Source: Klebsiella phage KMI7
Sequence record: MN101221.1
Length of the DNA: 64,000 nucleotides
Direction: 5' to 3' (one strand)
Shown here: piece by piece, positions 1 to 64,000 of the stretch
Layout: each line of letters opens with the position of its first letter
Numbering within the stretch: the first letter of the stretch is position 1
The notes under the pieces: generated by a model
The model's database searches: none
What the model saw: the letters and a program-made list of their open reading frames with translations, nothing else
Told to the model about the DNA's origin: nothing
Translations under genes and position numbers: made by a program

Positions 1-824
1 ATGTTTGGCTACTGGTATAATAGTTCGCTGCGAAATTATATTGTCTTGATGGGTTGTCTTTTCAATCACGTGCAAGTTAAACGCGTTCGCGGCGAACAAG
101 AAAAATTTATCAAGGTTCCGATTACCTACGCATCAAAAGAAAAATTCCTGGCATCCATGAACAAGCTGAACTATGCATACAGTCAGGAAAATGTTGCTAA
201 AACGGAAACAATTTTACCACGTATGAATCTATCCCTCGTTGATTTGCAGTATAACGCAATTCGGAAAACGGGGATCGCGGTAAACCAAAAAATGACGCAG
301 TTACGCGCACCTGGAAAAACAGTAACGCAGTTTAACCCTGCTCCGTATCGTCTCATGTTCGAACTGGGAGTGTATACCCGTTACGAAGATGATGTGTTTC
401 AGATTATCGAACAAATACTGCCATACTTCCAGCCGCATTTCAACTGTCGTATTACAGAATTACATAAAAACGACATTAAAATAGACCGAGATATTAAAAT
501 ATCTCTGCAATCTGTTTCCCCTGATACATCGTTTGAAGGCGATGCAACGACACGGCGACACATTGAATGGTCTTTAATGTTTGAATTACAGGGCTACCTG
601 TATCCGCCTGTTAACGAGATTAAAGGCGAGATCAGAACAGTATACACGGATTTCTTTTCCAATATGAACCCGTTGGACAAAGACAATTTTGAATCCGTTG
701 ATGCTCAGGTGGATCCGGTTGATATGCCTATACAGGATTACACGGGAGAAGAATACATTCAAACGTATGCTAATGATATCCCAATTCCTAGCGGCGATCA
801 ACCTCCTAAACCGAGGGGCCAATA

Positions 825-825
<1 letters not shown>
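1..825 (+). CDS. 15: tail sheath stabiliser / tail completion protein gp15 (N-terminus cut by window edge)
   Basis: ORF runs to window start; 274 aa; recognisable similarity to T4 gp15 (MFGY.YNSS...VPITYASKE...ILPYFQPHFN...RRIEWSL); stop overlaps gp16 start in TAATG. Confidence 0.9.
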
Positions 826-3162
<2,337 letters not shown>

Positions 3163-3181
3163 ATTTAGAGGAAACTTAATA

Positions 3182-5173
3182 ATGGCTTTAATCTCTCCAG
3201 GCATTGAAACTAAAGAAACATCGGTACAATCTACCGTTGTTCGAAATTCAACTGGTCGTGCTGCTATTGTTGGTAAATTTTCATGGGGGCCAGCTTACCA
3301 GATCCGTCAGATTTCTAACGAAGTCGAACTGGTAAACTATTTTGGCTCCCCAGACAATGACACCGCTGATTATTTCATGAACGCTGTAAACTTTTTACAG
3401 TTCGGTCAGGATCTGCGTGTTGTTCGTGTCGTCGATAAAGAAGCCGCAAAAAACGCAACCGCGATCTATAATCAGATCAAAACCACGATCACCGCTGCTG
3501 GTTCTAACTATGCAGTAGACGATCAGATCAAAGTTAAACACAATAACGTTGTTATTGAAGAAGATGGTGTTGTTACCAGCGTTGATGATCAGGGTAAAAT
3601 CCTGTCTGTGTTCATTCCGAGCACTAAGATCATCGCACATGCTAAACAGGTTGGTGTATATCCGGATCTATCTAGTGGCTGGACTACAGAAATCGTTTCC
3701 AGTTCTTCTGGTGTTTCTGCTACGATTACAATCGACGGCGTAGAAGTTGATTCGGGTATTACTCTGCTCAACCTTGATACCGCAAAAGAAACTATTCAGG
3801 CAACTGCTTTCCAGGAACTTTGCACCAAATACCAGCTACCGTCTGTTATTGCAATTTATCCTGGCGAAATGGGTAGCACCGTAACGGTTGAAATTCTGTC
3901 TAAAGCTGCATACGATTCTTCGGCTGTCATTAAGTCTTATCCTTCTGGTAAGTCTGGTAAAAACAGCGGTCGCAGTTCGATGAACTTTGGCCCTCAGAAT
4001 GATAACCAATACGCGTTTATCGTTCGCCGTGGTGGTATTATCCAAGAAACGTTTATCGTGTCAACCGCTAAGGGTGATAAAGATATCTACGGTTCAACGA
4101 TCTACATGGATGATTTCTTTGCAAACGGTGGTTCGCAGTATCTGTATGGTACGTCCCTAAACTGGCCTGTCGGATTCTCCGGCGTTCTGGAACTGGGCGG
4201 CGGTACTTCTGCAAACTCCACTGTAGGCGCTGATGAACTCATGGCTGGTTGGGATATGTTCGCAGATCGTGAATCTCTGCATGTTCCTCTGCTGATTGCG
4301 GGTGCTTGTGCTGGCGAAACTGCCGAAATTTCGTCTACTGTACAGAAACACGCTGTGTCTATCGGTGAAACCCGTTCAGATTGCGTTGTATTCGTTTCTC
4401 CGCCGCGTTCTGCTCTGGTTAATATCCCACTGGCTCAGGCCGTTGATAACCTCGTAGAATGGCGTACAGGCTACAAAATCGGTAATACTACCCCAGTTGA
4501 TAACAACATGAACGTAAGTTCAAGTTATGCGTTCATCGACGGTAACTATAAGTTCCAGTATGATAAATACAACGATGTTAACCGTTGGATCCCGCTCGCG
4601 GGTGATATGGCTGGCCTCTGTGTTTATACCGATCAGGTATCGCAACCGTGGATGTCTCCGGCTGGCTACAACCGTGGTCAACTGCGTAACTGCATCAAAC
4701 TGGCTATCGAACCGACTAACGCGCATCGCGATTCTATGTACCAGGTACAGATTAACGCGGTTACTGGTTTCTCTGGTGGTGCTGGATACATTCTGTACGG
4801 TGATAAAACCGCAACGACTGTTCCAAGCCCGTTTGACCGTATCAACGTTCGTCGCTTGTTCAACATGATCAAGAAAGACATTGGCGATAACGCAAAATAT
4901 AAACTGTTTGAGAATAACGATGATTTCACTCGTTCTTCCTTCCGTATGGATGCAGGACAGTATATGTCTAACGTTCGCGCTCTGGGCGGTGTATACGATT
5001 ACCGTGTGGTTTGTGACACTACGAACAACACGCCGGATGTTATTGATCGCAATGAGTTTATTGCATCAATCTACGTCAAACCAGCACGTTCTATCAACTA
5101 CATCACACTGAACTTCGTAGCAACCTCAACTGGTGCGGATTTCGATGAGTTGATTGGATCAACGTCAGTATAA
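3182..5173 (+). CDS. 18: tail sheath protein gp18
   Basis: track ORF 3113..5173 trimmed to internal ATG (MALISPGIETKETSVQSTVV.NSTG, aligns with T4 gp18 N-terminus) preceded by AGAGGAAAC; collinear similarity to T4 gp18 throughout. Confidence 0.95.
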   Translation: MALISPGIETKETSVQSTVVRNSTGRAAIVGKFSWGPAYQIRQISNEVELVNYFGSPDNDTADYFMNAVNFLQFGQDLRVVRVVDKEAAKNATAIYNQIKTTITAAGSNYAVDDQIKVKHNNVVIEEDGVVTSVDDQGKILSVFIPSTKIIAHAKQVGVYPDLSSGWTTEIVSSSSGVSATITIDGVEVDSGITLLNLDTAKETIQATAFQELCTKYQLPSVIAIYPGEMGSTVTVEILSKAAYDSSAVIKSYPSGKSGKNSGRSSMNFGPQNDNQYAFIVRRGGIIQETFIVSTAKGDKDIYGSTIYMDDFFANGGSQYLYGTSLNWPVGFSGVLELGGGTSANSTVGADELMAGWDMFADRESLHVPLLIAGACAGETAEISSTVQKHAVSIGETRSDCVVFVSPPRSALVNIPLAQAVDNLVEWRTGYKIGNTTPVDNNMNVSSSYAFIDGNYKFQYDKYNDVNRWIPLAGDMAGLCVYTDQVSQPWMSPAGYNRGQLRNCIKLAIEPTNAHRDSMYQVQINAVTGFSGGAGYILYGDKTATTVPSPFDRINVRRLFNMIKKDIGDNAKYKLFENNDDFTRSSFRMDAGQYMSNVRALGGVYDYRVVCDTTNNTPDVIDRNEFIASIYVKPARSINYITLNFVATSTGADFDELIGSTSV

Positions 5174-5179
5174 CATGTA

Positions 5180-5197
5180 AGGGGCTGAAAAGCCCCT
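5180..5197 (+). terminator. stem-loop GGGGCT-GAAA-AGCCCC directly after gp18 stop, abutting a late promoter
   Basis: perfect 6-bp GC stem with GAAA tetraloop; T-run weak, so may act as RNA-stabilising hairpin or terminator. Confidence 0.5.
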
Positions 5198-5204
5198 ATA
5201 AATA
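5197..5204 (+). promoter_or_regulatory. T4-type late promoter TATAAATA upstream of gene 19
   Basis: CTATAAATAC 18 nt upstream of gp19 ATG; the same 10-mer recurs before genes 20, 22 and hoc. Confidence 0.7.
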
Positions 5205-5221
5205 CACATAGAGGTTAGAAA

Positions 5222-5707
5222 ATGCTTACTGATATTGTACGCGCCTTTGAATCCGGTGATTTCGCACGTCCGAACCTGTTCGAAGTAGAGATCCCGTACC
5301 TGGGCAAAAACTTTAAATTAAAATGTAAAGCCGCTACTATGCCAGCGTCTACCGTTGAAAAAGTTCCGGTAGGTTACATGAACCGCAAAATTAACGTTGC
5401 TGGTGACCGTACCTATGATGACTGGACAATCACGGTATATAACGACGATGCACACACAACCCGTGATGCAATCGTAGCATGGTCAAACATGCTGCATGGT
5501 ATGGGTGAAGACATTACAGGGGATATCCCTGCAAACTACAAAAAAACCGCTACGGTTAAACAAAAAAACCGTAACGACGAAGTAACCGCCGAACATACCA
5601 TTTATGGCCTGTTCCCGACCAACGTTGGTGAGGTTACTTTAGACTGGGATAGCAACAACGAAGTGAGCACTTTTGAGTGTACTTTCGCGCTAGACTGGTG
5701 GGTTTAA
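5222..5707 (+). CDS. 19: tail tube protein gp19
   Basis: 161 aa; strong similarity to T4 gp19 (RAFESGDFARPNLF.VEI.YLG.NF...MNRKINVAGDRT.DDWT.TV.ND). Confidence 0.95.
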   Translation: MLTDIVRAFESGDFARPNLFEVEIPYLGKNFKLKCKAATMPASTVEKVPVGYMNRKINVAGDRTYDDWTITVYNDDAHTTRDAIVAWSNMLHGMGEDITGDIPANYKKTATVKQKNRNDEVTAEHTIYGLFPTNVGEVTLDWDSNNEVSTFECTFALDWWV

Positions 5708-5711
5708 ACGC

Positions 5712-5719
5712 TATAAATA
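5712..5719 (+). promoter_or_regulatory. late promoter TATAAATA upstream of gene 20
   Basis: CTATAAATAC followed by hairpin AGGGGTAGCAATACCCCT and a T-run (5721-5751); gp20 ATG at 5763. Confidence 0.65.
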
Positions 5720-5762
5720 CAGGGGTAGCAATACCCCTTATCATTATTTTTCGGAGTTGTAA

Positions 5763-7337
5763 ATGAACTTTTTTGGATTAGACAATGTGTTAGGGTTTTT
5801 CAAAAATTTCGCCAAACAGGATGAAATGGAATTTGAAGCCCAATTAAAAGATGATACAGGTTCGATTGCGCCTCCGAAAAATAACGATGGGGCGCACGAA
5901 ATCGAAACGGATTTATCAAACCAGCGTTATTCTTCTGTGTTCCAACAGTTCTATTCCGGACAGGATCCGCGAATTCAGAACAAAACACAGCTAATAAATA
6001 CATACCGTGGTATCATGACATACCCGGAAGTGGAAAACGCTGTTTCTGAAATCATTAACGAAGCGATTGTTAATGAACAAGGAAAAGATATTGTTACGAT
6101 GGATCTTACTAAAACGAATTTTAGTAAAAATATCCAAGATAAGATCATGGAAGAACTCGATACCGTAATGAATATTCACGATTTCGATAACAGAGGATCT
6201 CGTTTATTCCGTGATTGGTATGTTGATTCGCGTATCTATTTCCATAAAATCATGCACAAAAATGAAGCTGACGGCATCAAGGAATTACGCCAGTTAGATC
6301 CCCGTTGCATGGAACTGATCCGAGAATCGGTTACAGAAACCCTACCCGGTGGGGTTAAAATTTTCCGTGGCTATCGTGAATACTTCGTATACACCGCACC
6401 GAAAAACGGTTATAGCTACAACGGACAGATTTATAGTCACAATGACAAGGTAAAAATTCCTCGCTCTGCGATTGTTTACGCTCATAGCGGCCTTGAAGAT
6501 TGCGACAACAACATTATAGGCTACCTGCACCGCGCGGTCAAGCCAGCTAACCAATTGCGTTTGCTGGAAGATGCTATGGTGATTTACCGTATTACCCGTG
6601 CGCCTGAACGTCGTGTGTTCTATATCGACGTAGGTCAGATGGGTGGCCCTAAAGCTACACAGTACGTAAATAACATTGCACAGGGCTTAAAAAACCGTGT
6701 TGTATATGACGCGAGCACTGGTAAAGTTAAGAATCAGCAAAATAACCTGTCAATGACAGAGGACTATTGGCTGATGCGTCGTGATGGTAAAGCAGTTACC
6801 GAAGTTTCAACGCTTCCTGGTGGCACTGCCTTCTCTGATATCGACGATGTTAAATGGTTTAACCGTAAGCTGTACGAAGCATTGCGTATTCCGTTAAGCC
6901 GTATGCCTCGCGATGATGGCGGTATCCAGTTGGGTAACGATGGCGGTATTACCCGCGACGAATTGAACTTTAGCAAATTTATTCGCGAATTGCAAATTCA
7001 ATTCAACCCTGTTCTTGCGGATCCGTTAAAAACTAACTTGATCGCGAAGAAAATCATTACAGAAGATGAATGGGATGAAAACGTAAGTAAGATTGCTTTT
7101 GTATATCAGCAAGATTCTTACTATTCCGAAATCAAAGATATTGAGATTTTGGAACGCCGTTTAAACCTGATGGGCCAACTTGAAGGAGTGGTCGGCAAAT
7201 ATATCTCCCATAAATACGTAATGAAAGAAGTTCTCCGGATGTCTGATGAGGAAATTCAAAGCGAAGCCAAACAGATAGAAGAAGAATCAAAAGAAGAACG
7301 TTTTAAAAATCCAGAAGCGGAAGAGGAAAACTTTTGA
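5763..7337 (+). CDS. 20: portal vertex protein gp20
   Basis: 524 aa, same length as T4 gp20; collinear similarity (GIKELR.LDPR...YLHRAVKPANQL.LLEDA.VIYRITRAP.RRV.Y.D.G). Confidence 0.95.
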   Translation: MNFFGLDNVLGFFKNFAKQDEMEFEAQLKDDTGSIAPPKNNDGAHEIETDLSNQRYSSVFQQFYSGQDPRIQNKTQLINTYRGIMTYPEVENAVSEIINEAIVNEQGKDIVTMDLTKTNFSKNIQDKIMEELDTVMNIHDFDNRGSRLFRDWYVDSRIYFHKIMHKNEADGIKELRQLDPRCMELIRESVTETLPGGVKIFRGYREYFVYTAPKNGYSYNGQIYSHNDKVKIPRSAIVYAHSGLEDCDNNIIGYLHRAVKPANQLRLLEDAMVIYRITRAPERRVFYIDVGQMGGPKATQYVNNIAQGLKNRVVYDASTGKVKNQQNNLSMTEDYWLMRRDGKAVTEVSTLPGGTAFSDIDDVKWFNRKLYEALRIPLSRMPRDDGGIQLGNDGGITRDELNFSKFIRELQIQFNPVLADPLKTNLIAKKIITEDEWDENVSKIAFVYQQDSYYSEIKDIEILERRLNLMGQLEGVVGKYISHKYVMKEVLRMSDEEIQSEAKQIEEESKEERFKNPEAEEENF

Positions 7338-7579
7338 TGAAAGAATTTATCGAAGCAATCAAAAGCGGTAATCTGGTGGAAGCTAAAAAAACTTTTTACT
7401 CCATCATGGAAGACCGCAAAGAAGCGCTTCGTCACGAATTGCGCGTTGAACTTGCCGAAGCTGTACGCATCGAAGGCGAAGAAGACAAAGAAAAAGACGA
7501 CGAAGGCGCTGATAAAGATGACGAAAATGGCGATAAAAAGCCAGCCGAGGATGATAAATCCGATAAAGATGATGAGTGA
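7334..7579 (+). CDS. 67: prohead core protein gp67
   Basis: 81 aa, acidic C-terminal tail (D/E/K repeats) typical of gp67; ATGA overlap with gp20 stop; position between 20 and 68. Confidence 0.8.
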   Translation: MMKEFIEAIKSGNLVEAKKTFYSIMEDRKEALRHELRVELAEAVRIEGEEDKEKDDEGADKDDENGDKKPAEDDKSDKDDE

Positions 7580-7587
7580 GGTGTGTA

Positions 7588-7992
7588 ATGCAACTTGACA
7601 TCGAAATCACCGCCGAAGATCTCCAGGAACATTTAGACGAAGCGAAAGCCCGTGTAGATATTCTGGGTATCGATGAAGGCACGGTTAAAATCATCGAAAA
7701 TTTGGCGGTCACCGAACCAAATTTAGCCCTTGCTATGATGGCGGTTGTTGAAGGTTTAACACTTGATGAGGTAATTGTCAAGCATGTTGATTCCCGTGGC
7801 AACGTAGAACGCCTCAAAGACAGGAAAACCCGTGAGCGTAATGCGTATCAGACTACCGGATTAACCAAATCCCAACGTCGCCAGATCGCGCGTCGTGCTC
7901 TCAAAACAAAACGTGCTAACCCGTCAATTGCTACTCGCGCACAACGTAAGCGCAAGAAAGCATTGCGTAAACGTGCTGCACTGGGGCTATAA
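7588..7992 (+). CDS. 68: prohead core protein gp68
   Basis: track ORF starts at GTG 7576; ATG at 7588 has GAGGTG SD; basic C-terminus (KRKKALRKRAALGL); position between 67 and 21. Confidence 0.75.
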   Translation: MQLDIEITAEDLQEHLDEAKARVDILGIDEGTVKIIENLAVTEPNLALAMMAVVEGLTLDEVIVKHVDSRGNVERLKDRKTRERNAYQTTGLTKSQRRQIARRALKTKRANPSIATRAQRKRKKALRKRAALGL

Positions 7993-7994
7993 AT

Positions 7995-8642
7995 ATGAAT
8001 GAATCCCAAATCAACGAAAACGGCGATATGCTTTTAATCGAAGAATGGGGTTTACCTTGCGGTGACGTTTCAGAATCTATTTTAGAATCTGTTGGGGAAT
8101 CAAAAGACGGTAAATTGCGGATCGAAGGTATTTTCCTTCAAGCCGAAAAAGTTAACCGTAACCGTCGTTTGTATCCTAAAAACGTACTTGAAGAAGCAGT
8201 TAACGATTATATTAGAACTCAAGTTAACACCCGTCAAGCATTAGGTGAAATGAATCACCCTCCGCGCCCGAATGTGGATCCGCGAAATGCTTGCATCCTG
8301 ATTGAAAAATTGTGGTGGAAGGGTAACGATGTTTGGGGCCGCGCTGTTGTTGTTGAAGGCGACGGTGGTGATGGTGACAAACTGGCGGCGTTGATTCGTG
8401 CTGGTTGGGTTCCTGGTGTTTCTTCCCGTGGATTAGGTAAGCTCTCCGATTCCGGCAAAGGCTACGGCGTTGTACAAAAGGGCTTTAAATTAGCTGTAGG
8501 CGTTGATGTCGTCTGGGGGCCAAGCGCACCTGATGCATATGTTAAGCCTATAGTGGAAAATCAGCAAAGCAAACCGCTTGTTGAGAATAATAGTGCTGAT
8601 GACGCTTTTCTGGCATTGTCCGAGCGTTTGAAAGGTCTATAA
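7995..8642 (+). CDS. 21: prohead core protease gp21
   Basis: 215 aa; similarity to T4 gp21; gene order 68-21-22 as in T4. Confidence 0.9.
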   Translation: MNESQINENGDMLLIEEWGLPCGDVSESILESVGESKDGKLRIEGIFLQAEKVNRNRRLYPKNVLEEAVNDYIRTQVNTRQALGEMNHPPRPNVDPRNACILIEKLWWKGNDVWGRAVVVEGDGGDGDKLAALIRAGWVPGVSSRGLGKLSDSGKGYGVVQKGFKLAVGVDVVWGPSAPDAYVKPIVENQQSKPLVENNSADDAFLALSERLKGL

Positions 8643-8645
8643 ATA
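8638..8645 (+). promoter_or_regulatory. late promoter TATAAATA upstream of gene 22
   Basis: TCTATAAATAC overlapping the gp21 stop, 30 nt upstream of gp22 ATG. Confidence 0.6.
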
Positions 8646-8674
8646 CATTAAACAAAACAACAGGAAAATCAAAA

Positions 8675-9463
8675 ATGCTTAAAGAACAACTGCTGGCGGA
8701 AGCCCAGAACCTGGATACTCCGGTCGAGTTAGACAGCATTTTCGAATCAGTTGAACTTTCTGATGACGTGAAAGCGACATTCACCACTGTATTCGAACAA
8801 GCTGTAAAAGCTGGCGCTGCAAAACTCGCTGAATCCCACATTACCCAGATCGCGGAACGTTCTGACGAACTGGTCGAAGCTCAGGTAACTGAACGTGCCG
8901 CTGAAATCGAAACTAAGCTGTACGAAGATGCTGATAAATATTTTGCGCACATTTCCGAAGAATGGCTGAAAGAAAACAAAGAAGCCGTTTCCCGTGACAT
9001 CAAAGCCGACCTGTTTGAATCCCTGATCATGGGCCTCAAAGAAGTTCTGGTTGAACATAACGTTGTCATTCCGGAAGAACAGGTTGATGTAGTCGCCGAA
9101 CTGGAAGACGAACTGACTGAGAATCAGCAGGAAGTTAAAACCCTGTTTGAAGCGAATCAGGAACTGACCAAAGAAATTTCAGAAATGAAACGCAATGCAG
9201 TAGTTTCAGAGAAAACTAAAGGTTTGACCGAATCTCAGGTCGAAAAAGTAGAATCTCTGATTGAAGGGCTGGAATATTCCGCAACCTTCGAAAATAAACT
9301 CAGCGCAATTGTTGAAATGGTAGCAACCAAAGCTGAAAAACCCGTTGACGAGTCTGTAAATACTCCGCAAACGAAAGATGACTTTGTTCCGGTAGTTGAA
9401 AGTGTTCCGGCAGAGAAATCCAAGATCAATAAATATGTACAAGCGGCAAAAGCCCTTTCTTAA
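8675..9463 (+). CDS. 22: prohead scaffold protein gp22
   Basis: 262 aa, highly acidic, coiled-coil-like, no aromatic-rich core; position between protease and major capsid gene as in T4. Confidence 0.85.
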   Translation: MLKEQLLAEAQNLDTPVELDSIFESVELSDDVKATFTTVFEQAVKAGAAKLAESHITQIAERSDELVEAQVTERAAEIETKLYEDADKYFAHISEEWLKENKEAVSRDIKADLFESLIMGLKEVLVEHNVVIPEEQVDVVAELEDELTENQQEVKTLFEANQELTKEISEMKRNAVVSEKTKGLTESQVEKVESLIEGLEYSATFENKLSAIVEMVATKAEKPVDESVNTPQTKDDFVPVVESVPAEKSKINKYVQAAKALS

Positions 9464-9482
9464 TTTCAAAAGGTAAGAAACA

Positions 9483-11051
9483 ATGTCTAAGAAAAACGAA
9501 TTGATGGAAAAATGGAACGATCTTCTGGAGTCTCAGGAAGGCTTACCGGATATCGCTACCAAATCCAAAAAACAACTGATTGCTGCCATTATGGAAGCAC
9601 AGGAAAAAGACGCAGAAGTTGATCCGGTTTACCGCGACGAGAAAATCGTTGAATCCTTCGGTGGTTTCCTGGCGGAAGCTGAAATTGCTGGTGACCACGG
9701 TTACGACGCAACCAAAATCGCTTCTGGTAACTCAAGCGGTGCTATCACCAACATCGGCCCTGCTGTAATCGGTATGGTTCGCCGTGCGATTCCTAACCTG
9801 ATCGCGTTCGATATCTGCGGTGTTCAGCCTATGACTGGCCCTACTGGACAGGTGTTCGCTCTCCGCGCAGTGTACGGTAAAGATCCGCTGGCTTCCGGTG
9901 CTAAAGAAGCATTCCATCCGATGTTCTCTCCGGATAGCATGTACTCCGGTCAGGGCGCGGCTCCGAGCAACGGCTTTACCGAACTGGCTTCCGGTACTGC
10001 GATTGCTGACGGCGCTATCGTGTTCCACGATTTCGTTGAAACTGGTCGTGTGTTCCTCCAGAATGTTTCTGGCTCTCCGGTTACTGTAACTGGTTCTACC
10101 GCCGATGCTCTGGATGCTGCTGTTATCGCCGAACAGGAAAAAGGTACTCTGGCTGAAATTTCTTACGGTATGGCTACCAGTGTAGCAGAACTGCAAGAAC
10201 AGTTCAACGGTTCTACTGGCAACCCGTGGAACGAAATGGGCTTCCGTATCGATAAGCAGGTTATCGAAGCACGTAGCCGCCAACTGAAAGCACAGTACTC
10301 TGTAGAACTGGCTCAGGATCTCCGCGCTGTTCACGGTATGGACGCTGACGCCGAACTGTCTGCTATTCTGGCAACCGAAATCATGCTGGAAATCAACCGC
10401 GAAATCGTTGACATGATCAACTATACCGCACAGGTTGGTAAAACTGGTTTCACTCAGACCGTTGGCTCTAAAGCTGGTGCGTTTGACTTCCAGGATCCGA
10501 TTGATGTTCGTGGCGCTCGTTGGGCTGGTGAAAGCTACAAAGCTCTGCTGATTCAGATCGACAAAGAAGCAAACGAAATCGCACGTCAAACTGGTCGTGG
10601 TGCTGGTAACTTCATCATCGCTTCCCGTAACGTGGTTTCCGCTCTGGCTCGTATCGATAGCGGTATCACTCCGGCAGGTCAAGGTCTCCAGAAGACTCTG
10701 AACGTTGACACCACTAAAGCAGTATTCGCTGGTGTTCTGGGTGGCGTGTATAAAGTATACATCGACCAGTATGCACGTGGTGATTACTTCACCGTGGGTT
10801 ACAAAGGCGATAACGAAATGGATGCTGGTATCTACTACGCTCCGTATGTTGCGCTGACCCCGCTGCGTGGTTCTGATCCGAAGAACTTCCAGCCAGTAAT
10901 GGGCTTCAAAACTCGTTACGGTGTAGGTATCAACCCGTTTGCGAACTCTCGCTCTCAGGCTCCGTCCGACCGTATCACTTCTGGTATGATTACCAAAGAA
11001 ATGTTCGGTAAAAACGCATACTTCCGCAAGGTTTATGTGAAAGGGCTGTAA
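9483..11051 (+). CDS. 23: major capsid protein gp23
   Basis: 522 aa (T4 gp23 is 521 aa); strongly biased codon usage typical of a highly expressed gene; collinear similarity to gp23. Confidence 0.95.
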   Translation: MSKKNELMEKWNDLLESQEGLPDIATKSKKQLIAAIMEAQEKDAEVDPVYRDEKIVESFGGFLAEAEIAGDHGYDATKIASGNSSGAITNIGPAVIGMVRRAIPNLIAFDICGVQPMTGPTGQVFALRAVYGKDPLASGAKEAFHPMFSPDSMYSGQGAAPSNGFTELASGTAIADGAIVFHDFVETGRVFLQNVSGSPVTVTGSTADALDAAVIAEQEKGTLAEISYGMATSVAELQEQFNGSTGNPWNEMGFRIDKQVIEARSRQLKAQYSVELAQDLRAVHGMDADAELSAILATEIMLEINREIVDMINYTAQVGKTGFTQTVGSKAGAFDFQDPIDVRGARWAGESYKALLIQIDKEANEIARQTGRGAGNFIIASRNVVSALARIDSGITPAGQGLQKTLNVDTTKAVFAGVLGGVYKVYIDQYARGDYFTVGYKGDNEMDAGIYYAPYVALTPLRGSDPKNFQPVMGFKTRYGVGINPFANSRSQAPSDRITSGMITKEMFGKNAYFRKVYVKGL

Positions 11052-11138
11052 TAGCCAACTTTTCCAAGAGGGAACCGCAAGGTTCCCTTTTTTATTACAT
11101 AAATAAAGAAAAGTTTGTCAATAACGCAGGAACATAAA

Positions 11139-12428
11139 ATGAGTGAAAAATTTTACACAATTAACAAGCTGGTGCGTCAGTCACAGCTACCGCCTGGCCT
11201 GTCTAAAAAGGTTCTTGATGAGGCAACCGGAACAGAAACAATTAACGTAGCTAATACCCGTCCGGATCTGGTATCTCTTACCCGTGCGGTAAACAACCTG
11301 ATCTACGGTGAACTTGTAGCGATTCAGGAAACTAATTTACCTACCGCAACTCTGTTCGGTGTGCGTTATCGTAACCCTAAAGGCGATATGACGTTTTCCA
11401 GCGCTGCTACCTATTCCGGTAAGTATGCAAGCCGCGATAATATTTCAAATGGTGCGGTTGGTACTGCCTACACCAAAGGCCAAGTTTTCAAACACCCGAC
11501 AAGTGATGTTGTATACGAAGTAACTGATAGCGTAACTCTCGCAGGTGCTGATATTGATGAAGCGATTATGGTCGCATTATTCAGCAATAAATTACGCCTG
11601 GCAAGCGAAGCCGCGCCAACAAGTCAGTATGAAACCAGCGAAGATATTAGTACAACTTCTTTCGAAATGGATCGTTGGAATATCAACGTTCGTTCCCGTA
11701 AATTCAAAACTGAAATGACCGTGGAACTTATGCAGGATCTGGAAGCAAACCAATTCAACGCAGAAAATGTGATTGAAGATGTTTTGGGTACTGTTGCCAG
11801 TGAAGAAGTAAACAAAGATATCATTCAGACTCTGATCAACGTATCAAATCGTTACAACGTTGATGGTGTGATCACAAACGGCATTTTCGATGCTACAACC
11901 GCATACACTGCAAAGGATGCTCCGGCTTTAGGTCGTTTCCTGTATCAATTAGTGTGTGAAATGGGGCAGGAAATGAATAGAACGACTTCATTTGAAGCTA
12001 CCTATGTCCTGGCATCTTCTCGCGTTGTAGGCGTTCTGGCTGCGTCTGGTTGGATGCATGAAACCGATGAAACCCACCCGTTAGCGACAGGGCGACTTAA
12101 AAACGGTTATTATGTCTATACTGACACCAATACACCGTTTGATTACCTGCTGACTGGTTGCAAGTATGATCTGGGTGAAATGGATCATGTTGGCTCTCTG
12201 TTCTATACGCCATACACAGAAGCTGATCAGGCAGGTTCGATCAAGATTTCTGTTGATCCTCAATCCTTACAGCCTAAAGTTGCTATTCTGATGCGCTACG
12301 GTTTATCGGTTAACCCATATACCACTGCTGCAAACGAAAGACTTGTGAAAGGTGATGACTGGGTAAACCTCTCAGGTAAATCTAAGATGAGTCAGATTGT
12401 GGGTATCAAACTTCCTAAACTGGGTTGA
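11139..12428 (+). CDS. 24: capsid vertex protein gp24
   Basis: track ORF 11115 (TTG) trimmed to ATG 11139 with AGGAACATAAA SD; gp23-like fold paralog (ETN.P.A.FG..Y.NP...FY.PYTE...VDP.SLQP...RY.LS.NPYT). Confidence 0.9.
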   Translation: MSEKFYTINKLVRQSQLPPGLSKKVLDEATGTETINVANTRPDLVSLTRAVNNLIYGELVAIQETNLPTATLFGVRYRNPKGDMTFSSAATYSGKYASRDNISNGAVGTAYTKGQVFKHPTSDVVYEVTDSVTLAGADIDEAIMVALFSNKLRLASEAAPTSQYETSEDISTTSFEMDRWNINVRSRKFKTEMTVELMQDLEANQFNAENVIEDVLGTVASEEVNKDIIQTLINVSNRYNVDGVITNGIFDATTAYTAKDAPALGRFLYQLVCEMGQEMNRTTSFEATYVLASSRVVGVLAASGWMHETDETHPLATGRLKNGYYVYTDTNTPFDYLLTGCKYDLGEMDHVGSLFYTPYTEADQAGSIKISVDPQSLQPKVAILMRYGLSVNPYTTAANERLVKGDDWVNLSGKSKMSQIVGIKLPKLG

Positions 12429-12737
12429 TAGTATAACCCAACGGGGATAATATTCAATAGGTGGAGTAGGGAAACTTACTCCATCTTTTAATAATAATTA
12501 TAATTAATATTAAATTAGATCTTGAATTTATAAATGATTTATGATAAAATTTATTAATTATAATTATTATAGATCAAATAATTTTTGAAATCAAGTAAAA
12601 ATAAATTTGATTTTATAAATTAGATCATGTATAATTATTCTTTTAATAATATAATATATTATATTAGATCAATTTAAATTTGACTACAAATTAATATAGT
12701 ATATTATAGATCAACTGGGTAAATTGGTGAGTATGTT
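12429..12737. promoter_or_regulatory. ORF-free AT-rich spacer with five TAGATC(A) repeats, TATAAAT motifs and a sigma70-like promoter upstream of uvsY
   Basis: no ORF; TAGATC at 12516, 12570, 12621, 12665, 12707; TTGAwTTTATAAAT twice (12529, 12614); TTGACT-16-TATTAT at 12680-12707. Confidence 0.5.
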
Positions 12738-13157
12738 ATGAGTTTGAAATTAGAAGATCTGCAAAATGAACTTGAAAAGGATATGCTGATAGATCCCCTC
12801 AAGTTGCAATCAGAATCAGCGGATATCCCTAAGATTTGGGCTAAATGGCTTCGTTACCATTCAAACGCGAAGAAAAAACTGATCCAACTTCATGCGAAAA
12901 AAGAAGCTGATGTTAAGGATCGCATGTTGTACTACACCGGAAGACATGACAAAGAAATGTGCGAAGTGGTGTATACTGGGACTACTGAAATCAAAATCGC
13001 GATCGCTGGGGATCCGAAGATTGTAGAAACCAACAAACTGATCCAGTATTATGACATGGTGGTAGATTTCACCAGTAAAGCACTGGATATCGTCAAAAAC
13101 AAAGGATACTCTATCAAAAACATGCTGGAGATCCGTAAATTAGAAAGTGGTGCATAA
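12738..13157 (+). CDS. uvsY: recombination mediator protein UvsY
   Basis: 139 aa; clear similarity to T4 UvsY (LEDLQ.EL.KD..ID..KLQ.E.A......W...HS..KK.L....A.K......L.YY.GR.D). Confidence 0.9.
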   Translation: MSLKLEDLQNELEKDMLIDPLKLQSESADIPKIWAKWLRYHSNAKKKLIQLHAKKEADVKDRMLYYTGRHDKEMCEVVYTGTTEIKIAIAGDPKIVETNKLIQYYDMVVDFTSKALDIVKNKGYSIKNMLEIRKLESGA

Positions 13158-13333
13158 TGTCTACTGAAAATGAAAAATGTGTAGTGTGCAAGTGTCCGGT
13201 TCCTTCTACTGGTTATGTGACTGAATCCGGGCGCGTGTGTAGCACTATCTGTGCTGACTACATCGCAGAAAAAACAAAAAGCGGCGAGATCAACGAATCC
13301 GATGATCTGAATGAAGTTCAAATGTTGCTGTAG
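13157..13333 (+). CDS. small Cys-rich protein (58 aa), uvsY.-1 position
   Basis: ATG overlaps uvsY stop (TAATG); CxxC...C..C arrangement suggests a zinc ribbon; below the 60-aa track cutoff. Confidence 0.4.
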   Translation: MSTENEKCVVCKCPVPSTGYVTESGRVCSTICADYIAEKTKSGEINESDDLNEVQMLL

Positions 13334-13343
13334 GAGAATCTTA

Positions 13344-13424
13344 TGATTGGATACGGTGAAGGAATTACAGATCGTGATGAACGTCCAGATCTGTTAGAAT
13401 CTGACGAACATCCTGATTTTTAGG
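13344..13424 (+). CDS. tiny acidic ORF (26 aa), uvsY.-2 position
   Basis: MIGYGEGITDRDERPDLLESDEHPDF; position matches the tiny uvsY-distal ORFs of T4; very uncertain. Confidence 0.2.
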
Positions 13425-13733
13425 ATAGGTAAAACTATGCCATAGGCATGACAAACCGATTATGCGTAATGAATGAGGCTTGTACGGGGTTCTTTGCCTG
13501 GATCCCATAGTTCCCCATTACGGAGGCAAAACGGGCGATGGAGGCAACAAAATCGCGTCCTAAATACATGTGTACCCGAAAGGGGCTTGATAAAAGAATG
13601 CTGGATGATAGGCGTACTCTTTTGCGCCGTCCGATGGAGTTTACCTTCGGCGGGGTGATTGATAATATACCTTCGATCAAGGGCATGTGAATAGAATAGC
13701 CAGAATAGTACAGCACTGGCGTTAAGCAAATGT

Positions 13734-13770
13734 ACAAAAGCCCCTTCCTTTCGGTTGGGGCTTCTTTTTA
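13734..13770. terminator. bidirectional rho-independent terminator between the uvsY operon and uvsW.1
   Basis: AAAAGCCCC-loop-GGGGCTTCTTTTT; A-run on one side and T-run on the other. Confidence 0.75.
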
Positions 13771-14001
13771 GAACTTTTCTTCTTCTCCGCTTTCGAGTTC
13801 GGCCTTTAATTCTTCGGCTCGACCTTTCAGCGCATCACGCATAGAAATATCATCTGATGGTGCAACTTCAACTTCTTTCACGCGATTTTTGTAATATTTT
13901 TCAAGCTCTTTAAGGCCGTCCATAGTACGGCAAGAGGCGACCTTGCTCATGAAATCATCAATAGCCGCCTCATAAAGTCGAAAATCGTTGAAACTCTTCA
14001 T
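13768..14001 (-). CDS. uvsW.1: UvsW.1-like small protein
   Basis: 77 aa acidic helical protein immediately downstream of uvsW, as for the 76-aa T4 UvsW.1. Confidence 0.8.
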   Translation of the reverse strand: MKSFNDFRLYEAAIDDFMSKVASCRTMDGLKELEKYYKNRVKEVEVAPSDDISMRDALKGRAEELKAELESGEEEKF

Positions 14002-14009
14002 TTTAACCT

Positions 14010-15509
14010 CTAAATTTCGATTTGTTTGATCACGTAGTCAAACTTTTCTTCATTGTAAATGCGTACTCGTTCGATTGCGTGTTTCATACCATAGTTTTTG
14101 TATGAATATTTATTTTTAGCATTTTTGGACTTTGCCAGCGTTGCTAAGTTATCAACCAAATCCCAAACAGTAGCAAGAGATTTAGAATCATGTTTACGCA
14201 GTACGCGCCCAATTGACTGTTTGACTATAACAGCAGATTTGCAAGGATGTCCGAAGATGATGTGATGCAGGTTCTTGACAGAAATACCTGTACTCAGTAC
14301 ACCAATAGAACCGATTACGATCAGCCCCTTCGTTGATTCCGCGATCCGTTTCATTTCGTTTCGCTCATCAATCCCCGTTTCCCCAGAAATGTATACAACG
14401 TTGTCATATACCTTTTTGAGTTGCTCATACAGCCATTTACCATGTTTGATTTGATTGAACATCACAAACACGTTTTCATCTTTTTCCCTTGCCAGTTTCA
14501 ACGCCAGCTTACAGATCCATGCGTTACGCCTGGTATGCGATGTTATATACTTGATTTCGCTTTGGTAATCAGCCCCCTTCATTTTCTTAATCTCATCCTC
14601 TTTATATCTCATGAAGATGGTATTAATTCGAAGGTTGGTAACTTGACCTTCCTGCATCAACCGATTTGTATCAACTGGCTTGAAGATTTGACCAAAAGCG
14701 CCAATGTATTGCATCATGTTTGCTTTGCCTTCTTTCAGAGAACCAGAAAGGCCAAACTTGAAAATACACTGATCCATTGTGTTGATGATCTTCTGTATGC
14801 TTTGTCCGGTTGATTTGTGGCATTCATCCACCATCAAACACATGAACTGCTGAAACCACTCAGGAGGCATTTTAACAGCCGATTGCCACGTAGACACGTA
14901 GATCAATGCATTACTGTTTTTAGCAGTTCCTGAACGTATTCCAAGCATTGCCTCGCGAGGTAAAAGGCGATAGTTGACAATATCACCGATCATCTGATCA
15001 ACAAGGGCGGTTGTTGGGACAATGATTAGTACTTTGCCTGTGTAATTTTCCAGACACCAACGAGATATCAACCCCTGAATAAGAGATTTACCCGCTGACG
15101 TTGGGAGGTTAAGCACAGCACGGCGGTTTTTAATCGCATGGAACACCGATTGTTTTTGATACCAATACGGATCAATCTGCTTGTTTCCGTCGTATACTGG
15201 GTGTTCTTCTAACCACTTGTCAAAATCTGGCTGGGTAATTTCTTCTGTTTCGTGGATCTTAGGATCCATCCAGATAGAATACCCGCGAGACTCCGCGAAT
15301 TTTGTTACAAGATAGGCTAAACCGTAGGGCAGTTTCCCGTTATAGTCCATCAAGTATATGTAGCCGTTCCATCCACCATATTTGTATTTTGCCTGGTACT
15401 GATAACCTGGCGGCTGGAAGCTGAAATAGTCGCGCAATTCATAGACTATGTTAGCCTCTGCCTGAATCTGCACATGACTAGTGTTAAGGAATTTGACTTC
15501 GATATCCAC
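14010..15509 (-). CDS. uvsW: UvsW DNA/RNA helicase (SF2, DExH)
   Basis: 499 aa; motifs LNLPTSAGKS (Walker A), MVDECHK (DExH), QSIGRVLRKH (motif VI); collinear with T4 UvsW incl. N-terminus MDI.V.F; apparent GTG start. Confidence 0.9.
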   Translation of the reverse strand: MDIEVKFLNTSHVQIQAEANIVYELRDYFSFQPPGYQYQAKYKYGGWNGYIYLMDYNGKLPYGLAYLVTKFAESRGYSIWMDPKIHETEEITQPDFDKWLEEHPVYDGNKQIDPYWYQKQSVFHAIKNRRAVLNLPTSAGKSLIQGLISRWCLENYTGKVLIIVPTTALVDQMIGDIVNYRLLPREAMLGIRSGTAKNSNALIYVSTWQSAVKMPPEWFQQFMCLMVDECHKSTGQSIQKIINTMDQCIFKFGLSGSLKEGKANMMQYIGAFGQIFKPVDTNRLMQEGQVTNLRINTIFMRYKEDEIKKMKGADYQSEIKYITSHTRRNAWICKLALKLAREKDENVFVMFNQIKHGKWLYEQLKKVYDNVVYISGETGIDERNEMKRIAESTKGLIVIGSIGVLSTGISVKNLHHIIFGHPCKSAVIVKQSIGRVLRKHDSKSLATVWDLVDNLATLAKSKNAKNKYSYKNYGMKHAIERVRIYNEEKFDYVIKQIEI

Positions 15510-15579
15510 TATGTGTATCCTATATACGGTTTATATGAATATTTATAGGCTAAATAATGATAAACATTGGAGAACTACA

Positions 15580-16158
15580 ATGAGTATTGATTACGAAAAG
15601 GTTGAAGGTTTCAAAGCCTTAGAACAAAAAGAAGCCAAATTACAGCTTGCTACCTACGCGCAAGAAACGTTTGATGTCAAACTGAACCGTCAGAAGTCAT
15701 TCGAAAATATGCTTGCTGATCTGGAAGCTGCCGTACCAGAAGAAAAACCAGAACTGTTGATCGACTCCCCTGATCCGGAAATTGTTACATACGAAGGTGA
15801 ACCATCCGTTCCTGATGTTGCTCCGGAAATTGCCGACCAGATTGAAATTGTTCCCGACGCTCTACAAGCTCCTGTAAGCGATTCTGAGACGGTTTCTGAT
15901 GAACTGGCATGGATGGAAGGGTTTACCCCGTCTATCATCATGATGGGCCGCTCTGTTTCGAATACTGGCTTTTATACGTGTCCGTATTGGATCTATGATT
16001 GGATGAAACAAAATCCGGATTGGTACAAGCATCCTGATGGTTGCCCTCATTATTCAGCGCGTCAAACCCTCAAATCGCTGGCATGGTACATGCACCGTGA
16101 TGGGATGGTTACTGTACGCGAAACCAGAAATAGCCAGTTCGACACGTTCAAAAAATAA
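15580..16158 (+). CDS. hypothetical protein (192 aa)
   Basis: track ORF trimmed to ATG with GGAGAACTACA SD; acidic Pro-rich middle, Cys/Trp-rich C-terminus; no family recognised. Confidence 0.5.
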   Translation: MSIDYEKVEGFKALEQKEAKLQLATYAQETFDVKLNRQKSFENMLADLEAAVPEEKPELLIDSPDPEIVTYEGEPSVPDVAPEIADQIEIVPDALQAPVSDSETVSDELAWMEGFTPSIIMMGRSVSNTGFYTCPYWIYDWMKQNPDWYKHPDGCPHYSARQTLKSLAWYMHRDGMVTVRETRNSQFDTFKK

Positions 16159-16173
16159 TTTTAAAAAGTAGTT

Positions 16174-16201
16174 GACCTTACCCTGCTGTTCGAGTATATT
16201 T
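16174..16201 (+). promoter_or_regulatory. sigma70-type early promoter TTGACC-16-TATATT
   Basis: near-consensus -35 and -10, about 50 nt upstream of ORF 16251. Confidence 0.55.
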
Positions 16202-16250
16202 GTATTCGAAGGCGGGGGAATGGCTCTCGCAGTGAAGAAGGAAATACAAA

Positions 16251-16562
16251 ATGAACATGATGAAAAATGCTTACTACCCAGTTCTGTTTGTTTGGACTAA
16301 TGGTGAAGTTAAGAAAATCGTCAATTCTAAAGCTCCTTATTACACTGTAGGTGAAGCACTTCGCCACGCTGCGGAAGCAAATTATCCTGTTCATGCTGAA
16401 CCTGGTTATGCTCGTTGGAACGGTTCTAAATGGGTTGCTGATACCTGGGACAACTACGAAGAAGAAAGAATGGAGTGTGATCCTGATTACGTATCTCGTC
16501 AAATGGAAGCTCATATGATTGCAGATCGTAGACTGGATAATGAAGCTCGCGGATTCTATTGA
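16251..16562 (+). CDS. hypothetical protein (103 aa)
   Basis: AAGGAAATACAAA SD; followed by strong terminator. Confidence 0.5.
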   Translation: MNMMKNAYYPVLFVWTNGEVKKIVNSKAPYYTVGEALRHAAEANYPVHAEPGYARWNGSKWVADTWDNYEEERMECDPDYVSRQMEAHMIADRRLDNEARGFY

Positions 16563-16566
16563 TTAA

Positions 16567-16592
16567 CAAGGGGCTACGGCCCCTTTTCTTTT
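16567..16592 (+). terminator. rho-independent terminator AAGGGGC-TAC-GGCCCCTTTTCTTTT
   Basis: 7-bp GC stem plus T-run. Confidence 0.8.
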
Positions 16593-16601
16593 AGGTGAAA
16601 T

Positions 16602-17171
16602 ATGAACTTAAATCACGAATGTTTAAAAGATTTGAGCGATGGTAACGAGATTGGTAACGTTATTTTTCTTGATATCGATGGCGTTCTAAATAATATGCGG
16701 TGCATGAAATTTGGTGAACATATGGACATCGAATGCGCACGACATTTACGCCGGATAGTGAATCACGCTAATTGTGATATCGTCATTTCCTCTACGTGGA
16801 GAATCGGCAACAGTACCCATAATCTACGTGAAATATTTTATCCGTGGGGATTGTATCGGATCATTGGTAAAACTTGCACTAACTTCCCTCATAGCACTGG
16901 AATGCGTGGTGATGAAATCAAGGCATGGATCGATACTTTCGGATGTAAAAACTATCTCATTCTTGATGATGACACCGATATGCTTTCTTCACAAAAAGAA
17001 CATTTTATTAAAACTGATGGGTTCGTTGGGTTGACCGAAGAACAATCCACTTATGCGATCCGTAACATTTTCGGGGTTACTACTCCTTTTTGTCCTGAAT
17101 GCAATGGGTATGGACGTGTTAACGGCTACGACAAATGCGGAACGTGTAACGGTAAAATACTCCGGCTATAA
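16602..17171 (+). CDS. HAD-superfamily phosphatase-like protein with C-terminal DnaJ-type CxxCxGxG zinc finger
   Basis: N-terminal FLDIDGVLNN (HAD motif I); C-terminus CPECNGYGRVNGYDKCGTCNGK (two CxxCxGxG units). Confidence 0.55.
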   Translation: MNLNHECLKDLSDGNEIGNVIFLDIDGVLNNMRCMKFGEHMDIECARHLRRIVNHANCDIVISSTWRIGNSTHNLREIFYPWGLYRIIGKTCTNFPHSTGMRGDEIKAWIDTFGCKNYLILDDDTDMLSSQKEHFIKTDGFVGLTEEQSTYAIRNIFGVTTPFCPECNGYGRVNGYDKCGTCNGKILRL

Positions 17172-17174
17172 ATA
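17167..17174 (+). promoter_or_regulatory. late promoter TATAAATA upstream of hoc
   Basis: GGCTATAAATAC, 25 nt upstream of hoc ATG. Confidence 0.6.
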
Positions 17175-17199
17175 CCAATAAACATAAGAGGTTAAATTT

Positions 17200-18261
17200 A
17201 TGGCAATTCCTTCTGTAACAATTAGCGCCAACAAAAACGAACTTTTGATTGGCGAAACTTTGACCTTAGAGGTTGAAACTACTGAATTAGATCCGGGTGA
17301 TGTGTTTCTGGCCTATCGTTGGCAAAAAGATGGTGTAGATATTCCAGACGCAACCGCCGATACTTACACAACTACGGTTGACGGTACAACTGCTGGCGAT
17401 TATACCCTGATCTTAAAACACGGTGCTGATGAAGAATCAGCAACAGAAACCACGTCTGATACAATCACCGTGACCACTTATCCGGTAATCGCATTTGGTA
17501 CTGATTTACCTGCAACAAAATCTGTTGTTACTGGTAAAGAACTTACCCTGACTGTTGCGGTAACTGGCGGTAAATCCCCGTATACCTATGTATGGAAACG
17601 TGGTTCTACTGTTGTTAGTGGTGATTCTGCAACCTTAACAATTAGCGCGGCTGCAAGTGGTGATGCAGGTTCATATACGGTAGAAGTGACGGATTCACTG
17701 GGTAACAGAAAAACTTCTAGTGCTTGTGCTGTTAGCGTTACGCCTGCTCTTGCGTTTGATAAAAATCTAAGCCCGACCGCTTCCGTAACACAGGATTCTG
17801 CATTGATCCTTAGTGTAACTGTATTGGGTGGTACTTCTCCTTATTCTTATGCATGGACTAAGGATGATTCTCCGGTTGGAGACGATGCGGATACTCTTAC
17901 AGTGGCAAGTGCGGCTCTGGATGATGCAGGTTCGTATAAAGTTGTAGTCACTGACGCGAATTCAGATACCATCACATCAACTGTATGTGTCGTAACTGTT
18001 AATCAAAATTCTGATGATCTCGTTTCTAAATGGACGGTTCACCCGATTCCGTGGCGTGATACCAGCTTTACCCCGATCGGTTATTGGGTACTTGATGAAA
18101 TTCTGTATCAGAAAGCACAGGGTAAAGATTGGAAAACTGATTATGCTGATTACAAGTATAGTGAGGAAGTACAAACGATCCTGAAAGCGTTCATGGAAAA
18201 TGGTGAATGTGAGATCCAGGATTCACGAAACGGCTATATTCATAAAATGAGTGAAATCTAA
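17200..18261 (+). CDS. hoc: Hoc, highly immunogenic outer capsid protein (Ig-like repeats + capsid-binding domain)
   Basis: tandem Ig-like repeats (YRWQKDGVDI / YVWKRGSTVV / YAWTKDDSPV); C-terminus matches T4 Hoc capsid-binding domain (HP.P.R...Y.W...V.DEI.....GKDWKTD...KY....ESRNGYI). Confidence 0.85.
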   Translation: MAIPSVTISANKNELLIGETLTLEVETTELDPGDVFLAYRWQKDGVDIPDATADTYTTTVDGTTAGDYTLILKHGADEESATETTSDTITVTTYPVIAFGTDLPATKSVVTGKELTLTVAVTGGKSPYTYVWKRGSTVVSGDSATLTISAAASGDAGSYTVEVTDSLGNRKTSSACAVSVTPALAFDKNLSPTASVTQDSALILSVTVLGGTSPYSYAWTKDDSPVGDDADTLTVASAALDDAGSYKVVVTDANSDTITSTVCVVTVNQNSDDLVSKWTVHPIPWRDTSFTPIGYWVLDEILYQKAQGKDWKTDYADYKYSEEVQTILKAFMENGECEIQDSRNGYIHKMSEI

Positions 18262-18271
18262 GAGGCTTTAA

Positions 18272-18547
18272 ATGGCAACTGAAAAATGGACTACGGTTCA
18301 TCCTATTCCGTGGAGAAATACCAGTTTTACATATCTTCCATACTGGCTATACGATATTATCGTTGATGCTTTTGAGAAAGGCGACGACTGGCGCGATTAT
18401 GCGGAAGAAAAATATAAATTAGAGTTTGATACTCTGAAAGAGGCGTTTGAAGATTATGGTGATATTCATGTAATCGAATCTCGTAATGGTAAACTGGTTA
18501 GTCTGTTGTCATTGACTCCTGCTCCTGAACCAGATCCTGACCAATAA
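18272..18547 (+). CDS. free-standing paralog of the Hoc C-terminal capsid-binding domain (91 aa)
   Basis: KWTTVHPIPWRNTSFTYLPYW...GDDWRDYAEEKYK...ESRNGKL parallels Hoc residues ~275-350. Confidence 0.65.
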   Translation: MATEKWTTVHPIPWRNTSFTYLPYWLYDIIVDAFEKGDDWRDYAEEKYKLEFDTLKEAFEDYGDIHVIESRNGKLVSLLSLTPAPEPDPDQ

Positions 18548-18560
18548 AATAAGGCAAACA

Positions 18561-19079
18561 ATGAATACACTTCTTTTTGATTTCGACGACACTTTAGCAG
18601 AATTTTCTCAGGCTTTTTATGATAAGTTCGGTGTACGTCCGGAAGGAACGCCAAAAGAACGATATGACGAAATGGCGGCTTCTTTGGTGCGTACTGATTT
18701 TTATAAAAACCTTCCCCGTATTCAGGCTGGGATTGACCTCCTTCAATGGAGTTTCCAACGCCGAATCGGTGATCCTGCTACTTTGCTGCTTCGCGCGGAA
18801 GCGGTCAGCCCTCTTTGGGTTATGAAAGAAAAACTGAACTATACAGATAAGATTTGCGCTGAACTGGGGATCTCTCGTCTCGATTTTAGTCGCATTGACT
18901 ATCCGGAACAGTTCGCAGAACACGCCTATCGTGGTGTTCTGATTTCCCGCAACCAGAAACATCTTGAAATCTGGAACAATTCTCATCTAGCTAATAAAGT
19001 TCCTGGTATTTTCCTTGCGGAAACCCTGGAAGAAAATATTCAGCTAGTCACAGAAGCGCTTGCAAAGGCTAATCAATAA
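18561..19079 (+). CDS. HAD-family 5'(3')-deoxyribonucleotidase-like protein
   Basis: LLFDFDDTL (DxDxT) and TDFYKNLPRIQAG motif shared with the convergent paralog. Confidence 0.6.
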   Translation: MNTLLFDFDDTLAEFSQAFYDKFGVRPEGTPKERYDEMAASLVRTDFYKNLPRIQAGIDLLQWSFQRRIGDPATLLLRAEAVSPLWVMKEKLNYTDKICAELGISRLDFSRIDYPEQFAEHAYRGVLISRNQKHLEIWNNSHLANKVPGIFLAETLEENIQLVTEALAKANQ

Positions 19080-19080
19080 C

Positions 19081-19111
19081 AAAAAAGGGAACCGCAATGG
19101 TTCCCTTTCTT
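19081..19111. terminator. bidirectional terminator GGGAACCGCAATGGTTCCC flanked by A-run/T-run
   Basis: 8-bp stem between two convergent genes. Confidence 0.75.
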
Positions 19112-19576
19112 TTACAATCTTTTTAATTCATCAAGCGCTGTTTTCTTATCACCAACAAAGAGGATCGCTTTACCTCCTGCTTTTCTGAAAGGCAACACCG
19201 CTTTTGCCCGATCGTCAAACAGGATTCCTTTACCAGCGAATGCTGCTTTTTCATGGCTACTTTTAACGTAGTGGAATTCCGGAACGTAACCCAATACTTT
19301 TTGTAATGCTTTACGTTTTTGTTCGGCAACACCGTCAGAATTGAATTTACCGACACTGGTTAGTATTGCTACATCACCAAGTGTTCTTAAATGATGGAAT
19401 AATTCAAATCCTTCTTTGATTGGTTCCAGATTTTCGTAGAAATCAGTTTTGGCAATTTTTGCTTTGCACTTTTTCAACTCATCTTCTGTCATCATCGAGG
19501 GTTCGCCATACATCGGCACAAATGAACCTTCCCAGTCGAACAATACACCATCCATATCAAAGAAAAACTTATTCAT
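19112..19576 (-). CDS. 5'(3')-deoxyribonucleotidase (NT5C family, HAD)
   Basis: FFDMDGVLFDWEGSF and TDFYENLEP closely match the NT5C signature (VDMDGVLADFEGGF / FFF.LEP). Confidence 0.7.
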   Translation of the reverse strand: MNKFFFDMDGVLFDWEGSFVPMYGEPSMMTEDELKKCKAKIAKTDFYENLEPIKEGFELFHHLRTLGDVAILTSVGKFNSDGVAEQKRKALQKVLGYVPEFHYVKSSHEKAAFAGKGILFDDRAKAVLPFRKAGGKAILFVGDKKTALDELKRL

Positions 19577-19625
19577 ATCAATTCCTCAGTTTGTGTATGC
19601 ATACTATAATGTTTAATCATTAATG

Positions 19626-20465
19626 TCAACCCCAAGTATCAGTTTTCGGTGCGTATGCTGCAACTTTAGCCACAATTTCCTTATCCAGTTCAGCTACCGA
19701 TTTCTGAGGTTTACCACGGGCTTTAACTTTGATGTAGTTTGACTTAACAACAAACATCCCTTTGTTACTTGATTTCTTGATCTCGCTATCAACACCAACT
19801 TTGTTAAAGCTGATCCAAATGTCGCCGTCCATATACTGTTTAAGAGAATCACCCATGTTCAGGATCTTCGCCATAGTAAGGGCCGCGCCTTCGTGGGTAT
19901 CCATGAGAATTTCTTTAGGAACTACACGATCGCGTTTCTGGTTCTGCTGCATAGCAATATGCACATCGTTCATAACCCATACGATATGTACGTTTTCTTT
20001 CTTGTATCCCAGCTTTTCTACATCACGCGCGATGCTTGCCAGCTTGCTCATGCCTTTTAACGTTACGTCAAAGATGAGGTTAGGTTTACGATCTTCTGGT
20101 GCTGCCATAATACCGGAATAAACACGGTTTTGGTTTTTGTTGGAAATGTTGAAAACGTCGGCGATCACATGATGGAGGGTAGATACGTTTTCTGGGTTTT
20201 TGAGGTTCATTGTTTTGACATCATGACCCGTTTGTTTCTTGATCTCTGCTGCGAGTTTATCGCTACCCATTACAAGTTTTTTCAGGGCGTCAACGTCCAG
20301 GGTAATACCTTCGATGCCTAGCAGTTTTTCCAGTGTGAATCCTTTACCGGAACCAGCACCGCCAGCAAGAATAACAACCTGACCGAACTTAGGATAAGCA
20401 CGGCCTCCGAAGGTGATCAGCGCTTCGGTTAAGGTGCTTTCTGTGAATTGTTTAAATGACTTCAT
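19626..20465 (-). CDS. P-loop NTPase, kinase-like (zeta-toxin/PNK-like architecture), substrate unknown
   Basis: Walker A ILAGGAGSGKG; hhhhD segment NLIFDVT; not similar to T4 gp1 or Tk. Confidence 0.45.
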   Translation of the reverse strand: MKSFKQFTESTLTEALITFGGRAYPKFGQVVILAGGAGSGKGFTLEKLLGIEGITLDVDALKKLVMGSDKLAAEIKKQTGHDVKTMNLKNPENVSTLHHVIADVFNISNKNQNRVYSGIMAAPEDRKPNLIFDVTLKGMSKLASIARDVEKLGYKKENVHIVWVMNDVHIAMQQNQKRDRVVPKEILMDTHEGAALTMAKILNMGDSLKQYMDGDIWISFNKVGVDSEIKKSSNKGMFVVKSNYIKVKARGKPQKSVAELDKEIVAKVAAYAPKTDTWG

Positions 20466-20579
20466 GTAAAATTCTCCAGTTTATTTTCTATTATTTATTG
20501 ACACGCTTTCTGACAGTGGTGTATGGTTATGGTGTTCGACGGATAGGCCGGAAGAACTTTAAACCATAAGGTATACGAT

Positions 20580-21455
20580 ATGAAAATCAATTTACATCGC
20601 TTCATTGTAGAATTTTCCCGCGACCGCGACATGGACTCTTACAACTATTACTCCCGTGAAATTGAAGATCGTTTTGCGGCTCATGTTGGATTCCGTCGCC
20701 ACCATACCCCTAAAATGCGTCCTGACCACGATCCGAAGTATAGCCCTATTACATGGCAAGCCCCTATCGATGGTTATGTTGAAGGGATCCGGATCATGAC
20801 GTTTAACGCGATGTATGGAAACGCGTTGATCCATATCGCACGTGAGAAAAAGGCAGAATTCCCTAACGGATGGCGTATTGATGAAGTGATTCAAAACCTT
20901 ATGCAGTTACGACGTGAATACAAAGCGGGTATGTGTCTGCGTAATGAACAGTATCAGATGTATAAAACGTATGCATATATCTCTAAGCACCTAATTAACT
21001 CCATGTTTTACATCGTTGGTAATCATGGTTCCGCTATAGATATCGGTTCTTATGAAATCGTGGCTTATGCTCGCGAACAAGGAAAGGCCGCTGCACTGAA
21101 AATTATTGAATCTGGTGCTATCATTCTTAACCATCGTATTGATACTATTGCTTACTATGGTGATCAGGTTGAGGTTGAAGGCGTACACCATGAACGATTC
21201 AACAAAGCCGTATTTACTAAAAATGGTTATGCTTATGGTAATGACATTATAACTTCTGCGGTTCCTTTCGTTCGTTTAACTGTTGAAGGATTTGGAGAAA
21301 GGTTGCCTTATAAACCGTCAGAAGCTCAAATGTGTGCGACTGCTGAAAGAATAGCCAGAAAGCGGAAAATGTATACCGATGAATACCTGGCGTATGTCAA
21401 CAAGACAAAAGAAGATGTAGATCGAGAAATTTCTTGCATGGATTTATCCATTTGA
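20580..21455 (+). CDS. hypothetical protein (291 aa)
   Basis: TTGACA-18-TATGGT candidate promoter at 20501-20530; no family recognised. Confidence 0.5.
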   Translation: MKINLHRFIVEFSRDRDMDSYNYYSREIEDRFAAHVGFRRHHTPKMRPDHDPKYSPITWQAPIDGYVEGIRIMTFNAMYGNALIHIAREKKAEFPNGWRIDEVIQNLMQLRREYKAGMCLRNEQYQMYKTYAYISKHLINSMFYIVGNHGSAIDIGSYEIVAYAREQGKAAALKIIESGAIILNHRIDTIAYYGDQVEVEGVHHERFNKAVFTKNGYAYGNDIITSAVPFVRLTVEGFGERLPYKPSEAQMCATAERIARKRKMYTDEYLAYVNKTKEDVDREISCMDLSI

Positions 21456-21487
21456 TATAATGTAAGCATCTTTTTAAGGGAGGATAC

Positions 21488-21805
21488 ATGAAAACGATAC
21501 ATTGCAGAAATGAAAACGTTGTTTATTATCACGGTTCGTGTACTGCTGCTGGTATTGAAAGCATGTTATTGCCTCCCTGTGATTCTGATACTCTGTCTGA
21601 AAAGGGCAGAAAGAAAAATTTAGACCGTGTTTTCTTTACCGCTGATATCGGGTTAGCTCGTATATATGCTGGAAGGGCCGCGCGTTCTATAGGTGGGGAT
21701 CCTGTTCTGTACAGGGTTGTGTGTCCGGTTGATGTTGTATGCATGAACGAAGACAAAGGCGCGAGCGTTTACCATGCAGCATGGGCGTTTTGTGAGGAAT
21801 TATGA
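21488..21805 (+). CDS. hypothetical protein (105 aa)
   Basis: strong SD GGGAGGATAC; no confident family. Confidence 0.5.
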   Translation: MKTIHCRNENVVYYHGSCTAAGIESMLLPPCDSDTLSEKGRKKNLDRVFFTADIGLARIYAGRAARSIGGDPVLYRVVCPVDVVCMNEDKGASVYHAAWAFCEEL

Positions 21806-21978
21806 ATGATAAAGTGTTGGCGTATCTCGTTTTCTTGCTGGGATATCGCTTAGAAGTGATGGGTGCGTATTCATCAATGTATGGTGATTTAACGGCTATC
21901 TGGATGGTTGGGTTAGGGGTTGCTTTTACATTCCTTTCCTTTGCAATTGTTAATGAATCGGAAGAGGATATTGTATGA
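21802..21978 (+). CDS. small two-helix membrane protein (58 aa)
   Basis: ATGA overlaps at both ends chain it between ORFs 21488 and 21975; hydrophobic helices; below track cutoff. Confidence 0.35.
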   Translation: MNDKVLAYLVFLLGYRLEVMGAYSSMYGDLTAIWMVGLGVAFTFLSFAIVNESEEDIV

Positions 21979-22301
21979 AACTATATCATGTGATCTACTC
22001 TGGTGTTTTAGGCATTGACAAACAAATGTTAGTTGATGTAATGTGTAAAAAACTCGATGAACGAATTGGAACCCGATACAAAAATCATGTATCGGAAAGT
22101 ATTTTCATCAACGTTGACCACCCAAATGACATGGAAGAAATGGTCAACACTCTTGATGATCAGCAGATCCCGTTTGTTGATAATTTCAACATGAGCGCTG
22201 GAGTGTATACGGTAGTAACTTTTGTTCTAAAAAATGTTGACAGCCGAAACGATAGCGTGTTGAATGTAGTTGCAAAAATCGATTCTACCAAAGGAAAATA
22301 A
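21975..22301 (+). CDS. hypothetical protein (108 aa)
   Basis: ATGA overlap with preceding ORF. Confidence 0.5.
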   Translation: MKLYHVIYSGVLGIDKQMLVDVMCKKLDERIGTRYKNHVSESIFINVDHPNDMEEMVNTLDDQQIPFVDNFNMSAGVYTVVTFVLKNVDSRNDSVLNVVAKIDSTKGK

Positions 22302-22302
22302 T

Positions 22303-22659
22303 ATGAAAATTGTACACCGTAGCATTTCTGAACTGTCTCAAGCCGAAAAAGTGCAAATTCATTTCAAATTCAATGATTTGCGTAAAGGTTATGCCGAAAT
22401 TGCCCGTGAACATGGGTTAGATAACGGCGATATTTACCAGGTAGTACAGGAAATTGAACGTATCCGCGCGTTCCGTTCTGCAAATCTCCCTGTTAAAAAT
22501 GCAATGCGCCGCGAAGCGATCGAAATCCATCGTAAGCGTGTGTACAATTTAGAACGTGCTAAACGTCCGATGAAGAAAGAAAAGAAACCTCGCCCGTTTA
22601 AACGCGAACATCTTAACACCTCTATGGCGCTGGCGTTTCAAGATGCGGGGATTATCTAA
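22303..22659 (+). CDS. hypothetical basic protein (118 aa)
   Basis: track ORF trimmed to ATG with AAAGGAAAATAAT SD. Confidence 0.5.
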   Translation: MKIVHRSISELSQAEKVQIHFKFNDLRKGYAEIAREHGLDNGDIYQVVQEIERIRAFRSANLPVKNAMRREAIEIHRKRVYNLERAKRPMKKEKKPRPFKREHLNTSMALAFQDAGII

Positions 22660-23183
22660 TGCGTAAATCTGCGATGGATCGTTGGGCTAGTATTGCTACT
22701 TCAAACGTAAAACCAAACCAAGCCGCACCTGATGTAGAAGCGGTTCGCAAAGCAAAAGAACCTGAGATTGTGGCCCTTAGCCCCGAACTCATTGAGCATC
22801 GCCGCCGTGCGTCTGCTATTGATTTGGATCTGCGTATTGCGCGTTCATATAATCTCAAGCATGAACACGCCGCAAAGAACAACCATTCTTTTGACCTTAC
22901 TCTGGAAGATTGGAAAGTATTGATGACAACTGAACGTTGTCAGTATTCCGGCAAGATGTTTAGCAATAAACCAGGTAGCCCGTATGCCCGTACAATGGAA
23001 CGTATTAATCCACGTCTGGGATATACACAAGAAAATACAATAGCGGTTATCAATGCCGCTAATGCAGAAAAATCACAGCTTGATGCATTCGTTAAGGGTG
23101 ATGTCATTCTGGATGAAGTAAAAGTGAAGTTGCTGCGTAAAGCACTTTATCAAGTCGAAAAACGTGTGAAAATGAAAGGTTAA
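22659..23183 (+). CDS. hypothetical protein with degenerate HNH-like C-terminal motif
   Basis: ERCQYSGKMF...ERINPRLGYTQENTIAVINAANAEKSQ resembles the CxxCG...HH.xP..GG...N...LC..CN..K HNH pattern with catalytic positions substituted. Confidence 0.35.
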   Translation: MRKSAMDRWASIATSNVKPNQAAPDVEAVRKAKEPEIVALSPELIEHRRRASAIDLDLRIARSYNLKHEHAAKNNHSFDLTLEDWKVLMTTERCQYSGKMFSNKPGSPYARTMERINPRLGYTQENTIAVINAANAEKSQLDAFVKGDVILDEVKVKLLRKALYQVEKRVKMKG

Positions 23184-23186
23184 ATT

Positions 23187-24206
23187 ATGTTTAAGAAATA
23201 TTCTTCTCTGACTAACCATTATGAAGGTAAGTTCATCAATGGTGTAATTATGAACGGGCTTACTGGCGGTGTGTGGGTTGCGCGTGAAAAGATCCACGGT
23301 GCTAACTTTAGCTTTATCACCGATGACGGCGTTACCGTTACCCCCGCAAAGCGTACTGATGTTGTGAAGCCAGCCGAAGATTTTTATGGCTGTTCAGCAG
23401 TAGTTGCAAAGTATTCACCAGGGATCCGTAAGATGTGGGAAACCCTCAAAAAGACCGGAACGTATGATGATTTGGTTATTCAAGTCTACGGTGAATTTGC
23501 GGGACGCGGTGTACAGAAAGATGTTGATTACGGCGAAAAAGATTTCTACGTATTCGATATCCGTGTAAATGGTGAATTCCTTCCGGATAACCTGTGCTCG
23601 CTGATCTCTCGATCTCATGGCCTGAAAATGGCCCCGCTGTTGGGATATGGTACTTTTGAAGAGATCAAAGAACTGCCGATTACGTTTGAATCTGTTGTGA
23701 ATAAAGCAAATAGCGGCATTGGTAGTGATAATACAGTATATGGTGAATTCGTATATCCTATCATGGAAGTTGAAGAGGGCAACATTGCAGAAGGGTTTGT
23801 AATGAAACCTGTTTCACCTGCTTTTATGCCAAACGGTGAACGCGTTGCAATCAAATGCAAAACAACCAAATTCACTGAGAAGAAAGCGAAGAAAGCAACC
23901 CGCTTTAATGCTCCGGTTTCACTGTCAGAAAAAGACAAAAACCAACTCGATGAGTTTGTTTGTTACCTTACTGAGAACCGTGTGAAAAACGTTCTTTCGA
24001 AACTGGATCTGGCTTCGATTACTGCGAAAGATTTCGGTCGCATTATGGGCTTAACTGTTCAGGATGCTATCGAAGAAATCAACCGTAATCACGGGCCTTT
24101 CCTCGAACAGTTCGAAGACCCAGCAATGGCTAAAAAGCTGTTTGTAACCGAAGCCCAAAACATGATTCGCCCTGTATGGGGCAAAATCCTGAACCATGAA
24201 TTTTAA
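23187..24206 (+). CDS. rnlB: RNA ligase 2 (Rnl2)
   Basis: 339 aa; N-terminus MFKKYSSL.NHY; nucleotidyltransferase motif KIHGANFS (KxHG); collinear with T4 Rnl2. Confidence 0.9.
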   Translation: MFKKYSSLTNHYEGKFINGVIMNGLTGGVWVAREKIHGANFSFITDDGVTVTPAKRTDVVKPAEDFYGCSAVVAKYSPGIRKMWETLKKTGTYDDLVIQVYGEFAGRGVQKDVDYGEKDFYVFDIRVNGEFLPDNLCSLISRSHGLKMAPLLGYGTFEEIKELPITFESVVNKANSGIGSDNTVYGEFVYPIMEVEEGNIAEGFVMKPVSPAFMPNGERVAIKCKTTKFTEKKAKKATRFNAPVSLSEKDKNQLDEFVCYLTENRVKNVLSKLDLASITAKDFGRIMGLTVQDAIEEINRNHGPFLEQFEDPAMAKKLFVTEAQNMIRPVWGKILNHEF

Positions 24207-24209
24207 ACT

Positions 24210-24728
24210 ATGAACAGTCACGGAAACTATAGAACTATTTCTGATGAAATAGCCGCAATAAGAGAACTCCTTCAACACGTTTCAGTTGATGTTACTTCTG
24301 GAAATATCGTATGGTCTTCTCCGCGTCAAGGTAGGAGGGTTGGTGATTCCGCTGGTACTATGAAAGATGGATATTGTGTTATAAAGTTTCAAAAGAAACA
24401 TTATCGCAGACATCGGATCATCTTTTATGTTGCTAATGGGTATCTTCCCGCTCTTGTTGACCATAAGAATGGTGTTGAATTTGGTGATGGTATAGATAAT
24501 TTGCAAGAGGCAACGCAACAAGAGAACATAAGAAAGCAGATAAAGAAACGAAGTAATGCTTCTGGAAAAAGAGGGGTTATTTTTGATAAAAGAAGAAATA
24601 ACTATCAAGCGCGAATAGTTGTTGATGGTAAGCAGATTTTTCTAGGTTCATATGATAACCCTGAAAAGGCTTATGAAGTTTACAACGAAAAAGCAAAAGA
24701 ATTGTTCGGTAATTTTTATGTCGAATGA
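24210..24728 (+). mobile_element. free-standing HNH homing endonuclease with AP2 DNA-binding domain
   Basis: HNH_3 pattern GYCVIKF...HRIIFYVANGYLPALVDHKNG...DNLQEATQQEN plus AP2 domain SGKRGVIFDKRRNNYQARIVVDGKQIFLGSYDNPEKAYEVYNEKAKELFG. Confidence 0.75.
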
Positions 24729-25305
24729 TTTTAGTACAGTAATTACGACTGCCAAGACAGTAACATTAATTGGCAGTCGCAAACCTCCTGAACGTATCGC
24801 AAACATTGCTGTTAAAATCGGACGTGCTTTGAACGAACGCAGGATCAGGGCTTATTCTGGCGGCGCTCCTGGTATGGATAGTCACTTTCTGTTTGACTAT
24901 AGTCCGGATAACAGGTGTATAATCCTTCCTGAGAACGGGTTTAACGGCCTTTTCTCAAACGGAAAGGATATCATCGACTTTCGAGATTTAAACACACAGA
25001 AAGCCGCTGACGAAGCCAGAAAGGTAGCAGGTAACTTCGATACACAGAATGAATACGTTCAAAGAAGGTATGCGCGAAACACGATTCAAGTTCTTCGTGA
25101 AAATCTTGACAATCCAACTGATTTCGTTTTATTTTGGGCGGAAGAACGTGAAGGATGTGTTAAAGGTGGAACCGCGATCGCTGTAAGATTGGCTAGGTTG
25201 TACAGGGTTCCATGTTTCAATCTCTTCAAAGAAAGTGTATTGAACGATGTGTGTGATACGTTAGGGATCAATATCAAACCCCCAACGTTGGATTTTTTAT
25301 GGTAA
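24718..25305 (+). CDS. SLOG/DprA(Smf)-like Rossmann-fold protein
   Basis: TVTLIGSRKPPERIANIAVKIGRALNERRIRAYSGGAPGMDS matches the GSR...SGxAxGxD core of DprA/SLOG; 11-nt overlap with HNH gene. Confidence 0.5.
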   Translation: MSNDFSTVITTAKTVTLIGSRKPPERIANIAVKIGRALNERRIRAYSGGAPGMDSHFLFDYSPDNRCIILPENGFNGLFSNGKDIIDFRDLNTQKAADEARKVAGNFDTQNEYVQRRYARNTIQVLRENLDNPTDFVLFWAEEREGCVKGGTAIAVRLARLYRVPCFNLFKESVLNDVCDTLGINIKPPTLDFLW

Positions 25306-25817
25306 TTGAACATGCGCCCTTACTTCGTGAAACATACGAAAGATGGGCTGTTAATAACGCAATAGGTGAAAATATGATTCATGTACGTAGTATCGGTGCT
25401 GACGGCGAAACTCCGGTAGAAGGCCGATCTCCCACTCTCGCAGAACGAGCAAGAGAAATTATCAACGATCAGAATGCTAAGATGATCGAACATGCGCGGG
25501 ATACAATCACAAAGGGTGTTCTGAAACACGCGACACAACAAAGCCTTATCTATGATATGAAGCACGATATCGGCTCTTGTCTGGGTATTGAATGTACTCG
25601 CTATGCATTCCAACGCGTTTCTGAATGGTTGGAAGAAGAAGGGCTAAAATTCGATACAGAAGAAAAACGCAACGCCGCTAAGATCACAAATTCTCTGGCT
25701 AGTAAGTACAATCAAACGTATCGAAACCAGGAAGAACGCGAAGTGTTCGGTTTCAAAATTCCTGAAAGGAAAACAGATCGCCGTGTAAGTGAATTCACTT
25801 TTTACATTAGTTGGTAA
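25299..25817 (+). CDS. hypothetical protein (172 aa)
   Basis: overlapping start with previous ORF; no family recognised. Confidence 0.5.
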   Translation: MVIEHAPLLRETYERWAVNNAIGENMIHVRSIGADGETPVEGRSPTLAERAREIINDQNAKMIEHARDTITKGVLKHATQQSLIYDMKHDIGSCLGIECTRYAFQRVSEWLEEEGLKFDTEEKRNAAKITNSLASKYNQTYRNQEEREVFGFKIPERKTDRRVSEFTFYISW

Positions 25818-25824
25818 AAAAGTG

Positions 25825-25853
25825 TTGACGGGGGTTGGTTATAGTAGTATTCT
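25825..25853 (+). promoter_or_regulatory. sigma70-type early promoter TTGACG-17-TATTCT
   Basis: good -35 hexamer, 17-nt spacer, weak -10; 40 nt upstream of ORF 25895. Confidence 0.45.
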
Positions 25854-25894
25854 AACTCCCGTAGACAAGACACTAACTAAGAAGGATAAACATC

Positions 25895-26155
25895 ATGGAA
25901 ATCGTAATGAAAGCAACTTATGCTGGATATTGCCTGGAAGCAAAAGGTGTTGCTAACAACGGCAAAGGCTTACGGGCCAATGTTGAAGCAATGCTGGATG
26001 AATTACATGCAATGTACGAATATGACAACGTAGCGGGTAGCGTTCTTATCCAGGCGTTGGAAGTTGATGGTGTTGATTGTGCTGGTTGGTGGGATGCTTA
26101 CATTGACTACAACGATAACCGGGTTTACCTGTTGAGCAACAAAGATTATTTCTAA
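25895..26155 (+). CDS. hypothetical protein (86 aa)
   Basis: SD GAAGGATAAACATC. Confidence 0.5.
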   Translation: MEIVMKATYAGYCLEAKGVANNGKGLRANVEAMLDELHAMYEYDNVAGSVLIQALEVDGVDCAGWWDAYIDYNDNRVYLLSNKDYF

Positions 26156-26164
26156 GGAACCACT

Positions 26165-26614
26165 ATGAGCGATGAAGCTGAGGCTTTAGAAGATTGGGCT
26201 GATTTTGATGACGAAGAAGATGGGGAATATTTCTGCGTTAACAGTGGTGCTTACAAAGACCGTTTAGAACTTCGTGAACTTTTATCCGGTTCCTCTCAAA
26301 TATCAGGATCCAAACGAAAAAGCAGTAAACAAAAAGTTCAGTATAGTGATGGTTCTGTACGTGATGAAACTGTTGTTGCTGAATTCCGTGGTCGGGTTAT
26401 CACAAAAGAACGACAAATTGATGTAAAGAACTTGTATGAAGTGGCTAAGGCTGCTAAAATAGGTTCTGTGATTGTTTGCCCTGTGTGCAAAGAAAAACAC
26501 ACAAAGACAACGTATCATAAAGTTTTCTGTTCGAATGGCAGAAAAACCAGTAAGGATTGTAAGTCTAAATATCACAATACAATCCATCCCGAACGACTGG
26601 ATCGGGTATTTTAA
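26165..26614 (+). CDS. hypothetical protein with acidic N-terminus and C-terminal zinc ribbon
   Basis: N-terminal 25 aa about 50% D/E; C-terminal CPVC...CSNG...C...H. Confidence 0.5.
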   Translation: MSDEAEALEDWADFDDEEDGEYFCVNSGAYKDRLELRELLSGSSQISGSKRKSSKQKVQYSDGSVRDETVVAEFRGRVITKERQIDVKNLYEVAKAAKIGSVIVCPVCKEKHTKTTYHKVFCSNGRKTSKDCKSKYHNTIHPERLDRVF

Positions 26615-26641
26615 AATAAACTTAAAACGTGGAGTACGTTT

Positions 26642-28075
26642 ATGAACAACAAAACTTTCGAAGAACTGAACAGCATCATCACTTCCGTAGATTCCTATAA
26701 GGTTTCTCACTGGTCGCAATATCCAACTGGCTCCGAAGAGGCGCTGTTTTATATTGAATCTCGTGGTGGCAAATTTGATCAAGTAGTTACGGCTGGCTGT
26801 AACCGCCTTGCGCAAATCCTATCACGTCCGGTGACTATGGAAAACGTAGATTTTGCTAATCGGTTGTACAAAATGCACTTTGGGCGCGAAATCTTCAACT
26901 ACAAAGGGTGGAAAGAAATTGCAGAACTGGGTTACATCCCTCTTGAATTCAGAGCAATTCCGGAAGGAACCCCAGTAGCGGTTAAAAATCCGGTTGCAAC
27001 TTTCCATGCTGGGAAAAATGCGCTGTGGTTAGCAGGACACGTCGAAACCCTGGCGATCAGGGGAGTATGGTTCCCTTCAACCGTAGCAACTCTATCCCGC
27101 GAATGTAAAAAAGTGTTGAAGAAATATCTCAAGAAAACCTCCGATCTCGAAGGTGAAGCATTTGATATGGTATTACGTACCCGTTTGCATGACTTCGGCG
27201 CACGTGGAACCTCTTCTGCTGAATCTGCTGGTATTGGTGGCCTCGCGCACCTGTATAACTTCCTCGGTACTGATACCGTAGAAGCGCTGATTATGGCTAT
27301 CTCTCTGTTTGAAGATTGTCAGAAAGCGTTTGATGATGGTGAAATGGCGGCTGGTATTTCAATTCCTGCTCGCGAACATTCCACTACCGTTTCTTACGGC
27401 AAAGAAAACGAAGACCTTGCGTACAAAAACAGTATTGAGATCTTCGGTGAAGGGATGTATGCATGTGTGTATGATTCCTGGGATTTTAAAGCGGCGGTTC
27501 GCCGTATCGCAGAATATAAAGATTCGATTCTTTCTAAGGGCGGTACTCTGGTAGTTCGTCCGGATTCTGGTGATATGGTAGACAATATCATGTACGCTCT
27601 TGAAGAACTGGGCCGTATCTTTGGCTATATAGTGAACTCAAAAGGGTATAAAGTACTACACCCAGCAGTAAGGATCATTCAAGGCGATGAAATTCATGGC
27701 CCTGAAACAATCAATCGGGTGTTGAACTGGATGGAGTCTAACCGTTGGGCGTCTGAAAACATCGCGTTTGGTATGGGCGGCGGATTGCTTCAAGAAGTTA
27801 CCCGCGACACTCAAAAATATGCGATGAAAATGTGCGCAATCAAAATTAACGGTGTGTGGACTGGTGTGTATAAATGTCCAAAAGGCGCTGAATGGAAAAA
27901 GAGTAAAAAAGGGTTGTTGATGACTATCACTGATGGTGTTAACTTTAAAACCATTGATACTCTGGAACAGAAAGTGCCGGAAGGCTGGAAAGATGCTATG
28001 ATCACATACTATGTCAACGGAAAGATTACTGCCCGTGACACTTTAGAGGAAATTAGGAACCGTGCCGGGATTTAG
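26642..28075 (+). CDS. nadV: nicotinamide phosphoribosyltransferase (NAMPT/NadV)
   Basis: 477 aa; SYKVSHW, GYIPLEFRAIPEGTPVA, HDFGARGTSSAESAGIGGLAHLYNFLGTDT, VVRPDSGD match NadV signatures. Confidence 0.9.
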   Translation: MNNKTFEELNSIITSVDSYKVSHWSQYPTGSEEALFYIESRGGKFDQVVTAGCNRLAQILSRPVTMENVDFANRLYKMHFGREIFNYKGWKEIAELGYIPLEFRAIPEGTPVAVKNPVATFHAGKNALWLAGHVETLAIRGVWFPSTVATLSRECKKVLKKYLKKTSDLEGEAFDMVLRTRLHDFGARGTSSAESAGIGGLAHLYNFLGTDTVEALIMAISLFEDCQKAFDDGEMAAGISIPAREHSTTVSYGKENEDLAYKNSIEIFGEGMYACVYDSWDFKAAVRRIAEYKDSILSKGGTLVVRPDSGDMVDNIMYALEELGRIFGYIVNSKGYKVLHPAVRIIQGDEIHGPETINRVLNWMESNRWASENIAFGMGGGLLQEVTRDTQKYAMKMCAIKINGVWTGVYKCPKGAEWKKSKKGLLMTITDGVNFKTIDTLEQKVPEGWKDAMITYYVNGKITARDTLEEIRNRAGI

Positions 28076-28364
28076 TATCCGCAAAAACGACAAAGGAACC
28101 GTGATTTTCTATGACAACATGCCCCTTGTAGCTCGCAAGGGGCTTTTTGCTAAAATCGCTGGGTATTCCTTTAAACTGGAAGAAGTCAACGACGAAACAC
28201 TAAAAGAGATCGTAAGAATTGCCTTACAGTTAAGAGGTAAGAAAGACGAACAAAGAGCTATTGACATGATCAATAAATTGGGGGAAACTCAATGCTTCAT
28301 AGTGAATCGTGGTTACAAGTACGATACCATTGCAAAATTTGAAAAAGGGCTTTGTGAATTATGA
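28062..28364 (+). CDS. hypothetical protein (100 aa)
   Basis: overlaps nadV end by 14 nt and dam start (ATGA). Confidence 0.4.
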   Translation: MPGFSIRKNDKGTVIFYDNMPLVARKGLFAKIAGYSFKLEEVNDETLKEIVRIALQLRGKKDEQRAIDMINKLGETQCFIVNRGYKYDTIAKFEKGLCEL

Positions 28365-29212
28365 GTTATTATGGTGTGATCCCATACACAGGAAACAAGC
28401 AAAAGCTACTTCCTGAACTGTTCAAATTATTTCCAGACAGAAACAGCTATATGCGATTCATCGACTGTTTTTGTGGTGGTTTGAGTGTGTCACTAAACGT
28501 CCCTAAACCCGTTCTAAGCAACGATTACGATCGGACGTTGATTGATATGTATAAGCGCCTTCAAATGCTTCCTGACCTCTCTCCGGTGCGAGAATTGATT
28601 AAACAACATGGGCTGGGTAAGAACGAGAAAGAAGCGTATCTCACATTTCGTGATGCATATAATAAGAACAAGGATCCGCTATGGCTCTATGTTCTGATCC
28701 TGCATTCGTTTAGTAATGTTAATCGAACCAACGATAAAGGCGATTTTAACGCCAATTTTGGTTGTAGAACGTTGAATGATTCTACCGTTAAACGGTTTGA
28801 ACACTTCAAAAACAATGTTCGTGGAATTGAATTCTCTAGCGCATCGTTTAAGGATCTTGATATCTGCTTGAATGATTTTGTGTACTGCGATCCGCCGTAC
28901 CTGATCACTGATGCAGTTTATAACAAATTCTGGAACGAAGAACGCGAGCATGAATTATATGATTTTCTCGATAATTTAAACTCTGATGGTATCAAGTTTG
29001 GTTTATCAAACGTGACACATCATGCAGGAAAGCAAAATGATATCCTGATCGAGTGGATGCAAAAATATAATGTGCATAACCTCGATAAAAAGTATCTGTT
29101 AGGCCAGCATACTGATTCTTACGAACAAAATAAAACGCAAGAAGTCTACGTGTGCAACTATCAGAAACGCGACGTAAATACATACCCTGAAACACTGGAT
29201 GACTTAATGTAA
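28361..29212 (+). CDS. dam: DNA adenine methyltransferase Dam (GATC)
   Basis: 283 aa; AYTGNKQ.LLPEL, FCGGLSVSLNV, catalytic DPPY; collinear with T4 Dam. Confidence 0.9.
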   Translation: MSYYGVIPYTGNKQKLLPELFKLFPDRNSYMRFIDCFCGGLSVSLNVPKPVLSNDYDRTLIDMYKRLQMLPDLSPVRELIKQHGLGKNEKEAYLTFRDAYNKNKDPLWLYVLILHSFSNVNRTNDKGDFNANFGCRTLNDSTVKRFEHFKNNVRGIEFSSASFKDLDICLNDFVYCDPPYLITDAVYNKFWNEEREHELYDFLDNLNSDGIKFGLSNVTHHAGKQNDILIEWMQKYNVHNLDKKYLLGQHTDSYEQNKTQEVYVCNYQKRDVNTYPETLDDLM

Positions 29213-29220
29213 GGTAACAT

Positions 29221-29496
29221 ATGTTTAAGATTTTTGGTTATATCCCTTCTGTTTACAATTGCGCTCCATGCCTGAATTCTAAACGTCTCCTGGACGCAAA
29301 ACGAAAAGAATATGAGTTTGTTTCTGTAGCCGATGAAAAAGACGCAGACGGCAAACCGATCCTGAATGAAACGGTCATTTCTGAACTCGAAAGCCTGTTG
29401 GGTACTCGTAGACTGACCATGCCTCAAATTTTCCACGATGGTAAGCACATCGGCGGCTTTGACCAACTGCGTGAGTACGTTCGCACATTGGGATAA
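29221..29496 (+). CDS. nrdC: glutaredoxin NrdC (phage thioredoxin)
   Basis: 91 aa; MFK.FGY...C..C...KRLL; C-terminus LTMPQIFHDGKHIGGFDQLREY almost identical to T4 NrdC. Confidence 0.85.
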   Translation: MFKIFGYIPSVYNCAPCLNSKRLLDAKRKEYEFVSVADEKDADGKPILNETVISELESLLGTRRLTMPQIFHDGKHIGGFDQLREYVRTLG

Positions 29497-29527
29497 ATAT
29501 TAACACCTTTATTTGATTGGTGTTATT

Positions 29528-30010
29528 ATGCTCACTAAACGTATTACTAAGAAAGATTATCCATCCATTAAACAAGCTCTTTTTGAACAGCAAAACGGCT
29601 TGTGCGCGTTATGTGGTCGCCCTTTAGAGGGTGACCTTGAAAAACATCACCTTGACCATGATCATGCTCTATCTGGTTCTAATGCCGGACGTGTGCGCGG
29701 CCTCCTATGTAACCTATGCAACGGTACAGAAGGTATTGTAAAGCACAAATTCAATCGTTCTGGTCTGGTTTCCCGTGATGTTGATTACATCGAATGGCTA
29801 GAAAGCCTGGTAGCATACCTCAAACGCGACTATTCACAAAACCGTATGCACGACAAATTTATACCCGATAAGGTTAAATGGTTTACACGCCTGACTAAAT
29901 CGGATATGATAGCCGAAATGATTTCTATGGGCTTTGAGTACTCAGAAACTGAGGATCGCAAGGCTTTAGCAAAGAGCTATAGAAGACAATTAATGAAGGC
30001 AACCAAATGA
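29528..30010 (+). CDS. 49: endonuclease VII (Holliday junction resolvase, gp49)
   Basis: track TTG start trimmed to ATG (MLTKRI...); QNG.C.LC.R.L......HLDHDH.L.G..AG.VRGLLCNLCN..EG..KHKFNRSGL and C-terminal MIAEM...GFEY.E match T4 EndoVII. Confidence 0.9.
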   Translation: MLTKRITKKDYPSIKQALFEQQNGLCALCGRPLEGDLEKHHLDHDHALSGSNAGRVRGLLCNLCNGTEGIVKHKFNRSGLVSRDVDYIEWLESLVAYLKRDYSQNRMHDKFIPDKVKWFTRLTKSDMIAEMISMGFEYSETEDRKALAKSYRRQLMKATK

Positions 30011-32130
30011 AAGTAGAAAAACGCGACGGAACAATCGTCGATTTCGATAAAGAAAAAATTCGTAACGCAGTTTATAAAGCTGGCGGTACGATGACGGATG
30101 AAGACAGTGCGATTATGCTTGTGTTGCGTAGTCAGATCCGCAACGGTAAAGCAATGAAGATTTCACAAATTCAAGAACTTGTTGAAGAATCTTTGATGAA
30201 GACAAATCCGACTGTTGCCCGTGCATATATCGAATATCGTCATGATCGTGATATCTCCCGTGAACAAAACGGAAAATTATTCCGTGATATCAAGGGTTTG
30301 ATGACTCTTAGTAACAAAGAATTAACCAACGAAAACGCAAACAAAGATTCTCGCGTATTCCCGACTAAACGCGATCTTCTGGCTGGTATCGTTTCTAAAC
30401 ATATGGCGCGTAACCATATTCTACCGAAACATATTGTTGCGGCGCATGATTCCGGTGATATTCATTATCACGATCTGGATTACAGCCCGTTCACCCCATA
30501 CACTAACTGCTGTCTTGTTGACCTGAAAGGCATGTTAGAAAACGGGTTCCGGATGGGTAACGCTGATATCGAACCGCCAAAATCAATCGGTGTTGCTACT
30601 GCTCTTATGGCTCAGATCACCGCACAGATTGCTTCTCACCAGTACGGCGGGACAACCTTTGCAAACGTCGATCAGGTGCTGGCCCCTTACGTTGAAATGA
30701 CGTACAACAAACACTTTAAAGATGCTGTTTGGTACGGGGTTCCTAAATCAAAACAGTATGCGATGGAAAAAACAGAAAAGGATGTATTCGATGCGTTCCA
30801 GTCATACGAATATGAAGTAAACACCTTACATACTGCAAATGGACAGACGCCTTTTGTCACAATCACTTTTGGTATGGGTACTGGTTGGCGCGAACGCATG
30901 ATCCAGAAAGCAATTCTGAAAAACCGTATTCGTGGACTGGGTAAAAAGGGCATTACTCCCGTATTCCCAAAACTGGTTATGTTTATGGAAAAAGGGATTA
31001 ACCTTAATCCGGAAGACAGAAACTATGATATTAAGAAATTGGCCCTGGAATGTTCTTCAAAGCGTATGTATCCGGATATTATTAGCGCGGCTAATAACCG
31101 TCGTATTACTGGCTCTAGCATTCCTGTATCTCCTATGGGTTGTCGTAGTTTCCTTAGCGTGTGGAATGATGAGCACGGTAATGAAATTCTTGATGGACGT
31201 AATAACCTGGGCGTTGTGACAATCAACCTTCCTCGTATTGCGATTGAAGCCCAAACACAGGAAGATGAAGACGCGCATGATGCATTTTGGCGTATCCTTG
31301 ATGAACGTCTGGAACTGTGTTTTGAAGCCCTGATGACTCGTATTGATAGTCTCAGAGGTGTTAAAGCCAGTGTAGCCCCGATCCTTTATACAGAAGGTGC
31401 GTTTGGTGTAAGGTTGAAACCCGATGATGAAATATTGGAACTGTTCAAAAATGGGCGTAGTTCTATCAGTCTGGGATACATCGGATTGCATGAAACTCTG
31501 ATGCTTTTCGGATCTGGACAGCACCCATTCGACCGGATCGGTTCTCAGAACATGGGTAGACTGATTCTGGAATATCTACGCGCTGCGACCGAAGCATGGA
31601 AAAAGAAAACCGGATTTGGGTTTAGTCTGTATTCAACCCCTGCTGAATCTCTATGTCATCGTTTCTGCAAACTGGACTATGAGAAATTCGGAAGTATCAA
31701 AGGGATCACAGATAAAGGCTGGTACACTAACAGTTTTCATCTGGACGTTGACCGCAAGGTAACACCGTTCGAGAAAATCGACTATGAAGCCGATTATCAT
31801 TACATTGCAACTGCTGGACATATCAGCTATGTAGAATTCCCTGATATGAAAAACAACCTGGAAGCCCTTGAAAAAGTCTGGGATTATGCAATGGATAAAC
31901 TGGACTACTTCGGAACAAACCTTCCTGTTGATAAATGCTTTGAATGTGGTTCGGATGATGAATTTAAGCCAACAGAAGACGGTTTTCATTGTACCCATTG
32001 TGGGAACCACGATCCGGAAAAAATGAGCGTCACGCGCCGTACATGCGGTTATTTGGGTGCTCCTGCTGTCCGTGGGTTCAACGAAGGTAAGAACAAAGAA
32101 ATGATGCATCGCATTAAGCATCAAAATTAA
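30007..32130 (+). CDS. nrdD: anaerobic ribonucleoside-triphosphate reductase NrdD (class III), intron-less
   Basis: 707 aa; N-terminal ATP-cone, C-terminal zinc site CFECGSDDE...CTHCG and glycyl-radical motif RRTCGYLG; ATGA overlap with gene 49. Confidence 0.9.
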   Translation: MKVEKRDGTIVDFDKEKIRNAVYKAGGTMTDEDSAIMLVLRSQIRNGKAMKISQIQELVEESLMKTNPTVARAYIEYRHDRDISREQNGKLFRDIKGLMTLSNKELTNENANKDSRVFPTKRDLLAGIVSKHMARNHILPKHIVAAHDSGDIHYHDLDYSPFTPYTNCCLVDLKGMLENGFRMGNADIEPPKSIGVATALMAQITAQIASHQYGGTTFANVDQVLAPYVEMTYNKHFKDAVWYGVPKSKQYAMEKTEKDVFDAFQSYEYEVNTLHTANGQTPFVTITFGMGTGWRERMIQKAILKNRIRGLGKKGITPVFPKLVMFMEKGINLNPEDRNYDIKKLALECSSKRMYPDIISAANNRRITGSSIPVSPMGCRSFLSVWNDEHGNEILDGRNNLGVVTINLPRIAIEAQTQEDEDAHDAFWRILDERLELCFEALMTRIDSLRGVKASVAPILYTEGAFGVRLKPDDEILELFKNGRSSISLGYIGLHETLMLFGSGQHPFDRIGSQNMGRLILEYLRAATEAWKKKTGFGFSLYSTPAESLCHRFCKLDYEKFGSIKGITDKGWYTNSFHLDVDRKVTPFEKIDYEADYHYIATAGHISYVEFPDMKNNLEALEKVWDYAMDKLDYFGTNLPVDKCFECGSDDEFKPTEDGFHCTHCGNHDPEKMSVTRRTCGYLGAPAVRGFNEGKNKEMMHRIKHQN

Positions 32131-32132
32131 TC

Positions 32133-32171
32133 AAAAAGCCCTTGACTTCGGTTGAGGGCTTTTGTTATATT
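32133..32171 (+). promoter_or_regulatory. terminator-promoter cassette family A (PeSL-like): hairpin GCCCTTGACTTCGGTTGAGGGC with embedded -35 TTGACT, T-run, extended -10 TGtTATATT
   Basis: near-identical copies at 50033-50054 and 63049-63070 (opposite orientation); 17-nt spacer from TTGACT to TATATT. Confidence 0.7.
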
Positions 32172-32197
32172 GGGCCTATCGAAAAAGGAGACATATT

Positions 32198-32440
32198 ATG
32201 AAACTGACTAAGAAAATGACCGATGTAGTGGCATGTGCGTTTGCATTAGGCTACAAAGTTGAAAATCATCCAACTCGCGTTGAAGTCATCAACCCTATCA
32301 AGGGCCGTCCTGGTTTGGTTCTGTGTGAAGACGGTACAGCATATCGTAATGATGTCTCTTTAGAACTGGCAACTACTATCCGCACCGCAAAACAAATGAA
32401 AGATGTTCTCATTAGCGGCGCAAAATTGAGGGCTTTATGA
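32198..32440 (+). CDS. hypothetical protein (80 aa)
   Basis: track ORF trimmed to ATG with AAAAGGAGACATATT SD located just downstream of the cassette promoter. Confidence 0.5.
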   Translation: MKLTKKMTDVVACAFALGYKVENHPTRVEVINPIKGRPGLVLCEDGTAYRNDVSLELATTIRTAKQMKDVLISGAKLRAL

Positions 32441-32934
32441 TGTATTGGACAAAAGATAAATTTGTTTTTCGTGATGATACGTGCTTTGGGACTGCATACC
32501 GAAACTTAGCTATTCGTGGAGGTTCGTTTTCGGCTAATGATTTGTCTAAGGTAGTATTTCCTATTAAAGTTACTGAGTATGACGTATTCGGTGTTAAAGG
32601 GTTTACTGATTACTTTGGTACAAAGTTTGAATCAGAATCCTACATTTTTACTAATAGCGATCGTGAATTGTTCAAAAAACACGTTGTTGTTAAAGAAAAA
32701 CCGCTATTACCAAAAGAAGATGAAGCAAAGGAAATCTATGATCTCCTGAACATGCTTGATAATCTCGGTACGTGTCATCTGTTCGGTAAACGCGCCCGTA
32801 AAGCGAAAGATGTTCTCAACCTGTTACGCTCTCGCCGTAATTATCTGATCCGGGAAGCGGAACGTAATCTGAAAAATTCAGAAAAACAAGTTGATTTTCA
32901 TAAATCAACCCTTGCGAAATTAAAGGCTTTGTGA
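32437..32934 (+). CDS. hypothetical protein (165 aa)
   Basis: ATGA overlap with previous ORF. Confidence 0.5.
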   Translation: MMYWTKDKFVFRDDTCFGTAYRNLAIRGGSFSANDLSKVVFPIKVTEYDVFGVKGFTDYFGTKFESESYIFTNSDRELFKKHVVVKEKPLLPKEDEAKEIYDLLNMLDNLGTCHLFGKRARKAKDVLNLLRSRRNYLIREAERNLKNSEKQVDFHKSTLAKLKAL

Positions 32935-33140
32935 TGTTTCCGTTATACGCTAAAGTGCGTCGAAATGTCGGGAATTCATATCAAGAATGGAGTGAATGGC
33001 TACGTGAAACAAAGTCATTCTACATTTCAAAAGCAACTGATATGAAAGGCCGTAACATTCGCTATCGTAAACCCAGTGGTAAACGAGTGAATGGGATAGA
33101 TTACATTGTTCTTGATTCGATTCGGGATGATATAAAATGA
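32931..33140 (+). CDS. hypothetical protein (69 aa)
   Basis: ATGA overlap chain. Confidence 0.4.
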   Translation: MMFPLYAKVRRNVGNSYQEWSEWLRETKSFYISKATDMKGRNIRYRKPSGKRVNGIDYIVLDSIRDDIK

Positions 33141-33649
33141 TTAGCAAGATCCTTGATAAGTTATTTCCTTCCCGTGTTGCTGAACGCGAGAAGAGACAAA
33201 ATCGTTTTCAGAACGCTATTGACTATCTCGAAGAAATTCGATTTCAGAAATTCCTTGAAGATAAAAAGATGCGTGAAGACGAGAAGCACCCAAATTCTAA
33301 AATGGCTGACGGTGTAACAAAATGTGCGGTTGGTCGGACGTGGAAACGAAAAGACTACAAGGATCTTGTTTCTGCTATACCACGCGGAAGCCTGGAAGAT
33401 TACTCAAAAGCAACGGGCCGATCTTATACCGGATGCCTTAACAGACTCTGTATGATTGGTGTTGTTAAGAGAATGACTCCTACGTATAATCATGTTTATA
33501 TGGCTATCGTAAAGAAAAGAAGGTTGCAATTCTATGCAGCATCTGGGGAATCTATCAATCTAATTGATGATTTAATTGAAGTTGGGTATGTAGACGACGG
33601 GAAAATTTTAAAAGCTCCTGATTATCTACGTGGTAAACTATTGAAATAG
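33137..33649 (+). CDS. hypothetical protein (170 aa)
   Basis: ATGA overlap chain; basic. Confidence 0.5.
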   Translation: MISKILDKLFPSRVAEREKRQNRFQNAIDYLEEIRFQKFLEDKKMREDEKHPNSKMADGVTKCAVGRTWKRKDYKDLVSAIPRGSLEDYSKATGRSYTGCLNRLCMIGVVKRMTPTYNHVYMAIVKKRRLQFYAASGESINLIDDLIEVGYVDDGKILKAPDYLRGKLLK

Positions 33650-33658
33650 GTATAAATT

Positions 33659-33910
33659 ATGATTTTCAACAAAGCAAATTCACGTAATTTGAACTATCTA
33701 CGCTGTGAACTGGAAGCTAACGAAATTGAACTGTTTTTCTGTGGGGCTACAGATCCGGAACACAAATTGCATTGGGTATCAGGTGAGATTATAAGCCTAA
33801 CCGATCAGATTGTCGAAGAGGCTACCCGCCGCGATGCAATCGTTAAAATTGGTGCTGTTGATGTGAACTATGAAGGACATCCTTCATTTTTCATTCAATA
33901 CTATCCATAA
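33659..33910 (+). CDS. hypothetical protein (83 aa)
   Basis: GTATAAATTATG immediately upstream (late-promoter-like, too close to act). Confidence 0.45.
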   Translation: MIFNKANSRNLNYLRCELEANEIELFFCGATDPEHKLHWVSGEIISLTDQIVEEATRRDAIVKIGAVDVNYEGHPSFFIQYYP

Positions 33911-33915
33911 AAGTA

Positions 33916-33944
33916 TTGACATGTATATCTGAATGTAGTAACAT
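33916..33944 (+). promoter_or_regulatory. sigma70-type early promoter TTGACA-17-TAACAT
   Basis: consensus -35, 17-nt spacer; 27 nt upstream of ORF 33971. Confidence 0.55.
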
Positions 33945-33970
33945 CCTTCTTGTCAACTAAGGAGGATGTT

Positions 33971-34165
33971 ATGAAAATCAAAAACACTGCTACTGAAACT
34001 CTTTGCAACGAAATTGCAGAAATGTACTGGAGTAAAGGTCACTTAGAGGCTATGAAAGAGTTTCAAAAGTGGTGTGATACCCAAAAGTTAGCTAAATGGG
34101 AATACATCGTTATTGTTGAACGGATCAAAGAACTGATCCTCGTGAAGAAAGGTAACATGAAATGA
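33971..34165 (+). CDS. hypothetical protein (64 aa)
   Basis: track ORF trimmed to ATG with AAGGAGGATGTT SD. Confidence 0.45.
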   Translation: MKIKNTATETLCNEIAEMYWSKGHLEAMKEFQKWCDTQKLAKWEYIVIVERIKELILVKKGNMK

Positions 34166-34689
34166 TTCAACTGAAATTAGACACAAATGCGGTGTTAAGC
34201 CTGTTTCCAGAAGGTTCAACCGCTCGCGTAGATCTCCAATCTGCTATCATCAAAAACGTGGTGAATAGCGTGGTTGGTAAGCGTGTTAGCGAAGAAATCA
34301 ACAAACGGATCCAGGAACAGTTAGCTGTTCTAATGCCGAACTCATCCGAAATTACACAGATCATCAAATCTGAATTCTCGGATTACGTCGAAAAACGTTA
34401 TGGGTATTCTAATGTTTTCGATGTCAATTATGGCAATATTCGCGAACTGTCTGGTAAAATCAAAGAATCGGTAAAACAGCAATGCCAAACCATTCTTAAA
34501 GATATCGAGAAAGAGGCGATTGCTCATGCAACAGAAAACATTATTGCAGACGAAGCCGCGTTTATCGCTCGCGTCTCGAATAACCTGGAAGTTACTGTAC
34601 GCAAAGCAGTAACGCAACGGGTTAACACTCAGTTCCCAGACATTATTGACGAAGCGATCAGAGAACGTCTGTTTGGTGAAAAAGCATGA
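34162..34689 (+). CDS. hypothetical protein (175 aa)
   Basis: ATGA overlap with previous; helical, no family recognised. Confidence 0.5.
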   Translation: MIQLKLDTNAVLSLFPEGSTARVDLQSAIIKNVVNSVVGKRVSEEINKRIQEQLAVLMPNSSEITQIIKSEFSDYVEKRYGYSNVFDVNYGNIRELSGKIKESVKQQCQTILKDIEKEAIAHATENIIADEAAFIARVSNNLEVTVRKAVTQRVNTQFPDIIDEAIRERLFGEKA

Positions 34690-35177
34690 ATTACGACCGC
34701 ATCTATAATATGGATGTGGTCAACGGAAAAGGGATCCGTGTTGTTTTGTTTGTGACTGGATGCAATCATAAATGCGAAGGTTGTTATAACAAATCGACGT
34801 GGAACCCTTGCAACGGAACACCGTACACGGAAGAGACAGAAAACCATCTGATTTCTCTGTTGAGTAATCCGCATGTTGATGGACTTACATTAACTGGCGG
34901 CGATCCGCTTTACCGTGACAACTATCCTACTATCCTAAAACTGCTTGAGCGCGTTTCTAAGGAACTTCCAAAGAAAAACGTATGGTTATGGACAGGATAT
35001 ACCCTGGAGGCTTTACAGGCCGACCCAGAACGTTCTAAGCTACTTCCTTACATTGATGTTCTGATTGATGGTAAGTATGAAAAAGATTTGCCAACGAAAA
35101 AGCCGTTTCGCGGTTCAGATAATCAACGTATGATCGAATTCGCTAAAAATTCGATAGAAATTAAAAATATTGCTTGA
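34686..35177 (+). CDS. nrdG: anaerobic RNR activating protein NrdG (radical SAM)
   Basis: 163 aa; MNYDRIY...RVVLFVTGCNHKCEGCYN (CxxxCxxC); LTLTGGDPLY; collinear with T4 NrdG. Confidence 0.9.
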   Translation: MNYDRIYNMDVVNGKGIRVVLFVTGCNHKCEGCYNKSTWNPCNGTPYTEETENHLISLLSNPHVDGLTLTGGDPLYRDNYPTILKLLERVSKELPKKNVWLWTGYTLEALQADPERSKLLPYIDVLIDGKYEKDLPTKKPFRGSDNQRMIEFAKNSIEIKNIA

Positions 35178-35246
35178 CCTAATGTGTAACTATGGTAATC
35201 TTACCACATCGTAAATGACGATTAACTTTAATTGAGAGATAATATC

Positions 35247-36206
35247 ATGATCCTGAATTTCAAAACCCGTAAAGAAGCGCGTAACTACTGCTGGAAGTGG
35301 AACATTCCCCTGAAAACTATCCGTAATACAGGGCGCGGTTCTTGCCCGTGGACAGTTCAAGCAAATGAACTGAAAACGTTCGTGGTTGGTAAAACTTACA
35401 AACTGGTTGACCGTGAAGGGTTTACTACCAATTCACACGGCGGATCTAACACCGCAAACACTATCCAAGCGAGACAGATCGAAAAATTCCTGAATAACGA
35501 GGTAAAAATTATCTCGAAAACCAATTCAGATACTTTCAAAATTGAGCATACTCCGGAAATGACTTTTAGCTCTCTGCGTTCGTGGGAAGCTCGTTATTTC
35601 GTTGAAGTTGGCGCGGCTCCGGTTAAGAAAACGAAAGCTAAACCGAAAAAAACCAACGTTACGGCTCCGGTTGCGCCTGTTGCACCAGTAACCGCAGATC
35701 TTGATCAAATGCTTGATGGTGGTTCGGCAATGTCGGTTGAATTAAATCCGACTGAATTTGTTGAAGGCCGTTCGTATGTTCTGGTTAAACCGCAGCAATT
35801 TAAAAATCGTTGTGGTGCTAACCACGGGATCAAATCATATACCGATGAACACAGTAATGGTGTATACACCGTTTACCATACGAATAATCTCAATCAACAT
35901 CAATTGAGCAAAACGGTAGAAACCATTGATTCCCAGACAGGGAAAGTTGGTTACTATCTGGTTGATTCTGAACGTTCGTTCTTCCGTGAACTGGCGACCG
36001 GAACTGCTGATGAACCTGTTAGCGTTTCCGGTAATAGCGCTATCGCTATCAACGTAGACGAAGCGGCTAAGAAAGAAGAAATCGCAAAAGCAATGGCACA
36101 GCTTGAAGAAGCGGTTAAAGCCCATGATGACGCGCTTCAAAATCTGCGTACTGCTTCCGACCTGGTTCGCAAAGCTGCTCGTAAAGTAGCAGAAGTAAGC
36201 AAGTAA
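35247..36206 (+). CDS. hypothetical protein (319 aa)
   Basis: track ORF trimmed to ATG with GAGAGATAATATC; central PVAPVAPV linker; followed by terminator. Confidence 0.5.
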   Translation: MILNFKTRKEARNYCWKWNIPLKTIRNTGRGSCPWTVQANELKTFVVGKTYKLVDREGFTTNSHGGSNTANTIQARQIEKFLNNEVKIISKTNSDTFKIEHTPEMTFSSLRSWEARYFVEVGAAPVKKTKAKPKKTNVTAPVAPVAPVTADLDQMLDGGSAMSVELNPTEFVEGRSYVLVKPQQFKNRCGANHGIKSYTDEHSNGVYTVYHTNNLNQHQLSKTVETIDSQTGKVGYYLVDSERSFFRELATGTADEPVSVSGNSAIAINVDEAAKKEEIAKAMAQLEEAVKAHDDALQNLRTASDLVRKAARKVAEVSK

Positions 36207-36210
36207 ATTA

Positions 36211-36236
36211 AACTGGGTGCTCCGGCACCCTTTTTA
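36211..36236 (+). terminator. rho-independent terminator GGGTGCTCCGGCACCCTTTTT
   Basis: 6-bp stem, T-run. Confidence 0.75.
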
Positions 36237-36247
36237 TGAGGTGACAC

Positions 36248-36916
36248 ATGGAATTATTAGAAGGTAAATCTTATACCCTGAACATCGACGCTAAAGAATT
36301 TGCAGAAAAAACCTGGCGAAATGCTTTAGCTGAATTGATCAAAAACAACGGCTATATCACAATCGATCGTATTGCTATTGGGGATACTGAGGACATTGCT
36401 TATGTTCTGCAAGATGATTTCGAATATGAGATCCCTAGCCATATCTGGAAATACTTCAAACCATATGATTTGCCGGAAGAAGAACCGAAGATCGCTACTA
36501 AAGAAGAAATCGCCGCGCCTGTTTTAAATTTTGTATCTTCTGATCCTAAAATGTGGATGACTGTAAAACCTGTTCAACAAGATATCAATGATCTGCGATT
36601 TGATTATCCTTTTGTCAAGCGGATCACTTCGATTTCTGTACTACCAGCGCCGACTGATTCACAGGCACTTGAATTTGCATTACAGCATGTTTTCGGTGAT
36701 AATAAGCTGTACGCGATTGACAAGGAAGCTGCTATTGATGAACAGAAAAAGGAAATCATCAACCTTCTTTCTCTGCATCAACAACTTGAAGCGGTGGAAT
36801 TGATTGAGCGTATGCTTTCTGATACAAAGAAAGATATCATTAGCAAAATCACTCCGGCACGAAGGAAAGCAATTGATGAAAATCGAGATTTACGGTATTC
36901 CCGAATCGCTTCATAA
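36248..36916 (+). CDS. hypothetical protein (222 aa)
   Basis: SD GAGGTGACAC; 3' end overlaps the next gene by 41 nt. Confidence 0.5.
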   Translation: MELLEGKSYTLNIDAKEFAEKTWRNALAELIKNNGYITIDRIAIGDTEDIAYVLQDDFEYEIPSHIWKYFKPYDLPEEEPKIATKEEIAAPVLNFVSSDPKMWMTVKPVQQDINDLRFDYPFVKRITSISVLPAPTDSQALEFALQHVFGDNKLYAIDKEAAIDEQKKEIINLLSLHQQLEAVELIERMLSDTKKDIISKITPARRKAIDENRDLRYSRIAS

Positions 36917-37157
36917 ATGTTACGGCTGTATTGAAGCTCGGAAATTACTTGATGATCATGGATTAGAATACGAATTTTATTCTGTTCTAAAGCCAGCAAA
37001 TAACAGTGTGGGGTTTGATTACGATCGACCCCGCATTGAAGAGTTAGCGAAACGTGTTCGTAGTCGAAGCATGGCATTTACTTACCCTCGGATCTTTGTA
37101 GATGGTAATTTTATTGGCGGTTATATGCAATTGAAAGAGTATTTGGGTGAAGCATGA
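36876..37157 (+). CDS. glutaredoxin, NrdC-type paralog (CYGC active site), occupying the nrdH-like position
   Basis: track ORF trimmed to ATG with AAGGAAAGCAATTG SD; MKIEIYG...CYGC...KLLDDHGLEYEFYSV...YPRIFVDGNFIGGYMQLKEY parallels NrdC at 29221. Confidence 0.7.
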   Translation: MKIEIYGIPESLHKCYGCIEARKLLDDHGLEYEFYSVLKPANNSVGFDYDRPRIEELAKRVRSRSMAFTYPRIFVDGNFIGGYMQLKEYLGEA

Positions 37158-37453
37158 ATAAAGAATACATTCGCAAAGTAGCAAACGCTATTCACGCAAC
37201 AACGATTGATTTTATGGAAGGATTTGATCATATTATCCATCCCGAAACGTTGGATAGTTGGGAAGCCAAACTGTTTAAAAGCATCAATGAACAGTTTCCG
37301 GAAAAAGTTAAACGCTGGTTTGTTAGACAGGAAATCGTAGCAACGATCCTTAATGAACGTGGTGTTGAGGCGTTCGGTGTAACCCCTCTATATAAACGAA
37401 ACCAGATTACAGACGAAACAATCAAGAAATATAAAAAGATGGTTCGGAAGTAA
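37154..37453 (+). CDS. hypothetical protein (99 aa)
   Basis: ATGA overlap; followed by terminator. Confidence 0.5.
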   Translation: MNKEYIRKVANAIHATTIDFMEGFDHIIHPETLDSWEAKLFKSINEQFPEKVKRWFVRQEIVATILNERGVEAFGVTPLYKRNQITDETIKKYKKMVRK

Positions 37454-37467
37454 TAAATAATCAGTTA

Positions 37468-37490
37468 AATGGCCTTCGGGCCATTTTTTG
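37468..37490 (+). terminator. rho-independent terminator ATGGCCTTCGGGCCATTTTTT
   Basis: 7-bp stem with TTCG loop and T-run, immediately followed by late promoter. Confidence 0.8.
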
Positions 37491-37492
37491 TA

Positions 37493-37500
37493 TATAAATA
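37493..37500 (+). promoter_or_regulatory. late promoter TATAAATA upstream of gene 34
   Basis: TATATAAATA 33 nt upstream of gp34 ATG. Confidence 0.6.
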
Positions 37501-37532
37501 TTGGTATTGAATACAATATAGGAAAAAAGATA

Positions 37533-40500
37533 ATGGTAGCTAAATCATTCCGCGCACGAAGTGGCCTTGATGCCGCTGGTGAAAAAGTTATCAACGTTGG
37601 GAAGGCTGATCGTAATACGCTGAGTGACGGCGTTAACGTTGACTTTTTCAATGAATTTAACGGAATCCAGCAGTATGACCCGACCCGTGGTTATTCTCAA
37701 GACATGGCGATCATTTATGCGCGTCGTATCTGGTACGCAAAACAGAATATTGCTTCCCCTGCTGGGGCTTTCGACGAATCCAAATGGATCGCAACTCGTA
37801 ATGACCCGAAATGGGTTTATAGTAACGTAACCACTCCAGACGGTAGCATTATTGAATCTGGTAGTTACATTATGGCTGATGGGCGCTTTACTGAACTTCT
37901 GTACCTGCTGCCGGACAACCCGACAGAGGGCGACGTAATCACGTTTAAAGATTGCGGTGGTTTAGTAGGTGTGAACAGTATCCTTGTTAAGTCTAACACC
38001 CGTCAAATCCGTTTACGTGCGGTACAATCGGCACAGTATAGACTGACCCACCCGTACATGATCGCAACGTTTATCTATAACGGTAACGTATGGCGTGTTG
38101 CTGAAACTCTGGACAACCGTGATTCTGAGATCGTGAACGCAACCGGAACAGGTTCATTCCAGTTACAATCTGGTATGACAGTTTTCCGTAACAGTGCTAC
38201 AGGTAAAATCACTCTCCAGTTGCCGAAATATGCAAATGATGGTGATGTGATCACAACCTATGACGCTGATAAAATGAACTCTATCAACGTAGCCGTGTTG
38301 CAGATTTATCCAGGTAGTGGACACACTATTTCTGATGGTGCAAGTACTGGTGTTACTTCGGTAACTAGCCAGAAATCCGGCTTTGGTATGTTCATTTTTG
38401 ATGCACAGAATAGCCAATGGAAAGTATATGATGCTGATAACCGTGTTCGTCTGCGTCGTATCTATAGTGATTTAAACGCAGTTCCTAACGATTACGTTTT
38501 TGTTACTGCAAACCCTTCTGGGACTATACCAAACGTTACAGTTACCCTTCCAACTGATGTTGCTGATGGTGATCGCGTTTACGTATCCCTTTACATGATG
38601 GGTAAAAACCAGAACTGTACAATCAAAGTTAAAGATGGTACAACGGACAAGATCCGCACCAACAAAAATATGATGAAGTTCCCGCAGCGCAAAGATTATC
38701 CGCCTGATGATTGGTTTAGTGTAACTTCATTAGCCTTTAATGCTGGTAGTGATTACCTCCCGTATATCGAGTTTTCTTATCTGAAAGCTACGAAAGAATG
38801 GGTTGTTGCTAATTATCGTCCAATCGTTGAACGTGTTGATGCAACGAACAGATCGCGTACTGGTGTTATTGCTCTTGCTGCACAGGCAGAAGTAAACAAA
38901 AACTTGGAAGATAACCCGAACGACGAAACCGCTATTACTCCGATGACGTTAGCAAATAAAACTGCTACTGAAACCCGTCGTGGTATTGCGCGTTTAGCAA
39001 CAACTGCCGAGGTTAACAAACTTTCAACCGATACCTATCTGGATGATGTGATTGTTACCCCTAAGAAGCTGAACGAAAGAACAGCAACTGAAACCCGTCG
39101 TGGGCTGGCAGAAATCGCAACTCAGGCAGAAACCAACGGAAGCACCGATGATATTACTATTGTAACCCCTAAAAAGTTGCATAACCGTATTGCATCGCCG
39201 ACCTTGACTGGTATCCTTGCCCTTGTTGCTACTGGTGGTGCTCCTAACACCAACACGGATCGTGCTCAGGCTGGTACTGGGGTTTATGATCATTCAGATT
39301 ATCAGAAAGCGGTAACGCCTAAAACTCTTCGTGAGTATAAAGCGACTCAGTTACAATCCGGTGCTGTATGGCTGGCTTCTGAAACCGAAGTTATTAACGG
39401 TACTGTTGCAAGTTCAAACATTCCGACCGTTGTTACTCCGGAAATGCTGCACAAGAAAACCTCTACTGATGGTCGTATTGGTTTGATCGAGATTGCTACC
39501 CAGGCAGAAACAAACGCAGGGACTGATTACACGCGAGCGGTAACGCCTAAAACGCTTAACGATCGTGCTGCAACGGAAACGCTGACAGGTATCATTGCAA
39601 TTGCAACCACTGCCGAAGTATCAGCAGGTACTGTAACGAATAAAGCGATCGTACCGTCTAAACTGAAAGGTTATCTGGACGATACAAGTCATATTACTGT
39701 TGCTACTGCTGACGGGTTAACTCAATCTGGTACTATCTGGACTACGGTTAACATCGGTATTCAATCAGCAACCGAAACTCAACGTGGTACTTTACGCGTT
39801 GCTACGCAGTCTGAGACGAACGCAGGGACATTAGATACAGTATTTGTCACCCCTAAGAAGTTACACGCTAAGAAAGCGACTGAGAGCGCAGAAGGTATCA
39901 TTCAGGTGGCTACGGCTGCTGAAACTACTGCTGGCACCGTTGCAAACAAGGCTGTTTCTCCTAAGAACTTGAAAAATACAATTCAGGTTGATACTTCATG
40001 GCAAGCTACCGATCTGGTACGTGGTACTGTGAAGCTGTCTAAGGGGCTTGGTACTTGGTCTGGTAATGATGTGGCTGGTTCTACTCTTCCGGATGATGGT
40101 TACGCCGCTGTAGGTGTTGCTGTTTCTCCGTATGAACTGAACTTAACACTGAAACACTATCTGCCGATCGGGGCTAAAGCGGTTGATGCTGACAAGCTGG
40201 ATAACCTGGATTCTTCCCAGTTCATTCGTCGTGATGTTGATCAGACGGTTAACGGGGCATTGACTCTAACGAAAGCAACCACTGTACAGGCTGACATTAA
40301 CTCAACCGCTGACGCAAGTTTCCGGGTAATGAATGTTAGTGGAGATCTGAACGTTGGTAACGGCTCTACGATGGGTAAACTTCGTTTGAATGGTGGATCA
40401 TCTAACGACTGGTCAATTCAAGCAAGTTCAGCCTCTGGGCGTATTGCAATGATCTCAACGGGTAACACTGGCACAGTTCATCTTTCTGTGTATAATGATA

Positions 40501-41306
40501 CTCGCGGCGTTGTCGCTAACGTTAAATTCCAGGCTCCTGAAATTCAGGCGATTAGCAAAGTGACTCTGGGTAATGATACAGTGATCACGGCTGCTGGTTC
40601 TGTTCTCTCTATGGGTACGAACAACAAGACAACTAAGATCCTAACTTCGGATGCTGGTAACATTTTGGCAGAAGAATCAGGGAACTCTTATAAAGTCTTT
40701 ACTGAGAAGAACGCGCAAACCTTGCTGAATCCTACGTATGTACGTAAAGCAGGTGATACGATGTCTGGACGGTTGACGATAAGCAACAGTTCAATTATCA
40801 TCGCAGGTCAAGCGGCTTGGTCAACGCTGGATGCAGTAACAGAAGCATCTAGGGGTAACTGGACGGCTGAGATCACAGCATCGGCGCAATACAACTTGCT
40901 CCCAGGTTATGCGGTTCCGGTTCTTGAACCAGACCCGATTAATCCGGATATCATGATTGTAACCCGTTATACCTATGTTAAAGCACCTGGTACTTTAACG
41001 CAGTTTGGTAACGGAACTGCATTCACTTATCAGATTTGGGCACCTCGTCCGACCTCTGGTACTGGTGTTAATGCGCTGGCGCAATCCTTCTGGATCCGTC
41101 AGATGAACCCAATCACAGGTAAATTTGACGAGTGGGGCCGCATGTATACGAGCAACAACCCGCCTACTGCTGGTGAGATTGGTGCAACGTCTGCTGTTGG
41201 TACTACGGTTAAAAACATGACTGTTACCGATTGGATCAAAGTTGGTAACGTTAGGATTTACCCAGATCCGGTTACTCAGACAGTTAAATTTGAGTGGGTG
41301 GCATAA
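37533..41306 (+). CDS. 34: long tail fibre proximal subunit gp34
   Basis: track ORF trimmed to ATG (MVAKSFRARSGLDAAGEKVINV...); collinear with T4 gp34 incl. repeated TATETRRGIA/TPKKL motifs and C-terminus VKFEWV. Confidence 0.95.
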   Translation: MVAKSFRARSGLDAAGEKVINVGKADRNTLSDGVNVDFFNEFNGIQQYDPTRGYSQDMAIIYARRIWYAKQNIASPAGAFDESKWIATRNDPKWVYSNVTTPDGSIIESGSYIMADGRFTELLYLLPDNPTEGDVITFKDCGGLVGVNSILVKSNTRQIRLRAVQSAQYRLTHPYMIATFIYNGNVWRVAETLDNRDSEIVNATGTGSFQLQSGMTVFRNSATGKITLQLPKYANDGDVITTYDADKMNSINVAVLQIYPGSGHTISDGASTGVTSVTSQKSGFGMFIFDAQNSQWKVYDADNRVRLRRIYSDLNAVPNDYVFVTANPSGTIPNVTVTLPTDVADGDRVYVSLYMMGKNQNCTIKVKDGTTDKIRTNKNMMKFPQRKDYPPDDWFSVTSLAFNAGSDYLPYIEFSYLKATKEWVVANYRPIVERVDATNRSRTGVIALAAQAEVNKNLEDNPNDETAITPMTLANKTATETRRGIARLATTAEVNKLSTDTYLDDVIVTPKKLNERTATETRRGLAEIATQAETNGSTDDITIVTPKKLHNRIASPTLTGILALVATGGAPNTNTDRAQAGTGVYDHSDYQKAVTPKTLREYKATQLQSGAVWLASETEVINGTVASSNIPTVVTPEMLHKKTSTDGRIGLIEIATQAETNAGTDYTRAVTPKTLNDRAATETLTGIIAIATTAEVSAGTVTNKAIVPSKLKGYLDDTSHITVATADGLTQSGTIWTTVNIGIQSATETQRGTLRVATQSETNAGTLDTVFVTPKKLHAKKATESAEGIIQVATAAETTAGTVANKAVSPKNLKNTIQVDTSWQATDLVRGTVKLSKGLGTWSGNDVAGSTLPDDGYAAVGVAVSPYELNLTLKHYLPIGAKAVDADKLDNLDSSQFIRRDVDQTVNGALTLTKATTVQADINSTADASFRVMNVSGDLNVGNGSTMGKLRLNGGSSNDWSIQASSASGRIAMISTGNTGTVHLSVYNDTRGVVANVKFQAPEIQAISKVTLGNDTVITAAGSVLSMGTNNKTTKILTSDAGNILAEESGNSYKVFTEKNAQTLLNPTYVRKAGDTMSGRLTISNSSIIIAGQAAWSTLDAVTEASRGNWTAEITASAQYNLLPGYAVPVLEPDPINPDIMIVTRYTYVKAPGTLTQFGNGTAFTYQIWAPRPTSGTGVNALAQSFWIRQMNPITGKFDEWGRMYTSNNPPTAGEIGATSAVGTTVKNMTVTDWIKVGNVRIYPDPVTQTVKFEWVA

Positions 41307-42430
41307 TGTCAAACTTAATGGCGGGGTTCGGCCCCGATTTTGTAGAAACGCAAATTCTATCGGAAACAAACAGCGTAACTTACAGAATAACCGCAAAGGC
41401 AACACATCCCAATGCGGTTCCTAATCAGTATGAGTTTACACTAAATCAAAAGGCGGTAGGGACACCGCCTAGTGTTGGGATCAACGTATGGAGAATTAAC
41501 AATGCTGTAGTTGATCCAATTAAAACCTTCACATTATCGAATGATAATTCATCGACCGCAAATAAAGCGTTTGTTGAATATATGGATGCTCAAACTTCTG
41601 GGCTGTATTTGATAATGACTAACGGTGAATACAAAACAAGTCAAATCGTTGATGATTGGTTTGCTAAAAACAGATCCGTTATGTGGCAAGGCGCTGATTT
41701 CGCTCAGAGATTCCCAAATTCTGCATATGTTGCATTGTATGGGGCCGCAAAATCTCGTATACTGATTGAATCGTTTTACGCAAACGATGGAGTTTTAAAA
41801 GAAGATTCACGCGCATCAATCGATCTTGTCTATGATAACGTTGGTGATGTTGGGCGAACTGGTGTACCTTTCCGATCTGTTGAAGATACGGAAGAATACA
41901 ATTCAACCAATGGATCTGAATATAAAGTATATCCTGTTGCAACCCCAGTAATCTCTAAACTGGCTGATTATGGTATGGCTCCTGGGTTAGCTATGATGAT
42001 TACTGGTGATTTTTACGCCAGCAAAGCATTATTGGATGCTGGATCAACAACAAGGGTTACTGTTCGATGGTTTACGGGTACTGCTCAAACTTCATCATCG
42101 GTGATTGAAGTTCCTGCAAATAAACCTGATGAGTGGTTACGATTTGAACAGTTCTATACGATCCCTAGTGGTTGTGATGGATTTAACGTTGCTGTATCTC
42201 GTTATCCTAAACCCGCTACGGATAGTTTATCTGCGATCCGTAACTTCGTGATGGTTCAGGTATCTGCTGCCGAAGCTGATCAAAACTTTGCTGCACAGTT
42301 TGGGGTTAACGGTATCAGAATGAACAACATGATCGATGGTGGAACACCGTATATATTTGAATTGCCGAATACTAAGGTTTATCCTGGTGGCGATTATTCT
42401 GCTTCCGAATTCCGTGAAGTTGATGCATAA
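41306..42430 (+). CDS. 35: long tail fibre hinge protein gp35
   Basis: ATG overlaps gp34 stop (TAATG; track start is an upstream GTG); size and position as T4 gp35. Confidence 0.8.
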   Translation: MSNLMAGFGPDFVETQILSETNSVTYRITAKATHPNAVPNQYEFTLNQKAVGTPPSVGINVWRINNAVVDPIKTFTLSNDNSSTANKAFVEYMDAQTSGLYLIMTNGEYKTSQIVDDWFAKNRSVMWQGADFAQRFPNSAYVALYGAAKSRILIESFYANDGVLKEDSRASIDLVYDNVGDVGRTGVPFRSVEDTEEYNSTNGSEYKVYPVATPVISKLADYGMAPGLAMMITGDFYASKALLDAGSTTRVTVRWFTGTAQTSSSVIEVPANKPDEWLRFEQFYTIPSGCDGFNVAVSRYPKPATDSLSAIRNFVMVQVSAAEADQNFAAQFGVNGIRMNNMIDGGTPYIFELPNTKVYPGGDYSASEFREVDA

Positions 42431-42434
42431 ACAA

Positions 42435-42457
42435 AGGCCCGGATCATCGGGCCTTAT
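42435..42457 (+). terminator. terminator hairpin GGCCCGGATCATCGGGCC followed by late promoter
   Basis: 6-bp GC stem; short T-run; TATAAATA at 42455-42462. Confidence 0.55.
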
Positions 42458-42479
42458 AAATATGTAAAAAGGGGTTATT

Positions 42480-43148
42480 ATGGCAGATTTAAAAGCTGGT
42501 TCTACAGTCGGGGGTTTACCTATTTGGCACTCCGGCACATTTCCGCTGGTTCCGGTTGGTAATACTCTAACCTATCGCGGATATAAGGTTTATACTGAAA
42601 ACGATAAACCGCAAGCATCAAATAACGACTTCGTTTCTAAAGCAAGCGGTGGTCAATATTTGGGTGTAGTTGCCTTTAAACAGGGGCTACAAATTAACGC
42701 TACTTTCACAGGCGGAAGTGACCAGAACGGTTTATATTCTGGTGATGGTGATGGTGCGACATTATCAAAAGCCAACATAGATCTTGTATCATGGTACGGT
42801 ATTGGTATTCGTTCATCTTCCGGAACTAATGGTCGCGTATTAGTCATCAACGCTCGAAATGGTGATTTAAACACTCAGGGTAATATCACGGTTGAAAAAC
42901 AAATCAGTATTACAACCGCTAACCCTACTGACGCAAGTCATGCAACACGAAAAAGTTATGTTGATGGTCAGATAAATACTGTCACAACAAATGCTAATAG
43001 CAGGGTATTACGCGCTGGCGATACAATGACAGGGCTATTAACTGCCCCGCAATTCGCGAGCACAGGCGCGGCTTCCCGTCCCGAACACGTACCACGGCTC
43101 GACCAGGTAATTACTAAAGGGACTATCATAGATTTTGGATCTTATTAA
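42480..43148 (+). CDS. 36: long tail fibre distal connector gp36
   Basis: 222 aa; MADLK.GST.GG...WH.G.FPL...G; C-terminus NANSRVLR.GDTMTG.LTAP.F matches T4 gp36. Confidence 0.9.
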   Translation: MADLKAGSTVGGLPIWHSGTFPLVPVGNTLTYRGYKVYTENDKPQASNNDFVSKASGGQYLGVVAFKQGLQINATFTGGSDQNGLYSGDGDGATLSKANIDLVSWYGIGIRSSSGTNGRVLVINARNGDLNTQGNITVEKQISITTANPTDASHATRKSYVDGQINTVTTNANSRVLRAGDTMTGLLTAPQFASTGAASRPEHVPRLDQVITKGTIIDFGSY

Positions 43149-43156
43149 GGTGAAAC

Positions 43157-46100
43157 ATGGCTGATTTAGCAAAAATTCAATTCCTACGTAGCACAGTTGC
43201 GGGGAAAACACCTACTACAAGTCAGCTTGCAGATGGTGAACTGGCGATCAACATGGCTGATTATGCCATTTACACGAAAAATGGTTCTTCGATCGTTCAG
43301 TTAGCGGGTAAAGGTATCCCAGAAACAAATACCAAAAAATTAACAGTAGATGGGCCTAGTGCTCTTAATGATACCGTTACCGTAGCGGAAGGTAAAACTA
43401 TTACTTTCACCAACGCGGATTTGAGCGGGGGTATGGTTCGTCATATCACTGGTAAAAACGCGCTTAACGATGGTTGGTACATCGGTTCTGGTGGTGAGAG
43501 CAATAAAGGGTTTTTAGAAATCGGTACAATTGATGACGGTGATGAAGAGATCCGTTTCGTTTCCCGTGGTTCTGGTGATACTGTTCGCCGTACTTTGAAA
43601 CTTATTGATTCCGGTGGTAATACTCGCGTACCAGGTAACATCTATATTGATAAAGCTATGGGCGGTGGTGGTTCTGCCTTTATTTCAAAAAATAAAGCAT
43701 ATTTCGGTGCTGGCGGTGCTGATATCTATATGCGTAACACTGCTGGCGGTGCAACAAATCAGTTAACGATCACTGATGGCGGTGAATTGCTGTTTCAAGC
43801 AAAACCTGTATACTGGGACGGTCGTAAACCGACTTTAACAGAATTGGGGATCGGGCGGGTTGAAAACGCGCGTCAGCTTGAGCAAGATAATTTCCCTGTA
43901 ACTACAGGCAACGAAACTCGTTGGATCAAAGTTGCTCTTTTAAAAGATCCGGCTTCCGGTCAGAGTCGCTTGCAACTGATGGTGACTAACGGCGGTAACT
44001 ATGGTTCTACGCGTAGTTCTATCGACTTTATCGATTGTACTGCTCGAAGCATTCCAGCAACATTAACAAGCGCAAACATTCGTTCTTACCTGCAAATTCG
44101 TCGAATCGGGGATCCAGCAATTGATAATACTAACCAGATGCGTTATAGCCTGGTTCGTACCTCCGAAGGTTTAGAACTGTGGTTTACTCAACGCGCGTTT
44201 ATTGGTGGTGTTAAAGTTGCTCTGCTGTCTATTGCTGGCGGTGCTGCTACTGAATATTATCTGCCTACTGGTTACACAACTTCTGCAACTGCTCCGGAAG
44301 GGTTAGTTGAGAGTGTGGCTATTCGTATCTATGACGAAATGAACAAGCCTAACCTTGACGATGGTACTGATGGTATTCTGTCTGTTGCTAAAGGTGGTAC
44401 AGGCGCAAGTACAGCGGCTGCTGCTCGCACAAACTTAGGTTTGGGTACTGCTGCAACCCGTGATGTTGGTACAGGATCCGGACAAGTAATGCTTGTTGGT
44501 GCTTACGGTTTAGGCGGTAAGGGTACATCATATAGCATCGCAAATGCTCGCGACTTCCTGAAACAACTGCGTACTGATGGTTCTCAGTTCATGCGAAATA
44601 CGCTTGGTACTGACGTTAACTATGGTATGGGCGCAAGTTTTTATAGTTCCGTATCAGATGTTCATGCAGTGATCTCGGTCGATTGGAATACTGGTCGCGT
44701 TAAAGTTGGTGCAACTAATGATACTAACCTTAACTCAGATACAGGAAGAATCAACTTCCAGGAACTGTACGGTACTGCATTTAAACCGACTCCAGATGAC
44801 GTAGGGGCTGTTGCTCGTACTGGTGATACGATGTCTGGTGATCTGACGATCTCGAAAACATCGCCTGGGTTCCATTTGAATGCTGTTAGTGGAAACGCTG
44901 TAATTTGGTTTAAAAATAACGGGGTTGAAAGTGGTGCTGTATGGGCGTTGCCTAACACTTCCTCTTCTGGTGAAGTTCGTATTCGTGCTAAAACGACTGG
45001 TGGAACAACTGGCGGTGAATTCTCGTTTAAATCAGACGGTACATTTACATCACCGGGTAATATTAACATCACATATGGTGCATTTAACGGTCGAACTGTT
45101 AATACATCTTATGCAAACTTTAATAACGCAAGTTCAACCACAACTGAAAACACTGTTACTATTAGTGGTTCGCAGCACACTCCGCTGTTACTGAATAGAC
45201 CGACTAACTCGAACTTGTCTATCGGGTTTAAACTTTCCGGAATGAACATGAAACGTTTGGGTATTGATCTAAACGGTGATATTCGTTACGGTGAAGCAGA
45301 AAACCAGACACAAAACTCATGGCTGTTGACTTCGGATACGATAAACAGATGGATTGTTAACTTCGGTCGTGATATTAACGTTGCAGGTGTGGTTAATTCA
45401 ACTGGTGGATTTACTGGCCCTGTTACTGCATATGATTTGACTGGGGTAACTCAGGATCTTAATAATTTAACATTGAACTATACCGAACCCGGCCATATTA
45501 AAGTTTATTCGTGCCGTAGTATGGGTGGCGGTGATAACATCACCAATAAACCTTCTGGCGTAGGTGGTAACTTTATTGTTATCGTTGAATGTCTCCGTAA
45601 AGTAAACGATACCGATTACACTAACCGTCAAGTATTACGTGCATCGGACAATAAACGCAGTTGGGAACGTTGGTTAACTGTTAGCGGTACTGCTAAAACC
45701 TGGACACCGTGGAGAATGAACGTTGTTAGCGGAAACGATGATGATGTATCATTTAAATCTGTTACCACGACTACAGGAAACCTGAACAGTGGAAACGATC
45801 TGATTGTTGCTAACAACGCTCGCGTAGGCGGCAACTTAGGGTTAGGTGGTGCTTCTTCCACGACGTACACTGATAAAGGTGTTGTGATTGGTAACGGTAG
45901 TGCTCTGTTAGAAAGTACTGATGGTCGCGTGATTATTGGTAGTTCTGGTGCTGGTCGTGCTGTTGAATTTCGTCCTGGTGGCCCAACTCAAACCAACAAC
46001 GGGATCAAAGTAACTGCTACCTCTGGAAGTGGTGGTGATACTGCGATCGAGTATGCACAAGGGGTGAAAATTCGTTCTAATGCCGCTGGTGCGTTGATTG

Positions 46101-47341
46101 TTTCTGCTAAAGCAGGACAAGCAATTTATCTGCGACCGCAAGGTGATACATCCAGCACAAACGAAACCCGTATTGATTCAAACGGTAGTATCACGATTAA
46201 CGGCAATATTAACGCTAACGGTACACTAACTTGTACTGGTGGTGCTGTTAACGGCGAACTTACTGTTAATAACGTTGGCCCGCTCCTGAAAAAAGGTATC
46301 CGAACTTACGCTGATGGTTCAGTTACAGTTAACGAAACTGACGGCATTAAGATGTTTGGCAACGGTACTATATCTGGTACTATGAGATTAGTTGAACGTG
46401 TTAACGATACTACGTTTATTGGTCTTCAAACATCGCTTAATGCAGATACCAACGGTTGGTTTGAGTTTCACCATAATGGGATGCTTCGAGCAAACCATGC
46501 GGAACTGACAACAGGTCTTCGTGTTAAAGGTTCTCCGATTGTTCAGCCAACAAGTGACAACAACGCCTGGGCGTCTATTAACTTTAGGCATACGGACGGT
46601 ACTACAAATCGTGGTATTTTGTTTGCTGATGCTGCTGGTAATATCGGGTTTAGTAATATAAACGGTAAAAACGTTATATGGAACACTGGTAACTACTTTA
46701 TCATTCAGCAAGGCGAACTGAACGTTGGTGTTAACAACGGTGGTACTGGAGAAAACAACGAAGACAGGAACAAAGCTAACTTCTACAACAAAGGTTCTAT
46801 TGATTGCGCAGGTACACGCGCGTATCAGGATGCCAACGCAGGAAACCGCTGGGTTCGTGAAGTTCGTGGCGTAAGACATCTTATGCAAGGAACCGACCTC
46901 GGTTCTGAGAATATATTTGTTGAACGTGTAGGCGAACGTCATTTCCATATGCTTCATGTGTTTGGGGCTAACAGTAACGGTTGGTTTGAATTCCGTAATA
47001 ATGGTGATATGTCGTGTAACGGTACGTTGTATGCGCAGGATGTCTATATAACTTCCGATAAACGACACAAACGTAATATCACTAAAGTTGAAAGCTCCGA
47101 AGAAATTTTGAGCAAAATGTCAGCTTATAATTACGAAGTTCGAGATCCTACAGCAGATGATGCATGGACGAAAGCAACGGGGCTTATTGCTCAGGAAGTT
47201 CAGGAAGTTCTTCCTACTGCTGTTGATGATTCAGATCCTGAACATATTCGCTTGAACTATAACGCGATTGTTGCGGTTCTGGTAGAACAGGTCAACAAGT
47301 TAACTGCTAAAGTTAATGAACTTGAAAGAAAACTTAATTAA
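43157..47341 (+). CDS. 37: long tail fibre distal subunit gp37 with C-terminal self-cleaving intramolecular chaperone domain (peptidase S74-like)
   Basis: N-terminus MADLAKIQF.RS..AG..P....LA.GELAIN as T4 gp37; C-terminal ~100 aa (YITSDKRHKRN...LIAQEVQEVLP...NYNAIVAVLVEQVNKL) match the IMC domain of endosialidases/T5 pb1. Confidence 0.9.
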   Translation: MADLAKIQFLRSTVAGKTPTTSQLADGELAINMADYAIYTKNGSSIVQLAGKGIPETNTKKLTVDGPSALNDTVTVAEGKTITFTNADLSGGMVRHITGKNALNDGWYIGSGGESNKGFLEIGTIDDGDEEIRFVSRGSGDTVRRTLKLIDSGGNTRVPGNIYIDKAMGGGGSAFISKNKAYFGAGGADIYMRNTAGGATNQLTITDGGELLFQAKPVYWDGRKPTLTELGIGRVENARQLEQDNFPVTTGNETRWIKVALLKDPASGQSRLQLMVTNGGNYGSTRSSIDFIDCTARSIPATLTSANIRSYLQIRRIGDPAIDNTNQMRYSLVRTSEGLELWFTQRAFIGGVKVALLSIAGGAATEYYLPTGYTTSATAPEGLVESVAIRIYDEMNKPNLDDGTDGILSVAKGGTGASTAAAARTNLGLGTAATRDVGTGSGQVMLVGAYGLGGKGTSYSIANARDFLKQLRTDGSQFMRNTLGTDVNYGMGASFYSSVSDVHAVISVDWNTGRVKVGATNDTNLNSDTGRINFQELYGTAFKPTPDDVGAVARTGDTMSGDLTISKTSPGFHLNAVSGNAVIWFKNNGVESGAVWALPNTSSSGEVRIRAKTTGGTTGGEFSFKSDGTFTSPGNINITYGAFNGRTVNTSYANFNNASSTTTENTVTISGSQHTPLLLNRPTNSNLSIGFKLSGMNMKRLGIDLNGDIRYGEAENQTQNSWLLTSDTINRWIVNFGRDINVAGVVNSTGGFTGPVTAYDLTGVTQDLNNLTLNYTEPGHIKVYSCRSMGGGDNITNKPSGVGGNFIVIVECLRKVNDTDYTNRQVLRASDNKRSWERWLTVSGTAKTWTPWRMNVVSGNDDDVSFKSVTTTTGNLNSGNDLIVANNARVGGNLGLGGASSTTYTDKGVVIGNGSALLESTDGRVIIGSSGAGRAVEFRPGGPTQTNNGIKVTATSGSGGDTAIEYAQGVKIRSNAAGALIVSAKAGQAIYLRPQGDTSSTNETRIDSNGSITINGNINANGTLTCTGGAVNGELTVNNVGPLLKKGIRTYADGSVTVNETDGIKMFGNGTISGTMRLVERVNDTTFIGLQTSLNADTNGWFEFHHNGMLRANHAELTTGLRVKGSPIVQPTSDNNAWASINFRHTDGTTNRGILFADAAGNIGFSNINGKNVIWNTGNYFIIQQGELNVGVNNGGTGENNEDRNKANFYNKGSIDCAGTRAYQDANAGNRWVREVRGVRHLMQGTDLGSENIFVERVGERHFHMLHVFGANSNGWFEFRNNGDMSCNGTLYAQDVYITSDKRHKRNITKVESSEEILSKMSAYNYEVRDPTADDAWTKATGLIAQEVQEVLPTAVDDSDPEHIRLNYNAIVAVLVEQVNKLTAKVNELERKLN

Positions 47342-47360
47342 GGGGCTTCGGCCCCTTTTC
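47341..47360 (+). terminator. rho-independent terminator AGGGGCTTCGGCCCCTTTT
   Basis: 6-bp GC stem, TTCG loop, T-run. Confidence 0.8.
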
Positions 47361-47372
47361 GGAGGTTAACTA

Positions 47373-47900
47373 ATGGCTATTTCCGGCCCACTAGTTGGAA
47401 GTTCGGCGGTTAATGAAACTGGACAACGATCCATGATTCAAGCTGCTGCCGTCGTTCGACTTGGAACCCCATTTTATATGTCTCAATTAATTGGGCGTAG
47501 CAAATGGCATTTTACTTTTGTTCCCCAGGAACGTTGGTATAACAACACTCGTTGGCGTGGTGTTTGGCGTAAGGGTGCTGATACTGGCGTATGGTATAAT
47601 ATTTCTGACTCTGATTATACTATCGTTGGTGATTATAATGGTAAGCAAATAGGTACTATTGGCGCTATCGGTGATTCAGCAGAAAACGTGTCTAACTTAA
47701 CAATCTATGACGGGCCAAATCGAAATGTACGCATTTTGTTTACCCGTGTAGATAACAATCAACAATGGACGTTTGATTTCAGGATATCAAGTTATATGCG
47801 TGATGGATTCAGAAACTATGACGCGATGAGTAAAGATTGGTATGGTTTCCTTAATGGTAACGTAGGTGTGACCATTTCTGGGATCATTACTGAGATTTAA
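47373..47900 (+). CDS. hypothetical protein in the gp38 (tail-fibre adhesin/assembly) slot, unrelated to T4 or T2 gp38
   Basis: 175 aa between gene 37 and holin t; Trp/Gly-rich; no glycine-rich GGxGG adhesin motifs and no similarity to T4 gp38. Confidence 0.45.
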   Translation: MAISGPLVGSSAVNETGQRSMIQAAAVVRLGTPFYMSQLIGRSKWHFTFVPQERWYNNTRWRGVWRKGADTGVWYNISDSDYTIVGDYNGKQIGTIGAIGDSAENVSNLTIYDGPNRNVRILFTRVDNNQQWTFDFRISSYMRDGFRNYDAMSKDWYGFLNGNVGVTISGIITEI

Positions 47901-47904
47901 TTTT

Positions 47905-47933
47905 TAAGGCTACCATACAGGTAGCCTTTTTTG
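47905..47933 (+). terminator. rho-independent terminator AGGCTACCATACAGGTAGCCTTTTTT
   Basis: 8-bp stem, T-run. Confidence 0.8.
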
Positions 47934-47979
47934 TTGTATCCTAAATATACCTATAGTAACCTAAGAAGAGTCTTATAAA

Positions 47980-48627
47980 ATGGCTGAGAGAAATCCCGTA
48001 GATAAACTAGCCTTATTTGATCGGGTAATCTCGTTTGTGATGGGTGTGAAAACATGGAAACAATTGCTGATAAAAATAATTCTAATAATGGTTATGTTTC
48101 TTATGGTAGTAACTTGGTACAAATGGACTGATATATTCCCGATGATAAAAGGTGCCCTTGTAGTCGATACAAGGGCTATCGAAATGGAAAGAACAGAAAA
48201 GTTTAATCAATCCGCGTTGGAACAGTTGAGCATAGTTCATCTTACTTCCAACGCGGATTTTTCGGCGGTACTGGCATTCAGACCAAAGAACATAAACTAT
48301 TTTGTTGACATTGTAGAATATCAGGGAAAATTACCATCCCAGATCGATCCTAAAAACCTCGGCGGTTATCCGATCGATAAAACATCCGAAGAATACACGA
48401 ATCATATAAATGGCTTGTATTATTCATCCACTAAAGCAAGTTCCTACCTACCGACACGTGATTTTGTGCCAGTAGCTTATACTTTTAGTTGCCCTTATTT
48501 TAATCTTGATAACTACTATTCTGGATCGGTTTTGATGGAATGGTACGCAAAGCGGCCTGATATACCAGATATGAAGCTAAACATCATATGTGGACAGGCC
48601 GCGCGTATTTTAGGTCGAGCGAGGTGA
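47980..48627 (+). CDS. t: holin T
   Basis: 215 aa; single N-proximal TM; LEQL.IVH..S.ADFSAV..FRPKN.NYFVDI..Y.GKLPS.I..K.LGGYP.DKT and C-terminal ICGQAARILGRA match T4 T holin. Confidence 0.9.
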   Translation: MAERNPVDKLALFDRVISFVMGVKTWKQLLIKIILIMVMFLMVVTWYKWTDIFPMIKGALVVDTRAIEMERTEKFNQSALEQLSIVHLTSNADFSAVLAFRPKNINYFVDIVEYQGKLPSQIDPKNLGGYPIDKTSEEYTNHINGLYYSSTKASSYLPTRDFVPVAYTFSCPYFNLDNYYSGSVLMEWYAKRPDIPDMKLNIICGQAARILGRAR

Positions 48628-48897
48628 TTAACGTAATGCTGGTGTTAAATTGTGTGATCTTCCAATAGCCCGTTTGATTGCTTTAAAGAAGTTCATCACC
48701 GGGCTATTTTTCTCGTAAATATCCCAAACTTTCAATTTGTCCCACGGATCCGGAACATAATCTTCATTCCTTGCCGAAACCCCCAACGTAACCCGCCTGT
48801 ATCCAGCGCTGTCGTGATAATACACGAAGAATGGCCTACCTATTGGCGCAACTTTACAACCTCTCTTAGCGGCTCTCATAGCCTCATCGAACGTCAT
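48628..48897 (-). CDS. DUF2829-like small protein (possible Tad2-like), copy 1
   Basis: track TTG start trimmed to ATG (MTFDEAMRAAKRGCKVAPIG...) resembling the MxFxEAL.ALK.GKKV.R..W N-terminus of DUF2829. Confidence 0.4.
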   Translation of the reverse strand: MTFDEAMRAAKRGCKVAPIGRPFFVYYHDSAGYRRVTLGVSARNEDYVPDPWDKLKVWDIYEKNSPVMNFFKAIKRAIGRSHNLTPALR

Positions 48898-49184
48898 TGA
48901 TACCCCCAAAAATTTCTATGCATGAATGGTCGAATTCCGATAGTTTCACTCAAAATGAATATCGGATGATCTAGCTCATCGTGGTTTTCTTCGTCAATGA
49001 CGATATCCCAATCAGTAGCCTTTTGTTCTTCTACCGTGGCAATGAATACCTGGTTTACTTCACACTTGCGGTGTGTACGTCTGATGATTGTATCCCCTTC
49101 ACGAAACACAATCATATCAGGGTTGGTAGTGCGGTACGCGGTTTTACCCGCGCACACTTCATTAAGCATATCTTCGTATGTCAT
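48894..49184 (-). CDS. DUF2829-like small protein, copy 2 (tandem paralog)
   Basis: MTYEDMLNEVCAGKTAYRTTNPDMIVFREGDTII; ATGA overlap with copy 1 and TAATG overlap with upstream gene. Confidence 0.4.
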   Translation of the reverse strand: MTYEDMLNEVCAGKTAYRTTNPDMIVFREGDTIIRRTHRKCEVNQVFIATVEEQKATDWDIVIDEENHDELDHPIFILSETIGIRPFMHRNFWGYQ

Positions 49185-49981
49185 TATAAAACCTTTACAC
49201 GTTGAACGATGGTTTGTTTAACGTCTTTGTATTCTCCGTGCTCTTTAACGGTTGCTTTGAAAGTGATTTCATCACCTTCGTTTGCAATGTTATTACCGAA
49301 GTAAACAACAACATTACCATCAACATTAATTTTGGTCATGAATCTTTCCACAGAAGTGTAGTAAGAAACTTGAGTATATCCCAGTGAAATCACTTTCTCA
49401 ACGGTTCCGGTCATTTCCAGACGTTGTTTGATTTCACCGATGTGGTTAGCTTTAGAAATGCGTTCCTGGCGCTCTTGTTCCCACTGTTCGCGGATTTCTT
49501 CGCGTTTGGCGATATAATCCTTCTCCAGTGCAACACCCATGCAGTAAGCGCACACGGCGTCAAATACAGGGCTGTTTTTGTTGTCTTCTTTAGACTGGTC
49601 AGCCCACCAAAGAACAGTAAACATTGGCATTTCTGCAATTACTTCGCCTTTACGCTTGCCAATCGGCATGATCCCTTTTTCCAGCAGTTCCAGTTTTTCA
49701 GTATCGAACACTGACAGTTTACCGCGACGTTCGAACAGATCGAAATCTGCAAAGCCCTGGAATACCATTTTGAAAGTATCAGTTTCAGTTAAACGGGCTG
49801 AAACACGGTCGAAATACTCACGCGCTTTCGCTTCCGCTTTCTCCGGATCGGTAGATAAGTTGCAGATATAGTTATCAGAAGTATAACCGCCACCTCTACG
49901 CTCAACACGCAAGGTATACATTGCATTTTTACGACCAGAAGAAATGAAGTAAGTGGTAGTAACTACGGTTGCGTTAGTCAT
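49184..49981 (-). CDS. hypothetical protein (265 aa)
   Basis: track ORF trimmed to ATG with AAGGAGAAATACC SD lying downstream of the cassette promoter. Confidence 0.5.
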   Translation of the reverse strand: MTNATVVTTTYFISSGRKNAMYTLRVERRGGGYTSDNYICNLSTDPEKAEAKAREYFDRVSARLTETDTFKMVFQGFADFDLFERRGKLSVFDTEKLELLEKGIMPIGKRKGEVIAEMPMFTVLWWADQSKEDNKNSPVFDAVCAYCMGVALEKDYIAKREEIREQWEQERQERISKANHIGEIKQRLEMTGTVEKVISLGYTQVSYYTSVERFMTKINVDGNVVVYFGNNIANEGDEITFKATVKEHGEYKDVKQTIVQRVKVL

Positions 49982-50014
49982 GGTATTTCTCCTTAAAGGG
50001 TATCTCGTTTCGAT

Positions 50015-50060
50015 ATGGCTAATATAGCAAAAGCCCTTGACTTCGGTCAAGGGCTTTTTT
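50015..50060 (-). promoter_or_regulatory. terminator-promoter cassette family A (PeSL-like), leftward
   Basis: palindromic hairpin GCCCTTGACTTCGGTCAAGGGC 50033-50054 with embedded TTGAC; - sense CTTTTGCTATATT extended -10; followed by ATCGAAAC. Confidence 0.7.
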
Positions 50061-50074
50061 CATTTATTGCGAAA

Positions 50075-50407
50075 TTATAAGAAGAACCCAGTGCGAACAA
50101 TCAGATCGATTTTCTTTTCTGGTTCAAACGGTGATTTGCTATCGATGTTACACTGATAGAACATACCAACATACTTTTCAGGAATGTTGGATTCACGCGC
50201 CCATTTCAGGTTATCATCGGTATTCGGCCCCAGCATGAGGTTAACAACATCAACAGCATAATCCTGTTCTTTGGTGTTACCGGAACCGTTTACATAATGC
50301 CCGTGGGCGGTTTTGAGGATCTCAATTACTTCGCTATCGTCAGTTTCGACTTTGTAAAGCGTTGTATTTTCAGGAATTTCTTCAAGAATGATCAAAGCGG
50401 TTTTCAT
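50075..50407 (-). CDS. hypothetical protein (110 aa)
   Basis: track ORF trimmed to ATG with AAAGGTAAGTGTG SD (MKTALIILEEIPE...). Confidence 0.45.
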   Translation of the reverse strand: MKTALIILEEIPENTTLYKVETDDSEVIEILKTAHGHYVNGSGNTKEQDYAVDVVNLMLGPNTDDNLKWARESNIPEKYVGMFYQCNIDSKSPFEPEKKIDLIVRTGFFL

Positions 50408-50516
50408 CACACTTACCTTTGTGTTTCTGTTTACGTTTTGCTTCTTTAAATGCTCGCTTGCGATCGCGGTGAGTAGAAGCGCGGTTGAAATCATGTTTCG
50501 CTACCAAATTATTCAT
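50382..50516 (-). CDS. possible small basic protein (44 aa) overlapping the start of ORF 50075-50407
   Basis: MNNLVAKHDFNRASTHRDRKRAFKEAKRKQKHKGKCDENRFDHS; AAGGGG SD 5 nt upstream; below track cutoff. Confidence 0.25.
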   Translation of the reverse strand: MNNLVAKHDFNRASTHRDRKRAFKEAKRKQKHKGKCDENRFDHS

Positions 50517-50539
50517 ATAAGCCCCTTAAAGAAAAATAT

Positions 50540-50560
50540 TTAGGGGCTTTCGCCCCTGTA
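50540..50560 (-). terminator. terminator hairpin AGGGGC-TTTC-GCCCCT (leftward)
   Basis: 6-bp GC stem, followed on the - strand by AAATATTTTTC. Confidence 0.6.
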
Positions 50561-50809
50561 TCAATCCAGCAGTTTGCGGATCTTGTCTGCGATACGTCCG
50601 GCGCGGGTTGCGCTTTCGGTATGATTGCTTTCTTTGGTAGCCAGTTCAGCCATACGAACTTTATGTTCTAATTCCGCTGCTTGGCGATCTTCTGCAACCT
50701 GTGCAACCTGCTCGTTATCGTGAGCAATACGCGCTTCCAGTTCAGACAGGGTTTTGTCGAAAGTTGCTACGATTTCATCTACAGAACGAATTTTATTAAA
50801 CAGTTTCAT
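50561..50809 (-). CDS. hypothetical coiled-coil protein (82 aa)
   Basis: helical, E/A/R-rich. Confidence 0.5.
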   Translation of the reverse strand: MKLFNKIRSVDEIVATFDKTLSELEARIAHDNEQVAQVAEDRQAAELEHKVRMAELATKESNHTESATRAGRIADKIRKLLD

Positions 50810-50845
50810 AATTTATCTCAATTGGTTAGTTTTAATCAGTATACA

Positions 50846-51283
50846 TCAATATGGTTGAAATTCAAAATCATAAATGTCATTCAGTGCGCGGTTCCACTCG
50901 GTGTAGTTTTCACCAGCACCATAACGCATTTGAATAGCACTTTCGAACGTTGATCCGTTGAGGTTCGGGAAACCGAACAGGTTTTTGATTTTGTCATGTG
51001 CTACATAGTACAGAGAAGCACTTTCCAGCATCGCAACCATCGCAGACGGTTCGTGTTCGCGGCGCTTGATACGTAACAGAGTACGACTAGCACCAGTTTT
51101 ACGGCGTTGATTTGGTGCTACGTAGAAACGGAATACTACGCGCCCTGTTTTATCATCAACTACCAGGTAAAACCCGTTTTCTTTCAGATCCACGCCTTCG
51201 AATTTCTTGAAGGTTCCGCGTTTCATGTCACCAATTTTAATTGCATATTTGTGAATGTCAAGTCTTGTCAGAATTCTTTTCAT
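50846..51283 (-). CDS. hypothetical protein (145 aa; start uncertain, alternative ATG at 51226)
   Basis: basic; overlaps upstream membrane-protein ORF by 26 nt if the first ATG is used. Confidence 0.45.
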   Translation of the reverse strand: MKRILTRLDIHKYAIKIGDMKRGTFKKFEGVDLKENGFYLVVDDKTGRVVFRFYVAPNQRRKTGASRTLLRIKRREHEPSAMVAMLESASLYYVAHDKIKNLFGFPNLNGSTFESAIQMRYGAGENYTEWNRALNDIYDFEFQPY

Positions 51284-51632
51284 ATTTTTTAGATACCAGT
51301 TTGCCTAATTTTGTAATTTCGCCTGTTTTTACGTTAACAAACAAGGCGATGCTCAGAAATGGGATGCTAATCACTACGCTGATCAATGTAAACAGAAAAC
51401 GTATCACAAAAAGAACAGCACGTTCAAGATATCGTTGCATCCACGCGATTCCTAAACAACTATACCCTACTATAAAGGTTGATGCAATATAAAATTCACC
51501 AAATCCTTTACGAAATACGTAACCTTTCCCGGATTCTATCCGGTCGTCGGCCCACATTTCACGGGCAGTTTTAAGAATGGATTCACCACTTGCGCGAGTT
51601 TCGTTAGCCGAAGGCATGTTTTTAAATTTCAT
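51258..51632 (-). CDS. hypothetical membrane protein (124 aa)
   Basis: two to three predicted TM helices. Confidence 0.5.
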   Translation of the reverse strand: MKFKNMPSANETRASGESILKTAREMWADDRIESGKGYVFRKGFGEFYIASTFIVGYSCLGIAWMQRYLERAVLFVIRFLFTLISVVISIPFLSIALFVNVKTGEITKLGKLVSKKYEKNSDKT

Positions 51633-51677
51633 GATAGTCTCCTATGCGCCCAGAACTCGCCAGGCGCGGTTGTTTAG

Positions 51678-52577
51678 TTAGTAATGGCTAAAACCATATG
51701 TAACATCAATCATGACTTTATAACGGCATACACGCATTTTTGCGTTATTGTAATCCACTGGGATCGCTACCACGTCAGCAGGATCCACCTTCACCTGAAT
51801 GACTCTACCAACACCGCCCCCGTAGTGTGGAAGGTATGATTTAGCCGCAACGTGTAGGCCAGTAGAACAGGTGCGCGTTTTATCTTCGTCTACCATGTTT
51901 CGAGGCATGGAGACAGTTACACCAGGACTATTATCAAATTTGCCAGTAGCGAGATCTTTATAGTTATCGCGTACACGTTTCCAGGCAAGAAAACAACCAT
52001 CATCGGTCAGTTCAATGTCATTATGTACAAGGAACCCGTAAAGCTGGTATACAGCATCGCGTGAAGGGTTTCGCATCAACCGTTCAAAGAAGTTCACCAG
52101 ATGTTCATACGGACGATCGTTATACATTTCGCGAATGATTCGTTGAGTGATATCAGAATCAAACACTACATCTTTATATAGAAGCTGATGACCAATGATT
52201 TTAATGTTGCCTTTGCTATAGGTTCGGATCGCTTCATGAGTATCCAAACAAGCTACAGCACCTTTGACATCACCAGCTTTCAGCATTTCATGCGCTTTCT
52301 TAAAGTTCGGATGTGTTTCACCCGCCATGAAAACGCGCCCTTCGTATACAACCGTAATGAACGATTCAGATCCGATCATACGCGGTACAGTGTCTGATAC
52401 TTTAGGCTTTTGTTTTACATCCCTTTTCTTAGGGAATTCCGCTAACTTGCGGTTGATAACGCGCCCAATGGTTCGGGCGCTTACGTTGAACTGTTGGGCC
52501 AGTGCTGTTTTACTTGCCCCCGTCAACCATCCATTATAGATAGCTTTCTGTTGTACTTCGTCAAGAATTTTGACCAT
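51678..52577 (-). CDS. rIIB: RIIB protein (membrane integrity / rapid-lysis phenotype)
   Basis: track GTG start trimmed to ATG overlapping rIIA stop (TAATG); N-terminal HTH; NPSRDAVYQLYGFLVHNDIELTDDGCFLAWKRV and C-terminal DYNNAKMRVCRY match T4 rIIB. Confidence 0.85.
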   Translation of the reverse strand: MVKILDEVQQKAIYNGWLTGASKTALAQQFNVSARTIGRVINRKLAEFPKKRDVKQKPKVSDTVPRMIGSESFITVVYEGRVFMAGETHPNFKKAHEMLKAGDVKGAVACLDTHEAIRTYSKGNIKIIGHQLLYKDVVFDSDITQRIIREMYNDRPYEHLVNFFERLMRNPSRDAVYQLYGFLVHNDIELTDDGCFLAWKRVRDNYKDLATGKFDNSPGVTVSMPRNMVDEDKTRTCSTGLHVAAKSYLPHYGGGVGRVIQVKVDPADVVAIPVDYNNAKMRVCRYKVMIDVTYGFSHY

Positions 52578-54838
52578 TATTTCCACCGTATTAATTTCTT
52601 AAACTCACTGAGATTCTTTTCGTTGTTGTAAATCGGACGAATTGAATAAGAATCGCTATGTTCAACAAGTGAAGCCAGTAACGGGTTTAGTGATTTAAAG
52701 ATTTCCCATGCCTGATCAACACGTTTTTTCATATTGCTGCGTTTAACACGCATTGATGCTATAGATTCACGCAGAATCGGACAACGCGCCCTGGAAAGAT
52801 TTCTACCATCTTTCTCATACCCTTCCAGACACACTATACGTTCGAGGGTATCAACAATCTTATACAGTTTTTCATTATATCGGTTTTTCACAATCCGATC
52901 AAGCGATACACCAAAACGGCTATGCAATGCGTCTGTTTCTGTTGAGTGTTCCTTACCAATCCATCCAGGCAAGCAATTATCTTTCAATGCCTTTTCGGAT
53001 TTAACATACTGCTTGCACAGCATATCATCAAAGCATACCAGATTTGAATCCGGGATCCACTTCCAGAGGCTGTTACGGATAGCAAACACAACAGGGATCC
53101 CAGTATGGCGCATGATACGCGATAAAGTAGATTCTTTCATTGCTGAATCCATAGACAACCTGGAATTTTCACCATCTAAGCGGCTATATTCATCAATACC
53201 ATACAACCGAACACCTGGGGCTTTATCCAGTGATAAAAACTCTGATTTTGTCATAAACAGAGAAGTTTTTGCCAGATTGCCGTTACTATCCAACTCATAA
53301 CGATATACGGTCGGGGTTTTTGGGCGCGGTTCTGAATTTTTCGGTGCATATAGCGCTTTTGATTTTTCGCGATCTGCATCATAGATCTCTTTTTCTTTTG
53401 TCATTTCACTGGTACGGAGATACACGATTTCCGATTCATCAAAATGACCTTTCCGAACGATATCATTAACAATCTCACGCTTTGAATCACTATCGTAATA
53501 TGCAACAAAGCTAACACGGCTTAGGTTATGCATTTTAGCATACCCGACGATATACGGTTTAACCGTGTTGGTATCCACTTTTAACAGAATGAGTTTCTTC
53601 TGTTTCCACGGATAATAAATGCGTGTGATGTCCTGGCGTTTGGTTGTTTCTGGCTTATACTTGCTCCAGCGGCCTCCGCTACCCGTTACCTGATACCATG
53701 CATCTTTACCGTCGTATTCGTTCGCCCAATACCCAGCAATATAATCATCATTATATTTGTTTGGTTTGACTAGCTCGCTATGGATCCAGCCAATAGAATC
53801 GCCGTTGATGCGAAAATTAGCATCTTTACCAACAAAGTTTTGTACCATTGAAGGCAGAGAATGGAACCACGTCAGTTTATCACGAACGGTTTGTAACTTA
53901 TCGAATTCTGATTTAACTCGATTGAAATACACCCGGCTGATTTGTTTCAGACGTTCTTTAACAATTCCTACTGTCATTTTATCCATACTCAACTCTTCGC
54001 GAGAAGGCATGAAATCAAGTTCACCGATCGGGAAGTCAATAATATACGTATACTGGCTTTCTGTATAGCAATAGAACATCGAGGTATCATACAAATCTTT
54101 ATCCAGAGGATAAATGATGTTACCCATGCGAGCATATACACCGCTAGTGTATGCTGATTTATGACGGATCACCCCGCTATCGTTGGTTGCTTCTTTCGGC
54201 TGATAGTTGATTTTGAGAATAGAAGCACCAACAAAGTTAGGACGAATATCAGTAAATGATTCGTATACCCTTGCTGCTTCGTTTTCCCATTCTTTGATAT
54301 CTTCAACTTTAACCGGAACAGTGATAGTAACCCCGTTAGGTTCATCACTTTCAATCTCATACAGAGGATCGCAGAACGGTTCCCCATCATCCATATAGAT
54401 TGTGTAACCGCATTTGATACCGTCTTTTACAGATTCAACTGTGAACGCATCGGCATAGCAAAGCGGAGATTTGCAACCCAGACCCATAGAACCGATCAGG
54501 TCGTTTGAATCATTTTTAGTTGATTCGAAGTAAACGGTAAACGCATCACTAACGAAATCAGGAGACATACCGATCCCGTAGTCACGAATAACAAAACGAG
54601 GATCAACAGCAGTTGGCAACTGGACATCAAACGGGTTCTGATTTCCCGCTTCTTTGTGTCCATCGATCGCATTACAAGACAGTTCGCGAATGATTGCGCG
54701 GATCTTGTATTTGTATACTGTCGAAGAAAGGATCTTATACGCTTTCTTGTTTGCGCGTAGAGATAGTTTGTTTCGTCCCTTGCTGGTATCTGTACCAACA
54801 CGGTAGATGGTTTGCGGTGTATCTTCGCGTAATTTCAT
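52577..54838 (-). CDS. rIIA: RIIA protein (GHKL/Bergerat-fold ATPase domain)
   Basis: 753 aa; KILSS.VY..KIRA..REL..N.IDGH (N-box), DYGIGMS (G1), GSMGLGCKSP (G2); collinear with T4 rIIA. Confidence 0.85.
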   Translation of the reverse strand: MKLREDTPQTIYRVGTDTSKGRNKLSLRANKKAYKILSSTVYKYKIRAIIRELSCNAIDGHKEAGNQNPFDVQLPTAVDPRFVIRDYGIGMSPDFVSDAFTVYFESTKNDSNDLIGSMGLGCKSPLCYADAFTVESVKDGIKCGYTIYMDDGEPFCDPLYEIESDEPNGVTITVPVKVEDIKEWENEAARVYESFTDIRPNFVGASILKINYQPKEATNDSGVIRHKSAYTSGVYARMGNIIYPLDKDLYDTSMFYCYTESQYTYIIDFPIGELDFMPSREELSMDKMTVGIVKERLKQISRVYFNRVKSEFDKLQTVRDKLTWFHSLPSMVQNFVGKDANFRINGDSIGWIHSELVKPNKYNDDYIAGYWANEYDGKDAWYQVTGSGGRWSKYKPETTKRQDITRIYYPWKQKKLILLKVDTNTVKPYIVGYAKMHNLSRVSFVAYYDSDSKREIVNDIVRKGHFDESEIVYLRTSEMTKEKEIYDADREKSKALYAPKNSEPRPKTPTVYRYELDSNGNLAKTSLFMTKSEFLSLDKAPGVRLYGIDEYSRLDGENSRLSMDSAMKESTLSRIMRHTGIPVVFAIRNSLWKWIPDSNLVCFDDMLCKQYVKSEKALKDNCLPGWIGKEHSTETDALHSRFGVSLDRIVKNRYNEKLYKIVDTLERIVCLEGYEKDGRNLSRARCPILRESIASMRVKRSNMKKRVDQAWEIFKSLNPLLASLVEHSDSYSIRPIYNNEKNLSEFKKLIRWK

Positions 54839-54848
54839 TGTTTATTTC

Positions 54849-55085
54849 TCACTTAACATTAAAAATAACTTGGTCACAAGAGTACTTCGTTGGCTTTTTG
54901 TTCAGACCATATTCTACTACTTCGCAATAAGTGTCAAGGAATTTTACCAATTTTTCTTCCTCGACCTGCTGTTTCTTCATATCAAGGATACCCATCACAA
55001 TAGCAATGATAATAGAACAGAAGAATACGCAGATCCCAAATATGGTCAGATATTTTCCCAACTTAGGCGCATTATAGCGTGTCAT
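54849..55085 (-). CDS. small membrane protein (78 aa)
   Basis: one N-terminal TM helix. Confidence 0.45.
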   Translation of the reverse strand: MTRYNAPKLGKYLTIFGICVFFCSIIIAIVMGILDMKKQQVEEEKLVKFLDTYCEVVEYGLNKKPTKYSCDQVIFNVK

Positions 55086-55088
55086 ACC

Positions 55089-55643
55089 TTACCCCTCTTT
55101 GCGAATGTACGCAAGTTCTTCATGGGTTACTGGACGGATATACAGACGGCCTTTTGTATATGCCTTGCGCCCACTGATCCAAATGTTTTTCATATCCTTA
55201 ACACCGTTCATCACATCGTTGTAAAACTTCTTATCAGCTTTAGCCTGATAGACTTCACGGCCTTGATAATCTTTCATGAACAAACAATAAAGGATCTCAT
55301 TCTTATCAACTAGATTAGCATCCTTTGTAGTTGTTTTACTTGGTGAAGGTTTAGCACCCAGGCGCAAGGCCATAGCTTGCCACACTTTACCATGTTCATA
55401 ACCGCGCCCGACAAGAGCATGAGCGATTTCGTGTAAAAGAGTGTCTAAAATATCCTCGTAGATATCTTCCGCAACATGACGACCAGATAGCTCGATCAGT
55501 TTTTTGGTATAACTGCAACGGCCCAGAGTTTTTGTAATGCGTCCATTGATCCGGAATGTCCAACCATTACTGATCAAACCGTGTTTTTCCATCATGGTAC
55601 GCGCCCAGTGGGTTACTTCCATTGCACTACGAGTTTTCAACAT
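55089..55643 (-). CDS. SprT-like zinc metalloprotease domain protein
   Basis: track ORF trimmed to ATG with AAGGAGATTCTAAA SD downstream of cassette -10; HExxH motif LLHEIAHALVGRGYEHGKVW; WTFRINGRITKTLGRC. Confidence 0.6.
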   Translation of the reverse strand: MLKTRSAMEVTHWARTMMEKHGLISNGWTFRINGRITKTLGRCSYTKKLIELSGRHVAEDIYEDILDTLLHEIAHALVGRGYEHGKVWQAMALRLGAKPSPSKTTTKDANLVDKNEILYCLFMKDYQGREVYQAKADKKFYNDVMNGVKDMKNIWISGRKAYTKGRLYIRPVTHEELAYIRKEG

Positions 55644-55671
55644 TTTAGAATCTCCTTTGCTTGGTACAAAA

Positions 55672-55712
55672 CCAATATAGCAAAAAGCCCCCTGCATTGC
55701 AAGAGGCTTTGT
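55672..55712 (-). promoter_or_regulatory. terminator-promoter cassette family B (degenerate)
   Basis: AAGCCTCTTGCAATGCAGGGGGCTTTTTGCTATATT on the - strand: TTGCAA-17-TATATT with TG at -15/-14; imperfect stem. Confidence 0.5.
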
Positions 55713-55714
55713 TA

Positions 55715-57001
55715 TTATTTCAACTTCTTAGAAAGTTCTTTTAAATCATTGAGATACTCAATTTTAGGGGTTGTTTCTTCCCAGTATTTCAACTGTTTGC
55801 GCAATTCTTCGGCTTCGTCTTCCAGCTTTTTGCTTTCGTCCGTGGTTAGATGGTAGATGTTCATAGCCACTAACATTTCGGCATGATTCTCGCAACCTAT
55901 CCACGTAGACACAAATTTAACCGCTTCGCTGCGACTAAGGCCACGCAGAGAATCAGGAGATTCTACCATTTGAGTAATAAACGCAACCTTTGCCAGTGCT
56001 TTATCTAACGCTTCCTTAGTTTCCTGGATACGCTTATTGATACGCTGTTGATATACATTCATACGAATATCAACGAAATCCTTTAGAAGCGTTTCAGGGC
56101 GTTCATATGAGTATAATTTACCCTCAAAGATAACGTTAATGTTTGGGTTTGAATTTTCAATCAACCCGAAATCTTTCAGGATCTTTTCGCGGGTTAACCC
56201 GTTGGCATACTCTCGCTTGAGCGTTACTTCATAACGAAAATCTTCTTTCGATAGATCCTTGTAGCTAACGATAACGCCTTTTTCTTCCAGCTTGTCAAGG
56301 ATTGCAATGTATTTCACACGGTCGTACTTCACTGGGATCTCGGTGATCACCAATTTGGTTTTACCTTGCAATTCATACGTGCCGTAAATTGTCCCGTCTG
56401 TGATTTCACCTTTAAAGTAAGGGTATTTCAGATCCAGTGTGAAATCTTTATCATTCAGATATGCAATGCACCCGTTAACAACCGATTTAGGATCATGAGG
56501 CGGAATGTTTGTTGCATATGCTTTTGCAATCCCGCTAAACCCGTTAACCAGTACCATCGGGATGATCGGGAGATAGTACGCTGGCGGTACATGTTCCGGA
56601 TCTTCATGAACTGGCGTTAAATCACCATCCATATAAATTGCTTTGAATATTGGCGATAGTTTACACTTGATGTAACGAGGTGCGCCAGGTTTCTTAACCA
56701 AACGGGAACCAAAGAACCCATCACGGTCGAATAACGGAATGTTATTGCACCAGTGCGCCGCCATAAGGGATAACGCTTCTTCTACAGAGGTTTCCCCGTG
56801 GTGATACCCATACATAGCAACACCGCCAGCGATAGAAGCTACTTTCTGAAATCCCGTTCCGCCCTGCATAGCAGAGTGAATAAAGAAACGGTGAACGGGT
56901 TTAAACCCGTCTACCAGGTGCGGGATCGCACGTGAATAAATCGTGTAAAGGGCAAACGTTAGCCCTTCCACCTGTACAACATCTTTAATACTTCTTTCCA
57001 T
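55715..57001 (-). CDS. 52: DNA topoisomerase II medium subunit gp52 (GyrA-like cleavage-religation domain)
   Basis: 428 aa; winged-helix FKPVHRRF-like start and active-site Tyr region MYGYHHGE; collinear with T4 gp52. Confidence 0.85.
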   Translation of the reverse strand: MERSIKDVVQVEGLTFALYTIYSRAIPHLVDGFKPVHRFFIHSAMQGGTGFQKVASIAGGVAMYGYHHGETSVEEALSLMAAHWCNNIPLFDRDGFFGSRLVKKPGAPRYIKCKLSPIFKAIYMDGDLTPVHEDPEHVPPAYYLPIIPMVLVNGFSGIAKAYATNIPPHDPKSVVNGCIAYLNDKDFTLDLKYPYFKGEITDGTIYGTYELQGKTKLVITEIPVKYDRVKYIAILDKLEEKGVIVSYKDLSKEDFRYEVTLKREYANGLTREKILKDFGLIENSNPNINVIFEGKLYSYERPETLLKDFVDIRMNVYQQRINKRIQETKEALDKALAKVAFITQMVESPDSLRGLSRSEAVKFVSTWIGCENHAEMLVAMNIYHLTTDESKKLEDEAEELRKQLKYWEETTPKIEYLNDLKELSKKLK

Positions 57002-58905
57002 TAGTCAACCTTAGAAAATTTGTGTTTTCCATTAACCCAATCTTTACGCGGATCAGATTCGTCGCCGAAGCATAGTTCTAACACTTCTTTGTATTCGTCG
57101 TCAAGTACAATGACATCATACTTCAACTGATCACCCAGAACACGGTCGTAATCTTCTTTGCGTAAAGAACCCAGCCCCTTGATATATCGTACATCTTTTG
57201 CTTTATCGCGGAACGGCGCAAACTCATCAAGAGAATAGAACCATTTTTCCTCGCGCCCAACTTTAGCGATAACGATCGGGGTTCGAATATATCGGATCCG
57301 TTTCTCAGTGAACAAAGAAGGCCAACGGCTAAAGAATGCAAGCAACAGAGTTAAAATGTCGCCGCCGTCAACGTCAGCATCGACCATGATGCCGATATTA
57401 TCATAAGTCATTCCGGAAGTATCACCAGGATGAATATTGAGGATAGCCATTAGCTCAAACAGTTCTTTGTTTTTGATAATGTCTGTAAAACTCATACCCC
57501 ATGTATTCAGAGGCTTACCACGTAGCGGGAAAGCGCCTTGTGTTTCTTCATTACGGCATTCGATGAACTGACCAACAGCGGAATCGCCTTCTGTCAGAAA
57601 CAATGTTGTTTCTACCCCAGGGGTATCAATACCGGAAGCCGGAACGTGTTTAGCAATTTTTGCCTTTTTCGCTTTCTTTTTCGCTTTGGTGATCGCGGCG
57701 GCTTCTGCTGCTTGTTTACGAATCAATGCGGATTCAATGATCGGAGTAATGATTTCTGGGGTATCCATAATCATTTTTGCGATCTTTTTGTAGTTCAAAT
57801 TCGCATGATTGTTAAACTCACCTGCTGTATTTGCTAATCGCTCTTTTGTTTGGCTATCGAATGCAGGTGCATTAAAGTTATGCAGGAATACCACAAGAGT
57901 TAAGCATTCTTTTACACGTGCTTTCGGGATCTCGATACTATGCTTTTTCTTGATCATCGGTTCAAGTTCAGAATAGATACCATCAATCATACACTCAACA
58001 TGAACACCGCCGTTTTTCGTATCCAGACCGTTAACAAAGGATTTCTGTTTAAACCCGTCCTCAGTGCTCGCCAGAATGAAGCTGAGGCGATTATTTGTCT
58101 GGACAATGGTTTTATCCCCATACATGGAAGCGTACAGCGGGAAGCGATTAGAGAGCGTTTCGCCGTTATATGTGAATTTCACAGACGGGAAAGCAACGGC
58201 AAGGGCCATTAAGCGATCCTTAATCACTTCTTTGGTTTCTTCATCGATACCAGTTACACCAAACATAGAGAAGTCTGGAGTAAACTTAACAGTAGTACCC
58301 TGTTCTTTACTGGGGCTGGTTCGGTAATCGATGTTCTGTGCGCCGTCCGTACAGTTAATGGTTACTTTGCGTTTCCCGTTTGCAGTCTCGCCAATAAAAA
58401 TCGAGCTATAACAGTTTGTCAGGAAAGAACCAACACCATTCATACCCATCGTTACGCGGTTTTTATCATCGAAGTTAGAACCCGATTTTGCCATAGTCCA
58501 CGCCGCAACTGGTTTAGGAACTATTTTCCCGTCTGGGGTTTTTACATCATCCTGGGGAATACCGCGCCCGTTATCAGAGATTTTAACCAGATTATGATCA
58601 ATGGTTACATCAATCTTATTAGCATGTTTGAATTCAGTTCGGATCGCCTCATCAATAGAGTTATCAAGGATTTCGTTGATGATTTTAACCAACCCTTCCA
58701 CGTACTCAACCTTGCGATATTGGCCCATTATGAAACGTTCATGCGCTTCTTTGTTAACCGATCCGACGTACATATTTGGACGCAACCGAATATGATCGCG
58801 ATCGCTCATACAAAATGATTCGTCAACCTTTGCGCCTTTTTTGGCTGGTTGTGGTTTCTGTTCTGGTTCATCATCTGCCAGAAGAAAATCTAAACTCATA
58901 TTCAC
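57001..58905 (-). CDS. 39: DNA topoisomerase II large subunit, fused gp39+gp60 (GyrB-like ATPase + Toprim)
   Basis: 634 aa; GHKL N-box ILDNSIDEA, G-box SDNGRGIP, Toprim LTEGDSA / DADVDG; fused form as in several T4 relatives. Confidence 0.85.
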   Translation of the reverse strand: MNMSLDFLLADDEPEQKPQPAKKGAKVDESFCMSDRDHIRLRPNMYVGSVNKEAHERFIMGQYRKVEYVEGLVKIINEILDNSIDEAIRTEFKHANKIDVTIDHNLVKISDNGRGIPQDDVKTPDGKIVPKPVAAWTMAKSGSNFDDKNRVTMGMNGVGSFLTNCYSSIFIGETANGKRKVTINCTDGAQNIDYRTSPSKEQGTTVKFTPDFSMFGVTGIDEETKEVIKDRLMALAVAFPSVKFTYNGETLSNRFPLYASMYGDKTIVQTNNRLSFILASTEDGFKQKSFVNGLDTKNGGVHVECMIDGIYSELEPMIKKKHSIEIPKARVKECLTLVVFLHNFNAPAFDSQTKERLANTAGEFNNHANLNYKKIAKMIMDTPEIITPIIESALIRKQAAEAAAITKAKKKAKKAKIAKHVPASGIDTPGVETTLFLTEGDSAVGQFIECRNEETQGAFPLRGKPLNTWGMSFTDIIKNKELFELMAILNIHPGDTSGMTYDNIGIMVDADVDGGDILTLLLAFFSRWPSLFTEKRIRYIRTPIVIAKVGREEKWFYSLDEFAPFRDKAKDVRYIKGLGSLRKEDYDRVLGDQLKYDVIVLDDEYKEVLELCFGDESDPRKDWVNGKHKFSKVD

Positions 58906-58966
58906 CTCTTTGTTTAATCACTGACATTATATAGGGTTCTATGAAAAAGAAAACCCCTTTCGGGGT

Positions 58967-59173
58967 TTATGCTCGTTTTATCTTTTCCAGAATGGAAATA
59001 AGTTCATCAACCTGCATTCTGGTCAGTGTTATTGTTTTTCCGTCCTGGATAATTTCTGTCATTTCTGATACGGATTCCGTATTAAATTTGACATCCAGTA
59101 AATCAGAATACGGTTCTGGTTGAAATCCTTCTGCAAAACCGTAATCATCGGGGATCCATTCATTAATTTTCAT
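58967..59173 (-). CDS. hypothetical acidic protein (68 aa)
   Basis: track GTG start trimmed to ATG; downstream hairpin AAAACCCCTTTCGGGGTTT. Confidence 0.4.
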   Translation of the reverse strand: MKINEWIPDDYGFAEGFQPEPYSDLLDVKFNTESVSEMTEIIQDGKTITLTRMQVDELISILEKIKRA

Positions 59174-59178
59174 GATAA

Positions 59179-59343
59179 TCACTTGTTATAAGGGAAACCA
59201 TCACGAACCATTTGCGGTTTGTCCACCGTTCGTTTTGCTTTGCCCCCGCAATAACACTCTTTCGGTTCGTCGCGGCTTGCGATGCTTGACATCTTCGGGA
59301 ATTCTTTTTCGCACTTGGTGCATTTATAGGTATAGGTAGGCAT
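59179..59343 (-). CDS. FmdB-type zinc-ribbon small protein (54 aa)
   Basis: MPTYTYKCTKCEKEF...CYCGG matches the MP.YEY.C..C signature of FmdB zinc ribbons; TAATG overlap with upstream gene; below track cutoff. Confidence 0.5.
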   Translation of the reverse strand: MPTYTYKCTKCEKEFPKMSSIASRDEPKECYCGGKAKRTVDKPQMVRDGFPYNK

Positions 59344-59783
59344 TAATAAATCTCTTTTAAACTTAACATCTTAACTAAACGGGCTTTGTTTATGTCAAAA
59401 ACACATTGACGTGCGCCCGGATACAACTTTTCAACTTCGTATACCATGCAGACGAAACCAACATTGTGCATGTACTCGCGTTCATATGCATTGAACCAAC
59501 GAGAAAGGCGCTGTATTGACTGAAAACCAAAGTATAACCCAGCCGCTTGAAAGTCTACATTATCTTTTTCAAGGTTGCGCATCAATCGATTATCGTCATC
59601 CGGAGCTGGATGTCGGTGATCATCCATATCAATATAGATATCAGGATTCATACAGAATTGATCCAGCCATTCAGCAGTATCCATTGACAAATAACGATTG
59701 ACATATGGGCCACTTTTTGTTTGCCATTTTTCTGTACAATCATTCCAGAAAGAACAAGAAAATTCCACACGATATACGAACAT
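59343..59783 (-). CDS. hypothetical protein (146 aa)
   Basis: Cys/Trp-rich; no family recognised. Confidence 0.45.
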   Translation of the reverse strand: MFVYRVEFSCSFWNDCTEKWQTKSGPYVNRYLSMDTAEWLDQFCMNPDIYIDMDDHRHPAPDDDNRLMRNLEKDNVDFQAAGLYFGFQSIQRLSRWFNAYEREYMHNVGFVCMVYEVEKLYPGARQCVFDINKARLVKMLSLKEIY

Positions 59784-59805
59784 GATATAATCCTCACAAG
59801 TAAAC

Positions 59806-60399
59806 TCAAGGTTTACAAGTACGATACCACTTATCTAATTTTTCGTCAAGCATTTCGTTGATAATTTTTGCAATTTCGTGCCGTCCGTGAGTAGTACCCA
59901 GTTCCAGGTAAATCACATCAAGTGCGCACACAATAGCATCAATACTTTCTTCAACGATATTACCGCCGCGTTGAGGCTGAATGAGGCATTCGCTGATCTC
60001 GCCAACTTCCGCTGATAGGTGATGAACCACATCACTCTTCGTGCGTTTCTTCACTTTATGCGCGGTTTCGAAAAACTTATCAAGTACAATCGCCGTTTCT
60101 TCTCGCGTTGCAGTATTCTCGGATGTCGTATCCATCGCATTTCGCAAAACAGTTTCCAAAGATGTAAAATAGTTTTCAAACACGTTGAAAGGGATCACAT
60201 GAGGAACACCATTCAAAAACACCCCTTCTTTACAAACATAATGGATTTTGCGCGGAATAGACAAACCGCCGCTGCGTTCCAAATGTCGTTTAATGCTTGC
60301 TACAAAATCGAAATCTTTCCCGTATCCAGCCAACATACTGTGATAAGTGAGTTGACCAATTGCAGGAACATAGAGATCATTTTCTTTATACAGATTCAT
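59806..60399 (-). CDS. MazG-like nucleoside triphosphate pyrophosphohydrolase domain protein (possible dCTPase-type, gp56-like function)
   Basis: C-terminal half has MazG helices LSAEVGEISECL and EESIDAIVCALDVIYLEL (E..E...E/D metal-binding pattern); extra ~90-aa N-terminal domain. Confidence 0.45.
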   Translation of the reverse strand: MNLYKENDLYVPAIGQLTYHSMLAGYGKDFDFVASIKRHLERSGGLSIPRKIHYVCKEGVFLNGVPHVIPFNVFENYFTSLETVLRNAMDTTSENTATREETAIVLDKFFETAHKVKKRTKSDVVHHLSAEVGEISECLIQPQRGGNIVEESIDAIVCALDVIYLELGTTHGRHEIAKIINEMLDEKLDKWYRTCKP

Positions 60400-60697
60400 T
60401 TACAATACCTTTATGGTAGCCAAAAATATAACAATCAATCGAAGGACGTTCACCAGGGAAGTGAATGCATTGCATGATACGTTCGGCCATTAGATCTTCT
60501 CCCATGTATACCGAAGTAGTTTCTTCGTTGTAATGGGTATCATACGACGTTTTAAGCGTCATGCCCGGAAGCCCTGCAATGTGCATGAATTTAGAATTGG
60601 TGCAAGGTTTCCCTACTTCACCGTTGATCATCAACACTGCATTAGTTTTACGTGCTTTTCTCATTTGAATTTCACCCCGATTTGCGATACGTTCCAT
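60386..60697 (-). CDS. hypothetical protein (103 aa)
   Basis: overlaps neighbours by 14 and 37 nt. Confidence 0.4.
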   Translation of the reverse strand: MERIANRGEIQMRKARKTNAVLMINGEVGKPCTNSKFMHIAGLPGMTLKTSYDTHYNEETTSVYMGEDLMAERIMQCIHFPGERPSIDCYIFGYHKGIVNESV

Positions 60698-61257
60698 TCT
60701 TTTACTTCATCAACAATATCATAATGGTTGATGTATGGTAAAGCAATTTTTAAATTACTCGCGTCTTGAATGTTGCGTAAGAAACGAGTAGGAGAAAGAA
60801 GACACAACCGCTCGGATCCGTTGTTTCCTTTAGCGGCAAATGATAGGGTTTCTCCCCCGTCAATCTTCATATCAACAGAAATCGTTTTGAATTCTGGTGC
60901 ATATGACGTGATTTTGCCGTTGTCTCTCGGCGTACTATAGAAACATACACTTTGTGGGACATTATAACGATCTGTTTCAATGTACATGTAATCGCCGTCA
61001 GTCATTCCCCACACAGTGTAAAGGGATCCGGTATAGTCACCAAAGGAATTTTTAAAATCTTCCTTCGTGGTATATCCCAGCGAGCGCAATTGCATAAGCT
61101 GGTTATGCTGTTCGATTGCGTCGGCTTTTTGTTGTTCCTGTACTTGCGCATCAATCGTTTCTTGCCAGGAATTATACGCATAGTAACCCACAACAGCGAT
61201 TACAGCCATAACCCCTACAGCTTTCCAGATTTTAGCGTCTTCGTTTTTGTTACTCAT
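60661..61257 (-). CDS. membrane-anchored (N-terminal TM) periplasm-facing protein, 198 aa
   Basis: KIWKAVGVMAVIAVVGYYAY signal-anchor; remainder hydrophilic. Confidence 0.45.
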   Translation of the reverse strand: MSNKNEDAKIWKAVGVMAVIAVVGYYAYNSWQETIDAQVQEQQKADAIEQHNQLMQLRSLGYTTKEDFKNSFGDYTGSLYTVWGMTDGDYMYIETDRYNVPQSVCFYSTPRDNGKITSYAPEFKTISVDMKIDGGETLSFAAKGNNGSERLCLLSPTRFLRNIQDASNLKIALPYINHYDIVDEVKEWNVSQIGVKFK

Positions 61258-61273
61258 GCTATATTCCTTTTAA

Positions 61274-61296
61274 GAAAAAGGGCCGAAGCCCCTTTG
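61274..61296 (-). terminator. terminator GGGC-TTCG-GCCC plus T-run (leftward)
   Basis: short GC stem with UUCG tetraloop, TTTTT on the - strand. Confidence 0.55.
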
Positions 61297-61626
61297 TTAA
61301 CGAAGATAAACCACATAACCGCTTTGGTCAATCGCGCGGTCTGCGTCATTGAAGATATTACCACGAATGCCTTTTGCTGGTGCTTTCCAGCTTGCAGGTT
61401 TCAGGATATTACCATCATTATCGATGAAAGCGGCAACAGAACGCTGATTGAACATTTCACCAGTTTCTTTGTTGCGAGTATCCTGAATAACGCGATGATA
61501 TTTGCGGCCTTTCTCCAGAAAGAAAACAGTTTCGAAAGGAGAATCTTGGAAACGAGCGTTACGCGCTTTGTACATTGCTTCCATGAAAGGGGCTGCTTTT
61601 TCTGCGAGGATTTCGAAAGTGTTCAT
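61297..61626 (-). CDS. hypothetical protein (109 aa)
   Basis: preceded by TGaTATAGT promoter and ATCGAAACGAAAC leader, SD TAGGAGATATACC. Confidence 0.5.
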   Translation of the reverse strand: MNTFEILAEKAAPFMEAMYKARNARFQDSPFETVFFLEKGRKYHRVIQDTRNKETGEMFNQRSVAAFIDNDGNILKPASWKAPAKGIRGNIFNDADRAIDQSGYVVYLR

Positions 61627-61685
61627 GGTATATCTCCTAAAGTGTGTTTCGTTTCGATGTAAGTACTATATCAAAGATGGTTATT

Positions 61686-61910
61686 CTATGCAAGGCTTTT
61701 TTCGTTATCCATCAAATATTTTAAGTGTTCTTTTAATGCAGGGAGTTCGTTCAAATGGCGTTGCTTAACTTTCTCGTACTCTTTGCGTTCCCAGTTTTCA
61801 AGATTGCTTGCCAACGCTTCATCACAATAAGCGATCCCGCGTTCTGCATCCTGAACTTTCTGTTTCCATTGTGCAACTGCTTGTTGATAAAGAGAACCGT
61901 TAACCATCAT
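61686..61910 (-). CDS. hypothetical protein (74 aa)
   Basis: preceded by TGgTATAGT promoter and ATCGAAAC leader, SD GGGAGGAAATTATT. Confidence 0.5.
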   Translation of the reverse strand: MMVNGSLYQQAVAQWKQKVQDAERGIAYCDEALASNLENWERKEYEKVKQRHLNELPALKEHLKYLMDNEKSLA

Positions 61911-61983
61911 AATAATTTCCTCCCTTGTTTCGATGGGGTAACTATACCAAAGCTACCCCAGAATGTTTTAACAAAAAGTGCTA

Positions 61984-62247
61984 TTAGTAGGTATCCAGTT
62001 TATACATTTTGCACCAGTTCATGAATTCTTCGAAAGTCTGAGTATTAACACGTTTTTCCTTCTTCACTTTCTTAGTGATTACAGGACGGTTAGTAAAACG
62101 TTTTTGCATTTTCACAGTGATTGCTACTTTATCGCCCAGGTCTTCAACCTTTTCAACCAGCGCCCACTGAGAACCAATTTCAGCGCCGAAAGTCAAACCA
62201 ACAATCTCACCTGCTTTAACGTGTGCTGCATATTTTACTTTAACCAT
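61984..62247 (-). CDS. hypothetical protein (87 aa)
   Basis: track ORF trimmed to ATG with AAAGGAATACGAAA SD; preceded by cassette B promoter and ATCGAAACGAAAC leader. Confidence 0.5.
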   Translation of the reverse strand: MVKVKYAAHVKAGEIVGLTFGAEIGSQWALVEKVEDLGDKVAITVKMQKRFTNRPVITKKVKKEKRVNTQTFEEFMNWCKMYKLDTY

Positions 62248-62284
62248 TTTCGTATTCCTTTCTCTGTTTCGTTTCGATGAATAC

Positions 62285-62325
62285 AAGATACCAAAAAGCC
62301 TCCCGCAATGCAAGAGGCTTCTTTA
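62285..62325 (-). promoter_or_regulatory. terminator-promoter cassette family B: hairpin AGCCTC-TTGCATTGCGG-GAGGCT with TTGCAT in loop, T-run, extended -10 TGgTATCTT
   Basis: 6-bp stem at 62297-62319; TTGCAT-17-TATCTT on the - strand. Confidence 0.6.
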
Positions 62326-62336
62326 ACAAAAAAATG

Positions 62337-62639
62337 CTATTTTATTTCTTTGAGTAATTTACGGATCCCGCCGCCCTGTGTCTTATCAAAGATTTTCTTT
62401 GCATCAATAACAGAAGTGATTATGTGGTAGTTGTTACCTTTTCCGTCAAACTCAAACTCGACCTTGTAGTCACTACGAAATTTCACAAAAACAAATTCAC
62501 CTGCAAAGTGCTTACGAAACTGTTTTTCGTTAATGTCCAACCATTCCTGTGTATCATCTAACTGATACATGCGACAAAACAGGATCGAACCCATTACAGC
62601 AATCACGACAAGGATAGCTAACGCGAATTCTGACATCAT
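62337..62639 (-). CDS. small membrane-anchored protein (100 aa)
   Basis: N-terminal TM helix FALAILVVIAVMGSILF. Confidence 0.45.
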   Translation of the reverse strand: MMSEFALAILVVIAVMGSILFCRMYQLDDTQEWLDINEKQFRKHFAGEFVFVKFRSDYKVEFEFDGKGNNYHIITSVIDAKKIFDKTQGGGIRKLLKEIK

Positions 62640-62860
62640 TTACCCCTGTTTACTGATTGACGGTGCAATGATTTAGGCACAACCGGATTTCGGTATGGTT
62701 TGACTTTATGGATCGTGGGTTCTTCCCCAACCAAATTAGGAAATTGGCTGTTCCATTCCATCGAAAATGGATAGGGTGATGACTTTAACTCTTCGATCAT
62801 ACAGTTTACTAAACGGTCGCCGATTACACCCAAAGCCGCCCCAATAATCGCTATACGCAT
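62636..62860 (-). CDS. hypothetical protein (74 aa)
   Basis: ATGA overlap. Confidence 0.4.
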   Translation of the reverse strand: MRIAIIGAALGVIGDRLVNCMIEELKSSPYPFSMEWNSQFPNLVGEEPTIHKVKPYRNPVVPKSLHRQSVNRGK

Positions 62861-62863
62861 AAA

Positions 62864-63046
62864 TCACCCCTTAATTGTGTCAAGTACAGTAAACCAGTCA
62901 TGAAGCCATATCGTTGTTCTTACAGCGATATACGTTAACAAACTAATCAATGATACCGCTCCGCAAATAGCCAGCGTAATCAACAGCCGGATTTCAAATT
63001 TAGTAAAATTCATATCAATCTCCTTTCTGAGAACCCAATATAACAA
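62864..63046 (-). CDS. small membrane protein (60 aa)
   Basis: TM helix LLITLAICGAVSLISLLTYIAV; SD AAAGGAGATTGAT downstream of cassette -10. Confidence 0.4.
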   Translation of the reverse strand: MLYWVLRKEIDMNFTKFEIRLLITLAICGAVSLISLLTYIAVRTTIWLHDWFTVLDTIKG

Positions 63047-63078
63047 AAGCCCTCAACCGAAGTCAAGGGCTTTGTTTT
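63030..63078 (-). promoter_or_regulatory. terminator-promoter cassette family A (PeSL-like), leftward
   Basis: hairpin GCCCTCAACCGAAGTCAAGGGC 63049-63070 (reverse complement of the 32138 copy); - sense CTTTTGTTATATT extended -10. Confidence 0.7.
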
Positions 63079-63358
63079 AAATTTTTACTAGTTTTGGCAA
63101 TCGAATAACTATACCAGGATGGATCAGACGTGCATCCGGAATAGAATCACGGTTGATTTTAGCGATATCAGGCCAAAGTTCACCAACACCATACAGTTTC
63201 TTTGCTATAGAATATAGGCTATCGCCTGGTTGCACGACATAGCGATCAGATTCAATCTTAACCAGATCCTGGTTAATGATATCATCAAAGGCTTTTGCTT
63301 TCGCTTCGTTAATCGTGTTCCCGTAGTAATGGCGATCCATAATAGTTAATGTGATCAT
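63077..63358 (-). CDS. LysM domain protein (93 aa)
   Basis: YVVQPGDSLYSIAKKLYG...W..I...N.....LIHPGIVIRLP is a canonical LysM motif. Confidence 0.7.
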   Translation of the reverse strand: MITLTIMDRHYYGNTINEAKAKAFDDIINQDLVKIESDRYVVQPGDSLYSIAKKLYGVGELWPDIAKINRDSIPDARLIHPGIVIRLPKLVKI

Positions 63359-64000
63359 CGTTTCTTTCCTATGCTGTTTTCGTCTGTCTCTTCTAAGGAT
63401 GGAGGTTCTTCCAGCCCCAGGGCATAACGTTTAGCATAGATTAGCATCAACGCATCTTTAGCGCAATCATGAATTGAATCATGCTGAATGAATCCATCTA
63501 ACATGCCTTTACGCAGTGGACACGTGGTCACTCCGCGAGTCAGTAAACGGTTTTCAATAGCTGTACGCACATCACGACTATTCCAGAACACGGTCGGCAT
63601 ATCTTCAAACGTGTCAAGTTTCCCTGTCATAGTTCGTACAACATCGGTTAGCATAGAACGATCGAATTCAGGGCCGCGCGTATAATCGTATGACTGCCAA
63701 CGACTCACACCGTCAGCCGCTAAATCAGCAAAGAATTGTCGATGACCTTCGTACAAATCCATGTCAATATCAGAAGGGAACAAAACCCTTTGCGCTTCTT
63801 TAGATTGCTGTTTCCACCATTCGATCGTTTTTTCATCTTTGATGCGTTCTGGTTGTTTCCGGATGTCGAATTTATACTTTCTTCCTTTAGCAATCAGTTC
63901 CTGAAAGGTAGGCGGATCATAAGGATCATCAACAAACGGAACATAGCTAAGTTCAGCTAATTTTCCTTTTGGAAACGGGCCAATACTTTCATAATCAAAT
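63355..64000 (-). CDS. dexA: exonuclease A (DexA), C-terminal part; N-terminus lies beyond window end
   Basis: ORF open to window edge; TIEWWKQQS, NSRDVRTAIE, TTCPLRKGMLDGFIQHDSIHDCAKDALMLIYAKRYALGLEE match T4 DexA (DEDDh 3'-5' exonuclease). Confidence 0.85.
   Translation of the reverse strand, partial: FDYESIGPFPKGKLAELSYVPFVDDPYDPPTFQELIAKGRKYKFDIRKQPERIKDEKTIEWWKQQSKEAQRVLFPSDIDMDLYEGHRQFFADLAADGVSRWQSYDYTRGPEFDRSMLTDVVRTMTGKLDTFEDMPTVFWNSRDVRTAIENRLLTRGVTTCPLRKGMLDGFIQHDSIHDCAKDALMLIYAKRYALGLEEPPSLEETDENSIGKKR

Follow-up and report, generated by a model that had tools for sequence, protein, structure and literature searches.

PeSLs (promoter-early stem-loops) of T4-type phages combine a sigma-70-like early promoter with a stem-loop terminator in five relative positions, including one in which the stem-loop overlaps the -35 box (Arbiol 2010, PMC2839356; Comeau 2014, PMC4122927). 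They also have an A+T-rich upstream region and a downstream ribosome-binding site and ATG, and they cluster in hyperplastic regions near ORFans and indels (PMC2839356, PMC4122927). Exchange between cassettes was proposed in the original PeSL papers mainly from indel maps (PMC2839356, PMC4122927). For RB43, the closest studied relative of the phage described here, predicted early promoters have a T4-like consensus in which G is preferred at -33, giving a TTGAC-like -35 box, and lie 5' to novel ORFs; a motA orthologue and a middle-promoter consensus are lacking, and an overlap of promoters with terminator hairpins is not described in the available part of that analysis (Nolan 2006, PMC1524935). 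In the study of phages KP15 and KP27, promoters (MEME/MAST) and terminators (ARNold) were predicted separately, and their overlap, their kinship as a family and a link to PeSLs were not discussed (Maciejewska 2016, PMC5219037).

The DNA analyzed here, referred to as the window, is a stretch of 64,000 nucleotides from Klebsiella phage KMI7 (MN101221.1). It shows ~98% identity over long stretches to KP15/KP27-like Klebsiella phages and is assigned to the genus Slopekvirus (family Straboviridae) as a KP15/KP27-like T4-type Klebsiella phage. The gene blocks of the window are given in Table 1. An Rfam search of the whole window yielded zero family matches. In the literature searched, no PeSL analysis of Slopekvirus was found, nor were transcript maps, RNA 5'/3' ends, reporter assays or transcriptomes for this phage group. 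The PeSL design itself is already known in T4-type phages, and promoters and terminators are already marked in public records, so that a PeSL-like cassette in this genus is a largely expected result.

A first-pass annotation of the sequence had placed three near-identical terminator-promoter cassettes (family A) in the window, and all three were recovered at these places. The degenerate 34-nt pattern GCCCTTGACNNNNGTYRAGGGCTTTTGYTATATT, spanning the hairpin, the T-run and the -10 box, gave exactly three matches, at 32138-32171 (+), 50021-50054 (-) and 63037-63070 (-), with 0 matches in 100 dinucleotide-preserving shuffles and 0 expected by chance. Copies 1 and 3 are identical in the 34-nt core and share 92% identity over 52 nt. 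Each copy comprises, in this order, an A-run, a 9-bp G+C-rich hairpin, a short T-run, TGnTATATT, a ribosome-binding site and a start codon. The A-run starts 2 to 15 nt past the stop codon of the upstream gene, and the ribosome-binding site and ATG follow 25 to 45 nt further downstream. The 5' arm of the stem, GCCCTTGAC, holds the predicted -35 box (TTGAC). The tetraloop and the 3' arm are followed by TTTT and then by G(T/C)TATATT, which forms the predicted extended -10 (TGn). The arrangement originally claimed, with TTGAC in the 5' arm and an extended -10 behind it, was thus seen in silico at all three copies, where TTGACT or TTGACC together with TATATT matches 10 of the 12 positions of the sigma-70 consensus in addition to the extended -10. 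The distance between the two boxes had been given as 17 to 18 nt; it is 18 bp in all three copies, so that the upper value held and the lower did not, and this 18-bp spacer is suboptimal. The 3' arm had been misread as (T/C)(T/C)AAGGGC; it is GTTGAGGGC in copies 1 and 3, with two G.U wobbles, and GTCAAGGGC in copy 2. Copies 1 and 3 have a TTCG loop; the sense strand of copy 2 carries its reverse complement, CGAA.

Table 1. Gene blocks, cassettes and adjoining features of the window (positions in nucleotides unless stated otherwise).
Feature	Position	Strand	Description
Late structural genes gp15-gp24	start of window, before early block
Early block	about 20.6-37.5 kb	+	includes nrdD, nrdG
Tail-fibre genes gp34-38 and holin	between the two early blocks
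Early block	48.6-64 kb	-	rIIB, rIIA, topoisomerase, dexA
Copy 1 (A1)	32131..32191	+	between nrdD stop (32128-32130) and ORF 32198-32440
Copy 1, hairpin	32138-32159	+	A-run 32133-32137; arms 32138-32146 and 32151-32159; loop TTCG
Copy 1, predicted promoter	32142-32171	+	-35 TTGACT 32142-32147; T-run 32160-32163; TGT+TATATT, hexamer 32166-32171
Copy 1, start region	32178-32198	+	predicted start A 32178, then TCGAAA 32179-32184; AAGGAG; ATG at 32198
ORF downstream of copy 1	32198-32440	+	80 aa, phrog_12911, annotation without function; first gene served by copy 1
Copy 2 (A2)	50001..50060	-	between stop of ORF 50075-50407 and ORF 49184-49981
Copy 2, hairpin	50033-50054	-	perfectly paired; A-run 50055-50060
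Copy 2, predicted promoter	50021-50050	-	-35 TTGACC 50045-50050; -10 TATATT 50021-50026 after TGC
Copy 2, start region	49979-50013	-	TCGAAA 50008-50013; ATG 49979-49981
Junction beside copy 2	50074..50076	-	213-217-bp segment missing in window, ~13 nt upstream of copy-2 A-run
Member B	55654-55714	-	downstream of topoisomerase gp52 (55715-57001)
Member B, hairpin	55687-55707	-	GCCTCTTGC-AAT-GCAGGGGGC
Member B, predicted promoter	55674-55702	-	-35 TTGCAA 55697-55702; 17-bp spacer; TGC+TATATT, hexamer 55674-55679
Promoter-only relative	61645-61676	-	TGA+TATAGT, hexamer 61665-61670, then CATCGAAAC
Promoter-only "half" module	61921-61990	-	TTTGG+TATAGT, hexamer 61941-61946, then CATCGAAAC
Swapped cassette	61989-62254	-	one ORF, 87 aa, phrog_10521, ORF 61984-62247
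Member B'	62263-62323	-	upstream border of swapped cassette 61989-62254
Member B', hairpin	62298-62318	-	GCCTCTTGC-ATT-GCGGGAGGC
Member B', predicted promoter	62285-62290 (hexamer)	-	TTGCAT; 17-bp spacer; TGG+TATCTT
Member B', leader	62271-62279	-	CATCGAAAC
Copy 3 (A3)	63017..63076	-	between LysM gene 63077-63358 and 49-aa ORF 62864-63013
Copy 3, hairpin	63049-63070	-
Copy 3, predicted promoter	63037-63066	-	-35 TTGACT 63061-63066; -10 TATATT 63037-63042 after TGT

By its profile matches, family A is one sequence subtype of a 13-member Slopekvirus family and not a stand-alone three-copy family. Searching with an nhmmer profile built from 12 KP27 elements revealed 5 full-length members in the window (2e-16 to 3e-11) and 13 in KP27 (7e-19 to 8e-11), each about 60 nt long. 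The remaining matches were all partial, with E values of 1e-4 or weaker, leaving a clean gap to the full-length members. The initial count of three copies was an undercount. The two additional full-length members of the window, B and B', have the family-A design with a different stem, GCCTCTTGC, and the spacer in most non-A members is 17 bp. The consensus of the 12 KP27 elements is aaaaaGCCCTTG(A/C)n-loop-nnnrGGGCTTT(T)GTTATATT-N7-ATCGAAAC(G)AAAC...AGGAG...ATG. The 13 KP27 members are located at 3.1, 9.8, 10.5, 25.0, 55.5, 65.2, 75.3, 82.0, 91.6, 93.3, 97.7, 154.0 and 171.4 kb, and none lies inside the late structural block at 98-153 kb (chance about 0.007). The gene downstream is annotated as "hypothetical protein" for all 13, and several of the upstream genes encode conserved enzymes (topoisomerase gp52, RegA, DNA ligase, Vs.1 and NrdD). 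All members are intergenic and gene-oriented and are followed by a ribosome-binding site and an ATG; the succession of stop codon, A-rich run, cassette, AGGAG and ATG was read at five of five window members.

The KP27 record (NC_020080; Maciejewska 2016, PMC5219037) carries annotations at the same loci as the three copies. In this RefSeq record, in which terminators were called by ARNold and promoters by consensus or MEME, terminator and promoter annotations of the same strand overlap at 12 sites. These include the homologues of all three copies, namely, terminator 153967-153988 with promoter 153971-154000, promoter 171420-171449 with terminator 171432-171453, and promoter 10501-10530 with terminator 10514-10533. 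The claim that one element both ends one transcript and starts the next is supported in silico insofar as it concerns a composite terminator-promoter architecture, and the KP27 annotators had independently overlapped both signals at the three homologous sites.

Like the PeSLs of RB49 and phi1, the cassettes described here are repeated and intergenic and combine a sigma-70-like promoter with a stem-loop terminator; they have an A+T-rich upstream region, an upstream stop codon and a downstream ribosome-binding site and ATG; and they lie in early or hyperplastic regions, in most cases directly ahead of ORFs without known function (PMC2839356). The position of the stem-loop over the -35 box is one of the five described layouts. 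In contrast to RB49/phi1, there are about 13 full-length copies per genome instead of about 50, the layout is nearly uniform, with the -35 box in the 5' arm and the T-run as spacer, and the stem consensus is GCCCTTG...GGGC instead of G runs followed by C runs. The association with differential ORFs is weaker here, as seen in a small sample. For RB49/phi1, experiments demonstrated promoter activity, terminator activity and mini-circles; for the Slopekvirus cassettes, the two activities are predicted from sequence. The composite idea and a lineage-specific consensus of stem and hexamers are shared with the PeSLs/PmSLs of T4/PST and KVP40/nt-1, for which degraded PeSLs ("half" PeSLs) have been described, as have indels bordered by a PeSL on a single side (PMC4122927). 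The promoter-only modules 61645-61676 and 61921-61990 fit the "half PeSL" description. The hexamers are TTGAC/TATATT with TGn here, compared to TTTACW/TAYWAT in T4/PST and TTGYVH/TAWWAT in nt-1, and the stem-loops of PST stand just upstream of the promoter, whereas those described here extend across the -35 box and the spacer (PMC4122927). A TTGAC-like -35 box and placement 5' to novel ORFs are common to these cassettes and to the early promoters predicted in RB43 (PMC1524935). Thus, the PeSL identity proposed at first is supported in silico by the hexamers, the stem-loop, the flanking layout, the repetition and the early location. Each element is very likely an intrinsic terminator (or attenuator) combined with a host sigma-70-dependent early promoter, in the PeSL design of T4-type phages.

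RNA folding predicted hairpins of -18 to -22 kcal/mol with z-scores of -4.2 to -5.8; a second set of values ranged from -17 to -21 kcal/mol, with z-scores down to -7. Slopekvirus and Pseudotevenvirus loci supplied 19 distinct hairpin variants, and in their alignment five of the nine stem pairs were changed on both sides. These variants had been chosen for complete pairing and for TTG, so that the pairing of 171 of 171 cells is by construction and inflates the measures that depend on it (a covariation score of 0.665 compared to 0.267 in shuffles and reached by 0 of 500; a fall of pairing to 35-60% when the partner was slid by 1 to 3 columns), but the variety of pair types, with G.U in 22 of the 171 paired cells, is not by construction. 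At orthologous sites, the family-A 5' arm is invariant except for one C-to-T change at arm position 3, outside TTGAC, in KpCCP1. The 3' arm drifts by pair-preserving changes only (GTTGAGGGC, GTCAGGGGC, GTCGGGGGC and GTCAAGGGC). In four of the five window elements, the sense RNA is 4.6 to 7.6 kcal/mol more stable than the antisense RNA (-18.3/-12.7, -16.9/-12.3, -17.1/-9.8 and -18.5/-10.9 kcal/mol). The G.U pairs and the greater stability of the sense strand indicate that the constraint acts on the sense-strand RNA. Copy 2 is symmetric (-20.5 kcal/mol sense and -20.9 kcal/mol antisense), and because neither strand folds better than the other, it could act as a bidirectional terminator. The U-run, which is UUUUG in family A and UUUG in most of the other members, is short and interrupted, and termination may therefore be partial, with attenuation as a possibility.

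These observations bear on the explanation that the elements are MotA-type "middle" promoters in which the palindrome is an activator or repressor site on the DNA and no RNA hairpin is formed. A palindrome over the -35 box is a classic operator layout, and the KP27 record gives the label "putative middle promoter" to 10501-10530, the homologue of copy 3, and to eight other full-length members. However, a protein-binding DNA palindrome is expected to bar G.T pairs and to keep its sequence, not its pairing. The palindrome of the cassettes is imperfect as DNA and perfectly paired as sense RNA through G.U, and the stem covaries, which is the opposite of a conserved protein operator; a DNA operator palindrome was rejected because of the G.U pairs and the covariation. 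The Mot box expected at -30, (a/t)3TGCTTtA, is absent from every member, and the GCTT that the elements contain sits only 4 to 5 nt from the -10 box. A scan of 8 ORFs located between the holin gene and rIIB detected no MotA or AsiA Pfam domain. RB43 also has neither a motA orthologue nor a middle-promoter consensus (Nolan 2006, PMC1524935). A T4-type MotA middle promoter was rejected on these grounds, the "middle" label that KP27 carries for most members is unsupported, and the whole explanation is highly improbable.

A second explanation is that the elements are intrinsic terminators only and that the likeness to -35 and -10 boxes is a by-product of a TTGAC-containing G+C stem joined to an A+T-rich tail. 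Matches to the sigma-70 consensus in these regions showed no enrichment over shuffles (36 compared to 40.3 expected and 37 compared to 45.2 expected), so that finding a hexamer by itself carries little weight. The three copies share descent, so that their common "promoter" does not amount to three independent observations. Five lines of evidence point the other way. First, a scan of the window for terminator-like hairpins gave 19 hairpin readings, both strands counted, and the family hairpins alone have a promoter-like arrangement after them. All five full-length members have both a TTG in the 5' arm and a TGnTATAxT; the others lack both, with weaker versions of the two at candidate 28121-28143. 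Second, TTG, a distance of 17-18 bp and TGnTA(T/A)xxT, with the TAnnnT that it contains, persist in RB43, EkoM5VN and KPN-12i at the orthologous sites, also where the hairpin there has an entirely different sequence. Third, the start-region motif TAnnnT-N7-TCGAAA occurs five times compared to 1.23 times expected, a count reached in 0 of 100 shuffles; all five occurrences are intergenic and gene-oriented, and two of them are predicted promoters without a hairpin. Fourth, a ribosome-binding site and an ATG follow at 25 to 45 nt. Fifth, the TTGAC-bearing 5' arm is essentially invariant, as described above, while the 3' arm drifts. The terminator-only explanation is accordingly improbable.

In the reading of the elements as composite early cassettes, each cassette would most likely end one early transcript and start the next. 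RNA polymerase that enters the element after reading nrdD, ORF 50075-50407 or the LysM gene, the early genes upstream, would transcribe the hairpin and the short U-run and would release, or at least be attenuated, at about -14 to -8 of the embedded promoter, since the U-run lies within its spacer and -10 box. At the DNA level, TTGAC in the 5' arm would be read as the -35 box, the 3' arm and the T-run as the 17-18-bp spacer, and TGnTATATT as the extended -10. The new transcript would begin about 7 nt past the -10 box, at the conserved A of ATCGAAA; it would not contain the hairpin and would carry the ribosome-binding site and the next small ORF. In this way, the cassette would insulate adjacent early transcription units and give the downstream ORF its own strong start.

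This reading would extend the PeSL concept to the Slopekvirus/Pseudotevenvirus (KP15/RB43) branch, in which many Klebsiella phages are considered for therapy. Sites now labeled as "middle promoter" or as separate features would be corrected in annotation to composite early terminator-promoter cassettes. For engineering, the cassette is predicted to be a compact part of 45-60 bp comprising an insulator, a strong early promoter and a leader, and the cassettes may offer natural "safe" junctions at which genes could be added to these phages or taken out.

The three cassettes had also been described as lying, without exception, at boundaries of accessory inserts. This holds for copies 1 and 2, which adjoin the gain or loss of single ORFs, and fails for copy 3, which has no neighboring indel in the seven phages spanning the site (five Slopekvirus, two Pseudotevenvirus). 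Slopekvirus and RB43 have ORF 32198-32440, downstream of copy 1, and EkoM5VN lacks it. The homology to EkoM5VN covers nrdD as well as the module and then leaves out precisely this 80-aa ORF (window 32185-32436 absent), so that the indel adjoins the 3' edge of the module. The region of 48-64 kb was compared with five Slopekviruses and two Pseudotevenviruses. The segment missing on the 5' side of copy 2 corresponds to the 75-aa ORF KP27_292, which is present in six relatives and absent in the window, RB43 and RB16. A mosaic allele begins at the same 50074..50076 junction. The arrangement without this ORF had a contiguous match in 0 of 113 phage records. A private deletion is a less likely origin of the ORF loss beside copy 2, because RB43 and RB16 show identical gene order. 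From these comparisons, the ORFs flanking copies 1 and 2 are interpreted as patchily distributed single-gene units at cassette edges.

Indels adjoin A1 (between genera only), A2, B and B' and do not adjoin A3. In PSKm4DII, a deletion of 1214 bp ends in the -10 box of B; it used the 9-bp microhomology CTTTGCTAT with rIIA and not a second module. In KP27, segment 61989-62254 is replaced by 526 bp carrying three ORFs, and the swapped segment lies exactly between B' and the paralogous promoter-only module 61921-61990, which forms its downstream border. The two modules share the 5' flank ATAGCAyTTTTTGTTAAA and TTTGGTAT...CATCGAAAC. This swap is interpreted as a PeSL-style exchange.

It is a real possibility, short of probable, that the cassettes are ordinary, positionally conserved signals without a special recombination role, and that indels adjoin them because viable gain or loss of genes needs intergenic spacers. 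The three cassettes occupy orthologous positions in Slopekvirus and Pseudotevenvirus, which points to old residents that have not been recently mobile. Within the genus, an indel was seen at three of the five window modules and at 14 of 58 gene junctions overall, which in this small sample is suggestive and not significant (hypergeometric p about 0.09). In KP27, 4 of the 13 downstream neighbors are not KP15-like according to the "similar to" notes, compared to a rough genome-wide estimate of ~16%, which is no significant enrichment. None of the junctions examined at family-A copies shows recombination between two modules, with a module at both ends. In the region of 18.5-38.5 kb, which includes copy 1, most indels are at tight gene junctions away from modules, namely, at 24207-24768, which carries an HNH homing endonuclease; at 33143-33655, an ORF without known function; and at 34156-34700, where KP27 has an annotated MobC-type homing endonuclease in place of the ORF. 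Against the absence of a recombination role stand the exchange of cassette 61989-62254 exactly between two paralogous modules, the patchy distribution across genera of the single ORFs beside copies 1 and 2, and the hairpin sequences described below. Taken together, a recombination role of the cassettes is only partly supported. A MITE or transposon-like element was rejected; the copies lack target duplications, have no terminal inverted repeats other than the hairpin, and sit at positions that are orthologous in two genera.

The sequence of the hairpin does not follow its genomic position between the genera. RB43, EkoM5VN and KPN-12i carry three different hairpins at the three orthologous positions (position 1 was not sampled in KPN-12i). 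The Pseudotevenvirus hairpin is GCCCCTTGC-GAAA-GTGAGGGGC at position 1, of the A type at position 2, and GCCCTTGCA-TTCG-TGCAGGGGC, with TATTTT, at position 3. The Slopekvirus hairpin is of the A type at each of the three positions. Its sequences at positions 1 and 3 do not differ from one another, and they are also identical to position 2 of RB16 and of metagenomic contigs, at a distance between the two genera at which the flanking coding DNA is only 67-81% identical. That Slopekvirus positions 1 and 3 agree with Pseudotevenvirus position 2 and differ from Pseudotevenvirus positions 1 and 3 is difficult to account for without transfer between sites. Convergence on an identical core, with the loop and the wobble positions included, seems unlikely. 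The lack of agreement between module sequence and position suggests short-patch conversion between dispersed modules, with the shared flanks as homology, which is the simplest reading of the sequences. Less certain than the proposed transcriptional role is a part of the members in such exchange. Flanks of ~9 nt and ~16 nt, common to all members around the variable core, may provide short dispersed homologies through which members exchange sequence, and single ORFs or cassettes may be gained, lost or swapped at the edges of members. We tentatively consider, as a rather unlikely extension, a family in concerted evolution in which conversion via the AAAAAGCCC and GGGCTTTTGTTATATT flanks would move hairpin cores over tens of kilobases, events in the hairpin (such as the flip of the copy-2 loop) would go along with single ORFs being gained or lost precisely at the edges, and the polymerase could pass directly to the next promoter (local recycling). 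The position-independent identity of hairpin cores offers a concrete and testable case of exchange between dispersed regulatory cassettes.

Further indels were observed at other sites. A 270-bp indel is located at the small hairpin 50542-50557, and an indel comprising a 211-bp ORF lies between a stop codon and the terminator hairpin 58951-58968. Phage phT4A has lost the region from nrdD to nrdG, copy 1 included.

Comparison of the window with related phages revealed several differences in gene content, one of which ends in a cassette of the early terminator-promoter family. PSKm4DII carries a 1214-bp deletion corresponding to window 54463-55676, with the junction at positions 8165-8175 of its own sequence (L011). 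The deletion was formed through 9 bp of microhomology (CTTTGCTAT) to the -10 region of cassette B, the family member downstream of topoisomerase gp52. It takes out two small ORFs and the 5' part of rIIA, so that PSKm4DII is a natural rII deletion mutant. In Escherichia phage phT4A (L018), 4953 bp (window 30022-34974) are replaced by 100 bp, and the entire nrdD-to-nrdG block is missing together with copy 1, the cassette that follows nrdD.

At copy 2, the minus-strand cassette, the hairpin (50033-50054) has a perfect stem and the loop CGAA, the reverse complement of the TTCG found in copies 1 and 3. A 75-aa ORF is missing beside this hairpin, at 50074-50076. The approximately 45 nt between the hairpin and this site are unusually diverged, whereas the sequence on either side shares 98-99% identity with relatives. 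The 141-nt stretch at this junction found a contiguous match in no phage record. The flipped loop on a perfect stem, the absence of the adjacent ORF, and the diverged segment together suggest either one event associated with the hairpin or a patch of imported sequence.

Three single-ORF indels or replacements were found among Slopekviruses at tight gene junctions, none of them near a cassette (see table). Furthermore, a 211-bp insert (58970-59180, -) with a 68-aa ORF (phrog_26912) separates the terminator hairpin 58951-58968 from the stop codon of the FmdB-like gene. None of the six Slopekvirus and leb-type relatives in the comparison has this insert; in RB43, an orthologue of the ORF occupies the same position (70% identity, contiguous alignment).

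Analysis of the promoters revealed a leader, (C)ATCGAAAC(G)AAAC, that starts 7 nt past the -10 element and is conserved in five intergenic promoters (5 found versus 1.2 expected). The leader could mark the start site, belong to the initial transcribed sequence, or act as a 5'-UTR signal.

Leader sites and single-ORF indels or replacements located in the window
Feature	Coordinates	Remark
Leader	32178-32184	copy 1
Leader	50008-50014	copy 2
Leader	61652-61658	promoter-only module
Leader	61928-61934	promoter-only module
Leader	62272-62278	B', cassette
Indel ORF	24207-24768	HNH homing endonuclease (Pfam HNH_3)
Indel ORF	33143-33655	without known function
Indel ORF	34156-34700	MobC-like homing endonuclease in its place in KP27

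Possible hairpin-promoter composites were also noted elsewhere in the window. At 37467-37500 (+), the hairpin AAATGGCCTTCGGGCCATTT and a T-run are followed immediately by TATAAATA, the T4 late-promoter consensus, shortly upstream of the gp34 tail-fibre gene. This element looks like a putative terminator and late-promoter composite, a counterpart of the early cassettes. The element at 28121-28152 (+), GCCCCTTGT-AGCTC-GCAAGGGGC followed by TTTTTGC and TAAAAT, is similar to the cassette family and is kept in EkoM5VN (L019:11856). It is positioned at or within the start of ORF 28062/28119-28364, directly after the nicotinamide phosphoribosyltransferase gene; the called start of this ORF could be wrong, or the hairpin could be part of the coding sequence.

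A further hairpin (13729-13768) lies downstream of the uvsW.1 homologue, where convergent genes meet. It matches the bidirectional terminator whose conservation across T4-like genomes is reported by Nolan et al. (2006, PMC1524935). The gp34 proximal tail-fibre gene contains diverged internal direct repeats (38935-39883, +) with unit spacings of 108, 270, and 306 nt.
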